Source: Candidatus Omnitrophota bacterium (GTDB lineage Bacteria; Omnitrophota; Gorgyraeia; Gygaellales; Profunditerraquicolaceae). Taken from it: a DNA stretch of 64,000 nucleotides. Under the pieces are notes generated by a model. That model did not search any database. It worked only from the letters and a program-made list of their open reading frames with translations, and was not told where the DNA came from. The stretch lies in contig JAUSED010000005.1 in the NCBI GenBank assembly GCA_030650425.1, positions 142,932 through 206,931 on the forward strand, read 5' to 3'. Shown here piece after piece: positions 1 to 64,000 of this stretch. Positions within the stretch are counted from its first letter, which is position 1. Each line of letters begins with the position of its first letter. A program made the position numbers and the translations under genes.

Positions 1-64
1 AATATGCGGTTCTGCTCATTACGGTTATGCCAAGTTTGGTTCCGATCTTGATGGAAATGTATTC

Positions 65-3000
65 TTGAGAATGCCAGAATCGGAAGAAGGCATCGGGACC
101 GCGAATTTTATTATAACCAGCCTCTCATTTTTAATACAGGAATTGGTTGGAAAAGATAAATTTGCAGGCTGCGAGTTTTTGATCCGCTTTGTTAATGAAG
201 GAGATAATTTCGCAAAAACCTTCTTTTTCGGCGAATCTTCTAATGTAGAAAACCACCGCAATCTAATAATCCGTTATTCCGCCTCGCCGCTGGCCGATGA
301 GGAAAATAGAAACGACCTTTCAATCATAAGGCATAAAGAAAGCAAGGGTCTTGTTGAAATGATTCTAATGCGGTCATTAGAAAAAGGCCTTCTAAGCAAG
401 GAGGAGGTAAGATCATTCTTTGGTTATCTGCTTGAGATCTATAAACAGATAACTCTGGAAGCTCCTAAGGTTTTCGAAGTAATCAGCCTGTTGATTGATC
501 AAGATGCTATGATTCGGAATAATATTGATGTGCTCAAGGGTAGAATTCTTGATCTGATAAAAAATGAAGTTTGGGGGATTTATGGGAGATTTCACGCGTT
601 TAAATTTTTAAAAACAATTCTTACAAAAACGAAGTTTTTAACCAAAAATAATATTCTGGGAGCAATAGACTTTGTCAATAAGATTATTCTGCAGCACGGA
701 AGTGAAGTGTATAAAGTTTTTGAATCACTTGAGGACCTTTTTATCGCGGCACAGTTCTCTACAATGTCCGGCGGTGTCCTTGATTTTGAACGCTTAGATA
801 GACTCGCGAATGTTGGAAAGAGCAAGCTTTGGAAAGTTTACGCATCCTTAGCCAAAGCGCAGATTATCCCGCAAGAAAACACTAAGGATGTTGAAAACTT
901 ATTAACCGAAGCAATCCCTAAGCATATATATATACCCGGATACCCGCCTTATGTTCCTGAAGAAGCTTATGACGCCCTGATTGAATGGCAGGAAGCAGGG
1001 GCCTTAACTACTTCTAATATAGGGAGAATTGCGCAGATATTCAGGAATGTGGGAGACAGCGCGCATCAAGCAAAGATTGACGCAGGCCAGACTGGATTAT
1101 TCTTGGGTGCTTTCGGCCGTTTACGCGCCGTTAATGCGGCGAATCTTAATGAAATTGAGCGCGTCTTTATTTATTTTATAGAACAAGACTTGCAAAGGAA
1201 AGATAAAGGCCAGCTTCTTGAAAGTATAACAAACCTTATGGATGCAATAGATAGGCTGGTGGATCGTAAAGATGTGGATAGAAGCCTTGTGATGCCTGTT
1301 TATTTCAGCCAGCTTGAAGTTGTTAAAGATATTCTATGGCTGCATAAATTTTATCGAGATGGAAAATTTGGCGGTCTATTAGTTAAAAGTATTAAGGAAT
1401 ATAAAACAGGACAGAATCCTCAGGCAGAACTTTATGAAAATGTTCAACAGGATTTAATATATAGGCTTCAAGAATCTAAGTGGGTGCCGATTGATGGATT
1501 AAAAGTTTTGACTGTGCGCAGAATATTAATGAGCAGCCGCTTGGATTATGCTTTAGATAACTTTGGGCCAATACATCAAATATATCTTAACAACGGTCTT
1601 GACGGAAGGAAGACAGGAAATTCTCTGGATGACCGAGAGATTATGCGAGCTTGGGTCAGAATTGTGGAGCTGGCTTCTTTTGGAAAAGTTGAAGGCAGCG
1701 CTTTAATTTTTCGCATTGGCGATTCGGAAAGGCTAATCGTGAATTTCGTGAACGGCCAACCGCTGGAAGCGGTATATCCGGAAACTGTTAACGCCTCATT
1801 AAATCAAGCTATTCAGCTAAGGAAGAAATTGCTGATTAAGCGATTAGCAGGGGAGAACGAAGGATTTGAAAGCACTGCCTTGACCCGTTATTTGATACAG
1901 CTTGAGTTGTTACATCTGTCCGGTATTTTAAAAGGCCGCATTTTCTACCCTTCGATGGGTAACGATTATCTGCCCGCTTATTTCGGTACAGTTTTCGCGA
2001 CCAATCTGTATTCTGGATTGGGTGAGGACCTAGAGACGTACCTTGATGGTAAGAATTACGAAAAAGGCATGTTTTTATATGATTATTCGACACTAGCTCA
2101 GATTAAAGCAGACGTGGCTTTGGAGCCGGGATTTTCTCAGACATGGCAGGAGCAAGATACGGATATCCATGTCTTCTGGAAGAATAACTTTGATTTTAAC
2201 GCGTATCTGCCGCAAGCCGCAGCAGAAGGGCCTATGGACACAATAATCATTAAAGGAGTAACCTCTTGGTTAGGGTATTACATGGAAGAAAAAGCTACCT
2301 TGGGAATGACAATTGAACAGGCTATGCAGGGATTTTTTGGGCAGCTTAAGGAGTATTTAATAAAACCCGGCACAGCCATTGTTATTCTTGATTCCGAAGA
2401 TTTATGGATAGAAGATTTTCTCAAAACAACATACGGTTATCAATCTATAAATAAACTGTCCCAATTCAGGGCATTAGCCGAAGATCTTAAGCGCATACCC
2501 GTACGAGAAGAACGCCAATATCTCGGGAGAGTCAATACGCATGTGGGGCTTGTGCCAATAAAAATTCTTATAGCACCACAGTGGGATAATGGGAATAGTT
2601 CCATTAACAAAGTTGTAGAGCAAAAAGTTTCCTCGCCGCTGCAAAGAAACCAAGACGCTTTATCTAGCCCATTATCTAACAAGAAGTTGAGCAGAGGGGA
2701 CAGCGTCCGATTCAACAGCAGTGTAGACAGTTTATCCAGCCCATTATCCAGTAGGGAGTTACAAAACACTTCCGCCGCCTCGCCGGTTTCGAGAAAGAAA
2801 GAATTACAGAGGTTACTGCGGCAAGAAATCGCATTAATCAGCATAGGCGGGGCCTTTGTGGATATATTCTTCAATCAGGACGGGTCGGTATCAGAAAAAG
2901 CAGGCGGTTGCGAAGGTAATCTTGTAGTCAACTTTACAAGGATGGATAACAGAGCAAAAGCGCTTTTGGTTAGCAATCTGGGGGCTGATAAACACGGACT

Positions 3001-6000
3001 GTTTTTACGCGATTTGTATGGAAGAATCGGCATGAATTTGGCAGGGCTCTTTTATGAAAAAGGCCTGCCCACAGGCACTGTTGAAGTGAGGCGGGAATTT
3101 GACGGTCGCGGTAATGAAATTTCCCATAGATTTGATATAGACGATGGAGCATACCCTCAGCTTTCTGTTGGGAAAATTGTTTCATTAGAAAAAGTTTTTC
3201 AGAAGGCCAAATTCTTACATTTTGGTTTAACTGCATTATTTCCTGCAACCCCTGTTGCAAAGGCGGTAAAAAAGGCTGTTGAATATGCAGAGCAATATTC
3301 TCTTCTGGTTTATTTTGACCCTAATATCAGGATTTCTTCTTGGGTTAAGATGTTCGGTACTCATGAACTGGCGGCTAAGAAAATAATCGATACAGTCAAG
3401 GATACCCTCAGGTATGCGCATATTATTAAGATAAGCGATGAAGAGTTGTTTTTCTTGAACGGAACAGAAAATAACCATAGCGGCATAGAAGAAGAGATTT
3501 TTAAGTTTGTGAGTGAATACAAGGAGTTAAAGTGGGTTCTATTGCTTGTTACCTGCGGCGAAAGGGGAAGCGAGTATGTTTTTCGCGGCAGTGGCACTGA
3601 CAACAAGAGAGAAATTGCCGCGGGCCATATTGAGGTGTATAAAAAATGGCCTTTTATAAGCGCTGTAGGCGCCGGAGATTCATTCAATGCCGCGGTAATT
3701 TCACGTTTATATCAGCTGCTTAAAGAGAAAGAGCTAAGCCGTATGACAGAAAAAGAATTGATGGATATCTTGAACTTTGCTTCTAAGGTTGCGGCTAAGG
3801 TTGTATCACAGGAAGGCGCTGTGCTTGAAAGAGAATGGAGGGGTAGGAAAACATCCAGCCCTCTTGACCTAAACGAGCTTATAAATGATCAGCTCAATGA
3901 TGTTCTGTTTAAGGCGCAAACGTTAGCAGCATCCGGAGACCATATAACTGCCCTATGGTTTTTAATGAATACGGCTAATCTCAGCATTTTAATTAACAGC
4001 TATAAGGGCAATCCGAAAAATATCGAGAGAATCAAAACCGCCCTTGAATTAGCAAAAAACTTGAAAAAAGCCCAAGAAGAAGCCAATGGGATTCTAAGCA
4101 GAGGCGCTCAGGATGCAATCAATAAAAGAATCGCCTTGAATAGAGAGCGCGTAGAAAAACTTCTGATTCCGGTTACGGATATCAAAGACATCCGTCAATA
4201 TCTACCGTATTTCGGGACATATGCCGTGGCGGGCATGCGTATCGAGAAAGTAGTGCATGTTTACGCGCCTTCTGTTATTGACGATATCAGCGCGGTAATT
4301 TTTAGATACAGGCGGCCGAAAGTCGACAAGAATATTCTTCACTACGCGATTTTTGTATTGGATAAGCCTAAAGCTCCAAGCCACCAGTTAATCGCGCGAG
4401 CTTTTGTGGAGAAGAATTATCAATACCACAACGGAGGCTCTGTTAGCACAACTACTTTTGATAAAAAAAGGAATAGGCAGAACAAAATAGAGGTTAAGTC
4501 GAGCATGGAAAAAGGAATTGCGTTGTTTGTCTATGCAATGTTTCGCTATGGAGGAGAGGTATGGTTATCAGATATTTCCCGGTCTGATTCAGCTACGCGT
4601 ATGTATCAACGTATTAAAGAACGCATCGAGGAAGATTTATACCCGGGGTTATTGATTGAGTATTTTCTTTCTCCAAGAAGGTGGCGTATAAGTATTAATT
4701 CGAATAGCGAATGGCTGCCTCCTATAATTATTACTGAGATTCCTTATTCCCCAAATGATTTAGCCAGCAGCCCAGTGGTTCAAAAAAATATAGAGATAGC
4801 AGAAAGCGCCGCCTCGCCGGCGTCCCCAATTTCTTTTGGGAATAATTCTATAAAAGTAGAAGTTAATGATTTGATTAGAGCTATAGAAACCGCTCTTGGT
4901 TTTGAGGGGGAAATTGAATTTGACGCAGTTAAGGCCGCCATTAAAAGCGCAGATAGGCTTTCTGAGTTAGGCGTATTAGCTACAGAAGCTTTGCCCGTGT
5001 TAATTAAAGCCGCGAAAGAACAGCGTTTTGACGACGATGGTGTATTTTGCCGCGACCATTTTATCGCAGCCTTAATACGGATATCTCCTGTTGAGGAAAG
5101 AGTAGAGAATTGTTTGGCAGAAATTATTTTAAGTGACCCCAATGAATATTCAAGAAGCGCAGCTGCAAGGCAGTTAGTAGAAGGGCTACAAATTCCTTTT
5201 AATAGTTTGGCGAGATCTGCTTTAGAGAAAGGCGTTCAGGAGAAAAATTGGCGGATTTCTAACCCATGCAAAAAAGCTTTAGGCTTGCGTTCCAGTTCGC
5301 CTTTCAACTCAGGCCGTGACAAGCTTAATCCGTTTGTGATACTAACAAAAAGTAAGTTACGGGAGTTATCTATAACTAACCCTATGGCTTGGCATTACTT
5401 GCAAGCTAAGCGTATTGAGGACGGAATAGATGTTTATGTGAAGAATATTAGCAAAGCACCCGAATTTGCCAAAAGGTTTAATGAAATATTCAAGGAGGTT
5501 GAAGCAAAAAAAGATGAATTGCAGAAGCTTGGGTTAAGAGAACAAATAAGCGAGATTTATGAAATAATGTTAAGGGCTTTTCCTAGGTTAGTATATGAAA
5601 AAGGCTATTGTGTGTTTACCGCGGCTGGAATGGCAAGATCCCTGAGAAATATTGGGCACAAGGATATCGCAATATACAGAATAATAGCATTAACTCAATC
5701 GTTTGTAATTAAAGAAGCTGGAGAAGAAAGCGAGTATATTTATATCGACCATAGGGCAGAGCAATTTATTATAAGAGAACCTATAATAGAATCTATAATG
5801 GAACCTAGAGGTATGAAAGAGTTGTTGTGTTTAAGTTTACCTAGTATAGATAAAATTTCCAGTTCGCCGCTGAAAGAAATAGTTGGAGCGACGGTGGTGA
5901 CGCGAGGCGCCGCCTCGCCGGTTTTGGGAAAAATAGAACTATTTCTAATTTTAAATAGATTTGATTTGAATTTCGCGAATACTACTAAAATGCTTTATAT

Positions 6001-9000
6001 TACGGGTTACAAGCGTGGATTTGTTCTTGAAGGCAGTGGCAGCGATAAGCGAGTCTACAACCGCGGCATTATATGTTCTTTTAAAACGAGCAGCAATTCT
6101 TACAATGGAGCTAGTTATATTCAGGACAGCAAATATTTTTATGAAATTAAGAATATTTTCTTCTTGGGCAGGAGTCAGTGTAGGATACACCAAGAGTTCG
6201 TATTCGGTGAGGACAGAGATACTGGCTTTAATTCTTTTATTCTCGAGCTCCTCAATAAAAGCGGTAACGCTTTTATCTCCTCGCAGGTGATCAATAATAA
6301 TATTGGTGTCGATAAGGTATCGCATAGATTAAGAGCTAATTCTTTTAAGAACACCGGTTTTCCATTCCCTGCGGATTTTATTTTCAAAGGCAATTCCTTT
6401 GGGGGCTTTACTCAAGATACCCGAGCTTCTCCTGATGAGATTAATAGTAGTAGAAATAGCGGCTTTTTTAAAAGAAAGTGGTATAGTTATCATCCACTTG
6501 ATATCTTCGATCTTTTCCTCAAGGGTTTCCAGCAATTCCATAGTTTTATTATCCATCAAATACCTCCTGCTTTAGTAACCGAGATAAATATATCACATAG
6601 GCATAAAGGAGTCAATATTTATCTAGGAAGCTGTTTCCGTCCACCTGACGCCTCCGCCGCCTCACCGGTGGCGAGTGTAGTCAGTACGCAATATGACAGT
6701 GTAGTATGGGCGGAGAAGGTGGAAGAGGTATCCGGAAATCCGGTAGAGCGCTTAGCGCAGATTATCCAGATTGCGGCGCAGAATGATATACAAGCTATAA
6801 GAACCGGGCTTATCGGGCTGCTTAATCTATTAAGAAAACACAACCGGCTCTATCGCTATCAAAGCGCAAGGCTGCTTTCCCAATTAGCTAAAATAGAGTT
6901 TTATGAGAAAATACTGCGCTCTATCGGCGGAGGAAAACTGATTGGCTTAATTCATTTGATCCCCCTTGAAGAAAGATTTGCATTTGAGGTCCCCGATTTT
7001 ATCGTTCTTCCTCCCGAGCTCAGCAAAGAAGCGGAAGAACGGATTTTTGATTTACTGGAGGAAGGCGTTTATATCTTAAGGAGCAGTTCATTCTTTGAAG
7101 ATACAGAAGGTTTTCCGATACGCGGCGCGTATGAGTCGGTATTTTTTGTCAAAAACCCCCAACAAAATGAATATCGCAAGGGATATGATTTAGAAGTTTT
7201 TAGGAACGTGAGGGTAAAAGTAAACAGAAGCTTTAGAGACTTTAAATACGCTGAAGATAGGCTATGCTTATTGTTAGAGCGGGTTCCGGGCCATACGGTG
7301 ACACTTAAGATTGGTTATGCTAATCGCAGCTGCTATTTTCCGTCGTTTTCAGGTGTTACTAAATATAATCCCTATAAACTAAGCCACATAGTATCGGAAA
7401 TAAATCCCGGTTTGAATACCCCCACGGTTAAAGGAGGATATCACCGGTTCGTCGATAAGGATACTGAAAGCGGAGAAATAAAGGTTCCAGAAGTTTCCCG
7501 GACTTTGCGGCTTTATGGGACTGGGGATGTAATAGATATTTCACGTAACAAGTTAATCAGCGCAGACATAGTGAATAACACCTTGTCATTATGGGTAGAT
7601 GATTCAGATAGTTATAAAGATACATCTTTGATTAAAGGCGTCCATGAAAAATTAAGCGCTATTATCTTGAGCTTAAAAGAAGATTCAGGCTATAGGGAAT
7701 TAGAGTGGTCGTTTGATTCCGGAAAGCTTTATGTCTATCAGAATACGCCAAGTAAAATATGCCGTTCTTTGTCAAGAATAAAGGTAGATATACCAGTTGT
7801 CCCTGAAGAGCGCCTGATTGTCTCTTGCGCCGGTGTCTTTGGCCACGGCGAATTCACCGGCCCCTTAGTTTGGGTTAAAGACAGAGATGAAATTATGTTG
7901 AAACGAGAGGAATGCAAGCGCATAGCCAGAGAGTTTCCCCGAGGGTATATTTTAATAGGCAGCCGTTATTTGTTTATGGATCCAGACATGGAATACGCAA
8001 CCAGCCAATATTTTGATTCAGCTTTAGGCAGACTCAAAGGCTGGGTAGACACAAGCGGCTTGCCGCTTTCCATTTGCGCGCATTACGCGGAGGGATTAGT
8101 TGACAAGAATATTATAGTTATTTCTCAGTCAGCTATCGATTACACTAAACTGGAGCGCTTCTGTGATCAGCAATTAAAAACCGGTATTTTCGATGATTAT
8201 TATGAGATACGTTATAGCGAGGCTTTATTCCGCATCGCCGCCAATGCTCTGCAAGATAGGGGCATACTGTATCTGGCCAGCTCTCCTGGCCCCGCCGCTT
8301 CGCCGCTTAACAACGATGATCAATTTAATGCCAACATGCCAAAATCAAGAGAAGATGGCGAATTAAAGGGGTATTTCGTCCTGGCGGTACAAAACACCAG
8401 AAATGTAGACACTTTACGTAACTCATCGACTATCAGCGAGTTATGTAACAAATACGATAAGGACAATATTACACAAACCAATACCGCCGCCTCGCCGGTT
8501 TCGGAAAATAGGAAGGGACAATTCTATCGTAACTGTTCATCGGCCATGGAGATAGACAGAAACGGTCTGAAGGATTTCGACGGGTTAAAAGTTATAGATA
8601 ATGAGGAAGGGATTTTTCTGGTTTCGAATCGTCTTGGTGTCAGAATCAAAGCTCAACGAAAGTCAATCGAATTTGAATTTATTTCCTCTCCGCTGTTGTC
8701 AACCGATGTACGCCTGCGAAGTGTACAATGGGGTAGCTCTCCGGTAGAAAATAGTAATTTTGAAAAAGCATATTTTGGTATTTTAAGAGAAATTTTCGGC
8801 AGTGAAAATAAAAAAATATGTTTCCATAGCACTGTAATCTTGGCTTTATATCTTGAAAGAAGCAGGCATAAAATAAAGATACTACCTTCCAAAGAAATTC
8901 CCCCTGTTCCTTGTTTCAGTGAGACATACAGCGAGATAAAAATAGGAGTTTTTGTAAATAAAATAACGGGTAGTTATTCTTTACAGCATTGGTTAGAATT

Positions 9001-12000
9001 TACCAGTTTAGGGAGAAGATTTTATTTAGATGCGGTCTATAATTCATTATGGGGCAATGGCCGAGACAGGATTATTTACGAAGAGATATATCCATGCTTG
9101 TTAGAAAATAAATACAGTCTTTACCCAATCCACGATATGGAAAAATTTTTACATAGCGGTGATTCTCAAATAAGAGAGCTAATGGTTGCAAAAGGAGAGG
9201 CTATATTGCGAGATGAGTGGAGGGTGTTTGGAACAGGTGAGATAGCGCTTCTAGATTTTCTGCCTCGATTATCGAACGGAGTAAATATCGCAAAAGCTGT
9301 TAGAAAGCTTATCGATGCATCTGTATCTTTGGAAGAGAATGCCAATGGTTTTATTCTAAATAAGGAAACTTACAATGCCTCGCCGCTGGCTTCTTGTAAC
9401 TTGGAAAAAATAGAGACGGTTAACTTTTTGAGTTATAGGCGAAAGATGTCTTTACGGCAGAAAGTGCTAAATGAGAATCGAGCTGCTTCACCCATGGGTA
9501 TTCCTAATAAGGTCATAACGAAAGAGCGGTTTGATGACCTCCTTAAAATTAAAAATTATGCTAATCCTCACGGTGAATATAAGAAGGTCTGGTATCCAGC
9601 TTCTGCTTCTGATGTGGGATTAGCCCTGTATGTTACTGATGGAGACAAATTTATCCTTTCAAATTTTGAGCATTTTGGAAATATGGATGATTTCAAAAAG
9701 TTTCCTGATGATGAGAAAGAAAAGCATTATTTCTTAAGGCGCACACGTAGCTGGCTTGAAGAAGTTCACTATGAAAACAGAATAAGCGCGCAGATTTTCT
9801 CTGAGTTAGAAGCGTTGGGCATAGATTACAATGATGTAGAAAAGTCAAAGATTAATGATGCCACTTTTAAATTGGTATTTAATTGGCGGCATCCTTTAGG
9901 CAATAGAACTAAGGAAAGAGTTATCGAATATAGAAATATACCCGTTCAAAGGCCGCCGTATTATCCGGAAGAGAAAGTAGATATCATAATAATTAAAGCA
10001 TTAAACGGATTCAATTTAGATCCAGAGGGCCTGTTTTTTATTTTAAATCCAGATGGGCTTATAATCAGCGATTTCTGTTTCAGCGATGTTTGGTATGAAA
10101 GAGTAAAAAATAGTCCTATTGCATTGAAGCTTAACAATAAATTTGGGTATAGTGCTAGGCATATCTGGTGGGCATTAGGAGAGGCGATTGAACTAGCAAG
10201 AGGCGAGGATGTATTTTTGTACAAGAACACCCCCGCCGCCTCGCCGGTTTCGGATGAAATAGGAGGACAGCCCCGTAGTAAGAGCAATTTTGACAATGAA
10301 TTTGCAGGGGCTGACCCTAAAGCTTTTTCAGGAGTAGTTATTTATGCGGGAGGATTATTTTCTTTTATAAGAGAGGACGGCGAAAAGGTCCACCGCAATA
10401 ATAATAAAAGCAATAATATAAAGAAGTGTCCAGTTATCCATAATGGGTTATTTCTTTCCCTTGATTACCCGGAGGAATATAACAAGGGCCAAGAGCCCCG
10501 CCAGGATATAGAAAGCCAGAAAGTTCATCGTTATTCTTTTCCCAATCCTACAAGAAATGTAAGCCATGGGATTTTACCCGAAGCAGTCGGGACAAATACG
10601 CCTACCACTAAGGACCCAAGCAATATCTTTGCTCCGTCCAGAAAGAAGTCAGATAGAGTGTCTCATTCTTGGCCAGATAACATACACCCCTATTCTATTG
10701 TCTTCAGGAATTTTGTCAAGAGTTTCCCCTTACGGAAATCCGCCGCCTCGCCGGTGGAAAATCGATATACGGATACATGGCTCAATGGATTACCTCTATT
10801 GCAGATCTTGGGAATCTTTGGAGGGATTAAGCGGCAACCGTTCTACTTCGATATGAAGGGCCGTATCGTACAGGCATACGGATGGGATGGCTTGCTAGAT
10901 GCTGTCTTGACGGCTAGGGATTCAGGGGGCGATACGTCCAGATACATAGAGAATAATGACTATATCAAATATATTGACTATTTAATCAGAGAAAGCCGCT
11001 GGGATACAAGCGCCGCTGATAATTTTAGCAAGTTACTGTTGAGTATAAAGGGCGAAGACGCATTCATAACTTTTAGTCAGGAAGTTCTGTCGGGGCTTTT
11101 GACGATAGTGGAAAAACATATTGAGGCCTATGTTGAAAGTCGTCATCTTTTCCGCGCACCGCAGGAGACCGTGGTCCAGCGGCCGGAATCTTATCGTACG
11201 GTGAAAAATATTTATAGAACGGAAACAGTTTCCTTCACAGAATGGAAACAGCTTTCATCTCTTTTGATGGCGGTATCAGAATCTAATCGTATTGGCGCGC
11301 TTATCCTATTGCTCGGGAACCAATGGGCGGCTAATTCCGCCTCGCCGGTGACGCTTGATGAAAGAAGAAACGTATTATTCCTTATCCCTATGGAGATGAT
11401 ACGCAGTGCTGGTAATAATAAGGAGGTTTCCGTTAAGTTGGGCTGGCCGTATGGACTTAAGGGCTTCCAGCAATACTCTATGTACTTTATCCATGGTTTC
11501 GGGAGTAATCCGCAAGATAATAATACCAGTATGATTTCCCAGTGGATAGAGCGCAATATTGGAAAAGTCCCGGTCTCGCGTAAGCAAAACAGCCTTGCGG
11601 GATTTGGCGATTGCTATAACCCTGCCATTAACCGCTTCAGCTTGTTTCAGTTCTTTGAGAGTAACGCAGTCAAAGCCTGCTTTGCGCAGCAGGTTTTCGG
11701 TTTCTTTCCAGACACAATGGTCAAGCAGGAACATAAGATTACAGGTTTAATGGGAATGTTGAAGTTCCTCCGCGAAATGAATTTCTTCTTCATCGAGGAA
11801 TTGATTGGCAAAGGCTATGCAGGCAAATATGTCTTCTACTTTCAGATCAGGATAGAATTTGTCAGAACAGATATCTTTAGGGGAATATCCGCTAGCCAAA
11901 AGCTCCATAACCATAGAAACAGCTATACGGGTGCCCTTAATATGGGGTTTACCATGGAGTACGTGTGGATCAATAGAAATTCTTTCCAGCAACCTTTTGT

Positions 12001-15000
12001 TCATCGATTAATTCTCCTGTTAGTAGTATTTAACATCTTTGGTAAGGAAAGTCAAGGTGAATTTATAATTAAACGCGAAGATCCGGAAGGCCCGGGGGAT
12101 CTACAGGATCTGGATCCGGGGGCATATGACTTAATTCTAAATAAGTATCGTGTCTCCGGAATTGCCACCTCTTGGGGATTAAGAGATATCCGAAGCGCAG
12201 ACATTATACAAGATATCTATTATGCATTAAAAATAATAGAAGATTTAGGCCGTAGATTAGGGTTATCAGGCAAGATGATTGATGGGGCACATAAGGTTTT
12301 TGCGCAAGTAATCTTTGCAGCCAGCCCGTTGGCCGCCGCCTCGCCGTCCTCGAGCCGTGTCTTAAGAGATGGCTCGAGGACCCCGAGCGAAGTGAGGGGG
12401 CAGGTGGATGAAAATCAGGCTAGCTCGCCGGTTAGAGAAGAGGAAGCTGCTGTCAGACTAGAAATTGCCAAAAAGCTTTGTCATAGCTTAAATAACGCTG
12501 TCAGTGGTTTTTATGCTTGGTTAACTTATTTGGAGCGGAAAACCCCTCATTTTGATAGAGGAAAAGGAAATACCCTTCTTGGGAAGATTAACGATTACAA
12601 TGAGCTGGTAAGCGAATCGGAGGAATTACTACAAAATCCGGATAAATTAAAGGAAACAGTTAATAAATTGGATACCCTAGTAAACGAAATTATAGAAATA
12701 TTGCCCAAGTTACGTAACTTTTATGATAACCAGGAGTTAACAGGAAGCATTGCATTAATTGGAGAAATAATTTCGGATGAATTACCAGAAAAACCGGTAA
12801 ATTTAAGCGAGGTTTTGCCCTGGATATTTCGCAGCGGGACGTTTTATCATGATTTTATGATAATAGATTACAAAAACTGCCTTGGGAAAGACGCATTTGT
12901 TTTTGTCAGCAAAGATAAACTATGGATTGTATTCGATAATTTATTGATGAATTCCATACAGGCTTTCCAGAAGTTTGATGTTATAAATAAAGAAGATAGA
13001 AGGGTTACGGTGGAGTTGGGTGAAGAAAGAGATTATTATACGGTTGTTTATTCCGATAACGGCCCGGGGATACCCGAAGATTTATTAAGCAACATCTTTG
13101 ATCCCTACGTAACAACTAAGGTCGGAGAACCCATATCGGGGTTGGGGCTTGCCATATGTAAGGAGATAGTCGCTAAGGCAAACGGCAGCATTACTGTAAA
13201 AAGCAAACAAGGGGAGGGCGCTACTTTTACTGTTTATCTGCCTAAAGAAACAAATGTTTTCGGAAAAGAAGGCGCCGCCTCGCCGCTGGCTGGTGAAGAA
13301 AATATAGGCCGGGAATTACAAGAGGCATTTGATAAAGCCGCATTGGATTTATTGTATTGGTTTTGCGGCATTAAATATCTTCCTTATGATTGGAAAATTC
13401 GTGCTTATATAAGGCCTTTAAGGCGAGGGGATTTACAGTTTTTGCTTGAAGAAAACTTCCCTACATTACTTTTTGATTTAAGGATAAATTGGTTTGAAGA
13501 AGTGATTGGCTATCGTCTTTACCCGGAAAGCGCAGGAATAAGAGAAAAAGAGATTATGCGGGGATTAAGAAAAGAGGTTTTTGATTGGTTCTTAAATAAT
13601 AGGCCGGCTGTTTTGGAAGAAGAGTTTGAAGGAATAAAAATAAAAGAATTTATTGAAGCGGCTATGACATCGACAGAGCAGCATTTACAATACTTAGGCC
13701 AAATGCTTGAGTTTATCAAAGGAGGCAAGCGGCAATCATTCGCTCCTTTTATGCAAAAAACGTTTAAAGAATTTCTTGAGAGAAGGATTAAAATTCTTAG
13801 ATGCCTGCGTCATATTGATCCAGCGTTTGTAATACACAAACTGCCTTTGTATGAGGAAAGAGTTAAAGAGATAGAAAATGAAGATATTGAGAGCGAATTA
13901 GAAGAGGCAAGAAAAGCGGGCAAAGAGGTTAAGGTTATAATAAAAGAAATCGCCAGGTATGAAGATACAGGCAGGCCATCTAGTCTTAGGGTTGAATATG
14001 AAGGCGAGATTGGCTTTGTGCGCATAAGAAACAGCGGTTTTAGCTCCTGGGCGCTTTCTCAACACCCTAAAGCTATTATTGGGGAAGAGGTTTACGCAAG
14101 GGTAATTGCTGTTAGGCCGCTTGAGTTTGGATTAATCAAAGAAAAAATCGATATTCCAAGAGTAGATACGAGGATTGTTTACAGGACAGACGCGGCTGGA
14201 ACAGGAGATAATAGGTTTAAGGAAGCCTTTAATAAGGCCGCGGAACAAAAAGCCAAAAAAGCTAAAAAAGGCCCATCCTCGGGTTCTCCGCTTGAGGAAG
14301 AATTCAATTTTTTGCGGCTACCGGTTAAACAAATAACAAATAAATGGCTGGAGTATATAAGAACAAGTTTTAGTGAAGACGAAGCCGCAAGTTCAAAGAT
14401 GAAGGGCGCGCTTAATGATTTAATTCAGCAGCTCGAAGCTTTAGGCGCAGAGCCTTTTGATAAGACAACAGAAGTAAGTATAGGTGATTTATATATAGAT
14501 ACCCTCTCCGGCACTATTACAAAAATAACAGATGTGAGAATAGGGCTTACCTGCGAGACGGATAGAATATACCCTATGCGCAAAGAGAAAAGAGAGCTGG
14601 CTATGACGGGTGGTAAGTTCTTATTAAGAAGAAGCGGTGTTTCTAGAGAGCAGGCAGAGTTAGCCTATCGGTCTCAAAGAGCAGAGAAAATTATCAAGGA
14701 TATCGAATTCGCTGTAGCAGTTAGTAACCACAAAATGGCTGTCGATTTTATAGAGGAATTAAGAAGGGATTATTCTGATATTGTTAGCTGTGCTAAATTA
14801 TCTGAACTGGATAGGAAAGTCGGCACTGTTCATCCAGACACACCTACTCCCGCTGCGCACAAGGCTTCTTCGTCAATTAAGAACAGCCTTACACTTTACA
14901 CATTAAACATTGCACAAACCATTCCCGTCGCCTCGCCGGTAGCGAAAATAAGATTGCTGGGAGATTATCCTTTAGCTAAAAATTCTTCCGGCAGCATTGT

Positions 15001-18000
15001 TTCGGTTAATCTTGAGGCAATTTTTAAGAATTTGGTATCGCGGGTAATCAGAATCGTGCCTGGTGAGGATAAAGCCAATGAAAGTAATATGGTATCAAAT
15101 GGGTCTAATGGATATTCTTCTTGTAATTTATTAGCCCGCAACAACTCGATTTCATCGGGGATTAGCACTTCAAGGAGCTCAGTTAGTTTATTGGCATCTT
15201 TGTTAATCTCTTTGGCAGGGTATTCTTTCTTGCGGCGGAGTAGAAACCTTATTTCTAATAGCGTAGTTAAAGAAATACAGCCTTTGATTTCCTTTGTTTC
15301 GACGCGGTTGATAATTTCAAAAGGGGCCTTCCAGAGATTCTTATTAGTAGCGGTTTCTGTTTCTTTGAGCAGCCAGTTAGCAATGACATCCGTATCAAGC
15401 AATACCGTTTTAATCTCTTTCATTGGGTTGGCAATAAATTTATTTTACCTTACCGCAGAGACTAAGGCGTTGGCCTTTGATAAAACCAGTGGAGGTTTTT
15501 CCTGCAGGAATAACCCCCTTGTACTTACCAAGCAATTCTCCAGCGGTGTTCGTCTTGCTAATTTTGGAAGTTTGCGCTTCCGTTCCCAGTACCCTCAGAG
15601 CTTCTCTCAGTGTAGTCATATCTCATCACCTCTAACAAAGGTTAACATAATCTCAAGACGCCGTCAAGATAATTCCGCCGCCGCCTCGCCGGTTTCAAAA
15701 GAAGCAGAAACAACTAAAACATTACTTTCCTTCCCAATTGCCGACTTGGATAAAGTTTTAAAGCTGGGCATAAAGTTGTTTGATTTTGGGTGTGGGCCTA
15801 TTGCCGGATGCCGCGGAGAATGGGGTTCTACTATTGTAAAACATTATCCCTATATAAACTATTATGGTATAGATGCGCAATTTTGTCTTGAGCGGCAATT
15901 GCGCCTGCCTTTTAGAAGACTCTTAAGTCTATTGGGAATACGCTTGGCAAGAGAGAGGATGAAATTTGAAATACAGTCCTATTTTGAACCGTTGCCGCAA
16001 GAATGGGGTAAGGCCGACATTATCATCTTAAATTCTCCTGAAATCACAGAGGATTATTTGGCGCGTATTAATAAGGGAGAGGTGGCGAAGGCGTTCTTTA
16101 AAAATCTCAAAGAAGGGGGAATAGGTTTGATTCTTTTTGAATCACATCTTTATTCATCGATAAATTCACTAATTACATATATATCTAGAGAGGCTGTGGC
16201 AGGCGGCCGAATGTATAAATCTTTCTCTATGGAATTTGGCGAAGAGAACATTAACCAAACAAATATCCCTAAGAATTACTATCCTGAGAAATTGACTGCC
16301 TATAGAAATTGGCAATTTGCCCAGAGAAATAACCGTCCTGATTTTGAGATTAGTTTTATCCAGGTTAGGAAATCGCTAGTAAATGGTAACGCTCCCCAAA
16401 GGGACACCTCTGCTACTCAAGGCGCCGCCTGCACTGAGCGAGCGCAAGCGAGTCGAGGCGCCTCGCCGCTAGTCTTGGAAGATAAGGTAAATGAAGAGTT
16501 AATAATATTATACGTGTTAAAAGATGAAGTATCGTCGCTTAGCGATAAACAAAAATATAACTTCGTTAAAAACAGGCTTTCCCTTGAGAAGAGAATAAGT
16601 TTATCTATCCCCGCCGCCTCGCCGGTGCAAGACAAAAACAGAATGTTATATGGAGGAAAACAGGCAAATTTATTAGGTCAGAAATATCTTGAAGGTATTT
16701 CCTTAGGCGAAGGCGTTACCATTGAAGTTATGGCTGCCGAAGAAGAGAATATTTTTACAACCGATGATTTTATAGATTTTCTTGTATTTAACAACGAATT
16801 AGTCAGTCAGATAGAGCATGTTTTGAAAGAATCCGGCAAGATTATGGAAGAAGAAATTCAAGGTTTGTTGTCGCAATTCGAGTTTCCTAAATCGCTCGAA
16901 GAGAAAGCGAATATTATCCAAAGCCATTTTGCTAAAGATGTTCTGCTTCTTGCCCGCGGTTCAGGGCAGAAAGAGGGCTCCAAAGAAGCAAGCCGCTCAG
17001 GAGTTTCTTTAAGTAAAAAAATTGACACTGAAACCTCTCTTTTTGAAGTCCTCCAGGAAATCTATCTACACGAACTAAAACAGGTATATCTTAAAGAGAG
17101 GCAGTCAATTTTGAAAAATCTTCTGGCGGTGACAGTTGTGCCGTACATAGATTTTGATTGCGGCATCATTGGCTCTTATTCCAAGAAAGATAACTCAACG
17201 ATTATTGATGTTGTCGTTGGCTCTTTAGAGACGGCCGTAGACCCCGCGAAACTGGGTTTAACCACTAACGAACGCCAGGTGCACGCCACAGCCCTGACTA
17301 TCAAGGTTCAAGATGGCAGGATTTTTGTTGCTAAAGAATATAACCTTAGGCCGCAGGAGATTATATATAAAGGTAAACACTATTTTCGCGAAAAGGCGAC
17401 CAAAGAGATATGGGAAGCAATGACAGATGTAATAGATGCAGAAAACGTGAAATGTATTCGCTGCCCGTTAAATAAAGACGAAATTTTAACCATTGATAAG
17501 CTAACGCGCCTGGCGGCTGAAGAATCCGATGCAGATATTTTATGGGAAATAGGCAAGATCGGCCGTATCCACGAACCTGCTTATGAGCTTTATATCCTTC
17601 AGGCAGATCCTTTAGTGCCTGTCGGATTTTATCAGCCTATCCCTGATAATTTAGAAAACATTATGGCGCGAAGTTATATTTCCCACGGTAATATACGCCT
17701 TGAGCGGGCAGTTGTGATGCTGGTAGAGGCGGGAGCTAAGGCAAGTTTTGTGGAAGCGGCCGCAGAAATCTTGGCTGAGGCAAGGATTCCTTTTATTAAA
17801 GTTCAGCGTCAGGCAGCCTGCCTTGATTTAAGCTTAGCGCACCGGGCAGCCGTAGAATGGGCAAATGTTTTGATTGATCCTGCGGCGCCATCCAAGTGGC
17901 CGCATACGCAGGTAAATTTGAGGGATTTTATTCGTGAGCATAATCATTCATTGTTTTTTGCCGATGGCAGGGTTTCCCAATTGGCTTTTGCCGGCGGCAG

Positions 18001-21000
18001 GGCTTTTCAGGAGCCGCTTCGGCGCTTAAACTATTGGCGGTTCGGAGGTGGCGTCTATCTAAGCGAAGAGTTGGTCGGTTTTATAGCTAATGACAGAGAA
18101 GCGATTATGTTCGGCCCAGCGCAGGATAAGAAGGTAACGGATTGTTATAGCAGAAACGGCCTTAGCCATTATTTTGGCAGCCATATTACCTTTTTAAGCT
18201 ATTTATTTGATGACGAGCTTAGAAATGGCTTTCTTTCTTTTGAGCCTACGGACAAAGAGCAAATGGATATAGTTTTTGGATACGCGATGGATTATTTGCT
18301 GCAAAGGTGCAAGAAAAGAGAGCCTCTTATGCCGGCATTGGAAGAATTACTTTCTAAGATACGGTTTGAGGAAAAGCAGAGGCTTAAAGAGGCAGGCGGT
18401 TATTATTCCTCCTGGGATAAAGAAAAAATACAAACCCTCATTGCAGAACATCCGCAGGCAGAAGCGCAATTATCCGCGTTAAAAGAAGAGATCAATTGGC
18501 TTAGGCGTCTTATTGCCCTTCCATTTTATCCAAATTACAGCCAGAGCCATATTACCAGAGCAGTGTTAAAGATTTTTGATGGCACCCGCGGTTTTGAGTG
18601 GAGATTTGGCGAAGAAATACAAGAAGCACATCCAAGGCCGCAAGGGCCGTTGAGGATTTTAATTGTTGATAGAACCCTTATAACGAGTCTCTACCTTAAG
18701 TCTTTTATTGAGGCGAATTTTAGTAAAGCAACAGTTGAAGCAATATATAATTGTTATGACGCGGCTGAAAAAATACCGTTTTTTGTACCGGATATTATCA
18801 TCTTAGATGGTAGGACCTCACACGATGATTATGGGCACGAATTAATGAGGAAGTATAACCAATTATCAAACGCGCCGCGGCTGATTTTAATTAGCGCCTG
18901 GGGTTTAGGCGACCTCTACCATGATACACAAGAATTGCGGAACGCTTATGCAAAAATACAGGTCTTAGGTTTTTACTCCCGCAGTGAAAACGAAGAAAAA
19001 ATTATCCCCTGGTTTAAACAAGTAGAAGATGAGATCAAACCAGCAAAAGAAGAAAGCCAAACCGCTGAAAAGAAGAAAGTAACTATATCTAAGGTGCTTT
19101 TTATTCATTATTCTAGCGAATTATTGAGAAATATTAGACTATATACTAAAAAGGCGCCTTTTGAAATCCTGACAGCTGATACAGAGGTAATGGCGGTTGG
19201 CATGATTAAAAAGCATCGTCCTGATATATTAGTCTATGACGTTAATTTTACACTTGAATCCCAAGCGCCTATAATCGGAGAATATATTAGGGTAAAAGGA
19301 GAAAGCGCTTATGTGATTCCTTGGTCAGCTGCGGAGTATTCCTTGAATGAAATCCGTCAGAGGCCAGGATGGAAAAAAATATGCGCACAGATAAAATTCC
19401 TTGATCCTGTGGTGATAAATTCAGATGCCGCGTTTTCGCGCTCCGGAGAAGGCGTAGATTATGTTATGGATGAAATCTTTAGGATAGTTTCAGGCCTGAC
19501 CGGGATTTCATCCAGCCCCTTAGCCAGCCCCGCCGCCTCGCCGGTCAGAGAAGAGGAAGCTGCTGTCAGATTAGAAATTGCCAAAAAGCTTTGTCATAGT
19601 TTAAATAACGCCGCCAGTGGTTTTTATGCTTGGTTAACTTATTTGGAGCGGAAAACCCCTCATTTTGATAGAGGAAAAGGAGATACCCTTCTTGGGAAGA
19701 TTAACGATTACAATGAGCTGGTAAGCGAATCGGAGGAATTACTACAAAATCCGGATAAATTAAAAGAAACAGTTAATAAATTGGATACCCTAGTAAACGA
19801 AATTAAAGAAATATTGCCCAAGCTACGTAACTTTTATGATAGTCAGGAGTTACTAGGGAGCATTGTATTAATTGGAGAAATAATTTCGGATGAATTACCA
19901 GAAAAACCGGTAAATTTAAGCGAGGTTTTGCCTTGGATATTTCGCAGCGGGACCTACTATCATGATTTTATGAAAATAGATTACAAAAACTGCCTTGGGA
20001 AAGACGCATTTGTTTTTGTCAGCAAAGATAAACTCTGGATTGTATTCGATAATTTATTGATGAATTCCATACAGGCTTTCCGAAAGTTTCATACTCTAAA
20101 GAAGGAAGATAGAAGGGTTACGGTGGAGCTGGGTGAAGAGAGAGATTATTATACGGTTGTTTATTCCGATAACGGCCCGGGGATACCCGAAGATTTATTA
20201 AGCAATATCTTTGATCCCTACGTAACAACTAAGGTCGGCGAACCCATATCGGGGTTGGGGCTTGCCATATGTAAGGAGATAGTCGTTAAGGCAAACGGCA
20301 GCATTACTGTAAAAAGCAAACAAGGGGAGGGCGCTACTTTTACTGTTTATCTGCCTAAAGAAACAAATGTTTTCGGAAAAGAAGGCGCCGCCTCGCCGCT
20401 GGCTGGCGAAGAAAATATAGGCCGGGAATTACAAGAGGCATTTGATAAAGCCGCGGAACAAAAAGCCAAAAAACCTAAAAAAGGCCCATCCTCGGGTTCT
20501 CCTATAGAAGATATCACCGCCTCCCCAAGAGGCGGAGCGGATAAATCCCCAAGAATTCTTGATCCTGACTATAAAAAATCTTCGCGTTTTATTGAAATCG
20601 ACCCGGAATATTTTCTGCCTGACACTCAATCCGGATTTTGGCTAATCGGGAAAAATGCTAAAGACATTTTTACAACTTGCACCGATATTGTATTCTTAAC
20701 TAAAGAAGAAAGAATATTCCTCGCTCATCTTCAGATTAATCCCAAACACCTTGAGAGCACAAACGAAAGGCAAAGCAAAGAACTGTTAGAGCGGCTGGTA
20801 GAGGACTGGAAAACCTATGGAGATAAGGACGAAAAAGGCCAAGGAGTCAGCACTTTTAATCCTCGAGAAATATTTAACGCGACAACTAAAGCGCTGTTAC
20901 TGAATAAATATCCCGCAAGAGAACCTTTTACTAATTGTTTAAGAGATTTTTTATTAGAGAAGGGGCTGGGTAAAGATAATATAAAAATAGATTTTGCAGC

Positions 21001-24000
21001 GCATCCAGCTGAGGATACGCAGATAGAATCTGTCAGTGTTTACCTGTGGCCTAAAGATAGACTTATAGAGACTGCCTTTGGCATATATGATTTACATTCT
21101 CCCGAGAGAAATAAGATTTTTGAGGTACATCGCTATCTTCGCGCCGAATTTAACTATCCGATTGTCTACGATTTACGCAATAATATTACAGCCGGCCCCG
21201 CCGCCTCGCCGGTGGATTCGAATGAAAAATCACTCTCGCCATTATATAAATCCTTCATTACCATTAATAAAGGAAAGTTAGAGAAACTCTCGGATTTACT
21301 TATTCAGCCAGATAAAGATATGCGGGATTTTGCGTTTGCCGCGCTTAAACTCTGCAAGAGAATGCCTAAAGAAGCCAAAGATATAATTAAAGAAGTAATC
21401 ACCAAAGTCCGCTTTGAGCAAATGATTGAGTTCTTTATGAAAGAGCCATCCGAATATGCCTTTAATTGCATTAAGTTATTTATAGATTTAAACCCCGCAG
21501 CAGCCCGTGAAAGTATCGGTAAAAAACACCTTTTAGAATTTATATCAATGATTAAAAGAAGGCATCCTGCCTGGATAATTTTATATAGATGTCTTGTGGA
21601 GTCTGGAAGATTAAATCCTGTTGAAATTGACGAAGAGGTCTTAAGAAATTTAATGAATTTAGAGGAAATGCCAAAAGAGCCTCTAAGCGGAGTAATACAA
21701 TATTCTATTCTAATAGCAGTTGAAGATTGCCTTAAATTATTTTCTTCTTTAAATAAGAGCGCTGTGACTCATAACCTTTTAGGGGAATTATTTTCTAGAG
21801 TGTCACCGGTTAATTTAATAGAAGAGCCTGATAAAGCAGCGCGCGCTGAAAATTTTCTTAAAATACTAGCGCCTTTCAATATTGAAAGCGCAAAATCATT
21901 TATTACGGGTCCGCTTCTAGAAAAGATGGCGAAATTGCGTAGAGGGCCTTTTAGGTTTTTTATCTCCATTAACCCTCAAGCAATCACCAAAAGTGTTGTG
22001 GTTGTTTTAGAATCTTACTTTGATCCTAAATACAATGATCATTCTGGCGCAATATCACTCTTATCTAAAGCTCACGCCTTGAATCCTGATGTGTGCAAAA
22101 AGGTTATTAAGGAAGATCTCTTAATACAACTGATGCGCCTGTTTTTTCAGAAAACACACATTTTTTCTTTAAGATACGCTTCTCTTATTAGAGAGTTAAC
22201 AAAATCCCTAAAATTAGAAGTCAAAAATATAACCGTGGTTTCCGATTTTCTTGGTGGGCTTTTGGAACTGTTATTGCGTCAGCTTAGCGGAGTAGGCGGG
22301 ACAGGTTACAAATATGATACAGAGAAAATTATTTCTTATATTAAGTTTTTTGCTCCTCTTTATCCAGAAGCAGTGGCTGACTTAAACCCTAAAGATAAGA
22401 CTATTAAATACCTTAAGGGGTGGCGTCGTATTCTTAATATAGATGAGGCGTATGAATTTCGCATTCTTAAGATTATAGAAGAAACTTTCGGCAGTACATG
22501 GCAGCCTGTTTTTAGAAAGGTAAAAGTAAATTGGTGGAATGGAGAGAAAGTTATACAACCAAAAGCTGGTAAAGCGCCTACAATTTCCTTTGAAGTTAAT
22601 GTAGACAAAGAAAATGTGACTGCGCCAAGCAAGCAATTAAAGGCTAGATTATGGGCCTGTGATAATAGTAAGCAAGAGCCAGTATGGCGTTTCTATAATG
22701 GCCGCCAGACAGATTTTACAGGGCAAGACACAGCTAAATTTGAAGTTTTACTCCCCAGAGGTTTTTTTGGAGAAGGGACAATGCAATATAGCACGGACAG
22801 CGGTAAAACCTGGCATTGGGCTAATATGGGCTTTGGCGACAACCTTACAGTATTACCAGCGCCTTCCGCCGCCTCGCCGGTTGCTAAAATAGCTTACAGC
22901 ATAAAGCATGTATCACATAAAAACTTCCTTCTTCTAAATCCAACATTATTGATTATTGCTGGTTTATTGCCATTAATCGCATTGCCCCTCCTTAATACAG
23001 GAATAATTGCGGTTATAATATCCGCAGGACTAACATTCCTAGGAGCTACAATCTTATCTTATTGGGTCATAAGACTATTCTTCTATCGGGGCTTAAGCCT
23101 CTCAACGAAGAAAATATTTTTATTAATATTTAGAATAGTTCAAATTTTTGAGATTGTATTTGGAATTAATCTATTGGCAATCATCGTATTGAATCTTTTG
23201 GGGATTAGATCCCCAAGATCTATTATCTTTTCAGAACTCTATCATTGGACATATGCCATCTTGACTTTTTACGAAATAGTTAACCATTACATTTATAGAG
23301 GATTAGGTAGTACTTTTAAATTTTATAATGACCTTTGGAATAATATCATAAGATTATTCCTTAAAGATAAGATTGATTTTAGTAAACCGGTAGGGGGTGC
23401 GATTGGAATTCAATTAAATAAGTTAAAAAGAGTGTTAGATATGGGAAAAGATTCTCAATCAAAAGAGCACAGTAACTCAAGTCCATTGGCTGTAACCTTT
23501 AGTCAGCTCAGAGCCCATAGTTCAGAATTCATAGATACGAGACTATCAACTATGAACAATGAAGAATTAGCTAAACATGCCGCCTCGCCGGTTTCGGGGT
23601 TCCTTGTATTGTTAGATGATAAGCAAGCCCGTTGCTTAGCAGATGAAGTGAATAGGACTTTAGGGGGAAATATTTTATCTTGGTGTCAGTCAGTAATAAT
23701 GGATGACTATTTTTGTGAGTTTGAATCCGGCCAACGTATATCTACGGATAATAAAGTGTCACAGGTTATTCGTTTTGGGCCATTGGTATTTGTTGTGATT
23801 TCTAGGACGCCCTCTAAAATAATAAATAATCTTTTGAAACAAGATATTGCTGAACTTAAAAAAAGGCTGGGAAAGGTTTATTCAGAGAATAAAACAAATA
23901 TTTTCTTTATAACTCCGTCTTACTATGACGTGTCGCCGTTGAGTAAATTTACTATGCCGGTTATCGCTGCTATGTTTAATTACAGGAATGAATTCAAGGA

Positions 24001-27000
24001 TACCGTCGTATTTGATGAAGGCGCCGGAGACGGCCTCTTATCCAGAATAGCTTTAAGATTGGGAGCGCGGAAGGTGGTTATGATTGACAATAAGCGCTGG
24101 CTATTAAATCTAGCGAGATTGTTCCTAAAAGAAGACGGTTGGGGCAAGATAGAAGAGAGGGAAGGCAAATTTGTTATTTTAGAGAGAGATTTAAGAGCCA
24201 TTTCTAGGTTGAAGATAGAGCTCAAGAGCTACCTTCGCGATAATAAACGCCTTGTGGTTATTAAAAACATCGGTCCTTACGAGTTTTATGGCAATGGCGA
24301 GACGGAACAAGCGGCTATAGATTTAGTAATTGGCTTGCCTGAACTTAAGCTGGTGATTAATGGAGGATATATAGGCAAAAACAATCTGGACAATTCCGGC
24401 CTTCATCAACGAGCTCTTACTGAGGTTCAGGAGGAATTTGTAAAAGAAGGCTTTAAAGTCCGAAGGTATGATTATAATATTGCGGCTATATTGGCAGCAA
24501 AACGGGAAAACCCTCATATTGGATCTAGCCCCTTGAATAATAAAAGGGACGCCCTTGGAGGCTCGCCAATTTCTACCCCCCTTAGGTTAGGCACAATAAT
24601 TCAGGTAGAGTTTATCAATGGGGCTTTAGCTGCTGTTGTCTCAAGCAGTATTTTAGTAAAGCCGGTTAACGAAGCTATTTTGTGCTATTCAGAGACGTTT
24701 GGCGCAAGCTCTACGCTTGAAGATAACTACACAGGACTTTTCCCGCCTCAGGGAGGGAATAAAAAAGATATAGACGCTTTATCCAGCCCATTGTCTGGCA
24801 AGGAAACGCAGGTTAAATCTACCGCCGCCTCGCCGGTGAAGCACAGTACAATTCAGGAAGCTGAAAACAAATGGCAGTGTGAGTTAGAGGAAATAAATGC
24901 TGCCCATTTTTCGAAAGAAGGAGGTTTTATTGAACATCACGGGCTGCCTCATTCACAAAGGATGTGGGAAAGCGCCAAAAGGCATTTCGGCGGGCATAGG
25001 ATTGATTTCGAAGTGCTTATCGCAGCTATTTATCTGCACGATATTGCCGTGGAGATAGTGAAAATAGCGCATGGCGCTGAAGCCGCTAAAATGGTAGAGA
25101 ATATTTTGCAAAATATAGGTTTCCCCAAAGATAAAATCCGTTATGTTTACGAGGCTATTCTTCAGCACGATGATTATAAGGCGGTAAGAGAATCTATGGA
25201 AAGTAAGATTATTTTTGCTCTAGACACAGAAGATGCTTATTTTGAAAAAGGGGCAAGATACTTGCCTATTTACCGTTTTAGAGGCATACCCGAAAAAGAA
25301 ATGTATCCCGCGATTATAGAAAATATCAAACTGCGTTTTAATTTGGTTACAGATGAGTTAGCCGAATTTAAAGTTCATCTTAAACTGCTGAAGGACGAGG
25401 CGATAGAAGAAATGGAAAGAAATGCAAATGCAGACGCTTTACATAACTTACCGCATATCAGCAAGTTAGGAGAGAAATCTCTAAGCGACCAAGACCCCGC
25501 CGCCTCGCCGGTTTCAAAGGGAAGAGAATCGTCCCCTAATTTTACGCAGAAAAAAGATACGCGGTGGTTATATTTGGAAGGAGAAGAATTTAAGCCTATA
25601 GGCGAAATATATAGAATGTTAAATAAGATTTACTATTCATTAAGGGCAGGTGGTATTTATACAGATTTTAAGACTTCTATCTCTAAAGATAGCCTTATCG
25701 CTCAAGTTTATGCCCAGCAATTATATAAGAGACTTATTGCAATAGGCAAAGTTCCTCCAATTATATATATCCATGAGTGGGGCGGGGCGGACGGAAAGTT
25801 CGCAGTTGATTTCTTAGACTCTTTTAAGAAGTTAGACATCGAGAATAGTTATTATCCACGTATATATTATATCTTAAGCGATTTTTCCTTGGCAATGTTG
25901 AGCATCGCTCGTAATAATCTCAGCCTTAGCTGCCATAGAGATCGATTAGCATATGTTCAATTTGACGCTAACGAAGAGCTGCCATGGAAAAAAGGCAGCG
26001 CCATGCTTATTCAGTTTCATGAACTTTATGATGATTTGGGCGGAGTAGAGAAAATAGTAAAAATAGGCAATGAGTTTTATCGAACAGGGGGAAGGTTGCG
26101 CCTGTCAGAAGATGATAATTTTAAAAAGCATGATGGAGCGGATGTAAACGCCGAGACTTTTTTCAACGGATATTGGAAACGCGGGCTTACGGGATTAAGT
26201 GAATTGGAGCCGTCTTTCCTGAAGGAAATTACAATTGAAGAAAAATATGATCCGATTGACTTAAGTACATATCCTTATGCAGGATTTCTAAAAAATTGGA
26301 CAGAGGGTATACATTCAGCGGTTTTTCCTTTGAATATAGGAGCGTTACAAAATCTCGAACGCGCTCTCGAGGTACTTGATTTAGAACGCGGCGCCTATAT
26401 CAATTTTTCTGATTACGCGTTTGTTTCCAAGAAAGGCCTAGTAGAAAGTTCACAAAAAGGTACTTTCATGGGAACCCTTGAATGCGGCCAGCCTACAAGC
26501 CAGATTAATTTAGCTTTCTTTATCTATATGTTAGCAGGAAGTAATCTAAAAATATCTTGCGAAAGACAGGAGAAATTTTTGAGCAGGCGTCTTGGTAGGG
26601 AAGTAAGAGAAAGAGATGTTTTGATAAAGGAGATTTTAAGTTTTTATCTATCAGAGAGAGATAGATTCGGCTATGATCTTGATTTTCAAGAGCAACTTTT
26701 CAAAGGAATTGAAATTCCAGATTTGTTTAGAGTTGATATATTGGATAACGGAGATTCGTCTGCTGAGGAACCCGAGGATCTAAGAAGAGGCATTTTTAGA
26801 AGTCTGGTAGCGCAATGCATAAACAATCATATGGACAATTTGATTAATGATTGGTTAGATAAAGACGAATTATTGGAGGAGTTGCTTAACGACCCGTCAT
26901 TGCAGTTTCTATTAGGGCGGATAGGGAGTGTTGATCCAGAAACCGCCGTTACTATTTTCACTAACAATTTATTTAAGATTAGAATACCGGAAGGGCCGAG

Positions 27001-28369: not shown

Positions 28370-28407
28370 GAGAGATATTAATTATTAAAATATTTAATAT
28401 AATTATT

Positions 28408-28436
28408 GAATATTTTGCAAATTGAGGCATAATAGT
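28408..28436 (+). promoter_or_regulatory. Candidate promoter for the PilZ genes (TTGAAT-17-CATAAT)
   Basis: AT-rich intergenic region. Motif spacing is plausible. Confidence 0.3.
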
Positions 28437-28500
28437 GTTAAGTTTACTTGTATCAGCGGGTTAGGAACGTAAGAATGTTTAGCAAAAGCTTGGAGGTGGG

Positions 28501-28857
28501 ATGGAAGAACAGCGTTGCGCGGCGCGCTGGAAGATTAATCAGGAAGCAGATTTGTGCGTTGATGAAGGAATTAAATCCATTCCTTGCGTAGTGGAAGATA
28601 TAAGCTCCCGCGGCATGCGTGTTTCTTTGGGAAAGGATCTCTTCCCTGATGTTTTCGCAAATTTTAACCTTACTCTTAGCGATGATTTTACATTTAACGC
28701 CGGAGCTCAAGTGGCTTGGGCTGAGAAAATCTATGAAAAAAATGTTTACGGGCTTAGTTTTAGCCGCATAGAAGAATCGACGAAAAACAGGATATGCCGA
28801 TATGTCCAAGATAATTTTCCTACTGAAATGACCAAACAAGCGTGGAGCGGAATATAA
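28501..28857 (+). CDS. PilZ domain protein
   Basis: QRCAARW (RxxxR) and EDISSRG (DxSxxG) motifs. GGAGGTGGG SD. Confidence 0.7.
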   Translation: MEEQRCAARWKINQEADLCVDEGIKSIPCVVEDISSRGMRVSLGKDLFPDVFANFNLTLSDDFTFNAGAQVAWAEKIYEKNVYGLSFSRIEESTKNRICRYVQDNFPTEMTKQAWSGI

Positions 28858-29517
28858 ATGTACGAACGCAGAAAATTAGCAAGATGGTTAGTTAACCAGC
28901 AGGCTAAAATTAGATTAGAAAAGAAAGATTGCGCGGTGCCTTGCTACATCAAAGAGATCAATTTTAGCGGAATGCAGATTGTTTTGGCTCCTAGACTGGC
29001 GGCTAGCCGCTATATTAAATTCGAGCTGGCCTTATCTAACGAGTTTATGCTGAAGTCAGAGGTATGGGTAGCTTGGCACAAAGAAATCGAGGGCCGGAAT
29101 GTCTATGGGCTATATTTTAATAAATTAACGCAAGCGGATCGGGACGGAATTTATGAATTTCTTTTTAATAGGATTCCGGACAAATCTTTAGAAGGAGGTG
29201 AAAAGATGGAAGATCACAGGATATTCCAGAGGTTTAACGTTAGGTTCCCGGCTAAACTCTTAGATTTAACTAACGGAAACGAGTTCTCTGCTGAAACCTG
29301 CGATATCAGCGCCAAGGGTATCGGGTTTGTGCTCAAGGATGACTTGCCCGCCAACACACCGCTAGAGGCTTGGTTGGAGGTTCCGGATAACCGTGAGCCT
29401 CTTTATGCCCGGGGTTTGGCTGTCTGGTCCCGGCAGGATGCTGACTTTGGATATCGTATTGGAATGGATTTGGAAAGAGCGGATCTGATGGGTCTGTCCA
29501 GAATTTTAAGAGTTTAA
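28858..29517 (+). CDS. Tandem PilZ domain protein
   Basis: Two RxxxR / DxSxxG pairs (ERRKLAR, HRIFQRF...CDISAKG). ATG abuts the previous stop. Confidence 0.7.
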   Translation: MYERRKLARWLVNQQAKIRLEKKDCAVPCYIKEINFSGMQIVLAPRLAASRYIKFELALSNEFMLKSEVWVAWHKEIEGRNVYGLYFNKLTQADRDGIYEFLFNRIPDKSLEGGEKMEDHRIFQRFNVRFPAKLLDLTNGNEFSAETCDISAKGIGFVLKDDLPANTPLEAWLEVPDNREPLYARGLAVWSRQDADFGYRIGMDLERADLMGLSRILRV

Positions 29518-29545
29518 AAAAGAGTTTAAAAAAAGAGCTTAAAAG
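29509..29545 (+). repeat. Three tandem 12-13 nt repeats, AGAG(T/C)TTAAAA(A)
   Basis: Overlap the PilZ stop codon. Lie just upstream of the SBP promoter. Confidence 0.6.
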
Positions 29546-29548
29546 CCC

Positions 29549-29577
29549 TTGACCTTGCCTAAAAAATATGTTAAATT
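29549..29577 (+). promoter_or_regulatory. Candidate sigma70 promoter for the sugar ABC operon (TTGACC-17-TAAATT)
   Basis: Sequence motifs only. Confidence 0.4.
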
Positions 29578-29645
29578 TTATATTCCTCCCCCTATAATAG
29601 GTAAGGAATAAAATCCAATATTATTATATAGGAAGAAAGGTTAGG

Positions 29646-30950
29646 ATGATAACTATGCGCTACGGAAAATTTTTATCGATTTTGGTAATCGCGTCTTTAT
29701 TCCTTTTCGCCGGCTGCTCCTCTAAGCCTTATTCTGGAAAATCCATTACCGTCTGGCACTGGATGACTGACCGCGAGCCGGCATTCAATGAATTGGCCAA
29801 GAGATATGAAGCCAAGACCGGGATAAAAGTAAATTTTGAGCTCTATGCTCCGTCGGATGCCTATTCACAGAAAGTGCGCGCGGCCGCGCAAGGAGCCAAC
29901 CTGCCGGATATCTTCGGGATACTCGGCGAGAAAAGGGATTTTTCCTCATTTATCAAAGCAGGCTTTATTCTTAACCTTACTCCTTATATGCTCGAGGATA
30001 ACGCGAAGTGGAAGAATAGTTTTTTTTCCAAGGCCTTAGCGGTAAATGAATTTAACGATGGTAACAGCTATGCTGTCGCGCCGGGTATTTACGGCGTTCC
30101 CATTGATATTATGACCATTCAAATGGTTTATAATAAGTCTTTATTCAAGGAATTAGGGTTTAATCCTAACCGTCCTCCGCAGACATTTGAGGAATTATTA
30201 GCAGTCGGCAAGAAGCTTAAGGCCGCTAATTTAGAGGGGTTAGTTTCCGGATGGGGCGAGATTTGGATGATTGATTGCTTAGCCAATAATTATGCCTTTA
30301 ATATCATGGGTAAAGATAAGGTGATCGCCACGATAAAGGGTGAGGTGCCTTATACTGATGCGGATTGGATTAAAGTCCTTTCTTTATTTAAGCAGATGCA
30401 GGAATCGGGGTTATTGGCGAGCGGCATCGTTACGATGGTGAATAAAACCGCCGAACAGTTATTCGCCAATGAAAAGGCGGTTTTTGCTTTTAACGGCTCC
30501 TGGAGCGTAAATGTTTATAAAGGAATGAACCCGAAACTTGAATACGGAGCTTTCCTTCCGCCAAAGGCTTCCGATAAATATCCGATGGCTATCTGGGGAG
30601 GCGCGGGCTCGTCATTTATGATTAATGCCCGTTCAAAAAATAAAGAAGAAGCGGTTAAATTTTTGAGCTGGCTTACGGAAACGCCCCAGCAGGCATACTT
30701 GGCGGAGGCTACGAATAATCTGCCGGCAAACAAGGATAGTATAAATAAAATTTCCGACGTCATGGCAAGTTTTGCCAAGGCGATGGATTATGCCACGCAT
30801 CCGAATGTGTGGGGAGTCTCGGAATTTTCCCCGGTAATTGAGGCGTTTGATAAAGGGATTCAATCCATAATCATCGGAGAGAAGACACCGGAACAAGTGG
30901 CGGCGGAAGTGCAGAAAATCAAAGAAAGAGAATTGGCCAAGAAAAGATGA
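29646..30950 (+). CDS. ABC transporter substrate-binding lipoprotein (carbohydrate, family 1 SBP)
   Basis: Lipobox LFAGCSS and overall extracellular solute-binding protein family 1 similarity. GGAAGAAAGG SD. Confidence 0.8.
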   Translation: MITMRYGKFLSILVIASLFLFAGCSSKPYSGKSITVWHWMTDREPAFNELAKRYEAKTGIKVNFELYAPSDAYSQKVRAAAQGANLPDIFGILGEKRDFSSFIKAGFILNLTPYMLEDNAKWKNSFFSKALAVNEFNDGNSYAVAPGIYGVPIDIMTIQMVYNKSLFKELGFNPNRPPQTFEELLAVGKKLKAANLEGLVSGWGEIWMIDCLANNYAFNIMGKDKVIATIKGEVPYTDADWIKVLSLFKQMQESGLLASGIVTMVNKTAEQLFANEKAVFAFNGSWSVNVYKGMNPKLEYGAFLPPKASDKYPMAIWGGAGSSFMINARSKNKEEAVKFLSWLTETPQQAYLAEATNNLPANKDSINKISDVMASFAKAMDYATHPNVWGVSEFSPVIEAFDKGIQSIIIGEKTPEQVAAEVQKIKERELAKKR

Positions 30951-31819
30951 AGTTTAAATCTACCTTAGAAAATTATGTTTTCGTAGCTCCCGCGGTAATC
31001 ATCTTCGCTATATTTTACATCATCCCTTTTATCTCGGTTTTTCAGCTGGCGTTTTTTGATTGGGACGGGATACTCCCGACCAAGATTTTTGTGGGTTTAA
31101 GCAATTTCAAAGAGATTATCGCGGATAAAGTCTGGTGGCAGTCTGTCTGGCAATCCGGTTACATTACTTTAATCGCGCTTACCTTTCAGAACGCCGTCGC
31201 TTTCTTATTGGCGTGGGCCTGCGACCGCGAGATCCGCATGAAAAATTTTTATCGCCTGATATTTTTTATCCCTCCGGTTTTATCAGAAGTAGTGGTGGGC
31301 CTTGTCTGGCAGTGGATTCTAAACGGGAATTACGGGATCTTGAATTATTGGCTTACGCAATTTGGACTGGCTAATTTAGCGCATAATTGGCTTTCTGACC
31401 CGGACACCGCCTTAACTACGGTGGCCATCGTGCATTGCTGGAAAGGCTTTGGTTGGGGGTTCTTATTATTTTTAGCCGGCTTGCAGACTATACCGCGTGA
31501 ACTTTATGAAGCGGCGCGCGTGGACGGAGCGAACAGCTGGAATGCTTTTAAGAAAGTTACCATTCCTTTGATGATACCGGTAGTAGTCTTGGTAGCGATA
31601 CTGACGATCCTAGGGACAATGCAGGTTTTTGTCTTGATTTATACGATGACCGGAGGCGGGCCCGGGTATCATACGGAGGTCCCGGTATTAAGGATCTTAG
31701 CTTCTATGCGCGGCTCGTCGCGTTTCGGCTACGCCTGCGCGCAGGGGATAACCTTCGGCGTGATTTTATGTATGGTTTCTTTTACGCAGTATCTGGTGAA
31801 TAAAAGGGCAAAGGCTTAA
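30947..31819 (+). CDS. ABC sugar permease (MalF/UgpA-like)
   Basis: Multi-TM protein with an EAA-type loop (ELYEAARVDGANSWNAF). 4-nt overlap with the SBP gene. Confidence 0.8.
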   Translation: MKFKSTLENYVFVAPAVIIFAIFYIIPFISVFQLAFFDWDGILPTKIFVGLSNFKEIIADKVWWQSVWQSGYITLIALTFQNAVAFLLAWACDREIRMKNFYRLIFFIPPVLSEVVVGLVWQWILNGNYGILNYWLTQFGLANLAHNWLSDPDTALTTVAIVHCWKGFGWGFLLFLAGLQTIPRELYEAARVDGANSWNAFKKVTIPLMIPVVVLVAILTILGTMQVFVLIYTMTGGGPGYHTEVPVLRILASMRGSSRFGYACAQGITFGVILCMVSFTQYLVNKRAKA

Positions 31820-31821
31820 GC

Positions 31822-32670
31822 ATGCGTTCGACTATTTATTACAAAGCAAAAAAGACAAGCGAAAATATTATCATTCACCTATTCATGCTTACGGTGGCGG
31901 TGACTTGCATTTTTCCTTTGCTCTGGATGGTCTCTTCCAGCTTGAAGACCCAAGAAACAATTTTTAAGGATATGTCCATCATTCCCAAAGCGCTGCATTT
32001 TGAGAATTATTATCAGGCCTGGATTCAGGGCGGCTTTGGCCGCTATTTCCTGAACAGCCTAATTTATACGGTAGCAGTAGTCATTGGCATAATTATTATT
32101 TCCTCGCTGGCTGCTTACGCCTTTAGCCGCCTTAAATTCCCCGGGAAAAATATCATTTTTTTTATCTTTATCGCGGCGATGATGATTCCAATACAGGGAA
32201 GTTTCGTCGCCCTCTACGTGCTTTTAAATAAATTACATTTAAGGAACACGCCTGTGGGGTATATTTTGTGTATGATCAACGTGGGTTTATCAACCAGTAT
32301 CTTCCTGCTGAAAACTTTTTTTGACAAGATGCCTAAAGAATTGGAAGATGCCGCGCGTATAGACGGTTGTTCGAAATTCGGTATCTGGTGGAACGTAGCT
32401 CTGCCTTTAGCCAAGCCAGTATTGGCTGTCGTGGTAGTATTTAACGCGTTGAATGTCTGGAATGAATTTATTCTCGCTCTGCTTATTTTTGATTCCCGGC
32501 CGCTGATGCCGCTGCAGGTGGCCTTAATCACCTTTCAGGGAGAATTTGTCACCCGCTATCCGCTTTTAATGGCCGGCTTAACTATATCGATAATACCTAT
32601 ATTATTACTCTATGTTTTGATGCAGAAGTATATTGTTAAGGGAGTAACTCAAGGAGCGGTGGTAGGATGA
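31822..32670 (+). CDS. ABC sugar permease (MalG/UgpE-like)
   Basis: EAA loop LEDAARIDGCSKFGIWWNVALP. Confidence 0.8.
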   Translation: MRSTIYYKAKKTSENIIIHLFMLTVAVTCIFPLLWMVSSSLKTQETIFKDMSIIPKALHFENYYQAWIQGGFGRYFLNSLIYTVAVVIGIIIISSLAAYAFSRLKFPGKNIIFFIFIAAMMIPIQGSFVALYVLLNKLHLRNTPVGYILCMINVGLSTSIFLLKTFFDKMPKELEDAARIDGCSKFGIWWNVALPLAKPVLAVVVVFNALNVWNEFILALLIFDSRPLMPLQVALITFQGEFVTRYPLLMAGLTISIIPILLLYVLMQKYIVKGVTQGAVVG

Positions 32671-34922
32671 AAAAGTTTATTGCGTTAATTGGGTTCGTTG
32701 CGTTAATTGGGTTGACAAATGTTTATTGCCAGGATAAACCTTCTTCAGGTGAATTAATCAACAAATCCTGGGCTGCGCATGGAAAAAGGGATATTGAAGC
32801 GACCTTTAAATCTACGCAACAACTGATTGATTTATACAAAGATGAAGCGGATAAGCAAGAAGCGGGTTTAAAGGCGCTGCCTAAGGCCAAGCATGAAATC
32901 GAAGAAGTGCAGGCGTTGAATGACGTGGCTACCGCTTATTTTATTCAGGCTGAGTCTTATATGCGTCAGGATAAGCCAGCCGAAGCCAAGAAAATATTTA
33001 AATTGATCATTAGCCAATATCCTTTTGCTCAGGCTTGGGACCCGCGGGGATGGTTTTGGTCGATAAAACTGGCAAGCGAGCAGAGCATTAAGAAGATGGA
33101 GACCGGTTCAATCGAAGTCGAGCAGAAGAAAAAAGTGAGCCAGCTTCCTACGAAAATTGTCCTTTATGATCCCGGAAGCGAAGAAGTTGTAGATTACGAA
33201 AAATACGGAGAATTTAAGAACGTAGGAACCAAGGATTACAAATATAGCGTTAAAGATCAGGAAGGCCTGATGGCTGCCGTAGGAGAAGGAATCTATCCTA
33301 ACACCAGCGCGGTAAGATGGGATCCGGAGTTTAAGAAGGCGCAAAAAGAAAAGCGGCTTGACGGAGACCTTTGGGATTTTTCGCATTCGCCGGATTTGGA
33401 AGCGGCATTCTTGAAATGGGCCACGGCCAGTGAGCCGCAAGGGGTTAGGTTGTTTTATACCGCGCTAAGCTTAGAAAAATCCGGGTTGATTAAACACGCG
33501 CTCAAATGCTATTACGCGATCGTCGCGCATTATCCCGGCAGCTATGGCTGGACCTATTGGCATACGCCTTGGTACGTGGGCCAGGCCGCGATTGCCAAGA
33601 TAAATTTTATCCTGCGCAATAATCCTCAGATAGGCTATAGGCTTGAAGGCGCGGATATCAGGATCATCAATGGTTATGATAATGAAGTGGCTAATGACAT
33701 AGCGATAGTCAACCCGGGGAAATTTGTTAAGGTTAGTTTACTGGATAAATTTAATCTTACTTCGCGGAGCGGCCCATCTGATATTGTCGAGCGATCCGGG
33801 AATGGAAGAGTGTACACCGTTAAATACGAAGGCGGAGACTGGCAGCTTATGGTTAGCGGTAAGCCTTATATAATCAAAGGTATGAATTACAGCCCGACTA
33901 AGGTAGGCCAATCTCCAGATGAAGGAACGCTCACCAGCTGGATGGAGGATGATTTTAATCATAACGCTAAGGCCGATGGCCCTTACGACGCCTATTTAGA
34001 TACGGACCCGAAAAAAACACCAGTGGGTGATTTTAAACTTATGCGGGATGCCGGAGTAAATACTATTCGGCTTTATCACCATCCGCATAAGGTAGTTAAA
34101 GAAGTCCTGCGTGATATGTATAAGGCCTATGGTATTCGCGTGATCATGGGGGATTTTCTGGGTAAATACGCGCTTGGTTCAGGCGCGGCCTGGAATCCCG
34201 GGACCGATTATAATAATGAAGAGCAGAAGAAAAATATGATCGAATCGGTAAAACAAATGGTCAATGAATATAAGGATGAGCCGTTTATATTATTCTGGCT
34301 CTTGGGTAATGAGAATGTTTATGGTTATGCCTGTAACGCCGATACCGAGCCGGACGCCTTTTTTAAATTTGCCAATGAAGTAGCCAAGATCATCAAATCT
34401 ATTGATCCGAACCATCCGGTGGCCATCTGCAGCGGGGATATTTTGTTTATGGATAAATTCGGAAAAGACGCTCCGGATATCGATATCTTTGGAACCAATG
34501 CTTATCGCGGGGATTATGGATTCGGCCGTCTATGGAGGGGCGCAAGGGAAGAGGCGGGTAAACCTGTCTTTATTACTGAATTCGGTTGTCCTTCCTACGC
34601 AGAAGGAAAAACTACCCAAGAGGCGGAAGAGGCGCAAGCAGCGTATCATAAAGCTTCTTGGGAAGATATCGAAGAGAATATGGCTTTTAAATCAGGAACG
34701 GGAAACGCGATCGGCGGGGTAGTTTTTGAATGGCTCGATGAGTGGTGGAAGGCCTATGAGCCGGCGATCCATGATACCAAGGGTTTGTGGGCAGGCCCGT
34801 TCCCCGACGGTTTTATGCATGAGGAGTGGCTTGGGCTTTGCGGACAGGGGAACGGCAAAGATAGCCCGTTCTTACGCCATTTACGTAAGGCTTATTATAC
34901 GTATCAAAGGCTTTGGAAATAA
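32667..34922 (+). CDS. Secreted TPR-like plus clan GH-A (GH5/GH72-like) glycoside hydrolase
   Basis: Signal peptide. YIIKGMNY, LLGNENV (acid/base NE) and FITEFGC (nucleophile E) motifs. Paralogue of 36306-37541. Confidence 0.6.
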   Translation: MKKFIALIGFVALIGLTNVYCQDKPSSGELINKSWAAHGKRDIEATFKSTQQLIDLYKDEADKQEAGLKALPKAKHEIEEVQALNDVATAYFIQAESYMRQDKPAEAKKIFKLIISQYPFAQAWDPRGWFWSIKLASEQSIKKMETGSIEVEQKKKVSQLPTKIVLYDPGSEEVVDYEKYGEFKNVGTKDYKYSVKDQEGLMAAVGEGIYPNTSAVRWDPEFKKAQKEKRLDGDLWDFSHSPDLEAAFLKWATASEPQGVRLFYTALSLEKSGLIKHALKCYYAIVAHYPGSYGWTYWHTPWYVGQAAIAKINFILRNNPQIGYRLEGADIRIINGYDNEVANDIAIVNPGKFVKVSLLDKFNLTSRSGPSDIVERSGNGRVYTVKYEGGDWQLMVSGKPYIIKGMNYSPTKVGQSPDEGTLTSWMEDDFNHNAKADGPYDAYLDTDPKKTPVGDFKLMRDAGVNTIRLYHHPHKVVKEVLRDMYKAYGIRVIMGDFLGKYALGSGAAWNPGTDYNNEEQKKNMIESVKQMVNEYKDEPFILFWLLGNENVYGYACNADTEPDAFFKFANEVAKIIKSIDPNHPVAICSGDILFMDKFGKDAPDIDIFGTNAYRGDYGFGRLWRGAREEAGKPVFITEFGCPSYAEGKTTQEAEEAQAAYHKASWEDIEENMAFKSGTGNAIGGVVFEWLDEWWKAYEPAIHDTKGLWAGPFPDGFMHEEWLGLCGQGNGKDSPFLRHLRKAYYTYQRLWK

Positions 34923-34994
34923 TTTTCGTGGAGGAGAAAGGAGCGAGTCGGCACCTGTAACTTAAAACCTATAACCTAAAACCCAAAAAGGAGG

Positions 34995-36161
34995 GTGTTT
35001 ATGAAAAAGTTAGTGATGTTTTTAGCAGTCTTGGCTTTAGCTATGCCGATCATAGCTATGGCTGAAGAAAAAGCAACAGAAGCGACGACAGCGCCAAAGG
35101 AATTTGTGGTTTATAGCGATAAAGGCGCAAGGATTAACCACTACATTCCTTCGGGATGGATGGGTGATTATGGCGACATTAAGATGAATGACCAAGCAGC
35201 GGATAATCCCCATAGCGGCGCAACCAGCATTCAGTTTGTCTACAACGCGAAAAAATCCCAGAATCAAGGTTGGGCAGGCGTTTATTGGCAGAACCCGGCG
35301 AATAACTGGGGAAACAAAAAAGGCGGTTTTGATTTAAGCGGGATGAATAAACTAACCTTTTGGGCCCGCGGCGCCAAAGGCGGCGAGGTGATTCAAAAGG
35401 TTATGATCGGCGGAATCAAAGGCACCTATCCGGATACATCAGTTGTGGAGATGGGCCCGATTGAGTTGACTGACGCCTGGAAAGAATACACCGTTAATCT
35501 TAGCGGGAAAGACCTTTCCTATATTAATGGCGGATTTGGCTGGACCACGACCGCGGATTTAAATCCCGATGGAGCGACTTTCTACATTGACGATATTAAA
35601 TTTGAGTCGGATCCCGCGTTAAAACCTGAAGGCAAAAAGCAGGAAGCTGTTCCGTTTTATGTTTATTCCGATCGCTCTTCAGCGAAGAATCATTTTATTC
35701 CTTCGGGTTGGATGGGCGATTACGGTGACATAAAATATGACGGTTCCTCAAAGGAAGACCCCTATTTAGGGGATACCTGCATAAAGATAGCCTACAATGG
35801 CCAGAAGGCGCAAAGCGCCGGCTGGGCAGGGATATTCTGGCAGAACCCGGCGAATAACTGGGGGACGATTGATGGCGGATTTGATTTATCCAAAGCAACC
35901 AAGCTCTCCTTCTGGGCCCGCGGGGCCAAAGGCGGCGAACGCGTCGAAGAGTTTAAAGTCGGCGGGATCATGGGTGAGTTCTCTGATTCTGATAGCGCGG
36001 TTATCGGCCCGGTTATGTTAGAGAAGGAATGGAAGCAATACAGCATCGATCTTAAGGGTAAGGATATGTCTTATATTATCGGCGGTTTCTGCTGGTCGGC
36101 GAATGTCGATAATAATCCCGAAGGAGCTACTTTCTATCTGGATGAGATTAAGTACGAATAA
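34995..36161 (+). CDS. Secreted protein with two tandem roughly 180-aa carbohydrate-binding-module-like repeats
   Basis: Signal peptide. Internal duplication (YSDKGARINHYIPSGWMGDYGDIK / YSDRSSAKNHFIPSGWMGDYGDIK; GWAGVYWQNPANNWG twice). Confidence 0.55.
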   Translation: MFMKKLVMFLAVLALAMPIIAMAEEKATEATTAPKEFVVYSDKGARINHYIPSGWMGDYGDIKMNDQAADNPHSGATSIQFVYNAKKSQNQGWAGVYWQNPANNWGNKKGGFDLSGMNKLTFWARGAKGGEVIQKVMIGGIKGTYPDTSVVEMGPIELTDAWKEYTVNLSGKDLSYINGGFGWTTTADLNPDGATFYIDDIKFESDPALKPEGKKQEAVPFYVYSDRSSAKNHFIPSGWMGDYGDIKYDGSSKEDPYLGDTCIKIAYNGQKAQSAGWAGIFWQNPANNWGTIDGGFDLSKATKLSFWARGAKGGERVEEFKVGGIMGEFSDSDSAVIGPVMLEKEWKQYSIDLKGKDMSYIIGGFCWSANVDNNPEGATFYLDEIKYE

Positions 36162-36192
36162 GAGTAACATTTGAGGTTTAGTTTTACGTCAT

Positions 36193-36284
36193 TGCGAGCA
36201 GGAAAAGGTGACAGTCACGGAGAAAAGGTAACAGTCACGAAATACGTGACTGTTACCTTTTCTTCACCTTTCCTGGCTCGCGAT
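36193..36284. repeat. Nested palindromic element containing AAAAGGTAACAGTCACG-AAATAC-GTGACTGTTACCTTTT (perfect 17-bp stem) plus an outer GCGAGCAGGAAAAGGTGA/TCACCTTTCCTGGCTCGC stem
   Basis: Intergenic. Related to the element at 54557-54595. Probable terminator or REP-like element. Confidence 0.7.
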
Positions 36285-36305
36285 GGCTCAAACATTTAAA
36301 CATTT

Positions 36306-37541
36306 GTGAAAAAATATTACCTTTTTGCTATTCTATTGATTTTCTCCATTACCGGAACTTCTTGCAAGCATCCTCCCAAAGTTTTTATTAAACAATTAAG
36401 GAATAACCATTACCAGCTTATGGCCGATGGCCAGCCTTACATTGTAAAAGGCGTCTGTTACAATCCTATCCCTATCGCTAAAAATCATGAATATGACTGG
36501 TGGTCTGATCCTAAAAAGCCCTGGCTCGTCGATGGCAAGCTGATGCGGGAGATGGGGGTTAACACGATCAGGCTTTATCAGGTGAATGAAAATATGGAAG
36601 GGGTAAAAACAGTAATCCGGGATTTGTATGAAAAATACGGGATCCGTACGATTATCGGAGACTGGCTGGGTTTTTGGGAATACCCGTGTCCGTTTTACGG
36701 AGACGCGAAATTCCGGGAAAGGATAAAGAAACAGGTTCTGGATTTGGTCACCGCGCTTAAGGATGAACCGGGCATACTCCTTTGGATACTGGGGAATGAA
36801 AATAATTATTCTTGCATCGGTACGGTGAATCGCTGGTCAAGCGAAGAGATCGATAAAGAGCCGGATCCGCAGAAACAAAAGGCTATGCGCGCCAAGACTT
36901 ACTATTCTTTTGTTAATGATATCGCTAAGTCCATCCATAAGCTTGACCCTAATCATCCGGTAGCTTTGGGTAACGGAGAATTAGTCGCTTTGGAGTACGC
37001 CAATACAGCCGCGCAAGACGTGGATTTAGTGGCTTGCATTATCTATCGCGGCAAAACCTTTGGCAATCTCTTCAGGTCATTGCGGGCGACTTTTGATAAA
37101 CCTATTCTTTTATCAGAATTCGGCGCGGATGCTTACGACGCATATTTAAAAAAAGAAGACCAGAACACGCAGGCATTTTTCTTAGAGTCGCAGTGGCGCC
37201 AGATTTACGAAAATCTTGCCGGCCAAAAGAACGGAGCAGGCAATTGTCTTGGCGGCACAATCTTCGAATGGACTGATGAATGGTGGAAGCATAATCCGGA
37301 TAATCCCGAAGGCTGGAGCGCGCACGATACCGAAGCAGGCTGGTCAAGCGGCAGTTATTACTTTGATATCAAAGCTCCCGGGAATATGAATATGAATGAA
37401 GAGTGGTTTGGGATGGCGGCTTTATCTAAGGACGCGTCCGGTTCTTTGGATATACGCGTTCCGCGCAAGGCTTATTATGTGGTCAGAGAATTCTGGAAGA
37501 AACCGGATTTAAATAACAAGAAAAAGAAGGTGAAAAAATGA
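36306..37541 (+). CDS. Clan GH-A (GH5/GH72-like) glycoside hydrolase lipoprotein
   Basis: GTG start. Lipobox ITGTSC. YIVKGVCYNP, ILGNENNYS, LLSEFGADAY and IFEWTDEWWK motifs shared with 32667-34922. Confidence 0.6.
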   Translation: MKKYYLFAILLIFSITGTSCKHPPKVFIKQLRNNHYQLMADGQPYIVKGVCYNPIPIAKNHEYDWWSDPKKPWLVDGKLMREMGVNTIRLYQVNENMEGVKTVIRDLYEKYGIRTIIGDWLGFWEYPCPFYGDAKFRERIKKQVLDLVTALKDEPGILLWILGNENNYSCIGTVNRWSSEEIDKEPDPQKQKAMRAKTYYSFVNDIAKSIHKLDPNHPVALGNGELVALEYANTAAQDVDLVACIIYRGKTFGNLFRSLRATFDKPILLSEFGADAYDAYLKKEDQNTQAFFLESQWRQIYENLAGQKNGAGNCLGGTIFEWTDEWWKHNPDNPEGWSAHDTEAGWSSGSYYFDIKAPGNMNMNEEWFGMAALSKDASGSLDIRVPRKAYYVVREFWKKPDLNNKKKKVKK

Positions 37542-39130
37542 TACGCAAAGATTCAATACTTTATTTATATATAATTTGTATTTTGGCATTATTCCATAAT
37601 TTATGCTTCGCAAAAACTCCTGAAGAATTAACCAAGTGTATCTGCGAAGGGAAGGCCGGTGAGCTCGCCTGCCTTGAAGAATTAAAGAATACTTCTTTCG
37701 AAAATAATAAATATGCTGATTTCGCGGAATTATTGAAAGGCCTTTGTCCTGAGAATAAAGCAATTGAGCCGGCAATCGATTATTATCTAGCCTTGACCCG
37801 TTCCTCCCAGCTTAAATATTTGGAAGATACCAAGAGTTGGGATGAGTATTTCGCTAAAGGCAATGATTACCGCGATGATCTTGTAAAAAGCGCGCAAAAA
37901 GCAATAAGCCTGACCACGACCAGGAACGCGCTTAATATTAATTCAAAACTTTTGTTATATCAATTTTACAAAGACCAGATGTCAGCTTCCAGCGATACTA
38001 TTTTAGCTGATTTAATCTGGTCGGTTGGTGAATACAGCCAGTCAGGTAATGATATCAATACGATTAAGGTGGTAGCGGATAAGCTGGTTGGCTATAATGA
38101 AAAAGGAAAAGCAAAAGAGCTATATAAGATTTATGCCCGGAAGCTGGCCGGTTCAGAGGTAAAAGACGCGGAGTTAAAAAATATCGCGGCCGGCTTTTAC
38201 AAAGAGGGAAATCTCGAGCTATCCGAAAGTATTTATGATATTTACATTGAAAGAATTTCTACAAGGCCGGCTAAAGGGAAATTACCTCCGGAGTTAATCA
38301 ATATTGCCAAAGATTTTACTTATAGGGACGCCGGCTCGAGCGACCCGTTTTATGCCGAAAAGGTCTTTAAAAAGATAGAAGAAATAGGAGGGAAAAAAGC
38401 TTTTGACGAGAGCTTAATCTATTTGCGCGGCTTCAACTTAGAGAAAGTCAAGGCCTTTGCTCAGGCCAGAGAGATCTATATCGATTTACTAAAAACTTTT
38501 CCCGTCACCCTTCATGCGGATGAGCTTACTTATAAAATCGGCGTTATTTCTATTTATGTGTTAAGGGATCTTAAATCAGGGAGGGATTATTTTGAGCAGC
38601 TTGTTCAAAAGCCCGTTGTTTCATCTTATGTTTTGGCTGGTTTATACCAGTTAGGCTTATTAAAACAGTGGGAAGAGGCCTTAGCCCAAGCCAAAGAATA
38701 TTATAATCTAATATTGGCGAAAGCCGGCGAGACCGATCCGGAAAGAGCGGCCCTTACCCGGGAAAGATTGAATGAGCTAGAGCAGAATAAGCCTCTCGAC
38801 TATAACGTAAAACTAGGGCTGGATACAGCCTTAAAAGAAGAATTCGTCAATTTAGATATGAGTAAATTAAGCCTGAAATCCAGCGACTACCTGCCGGAGA
38901 AAGACAAAGAGGTTAATATTTCCTCTACCTCATCTTTAGGCCCCACCGGCTGCCTGCAGGTGGAATTACAGTATTTGTGGTCAGGCGATTTGGGAAGCGC
39001 AAAGCCTCTATCGACCCAATCTGAATTCCCAACCACTTATAAAACAGCGGGTACCAAGGTTATGGTTATGGTTTTAGTCGCGCCAGAAGGGATCATTGAA
39101 CGCGGCATTGACCTGATTGACGCGCATTAA
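37538..39130 (+). CDS. Secreted alpha-helical repeat (TPR-like) protein, function unknown
   Basis: Signal peptide. ATGA overlap with the upstream gene. Confidence 0.5.
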   Translation: MIRKDSILYLYIICILALFHNLCFAKTPEELTKCICEGKAGELACLEELKNTSFENNKYADFAELLKGLCPENKAIEPAIDYYLALTRSSQLKYLEDTKSWDEYFAKGNDYRDDLVKSAQKAISLTTTRNALNINSKLLLYQFYKDQMSASSDTILADLIWSVGEYSQSGNDINTIKVVADKLVGYNEKGKAKELYKIYARKLAGSEVKDAELKNIAAGFYKEGNLELSESIYDIYIERISTRPAKGKLPPELINIAKDFTYRDAGSSDPFYAEKVFKKIEEIGGKKAFDESLIYLRGFNLEKVKAFAQAREIYIDLLKTFPVTLHADELTYKIGVISIYVLRDLKSGRDYFEQLVQKPVVSSYVLAGLYQLGLLKQWEEALAQAKEYYNLILAKAGETDPERAALTRERLNELEQNKPLDYNVKLGLDTALKEEFVNLDMSKLSLKSSDYLPEKDKEVNISSTSSLGPTGCLQVELQYLWSGDLGSAKPLSTQSEFPTTYKTAGTKVMVMVLVAPEGIIERGIDLIDAH

Positions 39131-39134
39131 ACGC

Positions 39135-39163
39135 TTGACTTATAATCTGATTGGTTGTATAAA
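39135..39163 (+). promoter_or_regulatory. Sigma70 promoter for the ROK regulator (TTGACT-17-TATAAA)
   Basis: Sequence motifs about 38 nt upstream of the start. Confidence 0.5.
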
Positions 39164-39200
39164 TAAATGATAATAATCATAGAGAAAAGGATTTTGACTG

Positions 39201-40433
39201 ATGCGTGACGTTGACTTACAAAAGGAAATCTTAAGCGAAAAAGAAAAACGTAATATTGAGATTCTGGATATTTTAAGGAAGCGCGGGCCGATCAGCCGGC
39301 CGGATATTTCGCGGGATATGGGGATAAATGTAGTAACCATATCCAGCTGCATTGATGAATTCATCAAACATAACCTGGTCTTTGAAAAAGAGCTGGATGT
39401 TTCCGAGGGAGGGAGGAGGCCTGTCCTGTTAGATTTAAATCCTCGGGCGGGCTTTGTCGTCGGGGTAGGATTGAACCTGATGAATATGGTCGGGCTGTTG
39501 GTGGATTTTAAAGGGAATATTATTACCAAGACGCAGAATCCCCGTCCCCGGACTTCGGTGAAAGAGATCTCTGAGAGTGTTTTAGATATAGTGCGCGAAA
39601 TATTACGGCGCTCAAAAGAATATACCGCCAATATCCACGGTATCGGAGTTGGGATAGCCGGCTTGGTTAATAAAAAGAACGGGATGATCCACTGGCCGCA
39701 GAAGACCGATCACTATTATACCTACGCTTCGATAGATGTGCCGTTAAGGGGGTTGATGGAAAAAGAATTTAATCTGCCTACCCTGGTTGAGAATGACGCT
39801 ACCAGCGCTTGTTTCGGAGAACATTGGTTGAATCTGGGGCAGGATTATAAAAATGTTCTCTATATGTTTTCCGGAGTCGGATGCGGCATCATGATTAACG
39901 GAGAGATTTACCGCGGGGCGCAAGGGTTTGCCGGAGAAACCTCTATTTATAATTATAAAGAGCAGGATGATTTTAATTGTAAGGCCGGTGCTCCTTGTTT
40001 TTTAAAACGCTGGGATATAGATTTAGGAATTGTCGAAGAGGTAAAGAAGGATTTACTGCAAGACCGGGAAAAAGCTGAGGAGTTTTCTAAGTTGACGCGG
40101 ATGCCTTTAGAGAGTATAGATTTAAAAAATGTTCTTACCGCTGCCAGAATGCAGAATAGCATAGCCTCTGGCGCTTTAGAGAGGGCTGCCAAAAGACTGG
40201 GAATTAAAATCGCTGGTTTAGTGAACCTGCTTAATCCCGAAGTGGTGGTTATCGGCGGAGGATTAGAAGAGGCAGGGGATGAGTTTTTAAGGAAGGTAAC
40301 TTCCACGGTAAAAGATTGGTCATTTAGGGAGTCGGTCGAAGATTTAAAGGTAATCTACTCCCAGTTAAGGGAAAATGCGGTTGCTTTAGGGGCGGCAAGC
40401 TTGGTCATGCAGAGGATTTTTGCGCAGGTTTAA
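39201..40433 (+). CDS. ROK-family transcriptional regulator (NagC/XylR-like)
   Basis: N-terminal wHTH (ILDILRKRGPISRPDISRDMGIN) plus ROK sugar-kinase fold (GIGVGIAGLVN, ENDATSACFGEHW). Confidence 0.8.
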   Translation: MRDVDLQKEILSEKEKRNIEILDILRKRGPISRPDISRDMGINVVTISSCIDEFIKHNLVFEKELDVSEGGRRPVLLDLNPRAGFVVGVGLNLMNMVGLLVDFKGNIITKTQNPRPRTSVKEISESVLDIVREILRRSKEYTANIHGIGVGIAGLVNKKNGMIHWPQKTDHYYTYASIDVPLRGLMEKEFNLPTLVENDATSACFGEHWLNLGQDYKNVLYMFSGVGCGIMINGEIYRGAQGFAGETSIYNYKEQDDFNCKAGAPCFLKRWDIDLGIVEEVKKDLLQDREKAEEFSKLTRMPLESIDLKNVLTAARMQNSIASGALERAAKRLGIKIAGLVNLLNPEVVVIGGGLEEAGDEFLRKVTSTVKDWSFRESVEDLKVIYSQLRENAVALGAASLVMQRIFAQV

Positions 40434-40440
40434 GTTAATC

Positions 40441-40460
40441 CGCCCCGCCTTTGGCGGGGC
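40441..40460 (+). terminator. Short GC hairpin GCCCCGCC-tttg-GCGGGGC after the ROK gene
   Basis: 7-bp GC stem with no clear U-tract. Confidence 0.35.
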
Positions 40461-40502
40461 TAATTCGTCCCGACTTTACGCAGGGACTCATTAGGAGGAT
40501 CA

Positions 40503-41675
40503 ATGGAACAGAAGGCAAAGTTTATTATCATCGGACTTGCCATATTTACGTTAGCCTGTCTTTTTCTTTTTGTCCAGGCATTTAACGCCAAGCAAGATTT
40601 AACGCGCGAGAGGGATGACCTAAAAACTGAGAATACCACCCTTAATAGCAAAGTGGATAAGCTGACTGTTTCTTTGCGCAGCTATGAGAGTAGGATCACT
40701 TCGTTGACTAAAGACCTTGAAGAAGCCTCCCACCAGAAAGAAGACTTAGAAAAAAAATATGCTGAGGTAAGCAAGGCCAAAGATGATCTGGTAAAGAAAT
40801 TAACAGAGCAGGCCAGCCGAATAGAATCTTCATCTCAGGCTATCGTTCAAGAATCCCCCCTCCCTCTGAGTAATGACGCTTATTGGGCGGAGGTGTTAAA
40901 AAGAAAGGGTGAGCTGGAATTACAGTTATCCGGTTTACGGGATGATTTTAAATCATTGCAGATAACCAATGAGCAGGCGCAAAGGGAGAAGAGCAACCTT
41001 GAGCTAGACTTTAATAACTTGAAACGCGAGAACGCGGACCTGAAGCGGCAGATTGATTACAATCAGAAAATATCTGACAGCATTGCCCAAGAATTAGTCA
41101 GGGAGAAGAACGATAAGGCCCAGATTCAGGGCGGTTATAAGACGGTGAGAAATGAAAATGCCTCCTTGAGCCGGGGGTTGCGGAGCCTTACTGTACGCAA
41201 GGTCAGTTTGGAGCAAAAGATTCAAGAGCTTCAGAGAAGCAAGGGAGAACTAGAGCACAGGCTTTCTGAAATGGAGACGATGTTAACCCAAGGAGTGGCG
41301 CAGATAAGCGGGATTCAACAGCGGATCGATGATATCAAGGGCCAAAGCAAAAACGCGGAAGATACAAAAACAGGGAAAAAGGAATCAGTAGAACTTCCGG
41401 CGATCGTGGTCAGGCCGCAGATTGAGGCGGCCAATAGGCCGGGAAATATCGATAGTAGTTCAATGGGAAAAGTTTTGGCGGTAAATAGAGATAATAATTT
41501 CGTAATTATAAATTTGGGCCAGGACACAGGCTTAAAAGCAGGAGATAGCCTTAAGGTTTATAGGGGAGAAAGGGCTATTGCCGGTATCGAAGCGATTCAA
41601 GTAAGGCAAGATATCGCTGCCTGTGATATCAAGAAAGAAGCCGATCCGATTAAAATCGGCGACTCGGTTAAATAA
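40503..41675 (+). CDS. Membrane-anchored coiled-coil protein with C-terminal small beta domain, unknown function
   Basis: N-terminal TM helix followed by long heptad-rich charged region. GGAGGATCA SD. Confidence 0.5.
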   Translation: MEQKAKFIIIGLAIFTLACLFLFVQAFNAKQDLTRERDDLKTENTTLNSKVDKLTVSLRSYESRITSLTKDLEEASHQKEDLEKKYAEVSKAKDDLVKKLTEQASRIESSSQAIVQESPLPLSNDAYWAEVLKRKGELELQLSGLRDDFKSLQITNEQAQREKSNLELDFNNLKRENADLKRQIDYNQKISDSIAQELVREKNDKAQIQGGYKTVRNENASLSRGLRSLTVRKVSLEQKIQELQRSKGELEHRLSEMETMLTQGVAQISGIQQRIDDIKGQSKNAEDTKTGKKESVELPAIVVRPQIEAANRPGNIDSSSMGKVLAVNRDNNFVIINLGQDTGLKAGDSLKVYRGERAIAGIEAIQVRQDIAACDIKKEADPIKIGDSVK

Positions 41676-41698
41676 TTCCAAACCGTTTTCCTTTATAA

Positions 41699-42724
41699 AT
41701 GACACGCACTAAAAAATCCCCCTCCAAGAATAAATCAATTGATGATGTCGCCCGCCTCGCCGGAGTTTCTATTACTACCGTTTCACGCGTAATCAATAAG
41801 GTAGGCGCGGTAAAAGAAAAAAACCGGGCCAAGGTAATGGATGCCGTCAAAGAATTAAAATTCGAGCCTTCGATATTCGCCCAACGTTTGGCTACGGGTA
41901 AGAGTAATGTCGTTGCCTTGCTCATTCCCCGCTATGAAGGAGTGTTTTATTCATTTTACGCCCTGGAATTAATCCGGGCAACCGGAACGCTTTGTGAGGC
42001 CTTTAAGCTGGATCTCTTGCTGCATTTAACCGATAGCCGCCCAAAGAGCGGGCTTAACTTAAGAGGGGTGGGCGGGGTAATCTTTTCGGATATTATCGGT
42101 ACCCGCTATCAAGTCGAAGAAGCCTTAAAGATGGGGTTGCCCTGCGTAGTGATCAATAATTACGTCGATGATTTACCGGTGAGTTGTGTCGCTATTGATA
42201 ATTTAGGCGGAGCTAAAAGCGCGGTTAATTATTTGGTTAGCTTAGGCCATAAAAGAATAGCGCATATAAGCGGTGACGTGACTACGCAGGCCGCGGAAAA
42301 AAGGCTGGAAGGTTACCTTGAAGCGCTCAAGGAAAACCGGATTGCGCTAAATGAAGGTTACATCTTGAAAACAGATTATTCGCGGGGACAGGCGCGTCAG
42401 GCTTCGGAAAAATTATTTAGAATGCCCGAACCTCCCACTGCCGTGTTTGTAGCCTCTGATTCTATGGCCCTTGAGGTAATGGCAGTGGCCAGAGAATTAG
42501 GAAAAAATATCCCCGCGGATTTATCGATTGTGGGTTTTGACGACAACCCATCCGGGTTATATGGCCCGGTGGCTTTAACCACCATAAGGCAGCCGCTCCT
42601 TAAGATGGCCGAAGAAGGAGTTAAGGAATTAAATCGTTTAATGAATGCTAAAAAAGGGACAGCGGTTAAAAAGATTACTCTTCCGACGGAACTAGTGGTG
42701 CGCGAATCCTGCCGGACACTTTAA
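41699..42724 (+). CDS. LacI-family transcriptional regulator
   Basis: HTH SIDDVARLAGVSITTVSRVINK plus periplasmic-binding-like fold. Confidence 0.85.
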   Translation: MTRTKKSPSKNKSIDDVARLAGVSITTVSRVINKVGAVKEKNRAKVMDAVKELKFEPSIFAQRLATGKSNVVALLIPRYEGVFYSFYALELIRATGTLCEAFKLDLLLHLTDSRPKSGLNLRGVGGVIFSDIIGTRYQVEEALKMGLPCVVINNYVDDLPVSCVAIDNLGGAKSAVNYLVSLGHKRIAHISGDVTTQAAEKRLEGYLEALKENRIALNEGYILKTDYSRGQARQASEKLFRMPEPPTAVFVASDSMALEVMAVARELGKNIPADLSIVGFDDNPSGLYGPVALTTIRQPLLKMAEEGVKELNRLMNAKKGTAVKKITLPTELVVRESCRTL

Positions 42725-42789
42725 ATAAGTTTTAACACAATCCATTGTATAAATTAAATATCGACTACACAATATATTGTAATTTTTTG

Positions 42790-42819
42790 TTGACAAGTAG
42801 CAGGAACGCGTGATAGAAT
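42790..42819 (+). promoter_or_regulatory. Sigma70 promoter for nrdJ (TTGACA-18-TAGAAT)
   Basis: Consensus -35, good -10, about 40-nt leader. Confidence 0.55.
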
Positions 42820-42862
42820 TTCCTGTCGAAAGTAAACCGGACTTTTAATAAGGAGCAGTCAG

Positions 42863-45175
42863 ATGAATGTAAAATTATCCGATAACGCGTTAAAGGTATT
42901 ACAGAGAAGATACCTTAAAAAAGATGAAGCGGGTAAGGTTATTGAAACTCCTGAAGAAATGTTCAGGCGCGTTGCTTCGGCAATAGCCGTAGCGGATAAG
43001 CTCTATGGTAAGAACGAAAAGGAGATTAAAGATTTAGAAGATCATTTTTATCGGATGATGACGGCGTTGGAATTCCTCCCTAATTCTCCCTGCCTGATGA
43101 ATGCCGGTAAAGAGATGGCTCAGTTGAGCGCTTGTTTTGTCCTTCCTATTGAAGACTCAATGGAATCTATTTTTGAAAGCTTAAAAATCACGGCGATGAT
43201 CCATAAATCCGGCGGCGGTACGGGATTTTCTTTTTCCCGCCTTCGCCCGAAGAACGCCGTGGTTAAGACTACTGGAGGGATTGCTTCCGGCCCGATATCT
43301 TTCATGCGCGTATATGATGCAGCGACAGAGGCGGTGAAACAGGGAGGAAGCAGACGCGGTGCGAATATGGGAATTTTAAGGGTAGACCATCCTGACATAT
43401 TGGAATTCATAACCTGCAAGGAGAACGATAAACACATTACAAATTTTAATATCTCGGTGACCATTACAGATGACTTTATAAATAAACTGGAAAAGAACGA
43501 AGATTATGATTTGATTGACCCGCGCACGCAGAAGGTTGTAAGAAGGCTTAATACAAAAACAGTCTTTGATTTAGTAGTTAAGCAGGCGCATAAGAATGGC
43601 GAGCCAGGAGTTATCTTTATTGACCGGATGAATGAATTTAATCCGACGCCTAAGTTAGGAAAGTTTGAAGCGACCAATCCGTGCGGTGAGCAAAATCTTT
43701 TGCCTTATGAAAGCTGCGACCTGGGTTCTATAAATTTAGCGCGGCTGTATAAAAAGATTAATAATAGGTATGAGATTGACTGGGATAAGTTAAAGGAAGT
43801 TACGCATCTGGCCGTGCATTTTCTGGATAATCTAATCGACGTAAACAAGTTCCCTATGCCTCAGATCGAGAAGGCAACCAAGGCGACCCGTAAAATCGGA
43901 CTTGGCGTAATGGGTTGGGCAAGTTTATTGATCCGCCTGAATATACCTTATAATAGCGATGAGGCAGTGGCTTTGGCAGAAAAGGTAATGTCGTTTATCT
44001 TGAAAGAATCAACCAAGAAATCTCTGGAGCTAGGTAAATCTAAAGGCACATTCCCGGCATTTAAGGGGAGTATCTATGATAAAAAAGATGGGCTAACCAA
44101 GATGCGTAATGCTACCTTAACCACTATCGCGCCTACCGGTACGATCAGTATCATTGCCGGGCCTTGTTCTTCGGGTATTGAACCTTTGTTTGCCATATCT
44201 TATTACCGCAATGTTATGGATAACGATAAATTAGTCGAGGTCGAGCCGTTATTTGAGGAAGTAGCTAAAGATAGGGGTTTCTATAGCCGCGAGTTGATGG
44301 AAAAGATCGCCGAGAGCGGCTCGCTTCAGCATATCGAAGGCGTGCCCGAAGACGTAAAGAGGATCTTTGTCACCGCGCATGACATAGCTCCCGAATGGCA
44401 CGTGCGTATGCAGGCTGCTTTTCAGAAATATGTGCATAATGCCACCTCCAAGACGATCAACTTTCCTCACGATGCTACGGTGGAAGATGTACGTAAGGCT
44501 TATTTATTGGCTTATCAATTAGACTGCAAAGGGATAACCGTTTATCGCGACAAATCCCGTGAAGAGCAAGTTTTAAATATCGGCAGCTCTGGCCAGAAAA
44601 AGGAGGCATTAGTCCAAAACGCCCCTCTATCGGATTTTAAAAAAGAGATCGCTCCCCGTCCGCGTCCGGAAGTAATCATCGGGACGACGACCAAGGTAGC
44701 CACGGGCTGCGGTAATCTTTACGTTACCATAAATGTGGATGAAGAAGGCAATCCCTTTGAATTATTTACCCAAATGGGTAAGGCAGGTGGTTGCGCCGCT
44801 TCTCAACTTGAGGCGTTGGGCCGTTTGGTTTCGTTGAGTTTTCGCGCCGGGGTCGAGGTTAAATCGATTATGGAACAATTACGTAATATTCGCTGCCCTT
44901 CACCCTCGTGGGAAAAGGGACAGCGTATATTTTCTTGCGCTGATGCCATTGCCCGCGTGGTGGAAAGAAGATTAGTGAATAATCAAGCAGCCAAAGCAGC
45001 TTTAGAGAGTACGCCTGTGGCGATGAAACACGCGCATAACGATGAACCGGCTATTACTGACATAAGTAGTGGCTCGCGAGGGGATATTGTGGGAGTTTGT
45101 CCTGATTGCGGGGGCGCGCTGCGTCATGAAGAAGGCTGTATGAAATGTCATGCGTGTGGATTCTCTAAGTGCTAG
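42863..45175 (+). CDS. nrdJ: Adenosylcobalamin-dependent (class II) ribonucleotide reductase
   Basis: NPCGEQ active-site motif. Length and C-terminal Cys-rich tail CPDCGG...CMKCHACG. Confidence 0.9.
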   Translation: MNVKLSDNALKVLQRRYLKKDEAGKVIETPEEMFRRVASAIAVADKLYGKNEKEIKDLEDHFYRMMTALEFLPNSPCLMNAGKEMAQLSACFVLPIEDSMESIFESLKITAMIHKSGGGTGFSFSRLRPKNAVVKTTGGIASGPISFMRVYDAATEAVKQGGSRRGANMGILRVDHPDILEFITCKENDKHITNFNISVTITDDFINKLEKNEDYDLIDPRTQKVVRRLNTKTVFDLVVKQAHKNGEPGVIFIDRMNEFNPTPKLGKFEATNPCGEQNLLPYESCDLGSINLARLYKKINNRYEIDWDKLKEVTHLAVHFLDNLIDVNKFPMPQIEKATKATRKIGLGVMGWASLLIRLNIPYNSDEAVALAEKVMSFILKESTKKSLELGKSKGTFPAFKGSIYDKKDGLTKMRNATLTTIAPTGTISIIAGPCSSGIEPLFAISYYRNVMDNDKLVEVEPLFEEVAKDRGFYSRELMEKIAESGSLQHIEGVPEDVKRIFVTAHDIAPEWHVRMQAAFQKYVHNATSKTINFPHDATVEDVRKAYLLAYQLDCKGITVYRDKSREEQVLNIGSSGQKKEALVQNAPLSDFKKEIAPRPRPEVIIGTTTKVATGCGNLYVTINVDEEGNPFELFTQMGKAGGCAASQLEALGRLVSLSFRAGVEVKSIMEQLRNIRCPSPSWEKGQRIFSCADAIARVVERRLVNNQAAKAALESTPVAMKHAHNDEPAITDISSGSRGDIVGVCPDCGGALRHEEGCMKCHACGFSKC

Positions 45176-45225
45176 CGTATAGCGTAGAGCGGATAGCGGA
45201 TAGAAAAAACTAAACGCTATACGCT
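45173..45225. repeat. Perfect 13-bp inverted repeat TAGCGTATAGCGT...ACGCTATACGCTA with 27-nt loop, between nrdJ and apgM
   Basis: Overlaps the nrdJ stop. Possible terminator or regulatory hairpin. Confidence 0.6.
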
Positions 45226-45239
45226 AAACGCTAAAAATT

Positions 45240-46523
45240 ATGAAAAAGATACTCTATATAGTTTTAGATGGCCTAGGCGATCTGCCTATTAAAGAACTTA
45301 ACAATAAGACTCCGCTTGAGGCAGCGGTTACTCCGAATATGGATCGGCTGGCGCAAAAAGGGAAAACCGGGATTGTTTATCCCGTAGGAAAGGGAATCGC
45401 GCCTGAATCGGATATCGCGGTAATCAGTTTGCTTGGGTACGACGCGCATAAATATTATACTGGACGCGGCCCGTTAGAATCATTTGCCGAAGGCCTAGCC
45501 GTAAATGACGGAGATGTGGCTTTTCGGGTAAATTTTGCCACGGTTAGCGAAGACGGAAAAACCATTAGAGACAGGCGCGTAGGCAGAAATCTTACCAGCG
45601 AAGAAGCGGCTGGTTTAGCCAAAGAGATTAATGCCAAGGTTACTTTATCCAGCGCTACCTTTGAATTTAAGAGTACGATCGGCCATCGGGGTATTCTGGT
45701 GATTAGAGGGATGCACCAGAAATTATCCGGTTGGATTACTAATACTGACCCAGCGTATGATCGGGAGGGAGTATTCGGCGTAGCCAAAGAAAAATTTGAT
45801 AACTTAGCAGCAGTATCCGAACCTATGCCGGGATACGAAAATTCTCAGGAAGCTAAAGAAGCATCCAAACTGCTTAATGAATTTACCGAAAAATCGATTA
45901 AAGTTTTAAACGAGTCGGCAATCAATAAAAAGAGGGTTAGTGAGGCTAAGATGCCCGGTAATTTGATTCTCTCCCGCGATGCCGGAGACCATCTGCCAAA
46001 ATTTCCCCCTATTTCAAGTGTTTTCAATTTAAAATTCGGTTCATTTGTCGTGATGCCGGTGGAAAAAGGTATCGCCTTGCTTACCGGAATCGATATTATC
46101 GATGTGCCGCAGTCAAGCGGGCATCTGGATGTAGATTATCCTGTCTGGGCTAAGATCGCGCTGGAGTCCATCCAGAAATATGACGGAATTTATGTGCACA
46201 TTAAAGGCCCGGATGAACCGGCGCACGACGGAGATTTCCAAAAGAAGAAAGAGAGTATTGAGGCGATCGATAAATATTTTTTTACCAGCCTATTAAGTAA
46301 ATTAGACCTTGCTAATACGATTATCGCCATCACCGCGGATCACTCTACTGTCTGCAGCGTAAGAGCGCACACCGCTGACCCTGTTCCTTTGCTTGTTTGC
46401 GGCGGGAACATCAAAGCCGACGGCTCAATGAGTTTTTCCGAAAGGGCGGCTAAGCTTGGTTCGATCGGAGAAATGCTTGGCCGCGAAATCCTGCCTTACC
46501 TTGTAAAACTCGCTAAAGAATAA
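45240..46523 (+). CDS. apgM: 2,3-bisphosphoglycerate-independent phosphoglycerate mutase, archaeal type
   Basis: N-terminal MKKILYIVLDGLGD and overall ApgM layout. Confidence 0.8.
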   Translation: MKKILYIVLDGLGDLPIKELNNKTPLEAAVTPNMDRLAQKGKTGIVYPVGKGIAPESDIAVISLLGYDAHKYYTGRGPLESFAEGLAVNDGDVAFRVNFATVSEDGKTIRDRRVGRNLTSEEAAGLAKEINAKVTLSSATFEFKSTIGHRGILVIRGMHQKLSGWITNTDPAYDREGVFGVAKEKFDNLAAVSEPMPGYENSQEAKEASKLLNEFTEKSIKVLNESAINKKRVSEAKMPGNLILSRDAGDHLPKFPPISSVFNLKFGSFVVMPVEKGIALLTGIDIIDVPQSSGHLDVDYPVWAKIALESIQKYDGIYVHIKGPDEPAHDGDFQKKKESIEAIDKYFFTSLLSKLDLANTIIAITADHSTVCSVRAHTADPVPLLVCGGNIKADGSMSFSERAAKLGSIGEMLGREILPYLVKLAKE

Positions 46524-46526
46524 AAT

Positions 46527-46630
46527 ATAGGGACCGTTTCTATTTTTTCATAATAGGGGACACTTTCCTACACGCGTTTACTATCTGCTGGAAAGTGTCC
46601 CCTGAAAGAAGAAAAATAGAACCGTCCCCT
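46527..46630. repeat. Nested palindromic element: outer GGGACCGTTTCTATTTTT/AAAAATAGAACCGTCCCC around inner GGGGACACTTTCC/GGAAAGTGTCCCC
   Basis: Member of the GGGGACACTTTCC family. Fills the apgM-mnmG intergenic space. Confidence 0.7.
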
Positions 46631-46632
46631 TT

Positions 46633-48489
46633 ATGCCTAATATTTTTATGGATACTTACGATGTTATAGTTATCGGCGCTGGGCACGCGGGTATTGAGGC
46701 TGCTTTAGCTTCGGCTCGCTTAGGCTGCAAGACGCTTATGTTGACGATGGATATTCATTCCATCGGCCGGATGAGTTGTAATCCGGCAATCGGCGGAGTA
46801 GGGAAGGGACAATTAGTTAAGGAAGTCGATGCCTTGGGCGGTCAAATGGGCCTGGCAGCAGATGCCTGCGGCATCCAATTCAGGATACTTAATGCCTCTA
46901 AAGGCCGGGCAGTACAGTCATCGCGCGCTCAGATTGATATGCATAGATATAACCAGTATATGCAAGAACTGGTTATGCATACTGCTAACCTGGAAATTAA
47001 GGAAGCGGAAGTTAAAAGATTAATCGTTCAAGAAGATCGCGTAAGGGGGGTACTTACTTCTAGGGGGGAAGAGATAGAAGCCAGCACGGTAATTATTGCG
47101 CCCGGGACTTTTTTAGATGGATTAATTCATGTAGGTTTAAAACACTTTAGCGCGGGGCGCCTTAACGAGCCTGCTGCCAGCGGCTTAGGCGATCACCTAA
47201 AGGCATTAGGGTTTGGAGTCTTAAGGTTTAAAACCGGGACCTGCCCGCGTTTGGATAAAAATACGATTAATTATTCCAAGTTGATTATCCAGTATGGCGA
47301 TACAAACCCTAAGCCTTTTTCTTTTGCGACGGATAAGCTTAGCCAAAAACAAATCCCCTGTCATCTAACTTATACCAATCAAGAGACGCATAAAATAATT
47401 TTAGAGAATCTGGATAGATCGCCGCTTTATACCGGCCTAATCAAGGCCACCGGCGTGCGCTACTGTCCTTCCATCGAGGATAAGATCGTCAGGTTCAAAG
47501 ACAAAGAGAGGCATCAGATATTTTTAGAGCCGCAGGGACTGGATACGCATGAAGTTTATCCCAACGGAATTTCTACAAGTTTACCTGAAGATCTCCAGCT
47601 TAAAATAATCCATTCCATCGAGGGGCTCCAAAACGCGAAAGTCATCCGTTATGGTTACGGGATAGAATACAGTATGGTAGAACCTACGCAGTTATATCCT
47701 ACGTTGGAAACAAAGAGGATTAAAAATTTATATCTGGCCGGCCAGATTAACGGGACTACCGGTTACGAAGAAGCAGCTGCTCAAGGTTTAGTCGCCGGGA
47801 TTAACGCGGTTTTAAAAGTTAAAAATAAAGAACCGCTGGTTTTGGACCGCTCTTCCAGTTATATCGGAGTCTTAATCGATGACCTGACCACTAAAGGCAC
47901 GAATGAGCCTTACCGGATGTTTACTTCGCGCGTGGAATACCGCCTGATTTTACGCGAAGATAACGCGGATACGCGTTTAAGTAAGCTTGGCGCAGCGATA
48001 GGATTATTGAGCGAGGAACGTTACGCATTAACCCAGAAAAAAATAAAAGAGATTGAAAGAGGGATAAAATTACTGAAAAACACCAGAATAAAACCTACTA
48101 CGGAGGTTAACGCAGTATTGAGCCGGTTGAATTCTTCTTTGCTGAAAAGAGAGGCAACTTTGGAAGAACTACTCAAGCGGCCGCAGATTGGTTTAGCGGA
48201 TATTCGCAGTTTGGCTAAATTTACTATTGCGCAAGAGGTGGAAATCGAGGTAAAATATAGCGGATTTATCCAGCGCCAGCTCAAGGACGTAGAAAAATTT
48301 AAAAACCTGGAGAAAATAAAGATTCCTGTTTTAATTGATTATGCAATTATTCCCAGCCTCTCGCGCGAGATTAAAGAGAAACTGGGGAAATTTAAACCGC
48401 TTAATTTAGGGCAGGCTTCCCGCATATCCGGGGTAACTCCGGTAGCAATCTCAATTTTAATGATTTATTTAAGGAAACTCAATGGATAA
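46633..48489 (+). CDS. mnmG: tRNA uridine 5-carboxymethylaminomethyl modification enzyme MnmG (GidA)
   Basis: YDVIVIGAGHAGIEAALASAR FAD motif, 618 aa. Confidence 0.9.
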   Translation: MPNIFMDTYDVIVIGAGHAGIEAALASARLGCKTLMLTMDIHSIGRMSCNPAIGGVGKGQLVKEVDALGGQMGLAADACGIQFRILNASKGRAVQSSRAQIDMHRYNQYMQELVMHTANLEIKEAEVKRLIVQEDRVRGVLTSRGEEIEASTVIIAPGTFLDGLIHVGLKHFSAGRLNEPAASGLGDHLKALGFGVLRFKTGTCPRLDKNTINYSKLIIQYGDTNPKPFSFATDKLSQKQIPCHLTYTNQETHKIILENLDRSPLYTGLIKATGVRYCPSIEDKIVRFKDKERHQIFLEPQGLDTHEVYPNGISTSLPEDLQLKIIHSIEGLQNAKVIRYGYGIEYSMVEPTQLYPTLETKRIKNLYLAGQINGTTGYEEAAAQGLVAGINAVLKVKNKEPLVLDRSSSYIGVLIDDLTTKGTNEPYRMFTSRVEYRLILREDNADTRLSKLGAAIGLLSEERYALTQKKIKEIERGIKLLKNTRIKPTTEVNAVLSRLNSSLLKREATLEELLKRPQIGLADIRSLAKFTIAQEVEIEVKYSGFIQRQLKDVEKFKNLEKIKIPVLIDYAIIPSLSREIKEKLGKFKPLNLGQASRISGVTPVAISILMIYLRKLNG

Positions 48490-49150
48490 AAATAAGAATT
48501 ACGTTGGTTTAAAGAAATTCGCCCAGAGCCAAGGAATAGATTTATTCGGCGTGGCGGATATTCAAAGCGTAAAAAATGATTTTAAGTTATCGGAAAACTT
48601 GCTTTCTGAGTTGGATAAAGCGCTTTGTTTAGGGATGAGGCTTGCGCAAAGTATTTTAGCTGAAATTTCAAACGCGCCCACGCGGCTTTATTTCCACCAT
48701 TACCGGACAGTGAACGCGGCTTTAGATCAAGCAGCCTTAAAGACCGCTAACTTTATACAAAATAAGGGATTTAGGGCGCTTCCGATTCCCGCCTCGATCA
48801 TCCTGGATTGGGAAAATCAAACAGCGCACCTCTCGCATAAGAAGCTTGGGGTTTTCGCCGGTCTTGGCTGGATAGGAAGGAATAATCTGCTGGTGAATAA
48901 AAAAATAGGGAGCCAATTCAGGCTGGCCACGATCCTGACGGATATGCCTCTAAAGCTTGACCAGCCGGTTAAAGAAGATTGCGGAAACTGCCGTTTATGT
49001 GTTAATATATGTCCTGCGCAGGCAATTAAAGATAAGCCGGCTGATTTTGGCCACATTAAGTGTTTTGATAAACTGAAAGAATTCCAGAAGAATAAATTGG
49101 TGGATCAGTATATCTGCGGTGTCTGCGTCAATGTCTGTAAGAGTAAATAA
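48482..49150 (+). CDS. 4Fe-4S cluster protein, epoxyqueuosine reductase (QueG)-like, short form
   Basis: CGNCRLCVNICPAQAI ferredoxin motif and QueG-like N-terminus. Overlaps mnmG by 8 nt. Confidence 0.45.
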   Translation: MDKNKNYVGLKKFAQSQGIDLFGVADIQSVKNDFKLSENLLSELDKALCLGMRLAQSILAEISNAPTRLYFHHYRTVNAALDQAALKTANFIQNKGFRALPIPASIILDWENQTAHLSHKKLGVFAGLGWIGRNNLLVNKKIGSQFRLATILTDMPLKLDQPVKEDCGNCRLCVNICPAQAIKDKPADFGHIKCFDKLKEFQKNKLVDQYICGVCVNVCKSK

Positions 49151-49153
49151 TCT

Positions 49154-49624
49154 ATGGCTGATTTATATCTGACTAAAAAAGGGCATCAAAAGTTAGTTGA
49201 AGAGCTGGAGTATTTAAAGACAACTAAGCGCAGGCAGCTTTCTAAAGCTATAGGCGAGGCTCGGGCCCACGGTGATATATCCGAGAATGCCGAGTATGAC
49301 GCGGCCAAGGATGCCCAAGGGATGAATGAAAAAAGGATCGCCGAGCTGGAGCAGAAGCTTTCTTCGGCCCGCATTCTCGATGAGAATATCTCTTCGGATG
49401 AGGTTTTAATCGGCGCGAAGGTTAAACTCAAGGATTTAGCTACGGGTGAAGAATTAGAATACACACTTGTTTCGGGTGAAGAAGCAAATTACGAGGAGAA
49501 CAAGATTTCCATTGCTTCTCCTATTGGCAGCGCCCTGCTGAACCATAAGATTAACGAAGTAGTCGAGATTAAGATTCCCGCCGGCATGATCAAGTATAAA
49601 ATCCTCAAAATATCCAGAGATTAA
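49154..49624 (+). CDS. greA: Transcription elongation factor GreA
   Basis: GDISENAEYDAAKD motif, 156 aa. Confidence 0.9.
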   Translation: MADLYLTKKGHQKLVEELEYLKTTKRRQLSKAIGEARAHGDISENAEYDAAKDAQGMNEKRIAELEQKLSSARILDENISSDEVLIGAKVKLKDLATGEELEYTLVSGEEANYEENKISIASPIGSALLNHKINEVVEIKIPAGMIKYKILKISRD

Positions 49625-49711
49625 ACCTTGACCCCCCTATCAATTTGCGGTAAGATTACTTATTAATTATAAATTGTCGGTAGTTAATCCTTTTAGAGAA
49701 AGTGAGGGAAA

Positions 49712-50197
49712 ATGGAAGAGATATTGGAGATATTGGAAAAAGACGGCCGGATTACTCCCGAAGAAATAGCCAAGATGCTCAAGAAGAAGCCGGAAGAGGT
49801 GAAAGCGGCGATTAAGAAATACGAAAAAGAGGGCGTGATCTTAAAGTATAAGGCGGTAATCAATAAAGATTTAGTGAAAAGCGAGGATTCCAGCGTCCGG
49901 GCGCTCATCGAAGTGAGTATTATCCCGCAGAAAGACGCTGGCTTTGATAAGCTTGCCGAGAGGATTTATTCGTTTCCTGAGGTTTCCAGCTGTTATCTTA
50001 TTTCAGGCACCTATGACCTTTTGGTGATTGTGGAAGGCAGGAATATCCATACGGTTTCCAGTTTTGTCGCCGAGAAACTCTCCTGTTTGGAAAATGTCCG
50101 CAGGACAACCACGCATTTCTTGCTCAAAAAATATAAGGAAGACGGCGTGATTCTGAAGCAAAAAGAAGAGAATAAGAGGATAGCGATATCGTATTGA
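49712..50197 (+). CDS. Lrp/AsnC-family transcriptional regulator
   Basis: N-terminal HTH ILEILEKDGRITPEEIAKML plus RAM-like C-terminus. GAGGG SD. Confidence 0.7.
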   Translation: MEEILEILEKDGRITPEEIAKMLKKKPEEVKAAIKKYEKEGVILKYKAVINKDLVKSEDSSVRALIEVSIIPQKDAGFDKLAERIYSFPEVSSCYLISGTYDLLVIVEGRNIHTVSSFVAEKLSCLENVRRTTTHFLLKKYKEDGVILKQKEENKRIAISY

Positions 50198-50210
50198 AAA
50201 CCAATCAACA

Positions 50211-50296
50211 GTAGGGGCGCTTTCCACTAAACAGAAGGGGACACTTTCCTTTTGAGGCTTTTATTAGAGCCCTGACGGAAAGTGTCCCCTACTAAG
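50211..50296. repeat. Palindromic element with GTAGGGG-degenerate arm, GGGGACACTTTCC arm, 27-nt loop and GGAAAGTGTCCCCTAC arm
   Basis: Immediately 3' of the lrp stop. Same arm sequence as 46555 and 57297. Confidence 0.7.
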
Positions 50297-50322
50297 GTTT
50301 AGAAAGTATCCTCTAGAATATT

Positions 50323-51477
50323 ATGCAAAATATTATTTCTAAAAAAGTAGAACGCATACAGCCATCGGGTATCCGGGCATTTTTTGATTTAGTGCTCGGG
50401 ATGAAGGAGGTTATCTCTTTAGGTGTTGGAGAACCGGATTTTGTCACGCCTTGGGCTATCCGCGAGGCGGGCATCTATTCGCTGGAACAGGGCCTTACCA
50501 GCTATACCTCAAATAAGGGCTTATATAAGTTACGCCTAGGGCTCTCCCGCTATCTAAAGACGAAATATAATCTTGACTATTCTCCCGATGACGAAATATT
50601 GATCACTGTGGGAGTAAGCGAAGGCGTAGACTTAGCCTTAAGGACGATCATCAACCCGCAAGATAAAATAATTATTCCTCAACCGAGCTACGTCTCTTAT
50701 GGCCCGGTCACAGAATTAGCCGGAGGCATACCTATATATATCGATACCACAAAAGATAATTTCAAGCTTACTCCTGAAAAACTAGAAAAGGTGATTGATA
50801 AGAGAACTAGGGGCATCATCTTAAATTACCCGACTAACCCTACCGGAGTTTCGTATCGCTATAAGGAGTTGGAGGCTTTGAATAAAATCATATTAAAACA
50901 TAAGCTCATTTGTTTCTCAGATGAAGTTTATGGTGACCTGACCTATGATTTTAACCACGTTTCTTTCCCTACCTTGCCGGGCGCAAAGAGGAATACCGTC
51001 TATCTTAACGGATTTTCTAAGACCTTCGCGATGACCGGATGGCGCGTGGGATTTGCCTGCGGCCCGAAAGAGATTATCGCGGGGATGACTAAAATCCATC
51101 AATACACGATTATGTGCGTTCCTATAACCAGTCAAATGGCTGCGGCTGAAGCGCTGGTGAGCGGAAAAAAATCCGTAGAAGAAATGAAACGGGAATACCG
51201 CCGTCGCCGCGAGTTTGTGGTGGAAGAGCTTAACCAAGCGGGGCTAACCTGTAATAAGCCGGATGGCGCGTTTTACGCGTTCCCATCCATCAAGAAAACC
51301 GGATTAAGCTCTTTAGAGTTTTCTCAAAATTTACTTAAAGAAGAGAAGGTCGCCGTGGTTCCGGGAACTGCCTTTGGTTCCTGCGGGGAAGGTTATTTAA
51401 GGATTTCTTACGCTTCCAGTATGGATAATCTGAAAGAGGCGTTGCGTAGGATCAAGAAGTTTTTAGATAAGAGTTAA
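50323..51477 (+). CDS. Pyridoxal-phosphate-dependent aminotransferase, class I/II
   Basis: GFSKTFAMTGWRVG PLP-lysine motif, 384 aa. Confidence 0.8.
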   Translation: MQNIISKKVERIQPSGIRAFFDLVLGMKEVISLGVGEPDFVTPWAIREAGIYSLEQGLTSYTSNKGLYKLRLGLSRYLKTKYNLDYSPDDEILITVGVSEGVDLALRTIINPQDKIIIPQPSYVSYGPVTELAGGIPIYIDTTKDNFKLTPEKLEKVIDKRTRGIILNYPTNPTGVSYRYKELEALNKIILKHKLICFSDEVYGDLTYDFNHVSFPTLPGAKRNTVYLNGFSKTFAMTGWRVGFACGPKEIIAGMTKIHQYTIMCVPITSQMAAAEALVSGKKSVEEMKREYRRRREFVVEELNQAGLTCNKPDGAFYAFPSIKKTGLSSLEFSQNLLKEEKVAVVPGTAFGSCGEGYLRISYASSMDNLKEALRRIKKFLDKS

Positions 51478-51479
51478 TA

Positions 51480-52205
51480 ATGGCTAAAACCAAGACAGAT
51501 CATTATGAGGTTTACATCAAGCAGATCGAGGCGCTGGCCAAGGTAGCTAACCTGATTAATTCGGGGATGTATCTTGAAGAACTGCTGCGTTTGATCGTGC
51601 AGGTAACTGCCGAGATCATGAACTCCAAGATTTCTTCGCTGATGCTGCTTGACCCGGCTAAAAATGAATTGGTAGTTAGGGCAACGCAATCCATTTCCGA
51701 GGCCTATAACAAAAAACCGAATATAAAGCTAGGCGAAGGGATTGCCGGTATTGTTGCTCAAGAGAACAAGCCGCTCTGCGTTTTGGATGTCCGAGAAGAC
51801 AGCCGTTATTTAAACCGCGATATTGCTAAAAAAGAAAGACTTTATTCACTGGCCTGCGTGCCGCTTGCGGTTAAGGGGAGGGTTATCGGTGTATTAAACT
51901 GTTATACTTCCAAAAAGCATATATTCTCTAAACATGAACTAGATCTGCTTAGCGCGCTGGCAAATCAGGCTGCGATTGCTATTGAAAACGCCGAGCTGGA
52001 TTTACGGGCGCGCTCTGCCGAAGAGGCTTTGACTACCCGTAAACTAGTTGAACGGGCAAAAGAGATCTTATCGCAAGAGGCGAATATTTTGCCTGCGGAG
52101 GCGTACAGGTTGATTCAGAAGCAGAGTATGGACTCGCGTAAGTCCATGCGCGAGGTGGCTGAGGCGATTATTTTAGCCAAGGATATTAGGGCTAAGAAAC
52201 CATAA
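51480..52205 (+). CDS. GAF plus ANTAR domain RNA-binding antiterminator-type regulator
   Basis: N-terminal GAF fold and C-terminal ANTAR (ALTTRKLVERAKEILS...MREVAEAIIL). Confidence 0.75.
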   Translation: MAKTKTDHYEVYIKQIEALAKVANLINSGMYLEELLRLIVQVTAEIMNSKISSLMLLDPAKNELVVRATQSISEAYNKKPNIKLGEGIAGIVAQENKPLCVLDVREDSRYLNRDIAKKERLYSLACVPLAVKGRVIGVLNCYTSKKHIFSKHELDLLSALANQAAIAIENAELDLRARSAEEALTTRKLVERAKEILSQEANILPAEAYRLIQKQSMDSRKSMREVAEAIILAKDIRAKKP

Positions 52206-52268
52206 TAGGATAACGGATGATGGATTATGGATTGTGGATAAATGAATTCGTAATTTCGTAATTTAGTA

Positions 52269-52296
52269 TTGACAAGTATTAAGTTTGTGGTATACT
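52269..52296 (+). promoter_or_regulatory. Sigma70 promoter (TTGACA-16-TATACT) for the porin-amt-glnK operon
   Basis: Shares the TTGACAAGTA -35 context with the nrdJ promoter. Confidence 0.55.
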
Positions 52297-52299
52297 TTA

Positions 52300-52437
52300 A
52301 TTGTTACAGAGATGTAGCAGTAAGACGTTGAGGTCTTCTGGGTAAGCAAGGTTACCGGAAGGCCTCGTTCATTTTATAGGACTAAGGCGTCCTTTTCCCC
52401 CAAAGAAGGGGCAGAGGGCGTTTTTTTTGCGCCTTTT
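52300..52437 (+). promoter_or_regulatory. Structured roughly 140-nt leader with small hexaloop hairpin (AGAC-gttgag-GTCT at 52323-52336) and GC-rich segment followed by a T8 run at 52421-52428. Candidate attenuator or ANTAR target.
   Basis: Leader lies between the promoter and the porin start. Sits next to the GAF-ANTAR gene. Confidence 0.35.
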
Positions 52438-52457
52438 TACTTAAGGGAGGCAGTAAG

Positions 52458-53252
52458 ATGAAATCAAAAGTTTTGTTTTCTCTGTTTTCTGTTCTTTGTT
52501 TTCTCCCCGCTTTTTGTTACGCCACGCCCTCAACCCTTATCTGGACGCCGTCAACGGATATCCAGCCGTATGGGAAAATACATTTAACGGTCGATAACTA
52601 TACTCCGGTAAGAAGCAGAGATCATAATGATAATCAGCTCTACGTGCAGCAGGTTTACGGCCCAACCTTTAGTTTGTTGTCGGATAAGCCGGAGGATAAT
52701 CTTTTAGGTAAACTTTGGAACCCTTTGGCTAAAATAATGGCGGAGACGGGTTTTGACTATAAAAAGGGGCTCGGTCCAACGTTAGATAAATGGCCGGTCT
52801 ATTTTCATTTTAAGGCCGGCGTTCCGGAGGACGCCTATTTTAAGTATATGCCGGCATTTGCAGTTGGAGCGTATGATCTGGGCTATAAACATAATTTTAC
52901 CAATAATAATGTCTGGTATCTACGAGGGGCAAAAACAATAAGTGCAGGTAAAGTTAATCTGGGAAGGTTTTCCGTAGGATACTTTAACGGAAACGGCAGA
53001 TTATTGCGCGACAAAAATAATGAACGCGATAATAGCGGCCTGATGCTTGCCTGGGACAGGACAATGTGCGAGATAAGCGATAAGTTATGGCTCAGCGTGG
53101 ATTATCAGGGTACGCAGTCAGCCTACGGAGCGCTGAATTATGGCTTATCCTGGAAGTTTACCAAGAATATCTCCGCGATTTTAGCTTACGATGTATATAA
53201 TAATCCAAATTTAAAGAACACGGTCACTTTCCAATTAGACGTCGATTTTTAA
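52458..53252 (+). CDS. Outer-membrane beta-barrel (porin-like) protein
   Basis: Signal peptide, alternating amphipathic strands, C-terminal ...VDF aromatic residue. Confidence 0.55.
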   Translation: MKSKVLFSLFSVLCFLPAFCYATPSTLIWTPSTDIQPYGKIHLTVDNYTPVRSRDHNDNQLYVQQVYGPTFSLLSDKPEDNLLGKLWNPLAKIMAETGFDYKKGLGPTLDKWPVYFHFKAGVPEDAYFKYMPAFAVGAYDLGYKHNFTNNNVWYLRGAKTISAGKVNLGRFSVGYFNGNGRLLRDKNNERDNSGLMLAWDRTMCEISDKLWLSVDYQGTQSAYGALNYGLSWKFTKNISAILAYDVYNNPNLKNTVTFQLDVDF

Positions 53253-53324
53253 AAAGAGGAGAAGGCACCCGGCGCTGATTTGCATTGCGCCGGTGCTGTG
53301 TTCGTACACAAGGAGGGAAGTAAA

Positions 53325-54554
53325 ATGATTAATGCGGGAGATACAGCGTGGGTTTTGATCTCATCGGCACTGGTTTTACTGATGACCCCGGCCTTGGCGT
53401 TTTTTTACGGCGGGATGGTCAGGCGTAAGAACGTCCTAAGCGTTCTGATGCAATGTTTCATTATCATGTGTGTTTTAAGTATTCATTGGGTTTTGATCGG
53501 TTATAGTATATCTTTTGCTCCGGCAAAAGGGTTTTGGGGAGGCTTGCAATGGTTGGGATTGCGTGGCGTGGGTTTAGAGCCGTATACGGATTACGCAGGC
53601 ACGATTCCGCATCAGGCGTTTATGATCTTTCAGGGGATGTTCGCGATTATTACACCGGCGCTGATTATCGGCGCTTTTGCCGAGAGAATGAAATTTTCAG
53701 CGTTTTTGGTTTTTACTCTTTTATGGGCAACTTTTGTTTATGGGCCTTTAGCACATTGGGTCTGGGGTATGGGAGGATGGCTGCGCAATATCGGAGCGCT
53801 GGATTTTGCCGGCGGGACAGTCGTACATATTAATGCCGGTATCGCGGCGTTAGTTACAGCGATAATCTTAGGAAAGAGGACCACCTTAAACAATCATATT
53901 CCCTCTCCGCACAATATGCCTTTTGTGGTTTTAGGCACAGGGCTCTTGTGGTTTGGCTGGTTTGGATTTAATGCCGGAAGCGCTTTGGCCGCAAATGGCC
54001 TGGCAGTAAATGCTTTTGTAGTGACCAATACTGCCGCCGCAGCCGCGGGCCTAAGCTGGGCTTTAATCGAATGGATACATAACGGAAAGCCTACGATATT
54101 CGGCGTATGTTCAGGAGCTGTCGCGGGCTTAGTCGCGATTACCCCTGCCGCGGGATTTGTCAACGCGATTTCCGCGATCGTCATTGGATTATTGGTAAGC
54201 GTATTCTGTTTTATCGCGGTTACCGTAGTTAAACCTAAATTCGGCTATGATGATTCTCTGGATGCGTTTGGCGTGCACTGTGTAGGCGGTATATGGGGGG
54301 CACTCGCCACTGGTTTATTTGCTTCTAAGGCAGTGAATGCCGCTGGAGCAGACGGCCTGTTTTTTGGTAATCCCAAACAGTTTTTGGTGCAACTTCTGGC
54401 CGTAGGCGTAACCATTGTTTATACTGGGATAGTTACTCTGGTTATTTATAAAATAGTTGATTTATTCATTGGTGTGAGGGTGGATGAAAAATCTGAAGCG
54501 ATGGGCCTTGATCTTACCCAGCACCACGAAAGGGCATATACGGTATTAGAATAG
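53325..54554 (+). CDS. amt: Ammonium transporter Amt
   Basis: AAGGAGGGAAG SD before the ATG at 53325 (the track's 53280 start is upstream of the SD). 11-TM Amt family sequence. Confidence 0.85.
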
Positions 54555-54556
54555 AG

Positions 54557-54595
54557 AAAAGGTGACAGTCACGAATTTCGTGACTGTCACCTTTT
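54557..54595. repeat. Perfect palindrome AAAAGGTGACAGTCACGAA-t-TTCGTGACTGTCACCTTTT between amt and glnK
   Basis: 19-bp arms. Same family as 36224-36262. Confidence 0.75.
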
Positions 54596-54609
54596 CCAGG
54601 GGAGGAAAG

Positions 54610-54951
54610 ATGAAACTTATCATTGCGATCATCCAGCCGCACAGATTAGAAGAAGTAAAGGAGGAGTTATATAAGGCAGAAATTAATTTGATTACCGTAA
54701 GTGAGGTTTTGGGCCATGGCCGCCAGAAAGGCGTTACCGAATTCTACCGCGGGCACAAAGAAACAGGAAACCTGTTAAGGAAGATTCGTCTAGAAATTGC
54801 CGTAAATGATAATTTTACTGAACCGACGATTAAGGCAATTATGAAAGGGGCGAAGACCGGTTCCACCGGTGATGGGAAGATCTTTGTTCTAGACCTAAAA
54901 GACTGCGTGCGTATCCGTACCGAAGAACGCGGCGCAACGGCTATTGGGTAA
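54610..54951 (+). CDS. glnK: Nitrogen regulatory protein P-II
   Basis: [10 protein letters not shown]...GDGKIFV. GGGGAGGAAAG SD. 113 aa. Confidence 0.85.
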
Positions 54952-55051
54952 ATATGGTTACCAAAGCTAATCTTTTTTTACTTGTATGATTGACGATAGA
55001 TTGAAAGCTAGGGAAGCAAAAAGAATGCCTCTGTTATTTTTTTAGGGATTG

Positions 55052-55060
55052 TGTTATAAT
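55052..55060 (+). promoter_or_regulatory. Extended -10 (TGtTATAAT) candidate promoter for glnN
   Basis: About 30 nt upstream of the GGAGGAAGAA SD and ATG at 55091. Confidence 0.4.
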
Positions 55061-55090
55061 ACAACCATTAAAATAGGCAAGGAGGAAGAA

Positions 55091-57283
55091 ATGAGTATAA
55101 GACAAAAAGTACTGTTTAAGATTAGAAGTATTGAGTTGGCCAAAATCGAAACGCCTAAGAAAGTATCTGCTTATTTCGGCGAGAATACCTTTAGTATGGA
55201 GGCTATGCAGAAGCATATTTCCAAGGATACTTTTGAAGCTTTTAAGACCTGGATGTCTGAAGGCAAGACGATTACTTTAGAGCAGGCGAATGAAATTGCC
55301 AACGCGATGAAGGATTGGGCGATGGCTAAAGGCGCCAGCTATTATACTCACTGGTTTCAGCCGATGACCGGCCTGACCGCGGAGAAACACGATAGTTTTA
55401 TCTCGATTACCGGACCGGGGAAAGTAATTGAAAAGTTTTCCGGAAATAAATTAATTCAAGGTGAACCTGATGCCTCCAGTTTTCCTTCAGGCGGGATCCG
55501 CGCTACCTTTGAAGCGCGTGGTTATACTGCCTGGGATCCTTCCAGCCCCGCGTTTATCATCGAGAGTAAACTCGGTAAAACCCTGTGTATCCCGACCATC
55601 TTTATTTCTTATCACGGCGAGGCCTTGGACAAGAAGTTGCCGCTTTTACGTTCTGACGAGGCATTAAATAAAGCAGCTTTGGGATTATTAAAGCTTTTCG
55701 GTCATAAAGATATCAAGAAAGTATTTTCCACCTGCGGCCCGGAGCAGGAATATTTCCTGATCGATAAGAATTACTATAATCTGCGCCAAGATTTAGTGAT
55801 GACCGGCAGGACTTTAATCGGGGCGCCTTCGCCTAAGGGCCAGCAGTTGGAAGACCAGTATTTTGGAACGATCAAAGAGCGGGTGGTCAATTTTATGTTT
55901 GAGGTAGCCGAGGAAGCATATAAGTTAGGCATACCTGTAATGACCCGGCATAATGAAGTCGCTCCGCACCAGTATGAATTTGCCCCTATTTTCGAAGAGT
56001 CAAATATAGCCGCGGACCACAATCAGCTTTTAATGGAGCTGATGAAGAAAGTTGCTTTAAGGCATGATATGGTCTGTCTTTTACATGAGAAACCCTTTGC
56101 CGGAATAAACGGCAGCGGAAAACACTTGAATTGGTCACTTGCCGATGACAAGGGGAACAATTTGCTTAATCCGGGTCAAACTCCGGAAGACAATTTACAG
56201 TTTCTGGCGGTGTTAGCCGCGGTTTTACGCGCGGTGCACACGCATGCCGATCTCTTGCGCGCCTCAGTGGCGATGGCGGGGAATGAACATCGTTTAGGTG
56301 CCAATGAAGCTCCGCCGGCAATTATCAGCGTATTCTTGGGAGAACAGCTGACCGGGATCCTGAATATGATTGAAAAAGGGGCAAAGTCCAAAGTTTCTAA
56401 GGGCGATATTATCGATTTGGGGATCGGCCGGCTCCCTAAATTTAACAAAGATACGACTGACCGGAACCGCACCTCGCCTTTTGCCTTTACCGGAGCAAAG
56501 TTTGAATTCCGCGCGGTGGGTTCCTCCCAGAATATTTCCACGCCTATCACGGTAATTAATACGGTTATTGCCGAAAGCCTTGATTATGTCGCTGGGAAGA
56601 TTAAAGCAGAATCCAACGGGAAGGATTTTAATGCCGCGGCCCTCAAGGTTATCTCTGAAATAGTTAAAGAAACAAAAGATATTCGTTTTGAAGGGAATAA
56701 TTACGCTGAGGAATGGATAAAAGAGGCAAAGAAGCGCAAGCTTCCTAATGTGGCTTCTACTTATGAGGCCTTGGAAGCTTTAACTAAAGAAAAGAATATT
56801 TCGCTTTTTGAGAAATATAAAGTCTTTTCCAAAGAAGAACTGATTGCCCGTTACCATATTTGGATTCACATGTACAACTTGACGCTTGAGATCGAGGCAA
56901 ATACCTTAAAAGAAATGGTTAATGCTTCGGTTGTCCCGGCGGGTTACGAGTATGAAAAGCTGCTGGCCGGTACTTTACATGAGTTAAACAACCTTAAGAA
57001 ATCAGCCGGCCTTAAGCTGGACTTAGCCGCGTTAAAAGACAAGAAGGAGCATCTTGCTGAGATTGTTGCCAAAATTTACTATGTCAGGCGTAATACCTTA
57101 GAGATGGATAAGCTGTTGGATAAAGCTAAAGAATTAAGCAATGAAAAACGCGCTGAAATTTACTTTAAAGAATTAAAGCCTTTGATGGAGCATATCAGAA
57201 AGCACGTGGATCAACTGGAGTGCGTAGTTTCTGATGACGCTTGGGATTTACCTAAATATCGCGAGATGCTGTTTATAAAATAA
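55091..57283 (+). CDS. glnN: Glutamine synthetase type III
   Basis: About 730 aa, GSIII-length. Start chosen at the SD-preceded ATG. Confidence 0.8.
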   Translation: MSIRQKVLFKIRSIELAKIETPKKVSAYFGENTFSMEAMQKHISKDTFEAFKTWMSEGKTITLEQANEIANAMKDWAMAKGASYYTHWFQPMTGLTAEKHDSFISITGPGKVIEKFSGNKLIQGEPDASSFPSGGIRATFEARGYTAWDPSSPAFIIESKLGKTLCIPTIFISYHGEALDKKLPLLRSDEALNKAALGLLKLFGHKDIKKVFSTCGPEQEYFLIDKNYYNLRQDLVMTGRTLIGAPSPKGQQLEDQYFGTIKERVVNFMFEVAEEAYKLGIPVMTRHNEVAPHQYEFAPIFEESNIAADHNQLLMELMKKVALRHDMVCLLHEKPFAGINGSGKHLNWSLADDKGNNLLNPGQTPEDNLQFLAVLAAVLRAVHTHADLLRASVAMAGNEHRLGANEAPPAIISVFLGEQLTGILNMIEKGAKSKVSKGDIIDLGIGRLPKFNKDTTDRNRTSPFAFTGAKFEFRAVGSSQNISTPITVINTVIAESLDYVAGKIKAESNGKDFNAAALKVISEIVKETKDIRFEGNNYAEEWIKEAKKRKLPNVASTYEALEALTKEKNISLFEKYKVFSKEELIARYHIWIHMYNLTLEIEANTLKEMVNASVVPAGYEYEKLLAGTLHELNNLKKSAGLKLDLAALKDKKEHLAEIVAKIYYVRRNTLEMDKLLDKAKELSNEKRAEIYFKELKPLMEHIRKHVDQLECVVSDDAWDLPKYREMLFIK

Positions 57284-57296
57284 GATAGTGAATCTC

Positions 57297-57345
57297 AAGG
57301 GGACACTTTCCAACAAGTAGTTAACGCTCGTAGGAAAATGTCCCC
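57297..57345. repeat. Palindromic element AAGGGGACACTTTCC-21 nt loop-GGAAAATGTCCCCT
   Basis: Immediately 3' of the glnN stop. Loop shared with the copy at 28211-28257. Confidence 0.7.
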
Positions 57346-57353
57346 TACTGCTA

Positions 57354-57390
57354 AAACCCTCTGTGAAATTTCTTGCAGAGGGTTTTTCTT
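57354..57390 (+). terminator. Rho-independent terminator AAACCCTCTG-tgaaatttcttg-CAGAGGGTTTTTCTT
   Basis: 10-bp GC stem followed by a U-tract. Confidence 0.7.
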
Positions 57391-57410
57391 AGGTGTATTA
57401 TATATGCTCC

Positions 57411-60400
57411 ATGAATAATAGAGAAAAGTTAGAGAAATTTGGATTATACGATCCGCGTTTCGAGCATGATTCTTGCGGAGTGGGTTTTATTTGCAATGTC
57501 AAGGGAGTAAAATCCCATGAGATTGTCGCTTCCGGCATAGAGATACTTAAACGGCTGGCGCACCGCGGGGCTACCGGCGCTGATCCAAAGACAGGCGATG
57601 GTGCCGGCATACTCATACAGATGCCGCATGAATTTATGCTTAAGGCCGCAGGAGAAAATAATATTTCTCTGCCGCCAAAAGGCGCGTACGGCACAGGTCT
57701 AATTTTCCTTCCGCAGCTTGAGCCTGAGCGTAAGCTTTGTAAAGATATCTTTAGCAAGATTATCAAACAGGAGAAACAGCAATTACTTGGCTGGCGCAAA
57801 GTTCCTGTTGATAATACTGTTATAGGCAAGACAGCTCAGGAAACTCAGCCGGTGATTGAGCAGGTATTTATAGGGATTGCTTCGTCGTCCCGCCAAGGCG
57901 GGACTCCTCGCAATGACAACGATAATCTGGAATTTGAGAGAAAACTTTATTTAATCCGTAAGCAGGTTGAAAATAAAATCCGGGCATCCGCCTTAAAACA
58001 AAAATCCTTCTTCTATATTACGAATCTTTCCAGCCGCACTCTTTCCTATAAGGGTTTGCTGATGCCTGAACAGGTGGATAGTTTCTTCCCGGACTTAAAA
58101 GATCAAGATATGCGGAGTTGCTTGAGCCTAGTGCACTCGCGCTATTCCACGAATACCTTTCCTACCTGGGATTTATCCCAGCCATTTAGGTTTCTGGCGC
58201 ATAACGGAGAGATCAATACCCTGCGCGGAAATATTAATTGGATGACCGCTAGAGAGAGCCTGCTTAAAAGTAAGCATCTCGGAGACCTGAAGAAAATATT
58301 CCCGGTAATTGTCCCCGGAGGAAGCGATTCAGCCAGCATTGATAATGTTTTTGAGCTGCTTTATTTATCCGGGAGGAGCCTCCCGCACGCCATGATGATG
58401 CTTATCCCCGGCGCATGGGAGGAGAACCAGCTGCTTGATGAGAAGATAAGAGGGTTTTACCGCTTCCATACCTGTCTTATGGAGCCTTGGGACGGCCCGG
58501 CGGCAATCGCCTTTACCGACGGAACAAAGATCGGAGCGCTTTTAGACAGGAATGGCCTGCGTCCCGCGCGTTACTTGGTAACGAAGAACGATTTGGTAAT
58601 TATGGCTTCCGAGGTCGGGGTATTAGATATAAAACCGGCGGATATAGTTTATTCCGGAAGATTAGAGCCCGGAAAAATGTTTTTTATCGATACCGCGGCC
58701 GGTAAAATTATCGATGACGCTCAGGTTAAAAAAGAAGTATCCGTGATAAAGCCTTATCCGCGGTGGCTGAAAGATAATATTATAGAATTAGATAAGTTAT
58801 CAGAAAACAGAAGACAGAAAAAAGAAGACAGAAAAGGCTATAAAGGTTATCCGAAGCAAGATAGCTTAATCTTGCTGAAAGTATTCGGTTACACCCGCGA
58901 AGACTTGAAGTTTATCCTTAAGCCTATGGCCCGGGACGCTCAGGAACCGATTGGCTCAATGGGTAATGATGCTCCGCACGCGCTTTTATCCAGCAAGCCG
59001 CAGCTGCTCTTTAACTATTTTAAGCAGCTTTTCGCGCAGGTAACCAATCCGGCAATCGACCCTATCCGCGAAGAGCTGGTGATGAGCCTGCATACGTACC
59101 TGGGGCCGGAGAAAAACATCCTTGATGAAACTCCCGGGCACTGCCGCAAATTATTTATCAGGCATCCTGTCTTAAGTAACGCGGAGTTAGAGACGATCCG
59201 TAAAATAAAGAAGGCCGGATTTAAGACTAAAACAATATCGTTGCTTTTTGCAACCAAAGAGAAGGATGCTTTAGCCAAAGCAATCGCAAGGATCCGCAAG
59301 GAAACGGCTAAAGCCATAAAAGATAAATATACCTTTGTAATTTTATCCGATCGGGGGGTGGATCAAGAACATGCGGCTATCCCCAGTTTATTAGCCAGCG
59401 CGGCCCTGCACCATTATTTAGTGCGCCACTCACTGCGCACGCAGATTAGCCTGATTCTGGAGACTGCCGAGCCGCGCGAAGTGCATCACTTCGCCTTATT
59501 ATTCGCTTATGGCGCTGACTGCGTCAACCCTTATTTAGCATACGCGGCAGTGGAGAGCTTAGTGGATGATCAGGAATTGAGCATAGATAAACAGAGCGCG
59601 CTTAAACATTACCTTAAGGCGATTGATAAAGGGATTTTAAAGATCCTTTCTAAAATGGGTATTTCTACTTTACAGAGTTATCGCGGGGCGCAAATTTTTG
59701 AAGCCTTGGGGTTGAATCAAGATATGATTAACGAATATTTTAGCGGCACGGTTTCGCGGATTGGCGGAGCAGGCCTAGAGGTTATTGCTCAAGAAACCTT
59801 AATGCGCCATGAGCATGCCTTTAGCGAAACTGGCGATGGAGAGGGCCTTTTAGCCGCGGGAGGGATCTATCAATGGAAGCGCGACGGAGAATTCCATCTC
59901 TGGAATCCGGAGAGTATCGCGGCCTTACAGGATGCGGCGCGCAATAATGACGCCAAGCGCTATCAGGAATTTTCGCGGCTGATTAATGATCAGTCTGGCC
60001 AACCGGTTACCTTAAGGAGCCTTTTTAAATTTAAGCACTCTACTCCCATCCCGCTGGAAGAAGTAGAGCCGCTGGAAGAAATTATCAAACGTTTTGCCAC
60101 AGGCGCGATGAGTTTTGGCTCGATTTCCCGCGCTACGCACGAAACCATTGCCATCGCGATGAACCGCTTAGGAGGCAAGTCCAATACCGGAGAAGGGGGA
60201 GAAGATCCGGCGCGCTTTAGCCCGCTTCCTAACGGCGATTCCAAAAGAAGCGCGATCAAGCAGGTTGCCTCCGGCCGTTTTGGGGTGACCACAAATTATC
60301 TGGTGAATAGCGATGAAATACAAATTAAGATCGCTCAAGGGGCCAAACCCGGCGAGGGAGGGCAATTACCCGGGCATAAGGTAAGCGTAACTATCGCTAA

Positions 60401-61991
60401 GACCCGCTACACTACGCCCGGGGTTACTTTGATTTCTCCTCCGCCGCATCATGATATTTATTCGATCGAAGATCTGGCCCAGCTGATCTTCGATTTAAAA
60501 AACACTAATCCCGGAGCGCGGATTAGCGTGAAATTAGTCTCGGAAATCGGCGTGGGGACGATTGCCGCGGGCGTGGCAAAAGGCCATGCGGATATGATTT
60601 TAATTTCCGGCGGAGATGGAGGCACAGGGGCCTCACCGTTAAGCTCGATTAAACACGCGGGCTTGCCTTGGGAGTTAGGTATCGCTGAAACTAATCAAAC
60701 CTTAGTCCTAAATGATTTGCGCAGCCGCGTCCGTCTGCAGGCTGACGGCCAGATGCGCACAGGCAGGGATGTGGCTGTCGCCGCGCTCTTAGGCGCGGAA
60801 GAATTCGGATTTTGCACGGCGGTATTAATTACCTTAGGCTGTGTAATGCTGCGGCACTGTAATCTGAATACCTGTTCGGTGGGGATTGCCACGCAGGATG
60901 AAATGCTGGAAAAAAGATTTCAGGGCAAGCCCGAATATATTGAGAATTATTTTCGTTTTGTAGCCCAAGAGTTACGCCAGATTATGAGCGGGCTGGGCAT
61001 TAGAAGAATCGATGAACTGATCGGCCGTACTGATCTTTTAGAGCCGAATACGGCTATTCTTCCCTGGAAGGCAAAAGGAATGGATTTTTCACGCCTTTTC
61101 TACCGGCCGGCTTTAGCGGAAAATATCGGCAGGCATTGCTTGATTAAACAGAACCACGGTATTGATCAAGTTTTAGACCGTAAACTTATTGAGTTAGCCA
61201 AACCCAGCCTAAAGATGAGAGAATCAGTAAGGCATGAGCTTCCCATTAAGAATGTAAATCGTACTACCGGCGCGATGTTAAGCGGAGAAATTTGTAAGGC
61301 TTACGGAGAAGAAGGCTTGGCCGAAGATACGCTATATTTTAAATTTAAGGGTGTAGCCGGACAAAGCTTTGGCGCCTGGCTGGCCAAGGGTGTTACTTTT
61401 GAGCTGGAAGGCTTGAGTAATGATTATATAGGTAAAGGCATTTCAGGAGGTAAAATTATTGTTTATCCGGATAAAAATACGCATTATCAATCCGAAGAAA
61501 ATATTATTATCGGCAATACTACCTTTTATGGAGCGATCAGCGGCGAGGCATATATCCGCGGAGTAGCCGGAGAGAGATTCTGCATCAGGAATTCCGGGCT
61601 ATACGCGGTGGTAGAGGGAGTAGGCGACCATGCCTGTGAGTATATGACCGGAGGCCGGGTGGCCATCTTAGGCAAAACCGGCAGGAACTTTGGGGCAGGA
61701 ATGTCCGGAGGCATTGCTTATGTTTATGATCGTGATAGGCAGTTTAAATATAAATGCAATATGGGGATGGTAGAACTGGATAAACCTGACTCGCAAGACA
61801 GCGAAACAATTAAAAGGCTCCTTTCTAATCATTTCAAATACACGGCTAGCCCGTCGGCCAAAATAATTCTGGATAATTTAAGCCGGGAATTACCATATTT
61901 TGTTAAAGTTATGCCTTTGGAATACAAGAGGATCTTGGAAGAAAATAAAATGGCCAAGAAGTTGGATTTAGGGGAATATTCGGATGGGTGA
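57411..61991 (+). CDS. gltB: Glutamate synthase large subunit
   Basis: N-terminal glutaminase CGVGF, FMN and Cys-cluster regions, about 1526 aa. A GTG at 57393 is an alternative start. Confidence 0.9.
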   Translation: MNNREKLEKFGLYDPRFEHDSCGVGFICNVKGVKSHEIVASGIEILKRLAHRGATGADPKTGDGAGILIQMPHEFMLKAAGENNISLPPKGAYGTGLIFLPQLEPERKLCKDIFSKIIKQEKQQLLGWRKVPVDNTVIGKTAQETQPVIEQVFIGIASSSRQGGTPRNDNDNLEFERKLYLIRKQVENKIRASALKQKSFFYITNLSSRTLSYKGLLMPEQVDSFFPDLKDQDMRSCLSLVHSRYSTNTFPTWDLSQPFRFLAHNGEINTLRGNINWMTARESLLKSKHLGDLKKIFPVIVPGGSDSASIDNVFELLYLSGRSLPHAMMMLIPGAWEENQLLDEKIRGFYRFHTCLMEPWDGPAAIAFTDGTKIGALLDRNGLRPARYLVTKNDLVIMASEVGVLDIKPADIVYSGRLEPGKMFFIDTAAGKIIDDAQVKKEVSVIKPYPRWLKDNIIELDKLSENRRQKKEDRKGYKGYPKQDSLILLKVFGYTREDLKFILKPMARDAQEPIGSMGNDAPHALLSSKPQLLFNYFKQLFAQVTNPAIDPIREELVMSLHTYLGPEKNILDETPGHCRKLFIRHPVLSNAELETIRKIKKAGFKTKTISLLFATKEKDALAKAIARIRKETAKAIKDKYTFVILSDRGVDQEHAAIPSLLASAALHHYLVRHSLRTQISLILETAEPREVHHFALLFAYGADCVNPYLAYAAVESLVDDQELSIDKQSALKHYLKAIDKGILKILSKMGISTLQSYRGAQIFEALGLNQDMINEYFSGTVSRIGGAGLEVIAQETLMRHEHAFSETGDGEGLLAAGGIYQWKRDGEFHLWNPESIAALQDAARNNDAKRYQEFSRLINDQSGQPVTLRSLFKFKHSTPIPLEEVEPLEEIIKRFATGAMSFGSISRATHETIAIAMNRLGGKSNTGEGGEDPARFSPLPNGDSKRSAIKQVASGRFGVTTNYLVNSDEIQIKIAQGAKPGEGGQLPGHKVSVTIAKTRYTTPGVTLISPPPHHDIYSIEDLAQLIFDLKNTNPGARISVKLVSEIGVGTIAAGVAKGHADMILISGGDGGTGASPLSSIKHAGLPWELGIAETNQTLVLNDLRSRVRLQADGQMRTGRDVAVAALLGAEEFGFCTAVLITLGCVMLRHCNLNTCSVGIATQDEMLEKRFQGKPEYIENYFRFVAQELRQIMSGLGIRRIDELIGRTDLLEPNTAILPWKAKGMDFSRLFYRPALAENIGRHCLIKQNHGIDQVLDRKLIELAKPSLKMRESVRHELPIKNVNRTTGAMLSGEICKAYGEEGLAEDTLYFKFKGVAGQSFGAWLAKGVTFELEGLSNDYIGKGISGGKIIVYPDKNTHYQSEENIIIGNTTFYGAISGEAYIRGVAGERFCIRNSGLYAVVEGVGDHACEYMTGGRVAILGKTGRNFGAGMSGGIAYVYDRDRQFKYKCNMGMVELDKPDSQDSETIKRLLSNHFKYTASPSAKIILDNLSRELPYFVKVMPLEYKRILEENKMAKKLDLGEYSDG

Positions 61992-63426
61992 TCTCAAGGG
62001 TTTTTTAAAAGTTAAGCGCAAGAAGGGTGAAGTCCGCCCGGTATGCGAGCGGCTAAAAGACTTCGCTGATGTGGTGGTCTTGCCTAAACAAGAGCATTCT
62101 GTTGAACAGGCCTCGCGTTGTATGGATTGCGGCACGCCTTTTTGCCACTGGGGCTGTCCGGTGGGAAATTACATACCAGAGTGGAACGACGCGGTATTCA
62201 ACAAAAACTGGGAAAAGGCTTTTAGATTATTGTCCGCGACGAATAATCTTCCTGAGATAACCGGAAGGATCTGTCCGGCGACTTGCGAATATGCCTGCGT
62301 TTTGGGCATCAACGATGAGCCGGTAACCATTCGCGATAATGAGCTGGCGGTTATTGAATATGCCTTTAAACACGGGATTATTAGGCCTAACCCTCCTAAA
62401 AAACGCACCCATAAAAAAATAGCGGTGATCGGCTCAGGGCCCGCGGGCCTATCCTGCGCGGATCAATTAAATAAAGCCGGACATAAAGTAACTGTTTTTG
62501 AGCGCGACGATAAGATCGGCGGAATTATGCGCTACGGCATACCTGATTTTAAGCTGGAAAAAAAGGTTTTGGACCGGAGAATAGATCTACTCAAAAAAGA
62601 AGGGATCGAATTTAAGGTTTCGGCAAAGATAGGCCGGGATTATCCCATTATAAAATTAAAGGAAGATTTTAACGCTCTGGCGCTGGCTTGCGGTTCGCGG
62701 ATTCCCCGCGATTTGGCTATTGAGGGAAGGAATTTATCGGGCGTCTATTTTGCCATGGACTATCTTGTGCAATCAAATAGGCGGGTGGCCGGAGAAAAAA
62801 TACCTCCGGATAAGCTAATCGATGCTCAAGGCAAGAAAGTAGTGGTTATCGGTGGAGGGGATACCGGAGCTGATTGTATGGGCGTGGCCCACCGCCAAGG
62901 GGCTGCCTGTGTTTCTCAGATAGAGATTATGCCAAGGCCGCAAGAGTGCCGGACAAAAGATTTTCCCTGGCCTAAGTACCCACTCATCCTGAAGACATCG
63001 ACCAGCCATGAAGAGGGAGGGGAGCGTGACTGGGCCATCCTGACTAAGAAATTTATCGGTGAGTCTGGAAAGCTAAAGAAGATACTCTGCGTCAGGGTAG
63101 AATTTAAGCAGGACGCTAAAGGTTGCCCCGCAATGCAGGAAATTAAAGGAAGCGAGTTTGAAATCGAGGCGGACTTGGTGATCCTGGCCTTGGGTTTCCT
63201 GCATCCTGAGAAAAAAGGGTTAATCGAAGAATTGGGGCTGGAATTAGACCAGCGGGGCAATGTTAAAACCAACCCGGAGTTTATGACTTCAGCTAAAGGG
63301 ATATTCTCCTGCGGTGATATGCGCCGCGGCCAATCCCTGATTGCCTGGGCCATCGCCGAAGGCCGCAAAGCCGCGCATTTCGTTGATAAATACCTGATGG
63401 GCCGAACCTTCTTACCTAATATATAG
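61984..63426 (+). CDS. gltD: Glutamate synthase small subunit (NADPH-dependent beta chain)
   Basis: Two Cys clusters, FAD/NAD GxGxxG motifs (IAVIGSGPAG, VVVIGGGDTG). 8-nt overlap with gltB. Confidence 0.9.
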   Translation: MGDLKGFLKVKRKKGEVRPVCERLKDFADVVVLPKQEHSVEQASRCMDCGTPFCHWGCPVGNYIPEWNDAVFNKNWEKAFRLLSATNNLPEITGRICPATCEYACVLGINDEPVTIRDNELAVIEYAFKHGIIRPNPPKKRTHKKIAVIGSGPAGLSCADQLNKAGHKVTVFERDDKIGGIMRYGIPDFKLEKKVLDRRIDLLKKEGIEFKVSAKIGRDYPIIKLKEDFNALALACGSRIPRDLAIEGRNLSGVYFAMDYLVQSNRRVAGEKIPPDKLIDAQGKKVVVIGGGDTGADCMGVAHRQGAACVSQIEIMPRPQECRTKDFPWPKYPLILKTSTSHEEGGERDWAILTKKFIGESGKLKKILCVRVEFKQDAKGCPAMQEIKGSEFEIEADLVILALGFLHPEKKGLIEELGLELDQRGNVKTNPEFMTSAKGIFSCGDMRRGQSLIAWAIAEGRKAAHFVDKYLMGRTFLPNI

Positions 63427-63437
63427 CTAAAAAAAGT

Positions 63438-63465
63438 TTGCATAATTCTAAAGATAAGCTATAAT
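63438..63465 (+). promoter_or_regulatory. Sigma70 promoter TTGCAT-16-TATAAT
   Basis: Sits 33 nt upstream of the ATG at 63499. Confidence 0.5.
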
Positions 63466-63498
63466 CGCCTTAGATATACATTTAACATTTAGCGTCAT

Positions 63499-64000
63499 AT
63501 GGAGCGAAAACTTAAACCAATATATGTTCAGCAGCGCCTTCAGGCAAAAGGAGTCCGTTTGTTTTCTCCAGCGGACTTCAGAAGAGTCTTTGGCGTATCT
63601 TTGCGCGCGACGCAGGAGTTCATCAAGGATCATTGTGACGACCTTTTTTTAAAAATAAGAAACGGGCTTTATACGTTACGAATTGACCAGCCAAGAGAGG
63701 AAACTATCGCCAACAGGCTTTATGCGCCTAGTTACATTTCTTTTGAATACGCGCTTTCCCATTACGGTATCATTCCCGAATCCGTTTACACAATAACATC
63801 AGCGACAACGCGGATTACCCGACAGTTCGTTGTCAATAATAAGTCATTTACCTACTCCCACATTAAAAAACAGGCTTATCGCGGCTATAAAACAGAAAAA
63901 ATAGGCGGTATGACTGTTCTTATGGCCGAGCCGGAAAAGGCCCTCGTAGATTACCTTTATTTTGTCAGCCTTAAGCGAAAAACTCTTAATGAACGCCTCA
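63499..64000 (+). CDS. AbiEi-like (type IV TA / abortive-infection antitoxin family) protein; 3' partial, runs off the window
   Basis: Open frame with no stop to the window end (absent from the track for that reason). KIRNGLYTLR and ALVDYLYF resemble AbiEi N- and C-terminal motifs. Confidence 0.45.
   Translation, partial: MERKLKPIYVQQRLQAKGVRLFSPADFRRVFGVSLRATQEFIKDHCDDLFLKIRNGLYTLRIDQPREETIANRLYAPSYISFEYALSHYGIIPESVYTITSATTRITRQFVVNNKSFTYSHIKKQAYRGYKTEKIGGMTVLMAEPEKALVDYLYFVSLKRKTLNERL

Follow-up and report, generated by a model that had tools for sequence, protein, structure and literature searches.

Two copies of a histidine-kinase core module lie within a single giant open reading frame (ORF). 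The account of them to which we give a probability of roughly two in three is that a block of two modules was copied within the ORF at the junctions that connect its modules, and that one copy then lost 900 nt. The two kinase copies, A (12424–13341) and B (19537–20454), are the strongest self-match in the window, by which we mean the whole 64,000-nt stretch of DNA that was analysed. Global alignment and blastn gave 96.2% identity over 918 nt, with 35 substitutions and no indels. An earlier note on this DNA had described the copies as about 97% identical with point differences only, at 12422–13341 and 19541–20454. The absence of indels and both right ends stand, but the identity is slightly lower and the shared sequence begins at 12424 in copy A and at 19537 in copy B (or 19535 if counted from the codon boundary). 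What was copied is a pair of modules, the histidine kinase and the 340-aa module after it, and not the kinase alone.

Both copies belong to one plus-strand frame with 9,434 codons or more (65–28369; about 28 kb) in a metagenome-assembled genome (MAG) of Candidatus Omnitrophota. The window encodes MnmG, RNR and PilZ proteins with 100% identity to MDO8662105.1, MDO8662103.1 and MDO8662092.1, respectively, of a Candidatus Omnitrophota bacterium. The first 28 kb of the window is a "multi-enzyme" giant ORF of the Omnitrophota kind, in which about 30 gene-sized modules are joined in frame, and it probably extends 5' of the window because no in-frame stop occurs back to position 2. The codon-usage score is highest in the giant-ORF frame for nearly every module. 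Domains of many Pfam families occur along the ORF without any one dominating: Pfam and NCBIfam matches comprise PfkB, two HATPase_c domains, Response_reg (REC), HD and a PrmA-like methyltransferase, and the remainder is unannotated. Pfam and NCBIfam searches at E ≤ 0.01 gave no peptidase, RTX or secretion-related family, an absence that is unproven with most modules unannotated. The module at 22871–23476 is visibly hydrophobic; the N-terminus of the ORF lies outside the window.

The modules are joined by the peptide motif [AS][AS]SP[VL]. A nearly invariant core of 14–16 nt, (CC)GCCGCCTCGCCGGT, encodes its most frequent form. With at most one mismatch, the core was found 20 times against 0.01 expected, always on the plus strand, in frame and inside the ORF, and no reverse-complement copy was found anywhere in the window. 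The peptide motif occurs 25 times in the ORF, compared with 0.09 expected, and not once in 10,893 aa of neighbouring genes. Conservation at the junctions is limited to about 16 nt, and the flanks are not conserved. No recombinase was detected in the giant ORF or among the 24 downstream genes; the upstream side lies beyond the window.

The kinase module spans 12424–13276 in copy A (285 aa) and 19537–20389 in copy B, both on the plus strand. A putative DHp region with the candidate H-box CHSLNNAVSGF precedes a GHKL ATPase domain, HATPase_c (PF02518), which was found in both copies (83 bits, E = 2e-23, cut-off 26.4) and in which DNGPGI, FDPYVTTK and GLGLAICKEIV are intact in each. The module matches the structures of ZraS, CckA and WalK, and its matches are of the ZraS/AtoS type. 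Pfam HisKA was undetected in the module; in a phmmer alignment, IAKKLCHSLNNAVSGF pairs with LAAGVAHEIRNPLSSI of ZraS, the histidine in register, at only 8 bits. The module starts five residues ahead of the DHp region, straight after the junction, and carries neither a sensor domain nor a Met/RBS or internal start of its own; it can be made only within the long polypeptide. The copies differ by 19 synonymous and 18 non-synonymous changes, giving a dN/dS of 0.24 (binomial P = 5e-5 against neutrality) at a dS of about 0.10 (0.105), and both are thus translated and constrained. Because a module that has no start codon of its own stays under purifying selection, the long frame appears to be translated as well.

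The neighbourhoods of the two copies are different, as the earlier note had described. Upstream of copy A is a toxin-antitoxin pair on the minus strand (11375–12004) with the genes for DUF5615 (11375–11734, E = 1.7e-19) and DUF433 (11747–12004, E = 4e-22). These antisense genes are codon-aligned with the plus-strand frame and free of TTA, CTA and TCA codons. Directly upstream of copy B, at the end of a 965-aa module, lie two REC domains (18656–19510, plus strand), detected as two Response_reg stretches within 18500–19510 at 33.5 bits, above the Pfam cut-off.

Both edges of the shared block coincide with junction motifs. On the left, identity begins at CTCGCCGGT, which makes up the nine 3'-terminal bases of the core; the copies were previously placed immediately after a core, and the edge is indeed at the core, although identity already starts inside it. 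The junction before copy B (SSSPLASPAASPV; 19530–19545, plus strand) has the canonical core CCGCCGCCTCGCCGGT, and in the one before copy A (QASSPV; 12419–12432, plus strand) the 5' half is degenerate, GCTAGCTCGCCGGT. On the right, homology ends after ...GGTTCTCC at an SSGSP motif, which is junction-like and not a canonical core. This end belongs to a 56-nt linker, EQKAKK[A/P]KKGPSSGSP, at 14242–14297 and 20455–20510, to which the sequence returns after 14241 just as the earlier note had it. The linkers are about 92% identical, and their 8% divergence does not differ significantly from the 3.8% of the kinase (P = 0.10). Chance similarity of the copies is excluded by the strength of the self-match together with the 20 core matches against 0.01 expected.

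An assembly artefact, either two strain variants of one locus joined as a chimera or a mis-resolved repeat, has to be weighed for a MAG in which 96% identity resembles strain divergence. The locus is evidently hard to assemble, because an independent Logan assembly of SRR13727527, in which the strain is present (contig L012), breaks at 28295 inside the ORF tail and the related contig L015 starts at a junction. However, the copies have distinct unique flanks on both sides, share the same reading frame and are separated by a clean 900-nt in-frame difference. Their boundaries correspond to a biological junction motif instead of arbitrary k-mer ends, and the core of 14–16 nt is shorter than the k-mer sizes normal for assemblers, so that it should not cause false joins. 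The synonymous excess (dN/dS 0.24) is expected for diverging functional paralogues or alleles, and we regard an artefact as highly improbable.

The substitutions are unevenly distributed, with a divergence of 5.0% over the first 601 nt against 1.6% over the remaining 317 nt (P = 0.01), and include a dense cluster of eight changes at 12968–12989. This distribution could reflect partial gene conversion instead of a single clean event. It might even be taken to mean that the kinase modules are ancient neighbours whose 96% identity results from recent conversion tracts. Such a tract would have to start exactly in the core and end exactly at SSGSP, and no lower-identity homology was found past either end, which makes this explanation very unlikely compared with copying of the whole block.

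In copy A, an AASPL junction core, GCCGCCTCGCCGCT (13274–13287), divides the second module from the kinase, and this module continues on the plus strand through its native N-terminus (SPLAGEENIGRELQEAFDKAA; 13277–13341), a 900-nt body found in copy A only (13342–14241) and the Lys-rich linker EQKAKKAKKGPSSGSP (14242–14297), whose junction-like SSGSP is the right end of the block. In copy B a remnant at 20387–20510 on the plus strand, presumably a deletion junction, consists of the AASPL core and the first 18 aa fused to the Lys-rich linker ending in SSGSP. The body comprises a helical region with a WFCG motif and a C-terminal region, and it has no Pfam match and no paralogue in the window. A phmmer search with the 300-aa segment against 1.84 billion representatives identified distant homologues, namely the protein P0122 (E = 1.6e-25) and a module of a 5,327-aa giant protein, P0123. 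With P0123 the C-terminal region shares 25% identity, and in that protein too the C-terminal part is succeeded by the Lys-rich tail, in unchanged order.

The earlier note had interpreted the body as an insertion into copy A. The in-frame segment and its imperfect 20-bp direct repeats are real: the left repeat, GAGGCATTTGATAAAGCCGC, is at 13322–13341 in copy A and 20435–20454 in copy B, and the right repeat, GAAGCCTTTAATAAGGCCGC, forms the last 20 nt of the body (14222–14241). The repeats are identical at 16 of 20 positions, with 900 nt between them, in frame. If the kinase and a short linker had been copied first, copy A could later have gained the 900 nt, creating or using the repeats. A segment of exactly 900 nt, in frame, repeat-flanked and without paralogue in the window would suit such a gain, as would the higher linker divergence, were that difference significant. 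But the BLASTP alignments to P0123 and P0122 begin upstream of the supposed insertion point, at AGEE...EFNKA, the counterpart of the left repeat (AGEENIGRELQEAFDKAA). In both homologues, the N-terminus of this module aligns with the left repeat together with the 11 preceding residues (AGEE, three gap positions and PELEPEFNKAV in P0123), contiguous with the WFCG body, and the P0123 alignment opens at AGEE directly past a junction of its own (SPAP, then AGEE). A B-like ancestor would therefore, by chance, already have carried the N-terminal helix of a module that arrived later. The repeats differ at 4 of 20 positions, mostly synonymous sites, against 3.8% between the copies (P = 0.006); hence they are older than the split of A and B and no fresh target-site duplication. 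Weak similarity also reaches about 50 nt upstream of the repeats, in further agreement with a deletion in copy B. We consider the insertion unlikely. A transposon- or IS-type origin was rejected: the segment has no identical target-site duplication, terminal inverted repeats or transposase domain, and it is homologous to an ordinary protein module.

Because P0123 and P0122 show the left repeat to be the native N-terminus of the second module, the ancestral unit would be the kinase with that module. Copy A most likely retains the native arrangement and copy B has lost the 900 nt between the repeats, judging from these alignments. The polarity of the deletion is read from distant homologues (28–40% identity), because a set of 5.8 billion proteins, the GTDB genomes and the JGI metagenomes yielded nothing closely related to the kinase module. 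The exact two-module block was found in no outgroup.

Other comparisons also place breakpoints at junctions. The contig L015 of a related MAG, with 88% nucleotide identity across flanking genes, shares homology with the window solely from the last core, TCGCCGGT, onward (VSSPV, TCCTCGCCGGTG; 28148–28160, plus strand), and upstream of that junction it carries an unrelated module. This break lends independent weight to breakpoints at junctions. In addition, a 62-nt spacer unit at 5861–5922 recurs at 28097–28158 with junction motifs at both ends. The proposal that modules are copied as junction-bounded units agrees with both comparisons and with the two ends of the block, with the amendment that here the unit comprises two modules. 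The dS between this genome and L015 is 0.30–0.47, and that between the copies is about a quarter to a third of it, so the duplication can be called recent in relative terms only.

This turnover of module content at junctions between related genomes could also suggest that two related blocks were taken up separately from a module pool of related strains or other giant ORFs and placed at two junctions. P0123 and L014 do carry the WFCG module in surroundings of quite another kind, and 3.8% divergence is within the range of strain-level variation. Against separate acquisition, the collections searched held no other source of the kinase module, the best matches being at most 46% identical and covering the ATPase domain only. 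Both copies also share the same idiosyncratic linker and an internal AASPL core with identical codons. We judge separate acquisition to be rather improbable.

For copying within the ORF followed by deletion, we infer the recombination mechanism, the direction of copying and the polarity of the deletion. A histidine-kinase core without a sensor domain and the 340-aa WFCG-motif module of no assigned function would have been copied inside the giant ORF by recombination at junction sequences, with the left breakpoint within the core (CTCGCCGGT) and the right one at the junction-like SSGSP. The route might have been copy-and-paste of the block, or unequal exchange between cores and subsequent loss of intervening duplicate modules. 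Both kinase copies would then have been kept under purifying selection in the giant frame. Copy B would have undergone an in-frame deletion of the 900-nt body between the two diverged repeats, most likely via replication slippage or microhomology-mediated deletion at their shared GCCGC end, so that 18 residues from the start of the second module and 19 from its end remain as a short linker. The shared exact runs of at most 5 nt are short for slippage.

Multi-enzyme giant ORFs with repeated Pfam domains have been described in Omnitrophota (PMC10066038; 10.1101/2023.11.21.568195; 10.64898/2026.06.07.730766). Repeated Pfams within one polypeptide are the rule, in 65% of long proteins (10.64898/2026.06.07.730766), the cleavage points were called unknown (West-Roberts et al. 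2023, 10.1101/2023.11.21.568195), and 94% of Omnitrophota multi-enzyme proteins have a signal peptide and/or transmembrane helices according to a published figure. The present ORF resembles them in phylum, in its more than 9,000 codons, in its PfkB, kinase, REC, HD and methyltransferase domains and in poor conservation between genomes. It differs in having explicit module boundaries and a duplication that can be resolved base by base. Term searches of PMC10066038, 10.1101/2023.11.21.568195 and 10.64898/2026.06.07.730766 gave no hit for a junction or linker motif, for breakpoints at it or for antisense genes in frame, and junction-bounded copying is likewise unmentioned there.

These observations point to rearrangement of such giant genes at the junction, one module at a time. 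A more speculative reading, less probable than not, takes the ORF for a translationally fused cassette array that is driven by recombination; the AASPV core would serve both as a DNA breakpoint and as a peptide linker or processing site, and frame continuity would have purged stop-making codons from the antisense toxin-antitoxin genes. If so, modules would be gained, lost, replaced and copied at the core, the kinase duplication being a dated snapshot of the system. Giant ORFs are common in Omnitrophota, and published work found them poorly conserved and functionally obscure. This locus offers explicit module boundaries and, at the same short core, a duplication and a module replacement between relatives, both resolved to the base. 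It predicts that breakpoints of recombination gather at the core and that peptide ends may lie between SP and V/L, and translation of the long frame follows from purifying selection on a duplicated kinase that lacks its own start. If general, the arrangement would explain the length and variability of these genes and provide a practical rule for cutting giant ORFs into units for structure prediction and expression.

Several known systems share parts of this organisation. MARTX toxins and the polyvalent proteins of phages and conjugative elements are long polypeptides with variable enzymatic modules, which differ between strains through recombination and are presumably set free by cleavage within linkers. 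The giant ORF likewise encodes a very long polypeptide with self-contained enzymatic modules. In contrast, no cysteine protease or other peptidase, RTX repeats or secretion-associated family was detected in it, and its linker is a fixed pentapeptide conserved also at the DNA level. Chromosomal integrons are arrays of gene-sized cassettes with short sites in one orientation, interspersed toxin-antitoxin units, some of them reversed, rapid turnover and duplications. The ORF resembles them in its gene-sized units of mostly obscure function, its repeated one-orientation site, the reversed toxin-antitoxin pair, turnover and duplication. Unlike in integrons, no integrase of the IntI kind was found in the window, the 14–16-nt core has no attC-like inverted repeats, and the units, which are not separate genes, are fused into a single uninterrupted reading frame. 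As in deletion between short direct repeats, copy B is without exactly the inter-repeat sequence, keeps one repeat and stays in frame; compared with typical cases, the repeats are imperfect (16/20, runs of at most 5 nt) and the polarity comes from distant homologues. In polymorphic toxins, one variable tip follows a short motif, VENN for CdiA-CT and PxxxxDPxGL for Rhs C-terminal tips, and orphan cassettes and immunity genes accompany it. The giant ORF instead has internal junctions by the dozen, another motif and, for the most part, modules of ordinary enzymes of the cytoplasmic type, and it shares with these loci a short peptide motif and conserved DNA beneath it that mark the point of recombinational swapping of modules.

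The two copies of the histidine-kinase block lie within one giant ORF, a single open frame on the + strand that covers at least positions 65 to 28369 (9,434 codons) and probably extends past the 5' end of the window, since it has no in-frame stop back to position 2. The alignment of 12424-13341 (copy A) with 19537-20454 (copy B) spans 918 nt at 96.2% identity, with 35 substitutions and no indel, and bears out the earlier note's description of two near-identical copies with point differences only, apart from minor coordinate corrections. Their neighbourhoods differ as described: copy A follows minus-strand DUF5615 and DUF433 genes, and copy B follows two Response_reg stretches. The identity begins at CTCGCCGGT, upstream of which the sequences are unrelated (GGCTAG in A, CCGCCG in B). 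Because CTCGCCGGT lies inside the junction core, the boundary does fall at the core, but the copies do not start right after it, as had been thought. Toward the right end, GAGGCATTTGATAAAGCCGC occurs at 13322-13341 in A and at 20435-20454 in B, followed in A only by 900 extra in-frame bases. This segment terminates in GAAGCCTTTAATAAGGCCGC (14222-14241), an imperfect repeat identical to GAGGCATTTGATAAAGCCGC at 16 of 20 positions, before both copies share, as noted earlier, the linker EQKAKK[A/P]KKGPSSGSP (14242-14297 in A, 20455-20510 in B) with no similarity beyond. SSGSP[LI] resembles an SSPL junction with two extra residues, so that on its right side, too, the shared block ends at a junction-like motif.

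Each copy encodes a histidine-kinase core with a strong HATPase_c domain, in which the ATP-binding boxes are all intact in both A and B, and a DHp-like helix whose His is in register with ZraS in a weak match. The kinase module has neither a sensor domain nor a start codon, so that it can be made only within the long polypeptide. Copies A and B are separated by 19 synonymous and 18 non-synonymous differences (dS 0.10, dN 0.025). The resulting dN/dS of 0.24 (P = 5e-5 against neutrality) indicates that both copies have been translated in this frame and constrained since their divergence, albeit more weakly than the flanking housekeeping genes (dN/dS 0.01-0.1). With a dS of 0.10, the earlier label "recent" needs correction. 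The differences make up 5.0% of the first 601 nt but 1.6% of the last 317 nt (P = 0.01). A quarter of them fall in a patch of eight substitutions in 22 nt just past the N-box (12968-12989 versus 20081-20102; QKFDVINK versus RKFHTLKK), which could be a relaxed loop, a site of diversifying selection or a small conversion patch. A set of 5.8 billion proteins, GTDB species genomes and JGI metagenomes held no close relatives of the kinase block; only generic kinases were found, the best at ≤46% identity over the ATPase domain alone, and these therefore provide no outgroup for polarity. We consider it unlikely that two related blocks were acquired independently, and still less likely that older paralogues were homogenised by gene conversion, because the conversion tracts would have to end exactly at the junctions. 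A two-module block is present twice, its ends are at junction motifs, and both kinase copies are constrained.

The 900-nt segment (13342-14241) is the body of the second, or WFCG, module. It has no Pfam match and no paralogue elsewhere in the window, and AlphaFold2 without an alignment gave an unusable model of the module (mean pLDDT 38). An exhaustive phmmer search with the segment's product against 1.84 billion representatives identified two relatives. P0122 (E 1.6e-25, 40% identity) stems from a 1.2-kb metagenome contig of another sample (L014, JGI Ga0129287_10106469, 498-1190), where it forms a short ORF that stands alone and ends in its own stop codon, still preceded by ...ASSSPLEKIV, an SSPL-type motif as in the window. 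The second is a module of P0123, a 5,327-aa giant protein from another MAG; AGEE---PELEPEFNKAVSNLVLWFCG of P0123 aligns to AGEENIGRELQEAFDKAALDLLYWFCG immediately after its own junction, between RSPAP and AGEE, and is followed, as in copy A, first by a C-terminal region (25% identity) and then by a tail rich in Lys. The pairwise alignments with both relatives, which weigh most for the polarity, start 17 residues ahead of the supposed insertion point. What had been read as the left "direct repeat" is therefore the helix at the native N-terminus of the second module, and this module begins at the AASPL junction (13277). Copy A, with the kinase module followed by a full second module, has the natural arrangement; in copy B, only the first 18 and the last 19 residues of the second module are left. 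Between the two repeats, 4 of 20 positions are different (3 synonymous), compared with 3.8% between the copies (P = 0.006), and a weak similarity continues about 50 nt further upstream (z about 3.3). The repeats are therefore older than the divergence of A and B, and no newly made target-site duplication. An insertion of the 900 nt into A, as the earlier note had proposed, is unlikely and requires the coincidence that the left repeat was already the native N-terminus of the module. The alignments, contiguous from that N-terminus, point instead to a probable deletion in B. The most economical reading is that the two-module block was copied and that B then lost 900 nt between the repeats, most likely through a slippage-type deletion ending at the shared GCCGC. 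The idea of modules copied as junction-bounded units holds in its main point, with a unit of two modules rather than one.

Strict matches to the junction motif [AS][AS]SP[VL] number 25 in the translation of the giant ORF against 0.09 expected from composition, and none occur in the 24 neighbouring genes (10,893 aa). The commonest form, AASPV, is nearly always encoded as GCCGCCTCGCCGGT, which has 13 exact and 7 one-mismatch copies against 0.01 expected, all on the + strand, in frame and within the giant ORF. Among the SSP[LV] variants the Ser, Pro and Leu codons vary widely, with both AGC and TCN for Ser, and the motif is therefore conserved as a peptide. The AASPV form is conserved as DNA too; GCC, TCG and CCG are non-dominant codons in this genome. 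Conservation around the AASPV core spans only about 16 nt, and the usual order is module, SSPL, short spacer, AASPV and next module. A hairpin or attC-like structure at the core was rejected, as there is no inverted partner and only about 16 nt are conserved. A scan of viral contigs for the 16-nt core returned single, chance-like matches per contig and no arrays, and a literature search on "AASPV" returned mosquito protease names only.

Other boundaries also coincide with junctions. L015, a contig of a related MAG (GCA_041643315.1, JBGGGV010002803.1) reached through a protein that clusters with PilZ at 90% identity, has flanking genes with 88% DNA identity to the window and dS of 0.30-0.47. 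Its homology to the giant ORF of the window (506-618 versus window 28148-28263) sets in precisely with TCGCCGGT in the last junction (window 28151); upstream lies an unrelated 168-aa module, and the contig starts with another SPV junction. This relative has swapped a module at a core, and copy B lacks the second-module interior between direct repeats. GCA_026387335.1 (L137) is a syntenic relative. Within the window, a 62-nt unit at 5861-5922 recurs at 28097-28158 with junction motifs at both ends, encoding SSP[LV]-xxIVGATVV-xxG-xxSPV. A segment of about 90 aa ending in ...EFxSSPL...SSPV likewise recurs (8546-8755 versus 27912-28119, 44% amino-acid identity), and one copy of each element lies at the very end of the array, a hint that the array has a conserved terminus or that an older duplication took place inside it. 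More distant giant ORFs have junction motifs of their own. In P0001 (6,777 aa, Candidatus Omnitrophica; L001) the motif is [KR][ST]ELR, written in varied codons; in P0123 (L013) it is (E/A)AKPxA[PT]xxE, and the GC-rich DNA beneath it is partly conserved. P0123 also contains SDSDQSSAAKPPATAERTDSAGLALKGPS twice without change, at residues 4342 and 4791. A methyltransferase module common to P0001 and the window starts about 10 residues past [KR][ST]ELR in the former and after AASPV in the latter, and the WFCG module starts directly after a junction in both P0123 and the window. Module boundaries are thus junctions in distant giant ORFs despite the different motifs. As the cores cover roughly 1% of the giant ORF and independent homology boundaries repeatedly fall there, chance does not account for the coincidence, which supports the junctions as the real breakpoints.

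The long frame also passes through genes on the opposite strand: a PIN gene (5951-6325), an unannotated ORF for a putative antitoxin (6329-6559), DUF5615 (11375-11734), DUF433 (11747-12004) and a second PIN gene (14965-15423). The Pfam matches of PIN, DUF5615 and DUF433 (E 1e-12 to 4e-22) show that these minus-strand toxin-antitoxin genes are real and intact. Four of the five are codon-aligned to the + frame, and TTA, CTA and TCA are absent from all four, although no Leu codon is commoner than TTA in this genome. Resampling of synonymous codons with the genome's codon usage gave probabilities of 0.0012, 0.014, 0.0002 and 0.009 for the lack of + strand stops in the four genes, so that continuity of the long frame itself appears to be under selection, in agreement with the kinase dN/dS. 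An open frame as a by-product of composition was rejected, as the other five frames have 6-87 stops per module. That the duplication is an assembly artefact is unlikely: although the locus is hard to assemble and an independent Logan contig ends at 28295, the copies have distinct flanks, a preserved frame, boundaries at motifs and a synonymous excess. Neither the antisense PIN protein nor DUF5615 has an exact match on record that would give an independent contig across copy A.

Besides the two kinase cores, the gene-sized modules of the giant ORF comprise a complete PfkB kinase (2777-3853, + strand), a 965-aa module with two receiver domains at its end, an HD phosphohydrolase, a PrmA-like methyltransferase and many modules without annotation. 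It is followed by 36 kb of ordinary chromosome (PilZ, a sugar ABC transporter, glycosidases, ROK, LacI, RNR, MnmG, GreA, GS and GOGAT). MnmG, RNR and PilZ are 100% identical to proteins on a 338-kb contig of an NCBI MAG with the name Candidatus Omnitrophota bacterium. The protein collection has no self-match to a 4,919-aa piece of the giant product, although neighbouring proteins of the same MAG are deposited (MDO8662092.1 onwards), so that the public record may list the ORF as a pseudogene or leave it without annotation. Rfam and tRNA scans across the window gave no matches, and promoter and terminator counts at 11-22 kb were no higher than in shuffles. Short repeats of 42-50 nt with 86-94% identity occur at 28210-28256, 57298-57344 and 46554-46603 (inverted), and as an inverted pair at 36222-36263 and 54555-54596. 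Those outside the giant ORF are intergenic and one lies within its last 160 nt. This tail has a negative coding score and may represent read-through into a REP-like element between genes. An unannotated 388-aa gene (34995-36161) contains a tandem duplication of about 460 nt (35145-35599 versus 35697-36151, 66% identity).

Recombination at the short conserved junction DNA probably copies and replaces modules, perhaps by homology- or microhomology-driven exchange or by a site-specific activity; the window contains no detectable recombinase or peptidase. The dispersed duplicate could have arisen by direct copy-and-paste, or by unequal exchange between cores at ~12.42 and ~19.53 kb, after which the redundant modules were lost from junction to junction.

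Omnitrophota are known for their giant ORFs (PMC10066038; bioRxiv 10.1101/2023.11.21.568195). The present one fits the "multi-enzyme" class, whose members are single polypeptides tiled by many Pfams, with repeats of a Pfam within one protein as the rule (2026 preprint 10.64898/2026.06.07.730766), and a repeated kinase domain is therefore expected in itself. Term searches of the Omnitrophota giant-ORF papers found no mention of a linker or junction motif, breakpoints at such a motif or antisense genes inside the frame; cleavage points are stated as unknown (bioRxiv 10.1101/2023.11.21.568195). The junction motif may also be a cleavage site, as in viral polyproteins or MARTX toxins. MARTX and polyvalent proteins are also similar in architecture, whereas the window ORF has no detectable protease. 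The array resembles an integron in its oriented sites, orphan-like cargo, toxin-antitoxin units and fast turnover; unlike an integron, it has no IntI in the window and no attC structure, and its genes are fused rather than separate. The feature is a variant within a known kind of gene, and it provides a concrete, testable handle on how these giant genes are built.

Follow-up and report, generated by a model that had tools for sequence, protein, structure and literature searches.

The region 16628-20406 corresponds, with a probability of roughly 65%, to two neighbouring in-frame cassettes of a giant gene made from protein-sized modules joined by short junctions. It lies in the first half of the window, i.e., the whole stretch of 64,000 nucleotides that was analysed. 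In the initial annotation, this region was viewed as a coherent hybrid sensor kinase with two receivers (REC-REC-HisKA-HATPase), a reading only partly confirmed here, as the kinase assignment stands and the coherent hybrid kinase does not.

A giant open frame of the Omnitrophota kind

The giant ORF extends over positions 2-28369 of the + strand, with its stop codon at 28367-28369; as the window edge falls within the gene, the N-terminal part of the ORF and the 5' end of the array lie outside the window. Listed as 65-28369, the frame is open back to base 2 and runs stop-free for at least 9,434 codons, with a host-like codon usage. Belonging to an Omnitrophota genome, exceeding 20 kb and mixing enzymatic, regulatory and transmembrane parts, it is a giant gene of the Omnitrophota kind, i.e., of the "Archaeovorin" or "multi-enzyme" class. 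With the giant ORFs described from the same phylum (West-Roberts et al., 2023; Seymour et al., 2023; Nielsen and Lui, 2026, for the "multi-enzyme metabolic cluster" class), it shares a size of at least 28 kb, a complement of HATPase_c, PPDK_N-like, methyltransferase, REC and transmembrane segments, and a poorly conserved sequence. A transmembrane module is located at 22883-23488. The MnmG protein is 100% identical to a protein of a Candidatus Omnitrophota MAG.

According to the literature, Omnitrophota frequently carry giant ORFs, one of which yielded detected peptides (PMC10066038), the domain lists of Archaeovorins include HATPase_c, PPDK_N and methyltransferases, their cleavage is proposed with "cleavage points" stated to be unknown (10.1101/2023.11.21.568195), and a "multi-enzyme" class of giant ORF is described (10.64898/2026.06.07.730766). 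Term searches in two of these papers, and for toxin-antitoxin in a third, found no mention of a conserved junction motif, of modules shuffled as cassettes with junctions at their ends, or of toxin-antitoxin operons lying antisense within the ORF.

Antisense toxin-antitoxin cassettes within the frame

Some cassettes of the array carry genes on the opposite strand, namely (i) a PIN toxin (5951-6325; 56 bits) and a 76-aa upstream ORF (6329-6559), together at 5951-6559, flanked by cores at 5909 and 6656 and with a promoter-like site at 6615-6587, (ii) a toxin-antitoxin pair at 11375-12004 composed of DUF5615 (11375-11734; 70 bits) and DUF433 (11747-12004; 78 bits), which begins 26 nt past the core at 11336, and (iii) a PIN toxin (14965-15423; 49 bits) and a 59-aa upstream ORF (15440-15619), together at 14965-15619, with cores at 14927 and 15680. 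The toxin stop codons are found 25-29 nt from the left core. The antisense PIN and DUF433/DUF5615 genes are intact, and zero TTA, CTA or TCA codons occur in the antisense genes in the frame aligned with the giant frame; by resampling, the probability of zero stops is 0.0004-0.017 for five of the six antisense ORFs of the window (0.40 for the sixth) and 0.008-0.13 for the antisense genes of three other genomes. The giant frame is kept open by selection, including across these cassettes with real genes on the other strand. The stop-free frame, the host-like codons, this antisense avoidance of stops, a pN/pS of 0.27 between two copies of the kinase module described below and the presence of junction-started modules at differing positions support, at the level of sequence, a frame that is translated and whose modules are shuffled rather than an inert spacer, in agreement with the initial annotation.

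The Ser-Pro junctions and their conservation among relatives

The peptide junction [A/S/G]SP[L/V/I/M] is present 46 times in the 9,434 aa of the giant frame, whereas neighbouring proteins, totalling 10,869 aa, contain it twice and shuffled sequences 1.45 times (about 1.5 expected). The typical junction reads [A/S][A/S]-S-P-[L/V], with mostly rare and GC-rich codons (xxC TCG CCG), and 20 of the 46 have in common a 14-nt core, GCCGCCTCGCCGGT, always on the + strand and in one phase (0.01 expected). The 7-mer CTCGCCG has a density of 0.48/kb on the sense strand of giant ORFs, in a single phase for 88 of 90 occurrences, compared with 0.03/kb antisense and 0.06-0.13/kb outside giant ORFs. Across many species, the Ser of the motif is encoded by TCG in 65% of cases vs 10% elsewhere, and the Pro by CCG in 74% vs 29% elsewhere.

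For comparison, 44 related loci were recovered with the PilZ gene as an anchor. A giant frame lies upstream of this same gene in nearly all loci with sufficient upstream DNA, the frame running off the contig, and the PilZ proteins of the species compared are only 33-60% identical. In the larger of these loci, the peptide and the DNA word repeated most often form a junction, which is either that of the window or specific to the lineage, e.g., ASPL (GCCTCGCCGCT), SSPV (CAGCTCGCCGGT), SSPA, AAPAG, AAAP or [YH]RDNGG; no obvious junction motif appeared in L144, L146 and L164. Where two genomes share a homology block, it starts within the motif on both sides, 5-13 aa in; homologous modules of different genomes thus begin exactly at the motif but are found at differing distances from the ORF end, and content is highly variable among relatives at this conserved locus. 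Junctions are points of module duplication, loss or exchange. In L126, HPr, a small soluble protein, is placed exactly between two junctions. HEAT/TPR repeats occur in giant ORFs of relatives and Trypsin_2 in one related tail, and the contigs of L122 and L157 end exactly at a junction core.

The giant gene is best read as a head-to-tail array of modules of about 200-1,000 aa, joined without stop codons through a short Ser-Pro junction and each equivalent to a free-standing protein; since most modules have no detectable homologues, this equivalence is based on a subset, namely PfkB, the kinase, methyltransferases, HPr (L126) and P0140, a stand-alone homologue considered below. At the DNA level, the conserved core may constitute a recombination joint, whose single phase would preserve the reading frame at each exchange. 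In the protein, the junction may serve as a flexible linker and probably also as a putative serine-protease processing site, Ala-Ala-Pro-X being a type of serine-protease substrate and the junction resembling those of the AAPL, AAPV and AAPA type. Cleavage there would free the modules and discard the junk peptides issued from antisense cassettes. The strong nucleotide conservation of TCG CCG points to a role in DNA or RNA more than to a protease site alone, whereas the retention of the peptide despite synonymous change, i.e., [YH]RDNGG in L130 and the AGC CCA TTA forms of SSPL in the giant ORF of the window, points more to a role in the protein; the sequences do not separate the two, and the junction may act as recombination joint, protease site or both. 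Neither a recombinase nor a protease or peptidase domain was found in the window, which starts downstream of the N-terminal part of the ORF.

As an alternative, the ORF could encode a single, uncleaved, giant multidomain protein anchored in the membrane, where the Ser-Pro peptides would be flexible linkers, module turnover ordinary domain accretion and the nucleotide identity a reflection of recent duplications. Such is the view in the literature, where giant ORFs are treated as single giant membrane-associated proteins (10.64898/2026.06.07.730766; PMC10066038), and both the transmembrane module and the A/S/P-rich peptides, typical of linkers, are in keeping with it. Ordinary linkers, though, do not keep one tetrapeptide and one codon form among species with such divergent PilZ proteins, the junk translations of antisense toxin-antitoxin operons (about 250 aa) would stay in the protein permanently, and HPr and similar small soluble partners are framed exactly by a junction on either side, so that this alternative is possible but on balance doubtful.

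The kinase cassette and its neighbour

In the region of interest, module 1 (16628-19522, + strand; 965 aa) is opened by the core GCCGCCTCGCCGGT at 16613-16626, encoding AASPV, and is junction-bounded at its other end by SSSPL. It is separated from the 285-aa module 2 (19547-20401, + strand) by J18, a compound junction reading SSSPL-ASP-AASPV (19508-19546, + strand) with the 14-nt core at 19532-19545, which confirms the earlier placement of a junction core at a module boundary. Module 2, comprising a predicted DHp helical hairpin and HATPase_c, ends in AASPL with a core at 20387-20400.

In a Pfam profile search, HATPase_c reached 82.3 bits at 20027-20362 against a cut-off of 26.4, and kinase sequences of the PDB match module 2 at up to E 4e-13. 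The N, G1, F and G2 boxes, i.e., N174/N178, D213-G215-G217, F227 and G239/241/243, fall in conserved alignment columns, which bears out the ATPase boxes annotated after J18. The H-box proposed in the same place is less certain: His22 (KLCH, nt 19595-19597) is an invariant column in the alignment of module 2 with 19 HisKA kinases and aligns with the phospho-acceptor, but no Pfam HisKA family match was obtained in module 2 at E<=1. The MSA-based AF2 model of module 2 matches DHp-CA structures, such as YycG, HK853 and ZraS, at E ~1e-14 over 270-290 columns, with a confident CA part and a DHp part at pLDDT 40-60. On this sequence and model evidence, the prediction of module 2 as a DHp-CA histidine-kinase core holds.

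Module 1 appears to combine a PPDK_N-like N-terminus with a divergent receiver. A search of 1.84 billion cluster representatives gave just two homologues for it, P0141, which carries PF01326, and P0140, a stand-alone gene of 1,000 aa, 34% identical over aa 108-753 of module 1 and without a kinase domain. The PPDK_N-like (ATP-grasp) segment at 16646-17008 (+ strand), with a "YGGKQANL" motif, is a weak match below the cut-off (15.8 bits, E 0.009). As for the two receivers initially annotated, the first, REC1 (18656-18904, + strand), is divergent and scores 23.0-25.7 bits (E 1e-5 to 1e-4), below the Pfam cut-off of 30.2; the position of its putative acceptor Asp (DIIILD) aligns in a custom REC profile, and its beta-alpha pattern is seen only in a model of pLDDT 35. 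By eye, P0140 presents a REC-like stretch (...VMIVDDD...) at the REC1 position, which a CheY phmmer search including P0140 did not pick up. The second, REC2, first proposed at 19080-19330 (+ strand), is at most a degenerate receiver-like stretch, with a partial and non-significant match at about 19115-19249 (14.1 bits, E 0.054, positions 8-52 of 111), 4 bits with the custom profile and no PDB match. Overall, the domain searches, by which the REC and HisKA assignments were to stand or fall, support HATPase_c, leave REC1 below the cut-off and support neither REC2 nor HisKA. The AF2 model across J18, the structural check initially suggested, was computed from the single sequence and, at pLDDT 35, is uninformative.

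A paralogous kinase module is located at 12434-13288 (+ strand), with 96% nucleotide identity to module 2 and preceded by the junction ASSPV (12419-12432). The duplicated block, i.e., 12424-13341 corresponding to 19537-20454 at 96% identity and 14222-14289 to 20435-20502, has its start within a junction core and its end at a junction of the GSP[L/I] type. The module preceding this paralogue is an unrelated, non-receiver module bearing an antisense toxin-antitoxin pair. The kinase was thus copied recently to its present position at a junction, and the REC-then-kinase order reflects cassette shuffling rather than an inherited hybrid-kinase architecture. A conserved REC-REC-HisKA-HATPase order was rejected, the paralogue lying behind a non-REC module and P0140 having no kinase.

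The region as a coherent hybrid sensor kinase (REC-REC-DHp-HATPase), with J18 as a plain inter-domain linker, is therefore unlikely. It could draw on a kinase core that is intact and under purifying selection, on the acceptor Asp apparently kept in REC1, and on the existence in nature of REC-to-kinase architectures, e.g., the hybrid LvrB, which is among the fold matches of the module 2 model. Like hybrid histidine kinases with N-terminal receiver(s), it places a predicted DHp-CA core, its His, N, G1, F and G2 positions conserved, after a receiver-like domain. Unlike in these, the two became neighbours recently and through cassette movement, a sensor domain is absent, support for the second receiver is lacking, and the pair sits within a protein of at least 9,434 aa. 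Besides the duplication with junctions at its ends and the kinase-free P0140, the sequence of J18 recurs at 19 further junctions, which lie between unrelated modules, and J18 is one ordinary junction among 46. Under the reading as two cassettes, the kinase could still phosphorylate REC1 if both stay tethered or co-localised.

Integrons, polyproteins and the giant array

Toxin-antitoxin cassettes are typical of chromosomal integrons, and the locus could be an integron-like array that is not meaningfully translated, the junction being an att-type site and the frame incidental or serving transcription-translation coupling. Its cassettes are compact and core-bounded, including the toxin-antitoxin operons with their toxin stop so close to the left core, and content varies strongly between relatives at the conserved locus. 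As in chromosomal integrons, a long array in one orientation is composed of compact, promoter-less cassettes with a short conserved site between them, interspersed with toxin-antitoxin cassettes having their own promoter, and is subject to fast turnover among relatives. Unlike in integrons, the site is only 14-16 nt and the cassettes share a single frame, with neither stop nor start codons to separate them; no attC-like hairpin was found in eight junctions folded as single-stranded DNA (z-scores -1.0 to +1.1), no IntI in the 28.8-64 kb part of the window and no integrase within the window. Given, moreover, that the modules have the codon usage of coding sequence and are under purifying selection in the giant frame, and that peptides of a giant Omnitrophota ORF were detected (PMC10066038), an untranslated array is improbable. 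An assembly or annotation artefact, i.e., a contig chimeric at short repeats or a mis-called frame, could appeal to the L122 and L157 contigs ending at a core but is barely credible, as assemblers use k-mers longer than a 14-nt repeat, dozens of assemblies made independently from different samples show the same architecture, and chance cannot produce 9,434 codons free of stops at a G+C content of about 40%.

The modular giant gene also resembles processed polyproteins, whether viral or the multi-core precursors of RiPPs such as the cyanobactin PatE, where an ORF holds many units, each flanked by a short conserved peptide, as found at the module boundaries of the giant frame and its relatives; by analogy, the likeness of the junction to Ala-Ala-Pro-X substrates may extend this parallel. 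Unlike in these, no protease domain is present in the part of the ORF seen, cleavage is only predicted, and tens of modules over tens of kilobases are carried by a bacterial chromosome. In CdiA (VENN) and Rhs (PxxxxDPxGL) with their orphan toxin cassettes, a conserved in-frame junction is likewise the breakpoint for exchange of variable modules, but here many junctions follow one another in a single ORF, and what they separate are enzymes and signalling domains instead of toxin tips.

Tentatively, and as a possibility rather than an expectation, these giant genes may be translationally fused integron-like arrays, with the core as both recombination joint and predicted processing site and with antisense toxin-antitoxin operons stabilising the array. 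If true, a phase-locked, GC-rich core would allow the insertion, duplication and exchange of entire proteins without loss of frame, the resulting polyprotein would be cut into its modules at the Ser-Pro site, and the toxin-antitoxin operons, recoded to spare the giant frame, would stabilise the array against deletion.

The junction motif and the cassettes it bounds

The giant open reading frame (ORF) on the plus strand, listed at 65..28369 (9,434 codons), remains open back to base 2, with its start outside the window, and constitutes an in-frame array of protein-sized cassettes. These are set apart by a junction whose core, the 14-nt word GCCGCCTCGCCGGT encoding Ala-Ala-Ser-Pro-Val, is present in 20 copies at ≤1 mismatch against 0.01 expected, all of them on the plus strand, within the giant ORF and in a single phase. 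At the protein level, the peptide [A/S/G]SP[L/V/I/M] occurs 46 times in the giant ORF, the corresponding counts being 2 for neighbouring proteins totalling 10,869 aa and 1.45 for shuffles. Cut at the junction motifs, the giant ORF falls into units of about 200-965 aa and short linkers, each linker extending from a “...SSPL” end to the following “AASPV...” start, and conservation drops abruptly beyond about 16 nt. As regards the nature of this repeat, a CRISPR-like array was ruled out because its “spacers” would be coding stretches of 0.5-3 kb, an in-frame insertion of the MITE or RPE type because the conserved stretch spans just 14-16 nt, and a genome-wide motif of the Chi or DNA-uptake type because the core is found solely within the giant ORF and in a single phase. 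The junctions displayed no attC-like or other hairpin, no Rfam family and no tRNA, and scanning the genome contigs with the 17-mer GCCGCCTCGCCGGTTTC returned nothing other than single chance matches in high-GC genomes. A small junction-flanked element was further observed in two copies of 72-83% nucleotide identity (8546-8755 and 27912-28119; 5861-5922 and 28097-28158), with the sequence ...FDGLKVIDNEEGIFLVSNRLGVRIKAQ..FEF[IV]SSPL...SSPVE, and SSPxxEIVGATVV..SSPV.

The Omnitrophota are a phylum with known giant ORFs (PMC10066038; 10.1101/2023.11.21.568195; 10.64898/2026.06.07.730766), the largest genes reported in the literature encoding up to about 147,000 aa. From 28.8 to 64 kb the window is ordinary bacterial chromosome with all genes on the plus strand, encoding PilZ, a sugar ABC transporter, ROK, LacI, ribonucleotide reductase, MnmG, GS-III, GOGAT and Amt. 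MnmG matches a Candidatus Omnitrophota MAG protein at 100% identity, and one flanking gene is also present in a Logan assembly of run SRR13727527, which marks the sequence as natural and of Omnitrophota origin. Since the neighbouring genes have normal ends, an alternative genetic code was ruled out. Two PilZ-like ORFs stand in tandem (28503-28858 and 28858-29517), and an unannotated gene of 388 aa (34995-36161) contains an internal tandem duplication (35145-35599 versus 35697-36151, 66% nucleotide identity). Short intergenic repeats of 86-94% identity are found at 28210-28256, 57298-57344 and, inverted, 46554-46603, as well as at 36220-36263 and 54554-54596; as one copy falls within the giant ORF's final 70 codons, adjoining the palindrome AGGGGACATTTAAATGTCCCCT (about 28296-28318), the C-terminus as annotated may read into an element of intergenic type.

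Antisense genes and selection on the giant frame

With a codon usage model derived from 24 flanking genes, the giant frame was favoured almost everywhere. The minus strand scored better at three places, each holding intact minus-strand genes inside the giant ORF, namely (i) a PIN gene (5951-6325), (ii) a DUF5615 and DUF433 pair (11375-12004), and (iii) another PIN gene (14965-15423), and the plus frame is open across all three cassettes. In codon-aligned frames, an antisense TTA, CTA or TCA codon would read as a stop on the plus strand; these genes contain none of the three, though TTA represents 34% of the Leu codons in flanking genes, and the probabilities of finding no stop upon synonymous resampling were 0.0014, 0.0094, 0.0004, 0.0086, 0.40 and 0.017. 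The DUF433/DUF5615 pair is also antisense, with the frame unbroken, in giant ORFs of three further genomes (loci L137, L145 and L146). Such stop-purged operons directly attest, at the sequence level, that the giant frame has to remain readable, i.e., that it is kept stop-free by selection, and represent an uncommon instance of overlapping genes under selection. Together with the host codon usage and the junction-bounded modules shared among related loci, they bear out the initial annotation in regarding the array as translated, shuffled modules. The stop codon of each toxin lies 25-29 nt from the left-hand core, so that the toxin-antitoxin cassettes are compact and junction-bounded.

In L146 (about 3300-4500), the antisense DUF433/DUF5615 cassette lies between direct repeats of a TM-rich segment (RNHERGAAW[TI]DIVVWL.IVSAAVILL), which suggests an insertion with duplication, or an insertion into a tandem repeat. 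In the window, a fourth junction-bounded cassette (10250-10756) is apparently read on the minus strand, the plus frame being open throughout, and exhibits a near-consensus promoter (TTGACA-16-TAGAAT at 10719-10692), followed by a tandem pair of small hydrophobic ORFs (MNFLAFYILAGLLALVIFLRVIKGKK, MDNWTLLYIIAFIIIAVDLFAVLSYKRK) and by two terminator-like hairpins; it may represent a locus of the type I toxin-like or small-membrane-peptide kind. As the promoter scan gave a site count no higher than the shuffled expectation, single promoter sites are merely suggestive.

The kinase module and the receiver-like stretches preceding it

The region 16628-20406, initially read as a coherent REC-REC-HisKA-HATPase hybrid kinase with the junction J18 as its linker, corresponds to exactly two junction-bounded units, i.e., module 1 (16628-19522, plus strand, 965 aa) and module 2 (19547-20401, plus strand, 285 aa). 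Module 2 is a genuine histidine-kinase core, matching HATPase_c at 82 bits and PDB kinases at E 4e-13, with His22 (KLCH) and the N, G1, F and G2 positions falling in columns conserved against 19 HisKA kinases. The MSA-based AF2 model shows a confident CA domain and a helical, low-confidence DHp, and resembles the DHp-CA structures of YycG, HK853, ZraS and CckA in a fold search (E about 1e-14). Pfam HisKA itself was not matched in the profile search. A word-indexed search with the whole region returned remote HATPase matches only, and a homologue search with 6671-10249 returned no matches.

Before J18, the first receiver-like stretch (REC1, 18656-18904) scored 23-26 bits in the profile search, below the cut-off of 30.2, with its acceptor Asp aligned in a custom receiver profile, and can be retained as a weak receiver; the second (REC2), at 14 bits (E 0.054) and 4 bits in the custom profile, could not be upheld. 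The N-terminus of module 1 is weakly PPDK_N-like (15.8 bits). A single-sequence AF2 model spanning REC1, REC2, J18 and the kinase reached a pLDDT of 35 and was unusable.

What speaks against a coherent hybrid kinase joined at J18 is a second copy of the kinase module, 96% identical, at 12434-13288. The duplicated block (12424-13341 = 19537-20454, then 14222-14289 = 20435-20502) opens within a junction core and closes at a GSP[L/I] junction, and the module preceding the other copy has an antisense toxin-antitoxin pair as its real content, without a receiver. Judging from these junction-placed ends and this non-receiver predecessor, the REC-then-kinase order is a recent product of cassette copying at a junction. 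Of the codon differences between the two copies, 14 are synonymous and 14 non-synonymous, the catalytic boxes being unchanged, and the pN/pS of 0.27 indicates that both are under protein-level selection. The signalling claim is thereby reduced to a more modest one, a real kinase core placed beside a weak receiver by recent cassette copying, and is the least remarkable part of the result.

Related loci

An exhaustive search of 1.84 billion representatives yielded only two relatives of module 1. The first (P0140) is a stand-alone gene of 1,000 aa without a kinase domain, in which a REC-like stretch (VMIVDDD) was read by eye; the second (P0141) is the tail of a different giant ORF, on a contig (L122) where this Omnitrophota ORF ends just before a PilZ gene as in the window, and where the junction “SASPLA” is encoded by GCCTCGCCGCTGGCG. 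P0141 also bears a linker, RNSSSAIGLCRNGL, related to the small junction-flanked element of the window. A metagenome scan anchored on PilZ gave 44 loci; in nearly every one with enough upstream DNA, a giant plus frame runs off the contig, and the order of giant ORF then PilZ gene(s) is kept down to 33% PilZ identity (L122, L125-L168).

In the larger loci, the commonest repeated peptide and DNA word is the junction, namely ASPL(A) encoded by GCCTCGCCGCT (L137, L152, L157, L158, L163, L165), SSPV by CAGCTCGCCGGT (L126, L153), SSPA by AGCTCGCCGGC (L132, L145), AAPAG (L154), AAAP (L162) and, with synonymous variation, [Y/H]RDNGG (L130); L144, L146 and L164 showed no obvious junction motif. At 164 Ser-Pro junctions, TCG accounts for 65% of the Ser codons and CCG for 74% of the Pro codons, against 10% and 29%, respectively, in the remainder of the same ORFs. 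On their sense strand, giant ORFs show a 10-18-fold enrichment of CTCGCCG, and 88 of the 90 copies share one phase.

Module content is nearly wholly different among relatives, their tails encoding HEAT/TPR, methyltransferases, HPr, CheD, REC, PPDK_N and Trypsin_2. Where modules are shared (e.g., window 9006 with L163 962, window 7046 with L152 1645, L158 with L165, and L137 with L165, bounded at both ends), both partners show homology from 5-13 residues inside the motif onwards, at differing distances from the ORF end; HPr in L126 sits exactly between two SSPV junctions. A common C-terminal module was also observed over the last 400-650 aa or so in L130, L133, L137, L147, L148, L153, L157, L158 and L168, ending about 23 aa before the stop, and is absent from the window ORF and L165. 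Two of the 38 contig heads examined, in independent short-read contigs (L122, L157; …GCCTCGCCGCTG…), start at a junction core, as one would anticipate were co-occurring strains to differ beyond a junction; this is suggestive at best.

Interpretation and significance

The junction marks a boundary, conserved and phase-locked, where cassettes are duplicated, lost and exchanged. Its GC-rich core would act as a recombination joint, the single phase ensuring in-frame exchange much as in phase-compatible exons, and the Ser-Pro peptide would be a linker and probably a processing site. On sequence grounds, codon-level conservation argues for a DNA role, and a peptide conserved via non-identical codons (AGC CCA TTA forms of SSPL in the window, RDNGG in L130) for a protein role. 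The junction [A/S][A/S]-P-[L/V/A] resembles Ala-Ala-Pro-Leu/Val/Ala, which serine proteases of the subtilisin, elastase and alpha-lytic types classically cleave. S8 and C39 peptidase domains are reported in such proteins, the cleavage points being stated as unknown (West-Roberts et al., 10.1101/2023.11.21.568195). The proposed cleavage would also remove junk peptides translated from antisense cassettes, and the toxin-antitoxin operons may guard the repeat-rich array against deletion, by analogy with chromosomal integrons.

Published work already covers giant Omnitrophota ORFs, the mixture of enzymatic and regulatory content in them, and proteolytic processing as an idea. A limited term search of two giant-gene preprints found no junction motif, junction-bounded shuffling or antisense toxin-antitoxin genes, and one of Seymour et al., equally limited, no mention of toxin-antitoxin genes. 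A phase-locked junction conserved across many species bears on how these giant genes are built and on whether the product acts as one chain or is cut; it provides concrete candidate boundaries for both cleavage and recombination, and allows giant proteins to be divided into units for structure prediction and proteomics.

Follow-up and report, generated by a model that had tools for sequence, protein, structure and literature searches.

The window, by which we mean the whole 64-kb stretch of DNA analysed, is Omnitrophota-like and carries all of its genes on the plus strand, among them a giant open reading frame (positions 65-28369, 9434 amino acids). Short palindromes built from the arm GGGGACACTTTCC and its counterpart GGAAAGTGTCCCC lie in three intergenic gaps and near the end of the giant frame. 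If up to two mismatches were allowed, the arm was matched 10 times on both strands of the window compared to 0.94 matches expected, and none of 100 shuffles reached 10. The matches form inverted pairs, and the palindrome family proposed by a sequence-only reading of this DNA is real. Its density amounts to 3-5 copies per 64 kb, and no strand is assigned to the copies.

Copy A lies between an apgM-like gene (45240-46523) and mnmG (46633-48489). The inner hairpin at 46556-46602 consists of GGGGACACTTTCC, a 21-nt loop and GGAAAGTGTCCCC, and the outer stem said to enclose it was located at 46530-46628 (GGGACCGTTTCTATTTTT / AAAAATAGAACCGTCCC). This outer stem belongs to a second hairpin family, whose arm was found again in many Omnitrophota loci; the same nesting of outer and inner hairpin occurs at positions 4635-4752 of the metagenome locus L050. 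As RNA the region 46524-46632 is predicted to fold with -44.9 kcal/mol (z -7.8). Copy B has lrp (49712-50197) on one side and an aminotransferase gene (50323-51477) on the other. Exact GGGGACACTTTCC/GGAAAGTGTCCCC arms with a 27-nt loop (50237-50289) are surrounded by the degenerate outer arms GGGGCGCTTTCC (50214-50225) and GAAAGTATCCTC (50302-50313), leading to a compound shell of forward-forward-reverse-reverse (FFRR) layout at 50214-50313 that is also present in at least 20 other loci. A Logan contig covering this region stops within the copy. Copies A and B occupy the entire gaps of 109 and 125 nt between their neighbouring genes.

Between glnN (55049-57283) and gltB (57393-61991) copy C extends over 57299-57345 with GGGGACACTTTCC, a 21-nt loop and GGAAAATGTCCCC, one arm carrying a mismatch. 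It is followed by the separate terminator that had been described, a hairpin with U-run resembling an intrinsic terminator on the plus strand (57353-57389) which stands outside the repeat family. The glutamine synthetase/gltB gap of a syntenic Omnitrophota locus contains a compound element, too. Domain matches of the genes flanking copies A to C (Metalloenzyme/PhosphMutase, AsnC/Lrp and GSIII) agree with the gene names assigned before.

The remaining two copies are found in the giant frame. Copy D is degenerate (GGGAATACTTTCC ... GGAAAATGTCCCT, 28211-28257) and falls into the last 53 codons; its loop (28224-28244) equals the loop of copy C (57312-57332) at 20 of 21 positions, in line with the near-identity noticed earlier. 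Copy E is a short loopless palindrome of 16+16 nt, GTCGTAGGGGACATTT directly followed by AAATGTCCCCTACGAC, at 28293-28324. A look-alike of copy E, GTAGGGCACACTTAAATGTGCCCTAC, serves as terminator hairpin in locus L069. Both copies had been reported at the end of the giant frame and both are present, but they are read through in frame and lie before its end at 28369. This contradicts the statement that the elements always stand immediately 3' of a stop codon. As every gene in the window is on the plus strand, any intergenic element there is necessarily 3' of a stop, and the strict association with stop codons is a consequence of this one-strand layout.

In public sequences the exact hairpin was found at 74 further loci, 16 in GTDB genomes and 58 in metagenomes. 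Fourteen of the 16 genome loci stem from records titled Omnitrophota and 12 of the 16 from one fragmentary MAG, a minimum count for that genome. Each unit has a stem of 14 bp, A-GGGGACACTTTCC / GGAAAGTGTCCCC-T, with a free loop of 16-36 nt between the arms, and it is often enclosed by a further pair of identical or related arms, so that the FFRR layout is common. Arms are invariant and loops are of many types, as the sequence-only reading had held for the window. The polarity of the arms is always 5'-GGGG...CCCC-3', and the position preceding the arm is A in 82% of the arms, with no conservation beyond it. Since the 13-nt arm is not self-complementary, a forward-reverse (FR) pair represents one REP-like hairpin and FFRR a nested hairpin, not a REPIN doublet. 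Exact arms occur solely as close FR pairs, and single matches appear just at two mismatches, which is the chance level. DNA uptake sequences (DUS/USS) were considered and ruled against on this pairing and on the lack of dense single arms in genes. An intrinsic (Rho-independent) terminator was likewise rejected: the sequence behind the stems is TGAAAG, TACTAA and TACTGC, not a U-run, and copy C has its own terminator behind it. The terminator-associated reading offered along with that of a mobile family is thereby not upheld.

Several observations concern the dispersal of the elements. Eleven copies in MAG STB_56 share a common 25-nt loop and have sharp ends at the outer arms. A compound unit of approximately 97 nt is present at two unrelated loci (L073 and L020), with boundaries between A and GGGG on one side and between CCCC and T on the other. 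In three syntenic pairs of loci (L012/L068, L010/L050 and L067/L085) one member is filled and the other is empty. Neither the STB_56 copies, 11 in number, nor the L073/L020 pair are flanked by a consistent target-site duplication, as expected for Y1 elements. Many elements are situated at contig ends, and the repeats account for Omnitrophota assemblies breaking at such sites.

A candidate enzyme is encoded in one of the 74 element-selected loci. There, 170 nt from an exact hairpin, an ORF of 162 amino acids matches the Y1_Tnp (Y1/HUH) family of Pfam with E=1.6e-14. This protein has 805 homologues; the best 120 of them are nearly all 159-163 amino acids long and 54-77% identical, and every named homologue is from Omnitrophota. 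The catalytic residues are intact, with H60, H62, Y120 and N124-P125 invariant across 27 sequences. The closest relative in the PDB is 4ER8, the TnpA-REP of E. coli (E=1.7e-8), compared to approximately 0.06 for TnpA of the IS200 type. The sole NCBIfam match is NF047646, REP-associated tyrosine transposase (RAYT), with 75-79 bits, just under the equivalog cutoff of 80. The genes next to the RAYT are housekeeping genes that differ between loci, no tnpB partner was found beside the RAYT loci examined, and the gene appears to be single-copy. Judged from these alignments, there is an Omnitrophota-specific family of predicted RAYT-type Y1 transposases. The search for such a transposase suggested earlier was thus successful in relatives, while the 64-kb window itself contains no RAYT gene.

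The RAYT genes are tied to the repeats by a shared core. In seven of seven independent RAYT loci the gene is bracketed by conserved hairpins containing GACACTTTCC. With at most one mismatch this core is matched 25 times in 2.3 kb of RAYT flanks versus 6 times in the other 92 kb of these loci, a 165-fold enrichment (Poisson 2e-46). The flanking arms are related to, not identical with, the dispersed ones. In L079 the upstream flank reads AGACGCTTTCC-N10-GGAAACTGTCCCC, the right arm of which agrees with the arm in the window at 12 of 13 positions, and the same locus contains the RAYT 5' flank a second time without the gene. RAYT flanks carry GGGGACAG, GGGACAGTT and GGGGCAC in inverted orientation, and their arms include CGTC (GGAAAGCGTCT), an alternative to the GTAG head of REPs which is absent from the dispersed arms. 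Dispersed GGGGACACTTTCC hairpins were not found in the two 20-kb RAYT loci L077 and L079.

We consider these hairpins a REP-type (REPIN/TIR-like) family of non-autonomous palindromes in an Omnitrophota genome that is probably served by the RAYT, and assign a probability of roughly 0.65 to this explanation. The suggestion of a REP-like miniature mobile family gains support from the wide occurrence of the hairpins in relatives and from the Omnitrophota RAYT family; in our best explanation of the palindromes the type of element is a known one and the lineage is new. In the proposed mechanism the hairpin would extrude from single-stranded DNA, the presumed substrate, and the Y1 (HUH) transposase of RAYT type that Omnitrophota have in common, apparently encoded by a single gene which is itself bracketed by hairpins with the GACACTTTCC core, would recognise it via the stem sequence. 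Cutting and rejoining at the foot of the hairpin could then copy or move units into intergenic gaps, and now and then a unit may end up in a gene's 3' end. The filled and empty syntenic sites and the occurrence of one unit at unrelated loci suggest that the elements are mobile, and the RAYT is the likely enzyme to move them. Once transcribed, the hairpins might have a secondary effect on mRNA 3' ends.

Such an effect on the transcript may also be regarded as the primary role. The hairpins would then be functional RNA elements of 3' UTRs and intercistronic regions (an exonuclease barrier or mRNA stabiliser, an RNase III site, a factor-dependent terminator or a binding site for an RNA-binding protein), kept by selection on the transcript and not by mobility. 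RNA folding predicts very stable hairpins (z -5 to -10). Placement in public loci is mostly intergenic and, among low-GC loci, mostly between co-directional genes, with 26 tandem, 4 convergent and 2 divergent contexts and 4 within mechanical ORFs. An element follows a glutamine synthetase gene in three different genomes. REPs of other bacteria are known to influence mRNA stability (PMC3733652). Against this stand the invariant arms, which show no covariation and hence point to sequence-specific recognition beyond structure alone, the occurrence of loops and shells in both orientations relative to genes, and the copies within a coding frame. Furthermore, no U-tract follows the stem, and copy C and locus L069 need a separate terminator. 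Rfam 15 gave no match to the hairpins at gathering score, and at E values up to 5 spurious miRNA-type matches alone, on a different hairpin family. Selection on the RNA would also leave the GACACTTTCC core around the transposase gene unexplained. We therefore regard it as an unlikely origin of the family, although an RNA role could be a secondary, exapted function.

Uptake sequences of Neisseria are also found as pairs behind genes, and the 13-mer is kept without any change in different species and even in two phyla, as might be expected if the arms were inverted half-sites for a host DNA-binding protein (nucleoid-associated, regulatory or a DNA-uptake receptor). Yet the half-sites are spaced by anything between 0 and 36 nt, a variation that a dimer with a fixed footprint does not allow, single arms within genes are missing, unlike for uptake sequences, and the density given above is low. 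This makes a host protein quite improbable as the cause. Slighter still are the chances of a MITE, i.e. an internally deleted DDE-type IS with the GGGGACACTTTCC arms as terminal inverted repeats (TIRs) that is mobilised in trans by a full-length IS. Terminal inverted repeats, sharp ends, small size and dispersed copies would fit such an origin, but the ends lack a consistent target-site duplication, no arm pair at a distance of 0.5-3 kb encloses a transposase in approximately 500 kb of loci, nor does any arm pair in these loci enclose a gene, no DDE transposase family recurs beside the elements, and the sole transposase with a sequence link to the elements is of the Y1/HUH type.

The REP-type family with its putative RAYT shares most features with REP/REPIN-RAYT systems such as the REP/BIME of E. 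coli with RayT and the REPINs of Pseudomonas: short extragenic hairpin-forming palindromes, dispersed between co-directional and convergent genes in clusters or nested doublets, and a small Y1/HUH transposase, apparently outside any IS, that is flanked by repeats, here in seven loci of Omnitrophota relatives. TnpA-REP of E. coli is also the best structural relative of the transposase. RAYTs are characterised by HUH, WQxRF and YxxxNPV motifs. Known REP families comprise tens to hundreds of copies per genome; at least 12 exact loci were counted in the fragmentary MAG mentioned above. Differences concern the classical GTAG head, which is not conserved in the Omnitrophota family (the head is A-GGGGACAC) and precedes some copies only (50211, 28296, L002, L004 and L007). 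In addition, a REPIN consists of two inverted REPs, each a stem-loop, whereas the FR pair described here corresponds to a single REP whose free loop is unusually long. The transposase stays just below the NCBI equivalog cutoff, and the host is a candidate phylum outside Proteobacteria.

Di Nocera et al. (2013; PMC3733652) describe TIRtrons or TIRYTs, RAYT-like genes between inverted repeats with GGGGWSAS in common; these repeats belong to moderately abundant dispersed families, present as dimers or clusters. The sample of that work did not include Omnitrophota. Compared by consensus alone, the head of the dispersed arm GGGGACAC as well as GGGGACAG fit this motif, and in Omnitrophota, too, the repeat flanking the RAYT belongs to a dispersed dimer or cluster family. 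TIRtrons have one simple TIR per side, whereas the Omnitrophota RAYT gene has one or more hairpins on each side. The RAYT-like genes of two high-GC loci (L088 and L089) are bracketed by GGGGTCAG repeats. With the ends of IS200/IS605 and their PATE/MITE derivatives the family shares a Y1 HUH transposase, a presumed recognition of single-stranded DNA hairpins and the lack of target duplications, but the Omnitrophota gene has no tnpB, seems to be present once and encodes a protein that aligns far better to TnpA-REP than to IS200-type TnpA. The copies at 28211-28324 in the giant frame recall Rickettsia palindromic elements (RPE) and intragenic REPs, which can lie inside reading frames and be translated. 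There is no sequence relationship to RPE, and the in-frame copies are confined to the extreme 3' end.

The identical 13-mer was also found in Acidobacteriota-like (Vicinamibacterales-like) contigs of 63-72% GC, which in part share a sediment metagenome series with the low-GC Omnitrophota. These contigs contain one look-alike of another related arm, GAAAAGGTGACAGTC, and no partner transposase for the 13-mer was found in them. That a REP-RAYT system, or at any rate the code by which it recognises DNA, crossed phylum boundaries is a tentative thought that we hold to be rather doubtful, with transfer between ultra-small host-dependent Omnitrophota and associated bacteria as a possible route. The occurrence may bear on whether REP-RAYT systems can move horizontally; a cross-phylum transfer, if true, would contradict a strictly vertical inheritance of REPIN-RAYT systems.

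To our knowledge research on REP-RAYT systems has dealt almost exclusively with Proteobacteria. A RAYT found phylum-wide, along with a hairpin family of its own, would extend them to uncultivated, host-dependent nanobacteria with streamlined genomes of 1.6-2 Mb, and A-GGGGACACTTTCC hairpins together with a RAYT of 161 amino acids provide a sequence marker for the family. Omnitrophota may represent a second, independent system for asking whether RAYTs live with their repeats as domesticated partners.

The hairpins of the window are a real REP-type family, as the sequence-only reading had proposed; their count in the window, their wide occurrence in relatives and the flanks of a REP-associated tyrosine (Y1/HUH) transposase (RAYT) gene uphold this. 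If up to two mismatches are allowed, the left 13-nt arm GGGGACACTTTCC has 10 matches in the window compared to 0.94 expected, a number reached by no shuffle. Inverted arm pairs, closed by the right arm GGAAAGTGTCCCC, are located at 46556-46602 (copy A, loop of 21 nt), 50237-50289 (copy B, loop of 27 nt) and 57299-57345 (copy C, loop of 21 nt, one arm mismatch), and are joined by a degenerate pair at 28211-28257 (copy D) and a loopless palindrome GTCGTAGGGGACATTT/AAATGTCCCCTACGAC at 28293-28324 (copy E). Several details of the earlier reading were seen again: a second stem (GGGACCGTTTCTATTTTT / AAAAATAGAACCGTCCC, 46530-46628) encloses copy A behind apgM, a separate stem with a U-run (57353-57389) is located after copy C behind glnN, the copies at 28211 and 57299 (57297 in that reading) have loops identical in 20 of 21 positions, and the names of the flanking genes agree with the gene annotation. 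The outer arms of copy B (50214-50225 and 50302-50313) are degenerate. The RNA folding check that had been suggested showed every hairpin region to be far more stable than its shuffles (z -5.4 to -7.8).

Elements A and B occupy the full 109- and 125-nt intergenic gaps. Because every gene of the window is on the + strand, an intergenic element is necessarily located 3' of a stop codon. The earlier claim that copies always stand immediately 3' of a stop codon does not hold, as an ORF of 9434 aa (65-28369) reads through both terminal copies. The final ~53 codons of this giant ORF (from 28211) are encoded by the two hairpin elements, and the repeats appear to have replaced its original 3' end and stop codon; its last 499 aa contain no Pfam domain. 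A giant ORF and a one-strand gene layout were described for Omnitrophota (10.1101/2023.11.21.568195), and the Omnitrophota papers examined do not mention hairpin repeats of this kind. A terminator hairpin GTAGGGCACACTTAAATGTGCCCTAC behind a glutamine synthetase gene in locus L069 (2055-2085) matches the loopless palindrome GTAGGGGACATTTAAATGTCCCCTAC (28296-28321), and the G/C change in the stem between both is compensatory.

Loci with the exact arm pair and a loop of 15-40 nt number 16 in GTDB species-representative genomes (12 in the Omnitrophota MAG STB_56, two in other Omnitrophota, two in a MAG labelled Planctomycetia) and 58 in JGI metagenomes; none was found in the viral contigs searched. 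The arms are invariant, while the loops of 16-36 nt belong to many unrelated types, and the arm polarity is 5'-GGGG...CCCC-3' in every case. In low-GC contigs an A at position -1, present in 82% of the arms, is the sole conserved flanking base. About 1/3 of the elements are nested compounds with the arm orientation FFRR. Eleven STB_56 copies represent a unit of ~105 nt with a common 25-nt loop, two spacer types and the outer arms as sharp ends. One compound unit of ~97 nt, with the ends A/GGGG...CCCC/T, is present in a single metagenome at two loci that are not related to each other (L073 and L020/L046), and its inner loop has changed orientation with respect to the outer shell. The loop may therefore have been inverted in situ across the arms, as an alternative to insertion in both orientations, and loop orientation relative to the genes was down-weighted as a sign of two-way insertion. 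To one side of an element in L008 (1519-1610) four tandem GGAAAGTGTCCCC right arms alternate with three 13-nt spacers TTCAGCGTGGGGC in a period of 26 nt, which suggests local amplification of arm-plus-spacer units.

Regarding their genomic context, counted for the low-GC loci only since mechanical ORF calls are unreliable in high-GC contigs, which were left out, the elements lie between tandem (26), convergent (4) or divergent (2) genes or at contig ends (17). Three syntenic pairs (L012/L068, L010/L050, L067/L085) carry the element in one genome and an empty site in the other, the empty orthologous site L085 being acidobacterial. An STB_56 locus (L011) is syntenic with 54.6-59 kb of the window (amino acid identity 85% for P-II, 66.5% for GltB); the gap between glutamine synthetase and gltB is filled in both, and the construction of the element differs. 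Taken with the giant ORF and the one-strand layout, this synteny marks the window as Omnitrophota-like. A Logan contig with the lrp gene of the window terminates within copy B.

All-against-all clustering of 346 ORFs near elements gave syntenic pairs only and no linked recurrent gene family. When E. coli RayT was used as phmmer query against the six-frame translations of all loci, a 162-aa ORF emerged in L066 (331-819, minus strand; Pfam Y1_Tnp, E=1.6e-14), with an exact hairpin 170 nt away and related palindromes on the opposite side. Its homologues number 805; nearly all of the 120 best have a length of 159-163 aa and an identity of 54-77%, and those among them with a name are all Omnitrophica/Omnitrophota. 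H60, H62, Y120, E122, N124 and P125 are invariant in 27 homologues. The single sequence had no match in the PDB, and the family profile found E. coli TnpA-REP (4ER8) as best match (E=1.7e-8, full length), compared to ~0.06 for IS200-type TnpA. In NCBIfam, the model for REP-associated tyrosine transposase (NF047646) is the sole match, with 75-79 bits (cutoff 80). In six further RAYT loci (L077, L079, L081, L082, L083, L084) tnpB is absent, and RAYT stands directly between two housekeeping genes that are encoded on the other strand. The transposase hunt suggested earlier succeeded in relatives, in L066 and these six loci; the window itself returned no RAYT in an HMM search. A weak RayT match beside the tandem-arm array of L008 (1751-1999) was dropped as it had no Pfam support. 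We also report that the 161-aa RAYT gene runs against long co-directional gene runs in 6 of the 7 loci, and that upstream of its start codon lies a conserved stretch of ~45 nt, the end of which is CGTCTATTAT-N-GGAGGT.

All seven RAYT loci have conserved flanks, cAGACGCTTTCC-N10-GGAAA(C/G)TGT(C/A)CCC-N10-13-GGAAAGTGTCT upstream and GGG(G)(T)ACA(C/G)T(T/G)TC-N12-(A/G)GACNNTTTCC-N10-GGAAANNGTCTG downstream. If one mismatch is allowed, the core GACACTTTCC occurs 25 times in the 2.3 kb of flanks compared to six times in the remaining 92 kb of these loci (165-fold, Poisson 2e-46), and several of these six are dispersed hairpins themselves. The flank arms are related to the dispersed arms, yet not identical; in L079 the right arm GGAAACTGTCCCC agrees with the window arm at 12 of 13 positions, and this locus also possesses a second copy of the entire 5' flank without the gene. 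Among the loci selected by element, only L066 contains RAYT, and no dispersed GGGGACACTTTCC copies are present within 20 kb in L077 and L079. Repeats around the RAYT gene are the defining arrangement of REP-RAYT systems and are also found here. The classical GTAG head is absent from the arms. The arrangement equally agrees with that of the TIRtrons (Di Nocera et al, PMC3733652), in which inverted repeats with GGGGWSAS in common flank RAYT-like genes and dispersed families of moderate abundance exist; by comparison of the consensus, GGGGACAC agrees with GGGGWSAS.

About 24 metagenome loci (within L019-L071) with 63-72% GC and housekeeping genes contain the same 13-mer in a longer palindrome, GAAAAT-GGGGACACTTTCC-ATTTCC...GGAAAT-GGAAAGTGTCCCC-ATTTTC. 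This AT-rich 25-bp stem is embedded in DNA of 67% GC on Acidobacteriota-like contigs. The sole neighbour protein tested, a DPP-IV-like peptidase (L067), has named homologues (66-75% identity) almost all from Acidobacteriota or Vicinamibacterales, with a single exception labelled Bacteroidales. A partner transposase of this class was looked for and not found; the high-GC RAYT-like loci L086, L088 and L089, tried as a link to these hairpins, are without GGGGACACTTTCC copies of them. Two of their genes (L088, L089) are bracketed by GGGGTCAG repeats. The arm common to Omnitrophota and the Acidobacteriota-like contigs may represent a RAYT recognition code of GGGGWSAS type that is old and has been conserved, or may be due to horizontal transfer.

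A second family of hairpins, GGGACGGTTCTATTTTT / AAAAATAGAACCGTCCC, is distributed widely among loci of Omnitrophota (window 46530-46628; L050 4635-4752; L083 9947-10008; L011; L082 5685; L084; L077). It forms the outer shell around the GGGGACACTTTCC hairpin in two unrelated genomes, and single arms of it adjoin the RAYT gene in L082 and L084. A third family with arms GAAAAGGTGACAGTCACG occurs at 36190-36290 and 54556-54596. Its first site contains two direct arms and one inverted arm (36202-36263) within a longer outer stem (-61 kcal/mol, z -11); the second is a perfect 20-bp stem separating amtB and glnK. Its head GGTGACAGT is similar to GGGGACACT, and the high-GC contig L055 begins with a look-alike. 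Between genes, short low-complexity motifs in tandem or inverted arrangement are found at 45176-45239 (TAGCGTATAGCGT...ACGCTATACGCTA), 52206-52265 (GGATTATGGATTGTGGAT / TTCGTAATTTCGTAATT) and 34923-34994 (AACCTATAACCTAAAACCC). In 51480-52457 a strong promoter-like TTGACA-16-TATACT (52269-52296) comes after a GAF-ANTAR protein (51480-52205). Next is a structured leader of ~160 nt that includes a terminator-like hairpin plus U-run (z -6.7), ahead of an ORF without assigned function and amtB-glnK-glnN-gltB. It has the appearance of an antitermination leader of the ANTAR type that serves nitrogen assimilation genes; Rfam gave no match to it.

For the hairpins, too, no Rfam family was matched, neither at gathering score nor at relaxed E-values. 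A purely RNA-level role is weakened by arms that are invariant rather than covarying, by elements in both orientations, by missing U-tracts and by the copies within a coding frame; as a secondary effect it is plausible. The rival reading of a DDE-type MITE has against it the lack of a parent IS in the loci examined and of target duplications, none being consistent among the 11 STB_56 copies or for the unit shared by L073 and L020. Neither a site bound by protein on duplex DNA nor an uptake signal fits, as the spacing of the half-sites varies and single copies are absent. Three further readings, integron attC, CRISPR and dimeric operator, were rejected because of the anatomy (housekeeping neighbours, no unique-spacer arrays, variable half-site spacing). 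The enzyme that serves the REP-type hairpins is most likely a RAYT that occurs across Omnitrophota, and we infer both the mobility of the hairpins and their recognition by this enzyme. The family extends the known REP-RAYT kind by one more member.
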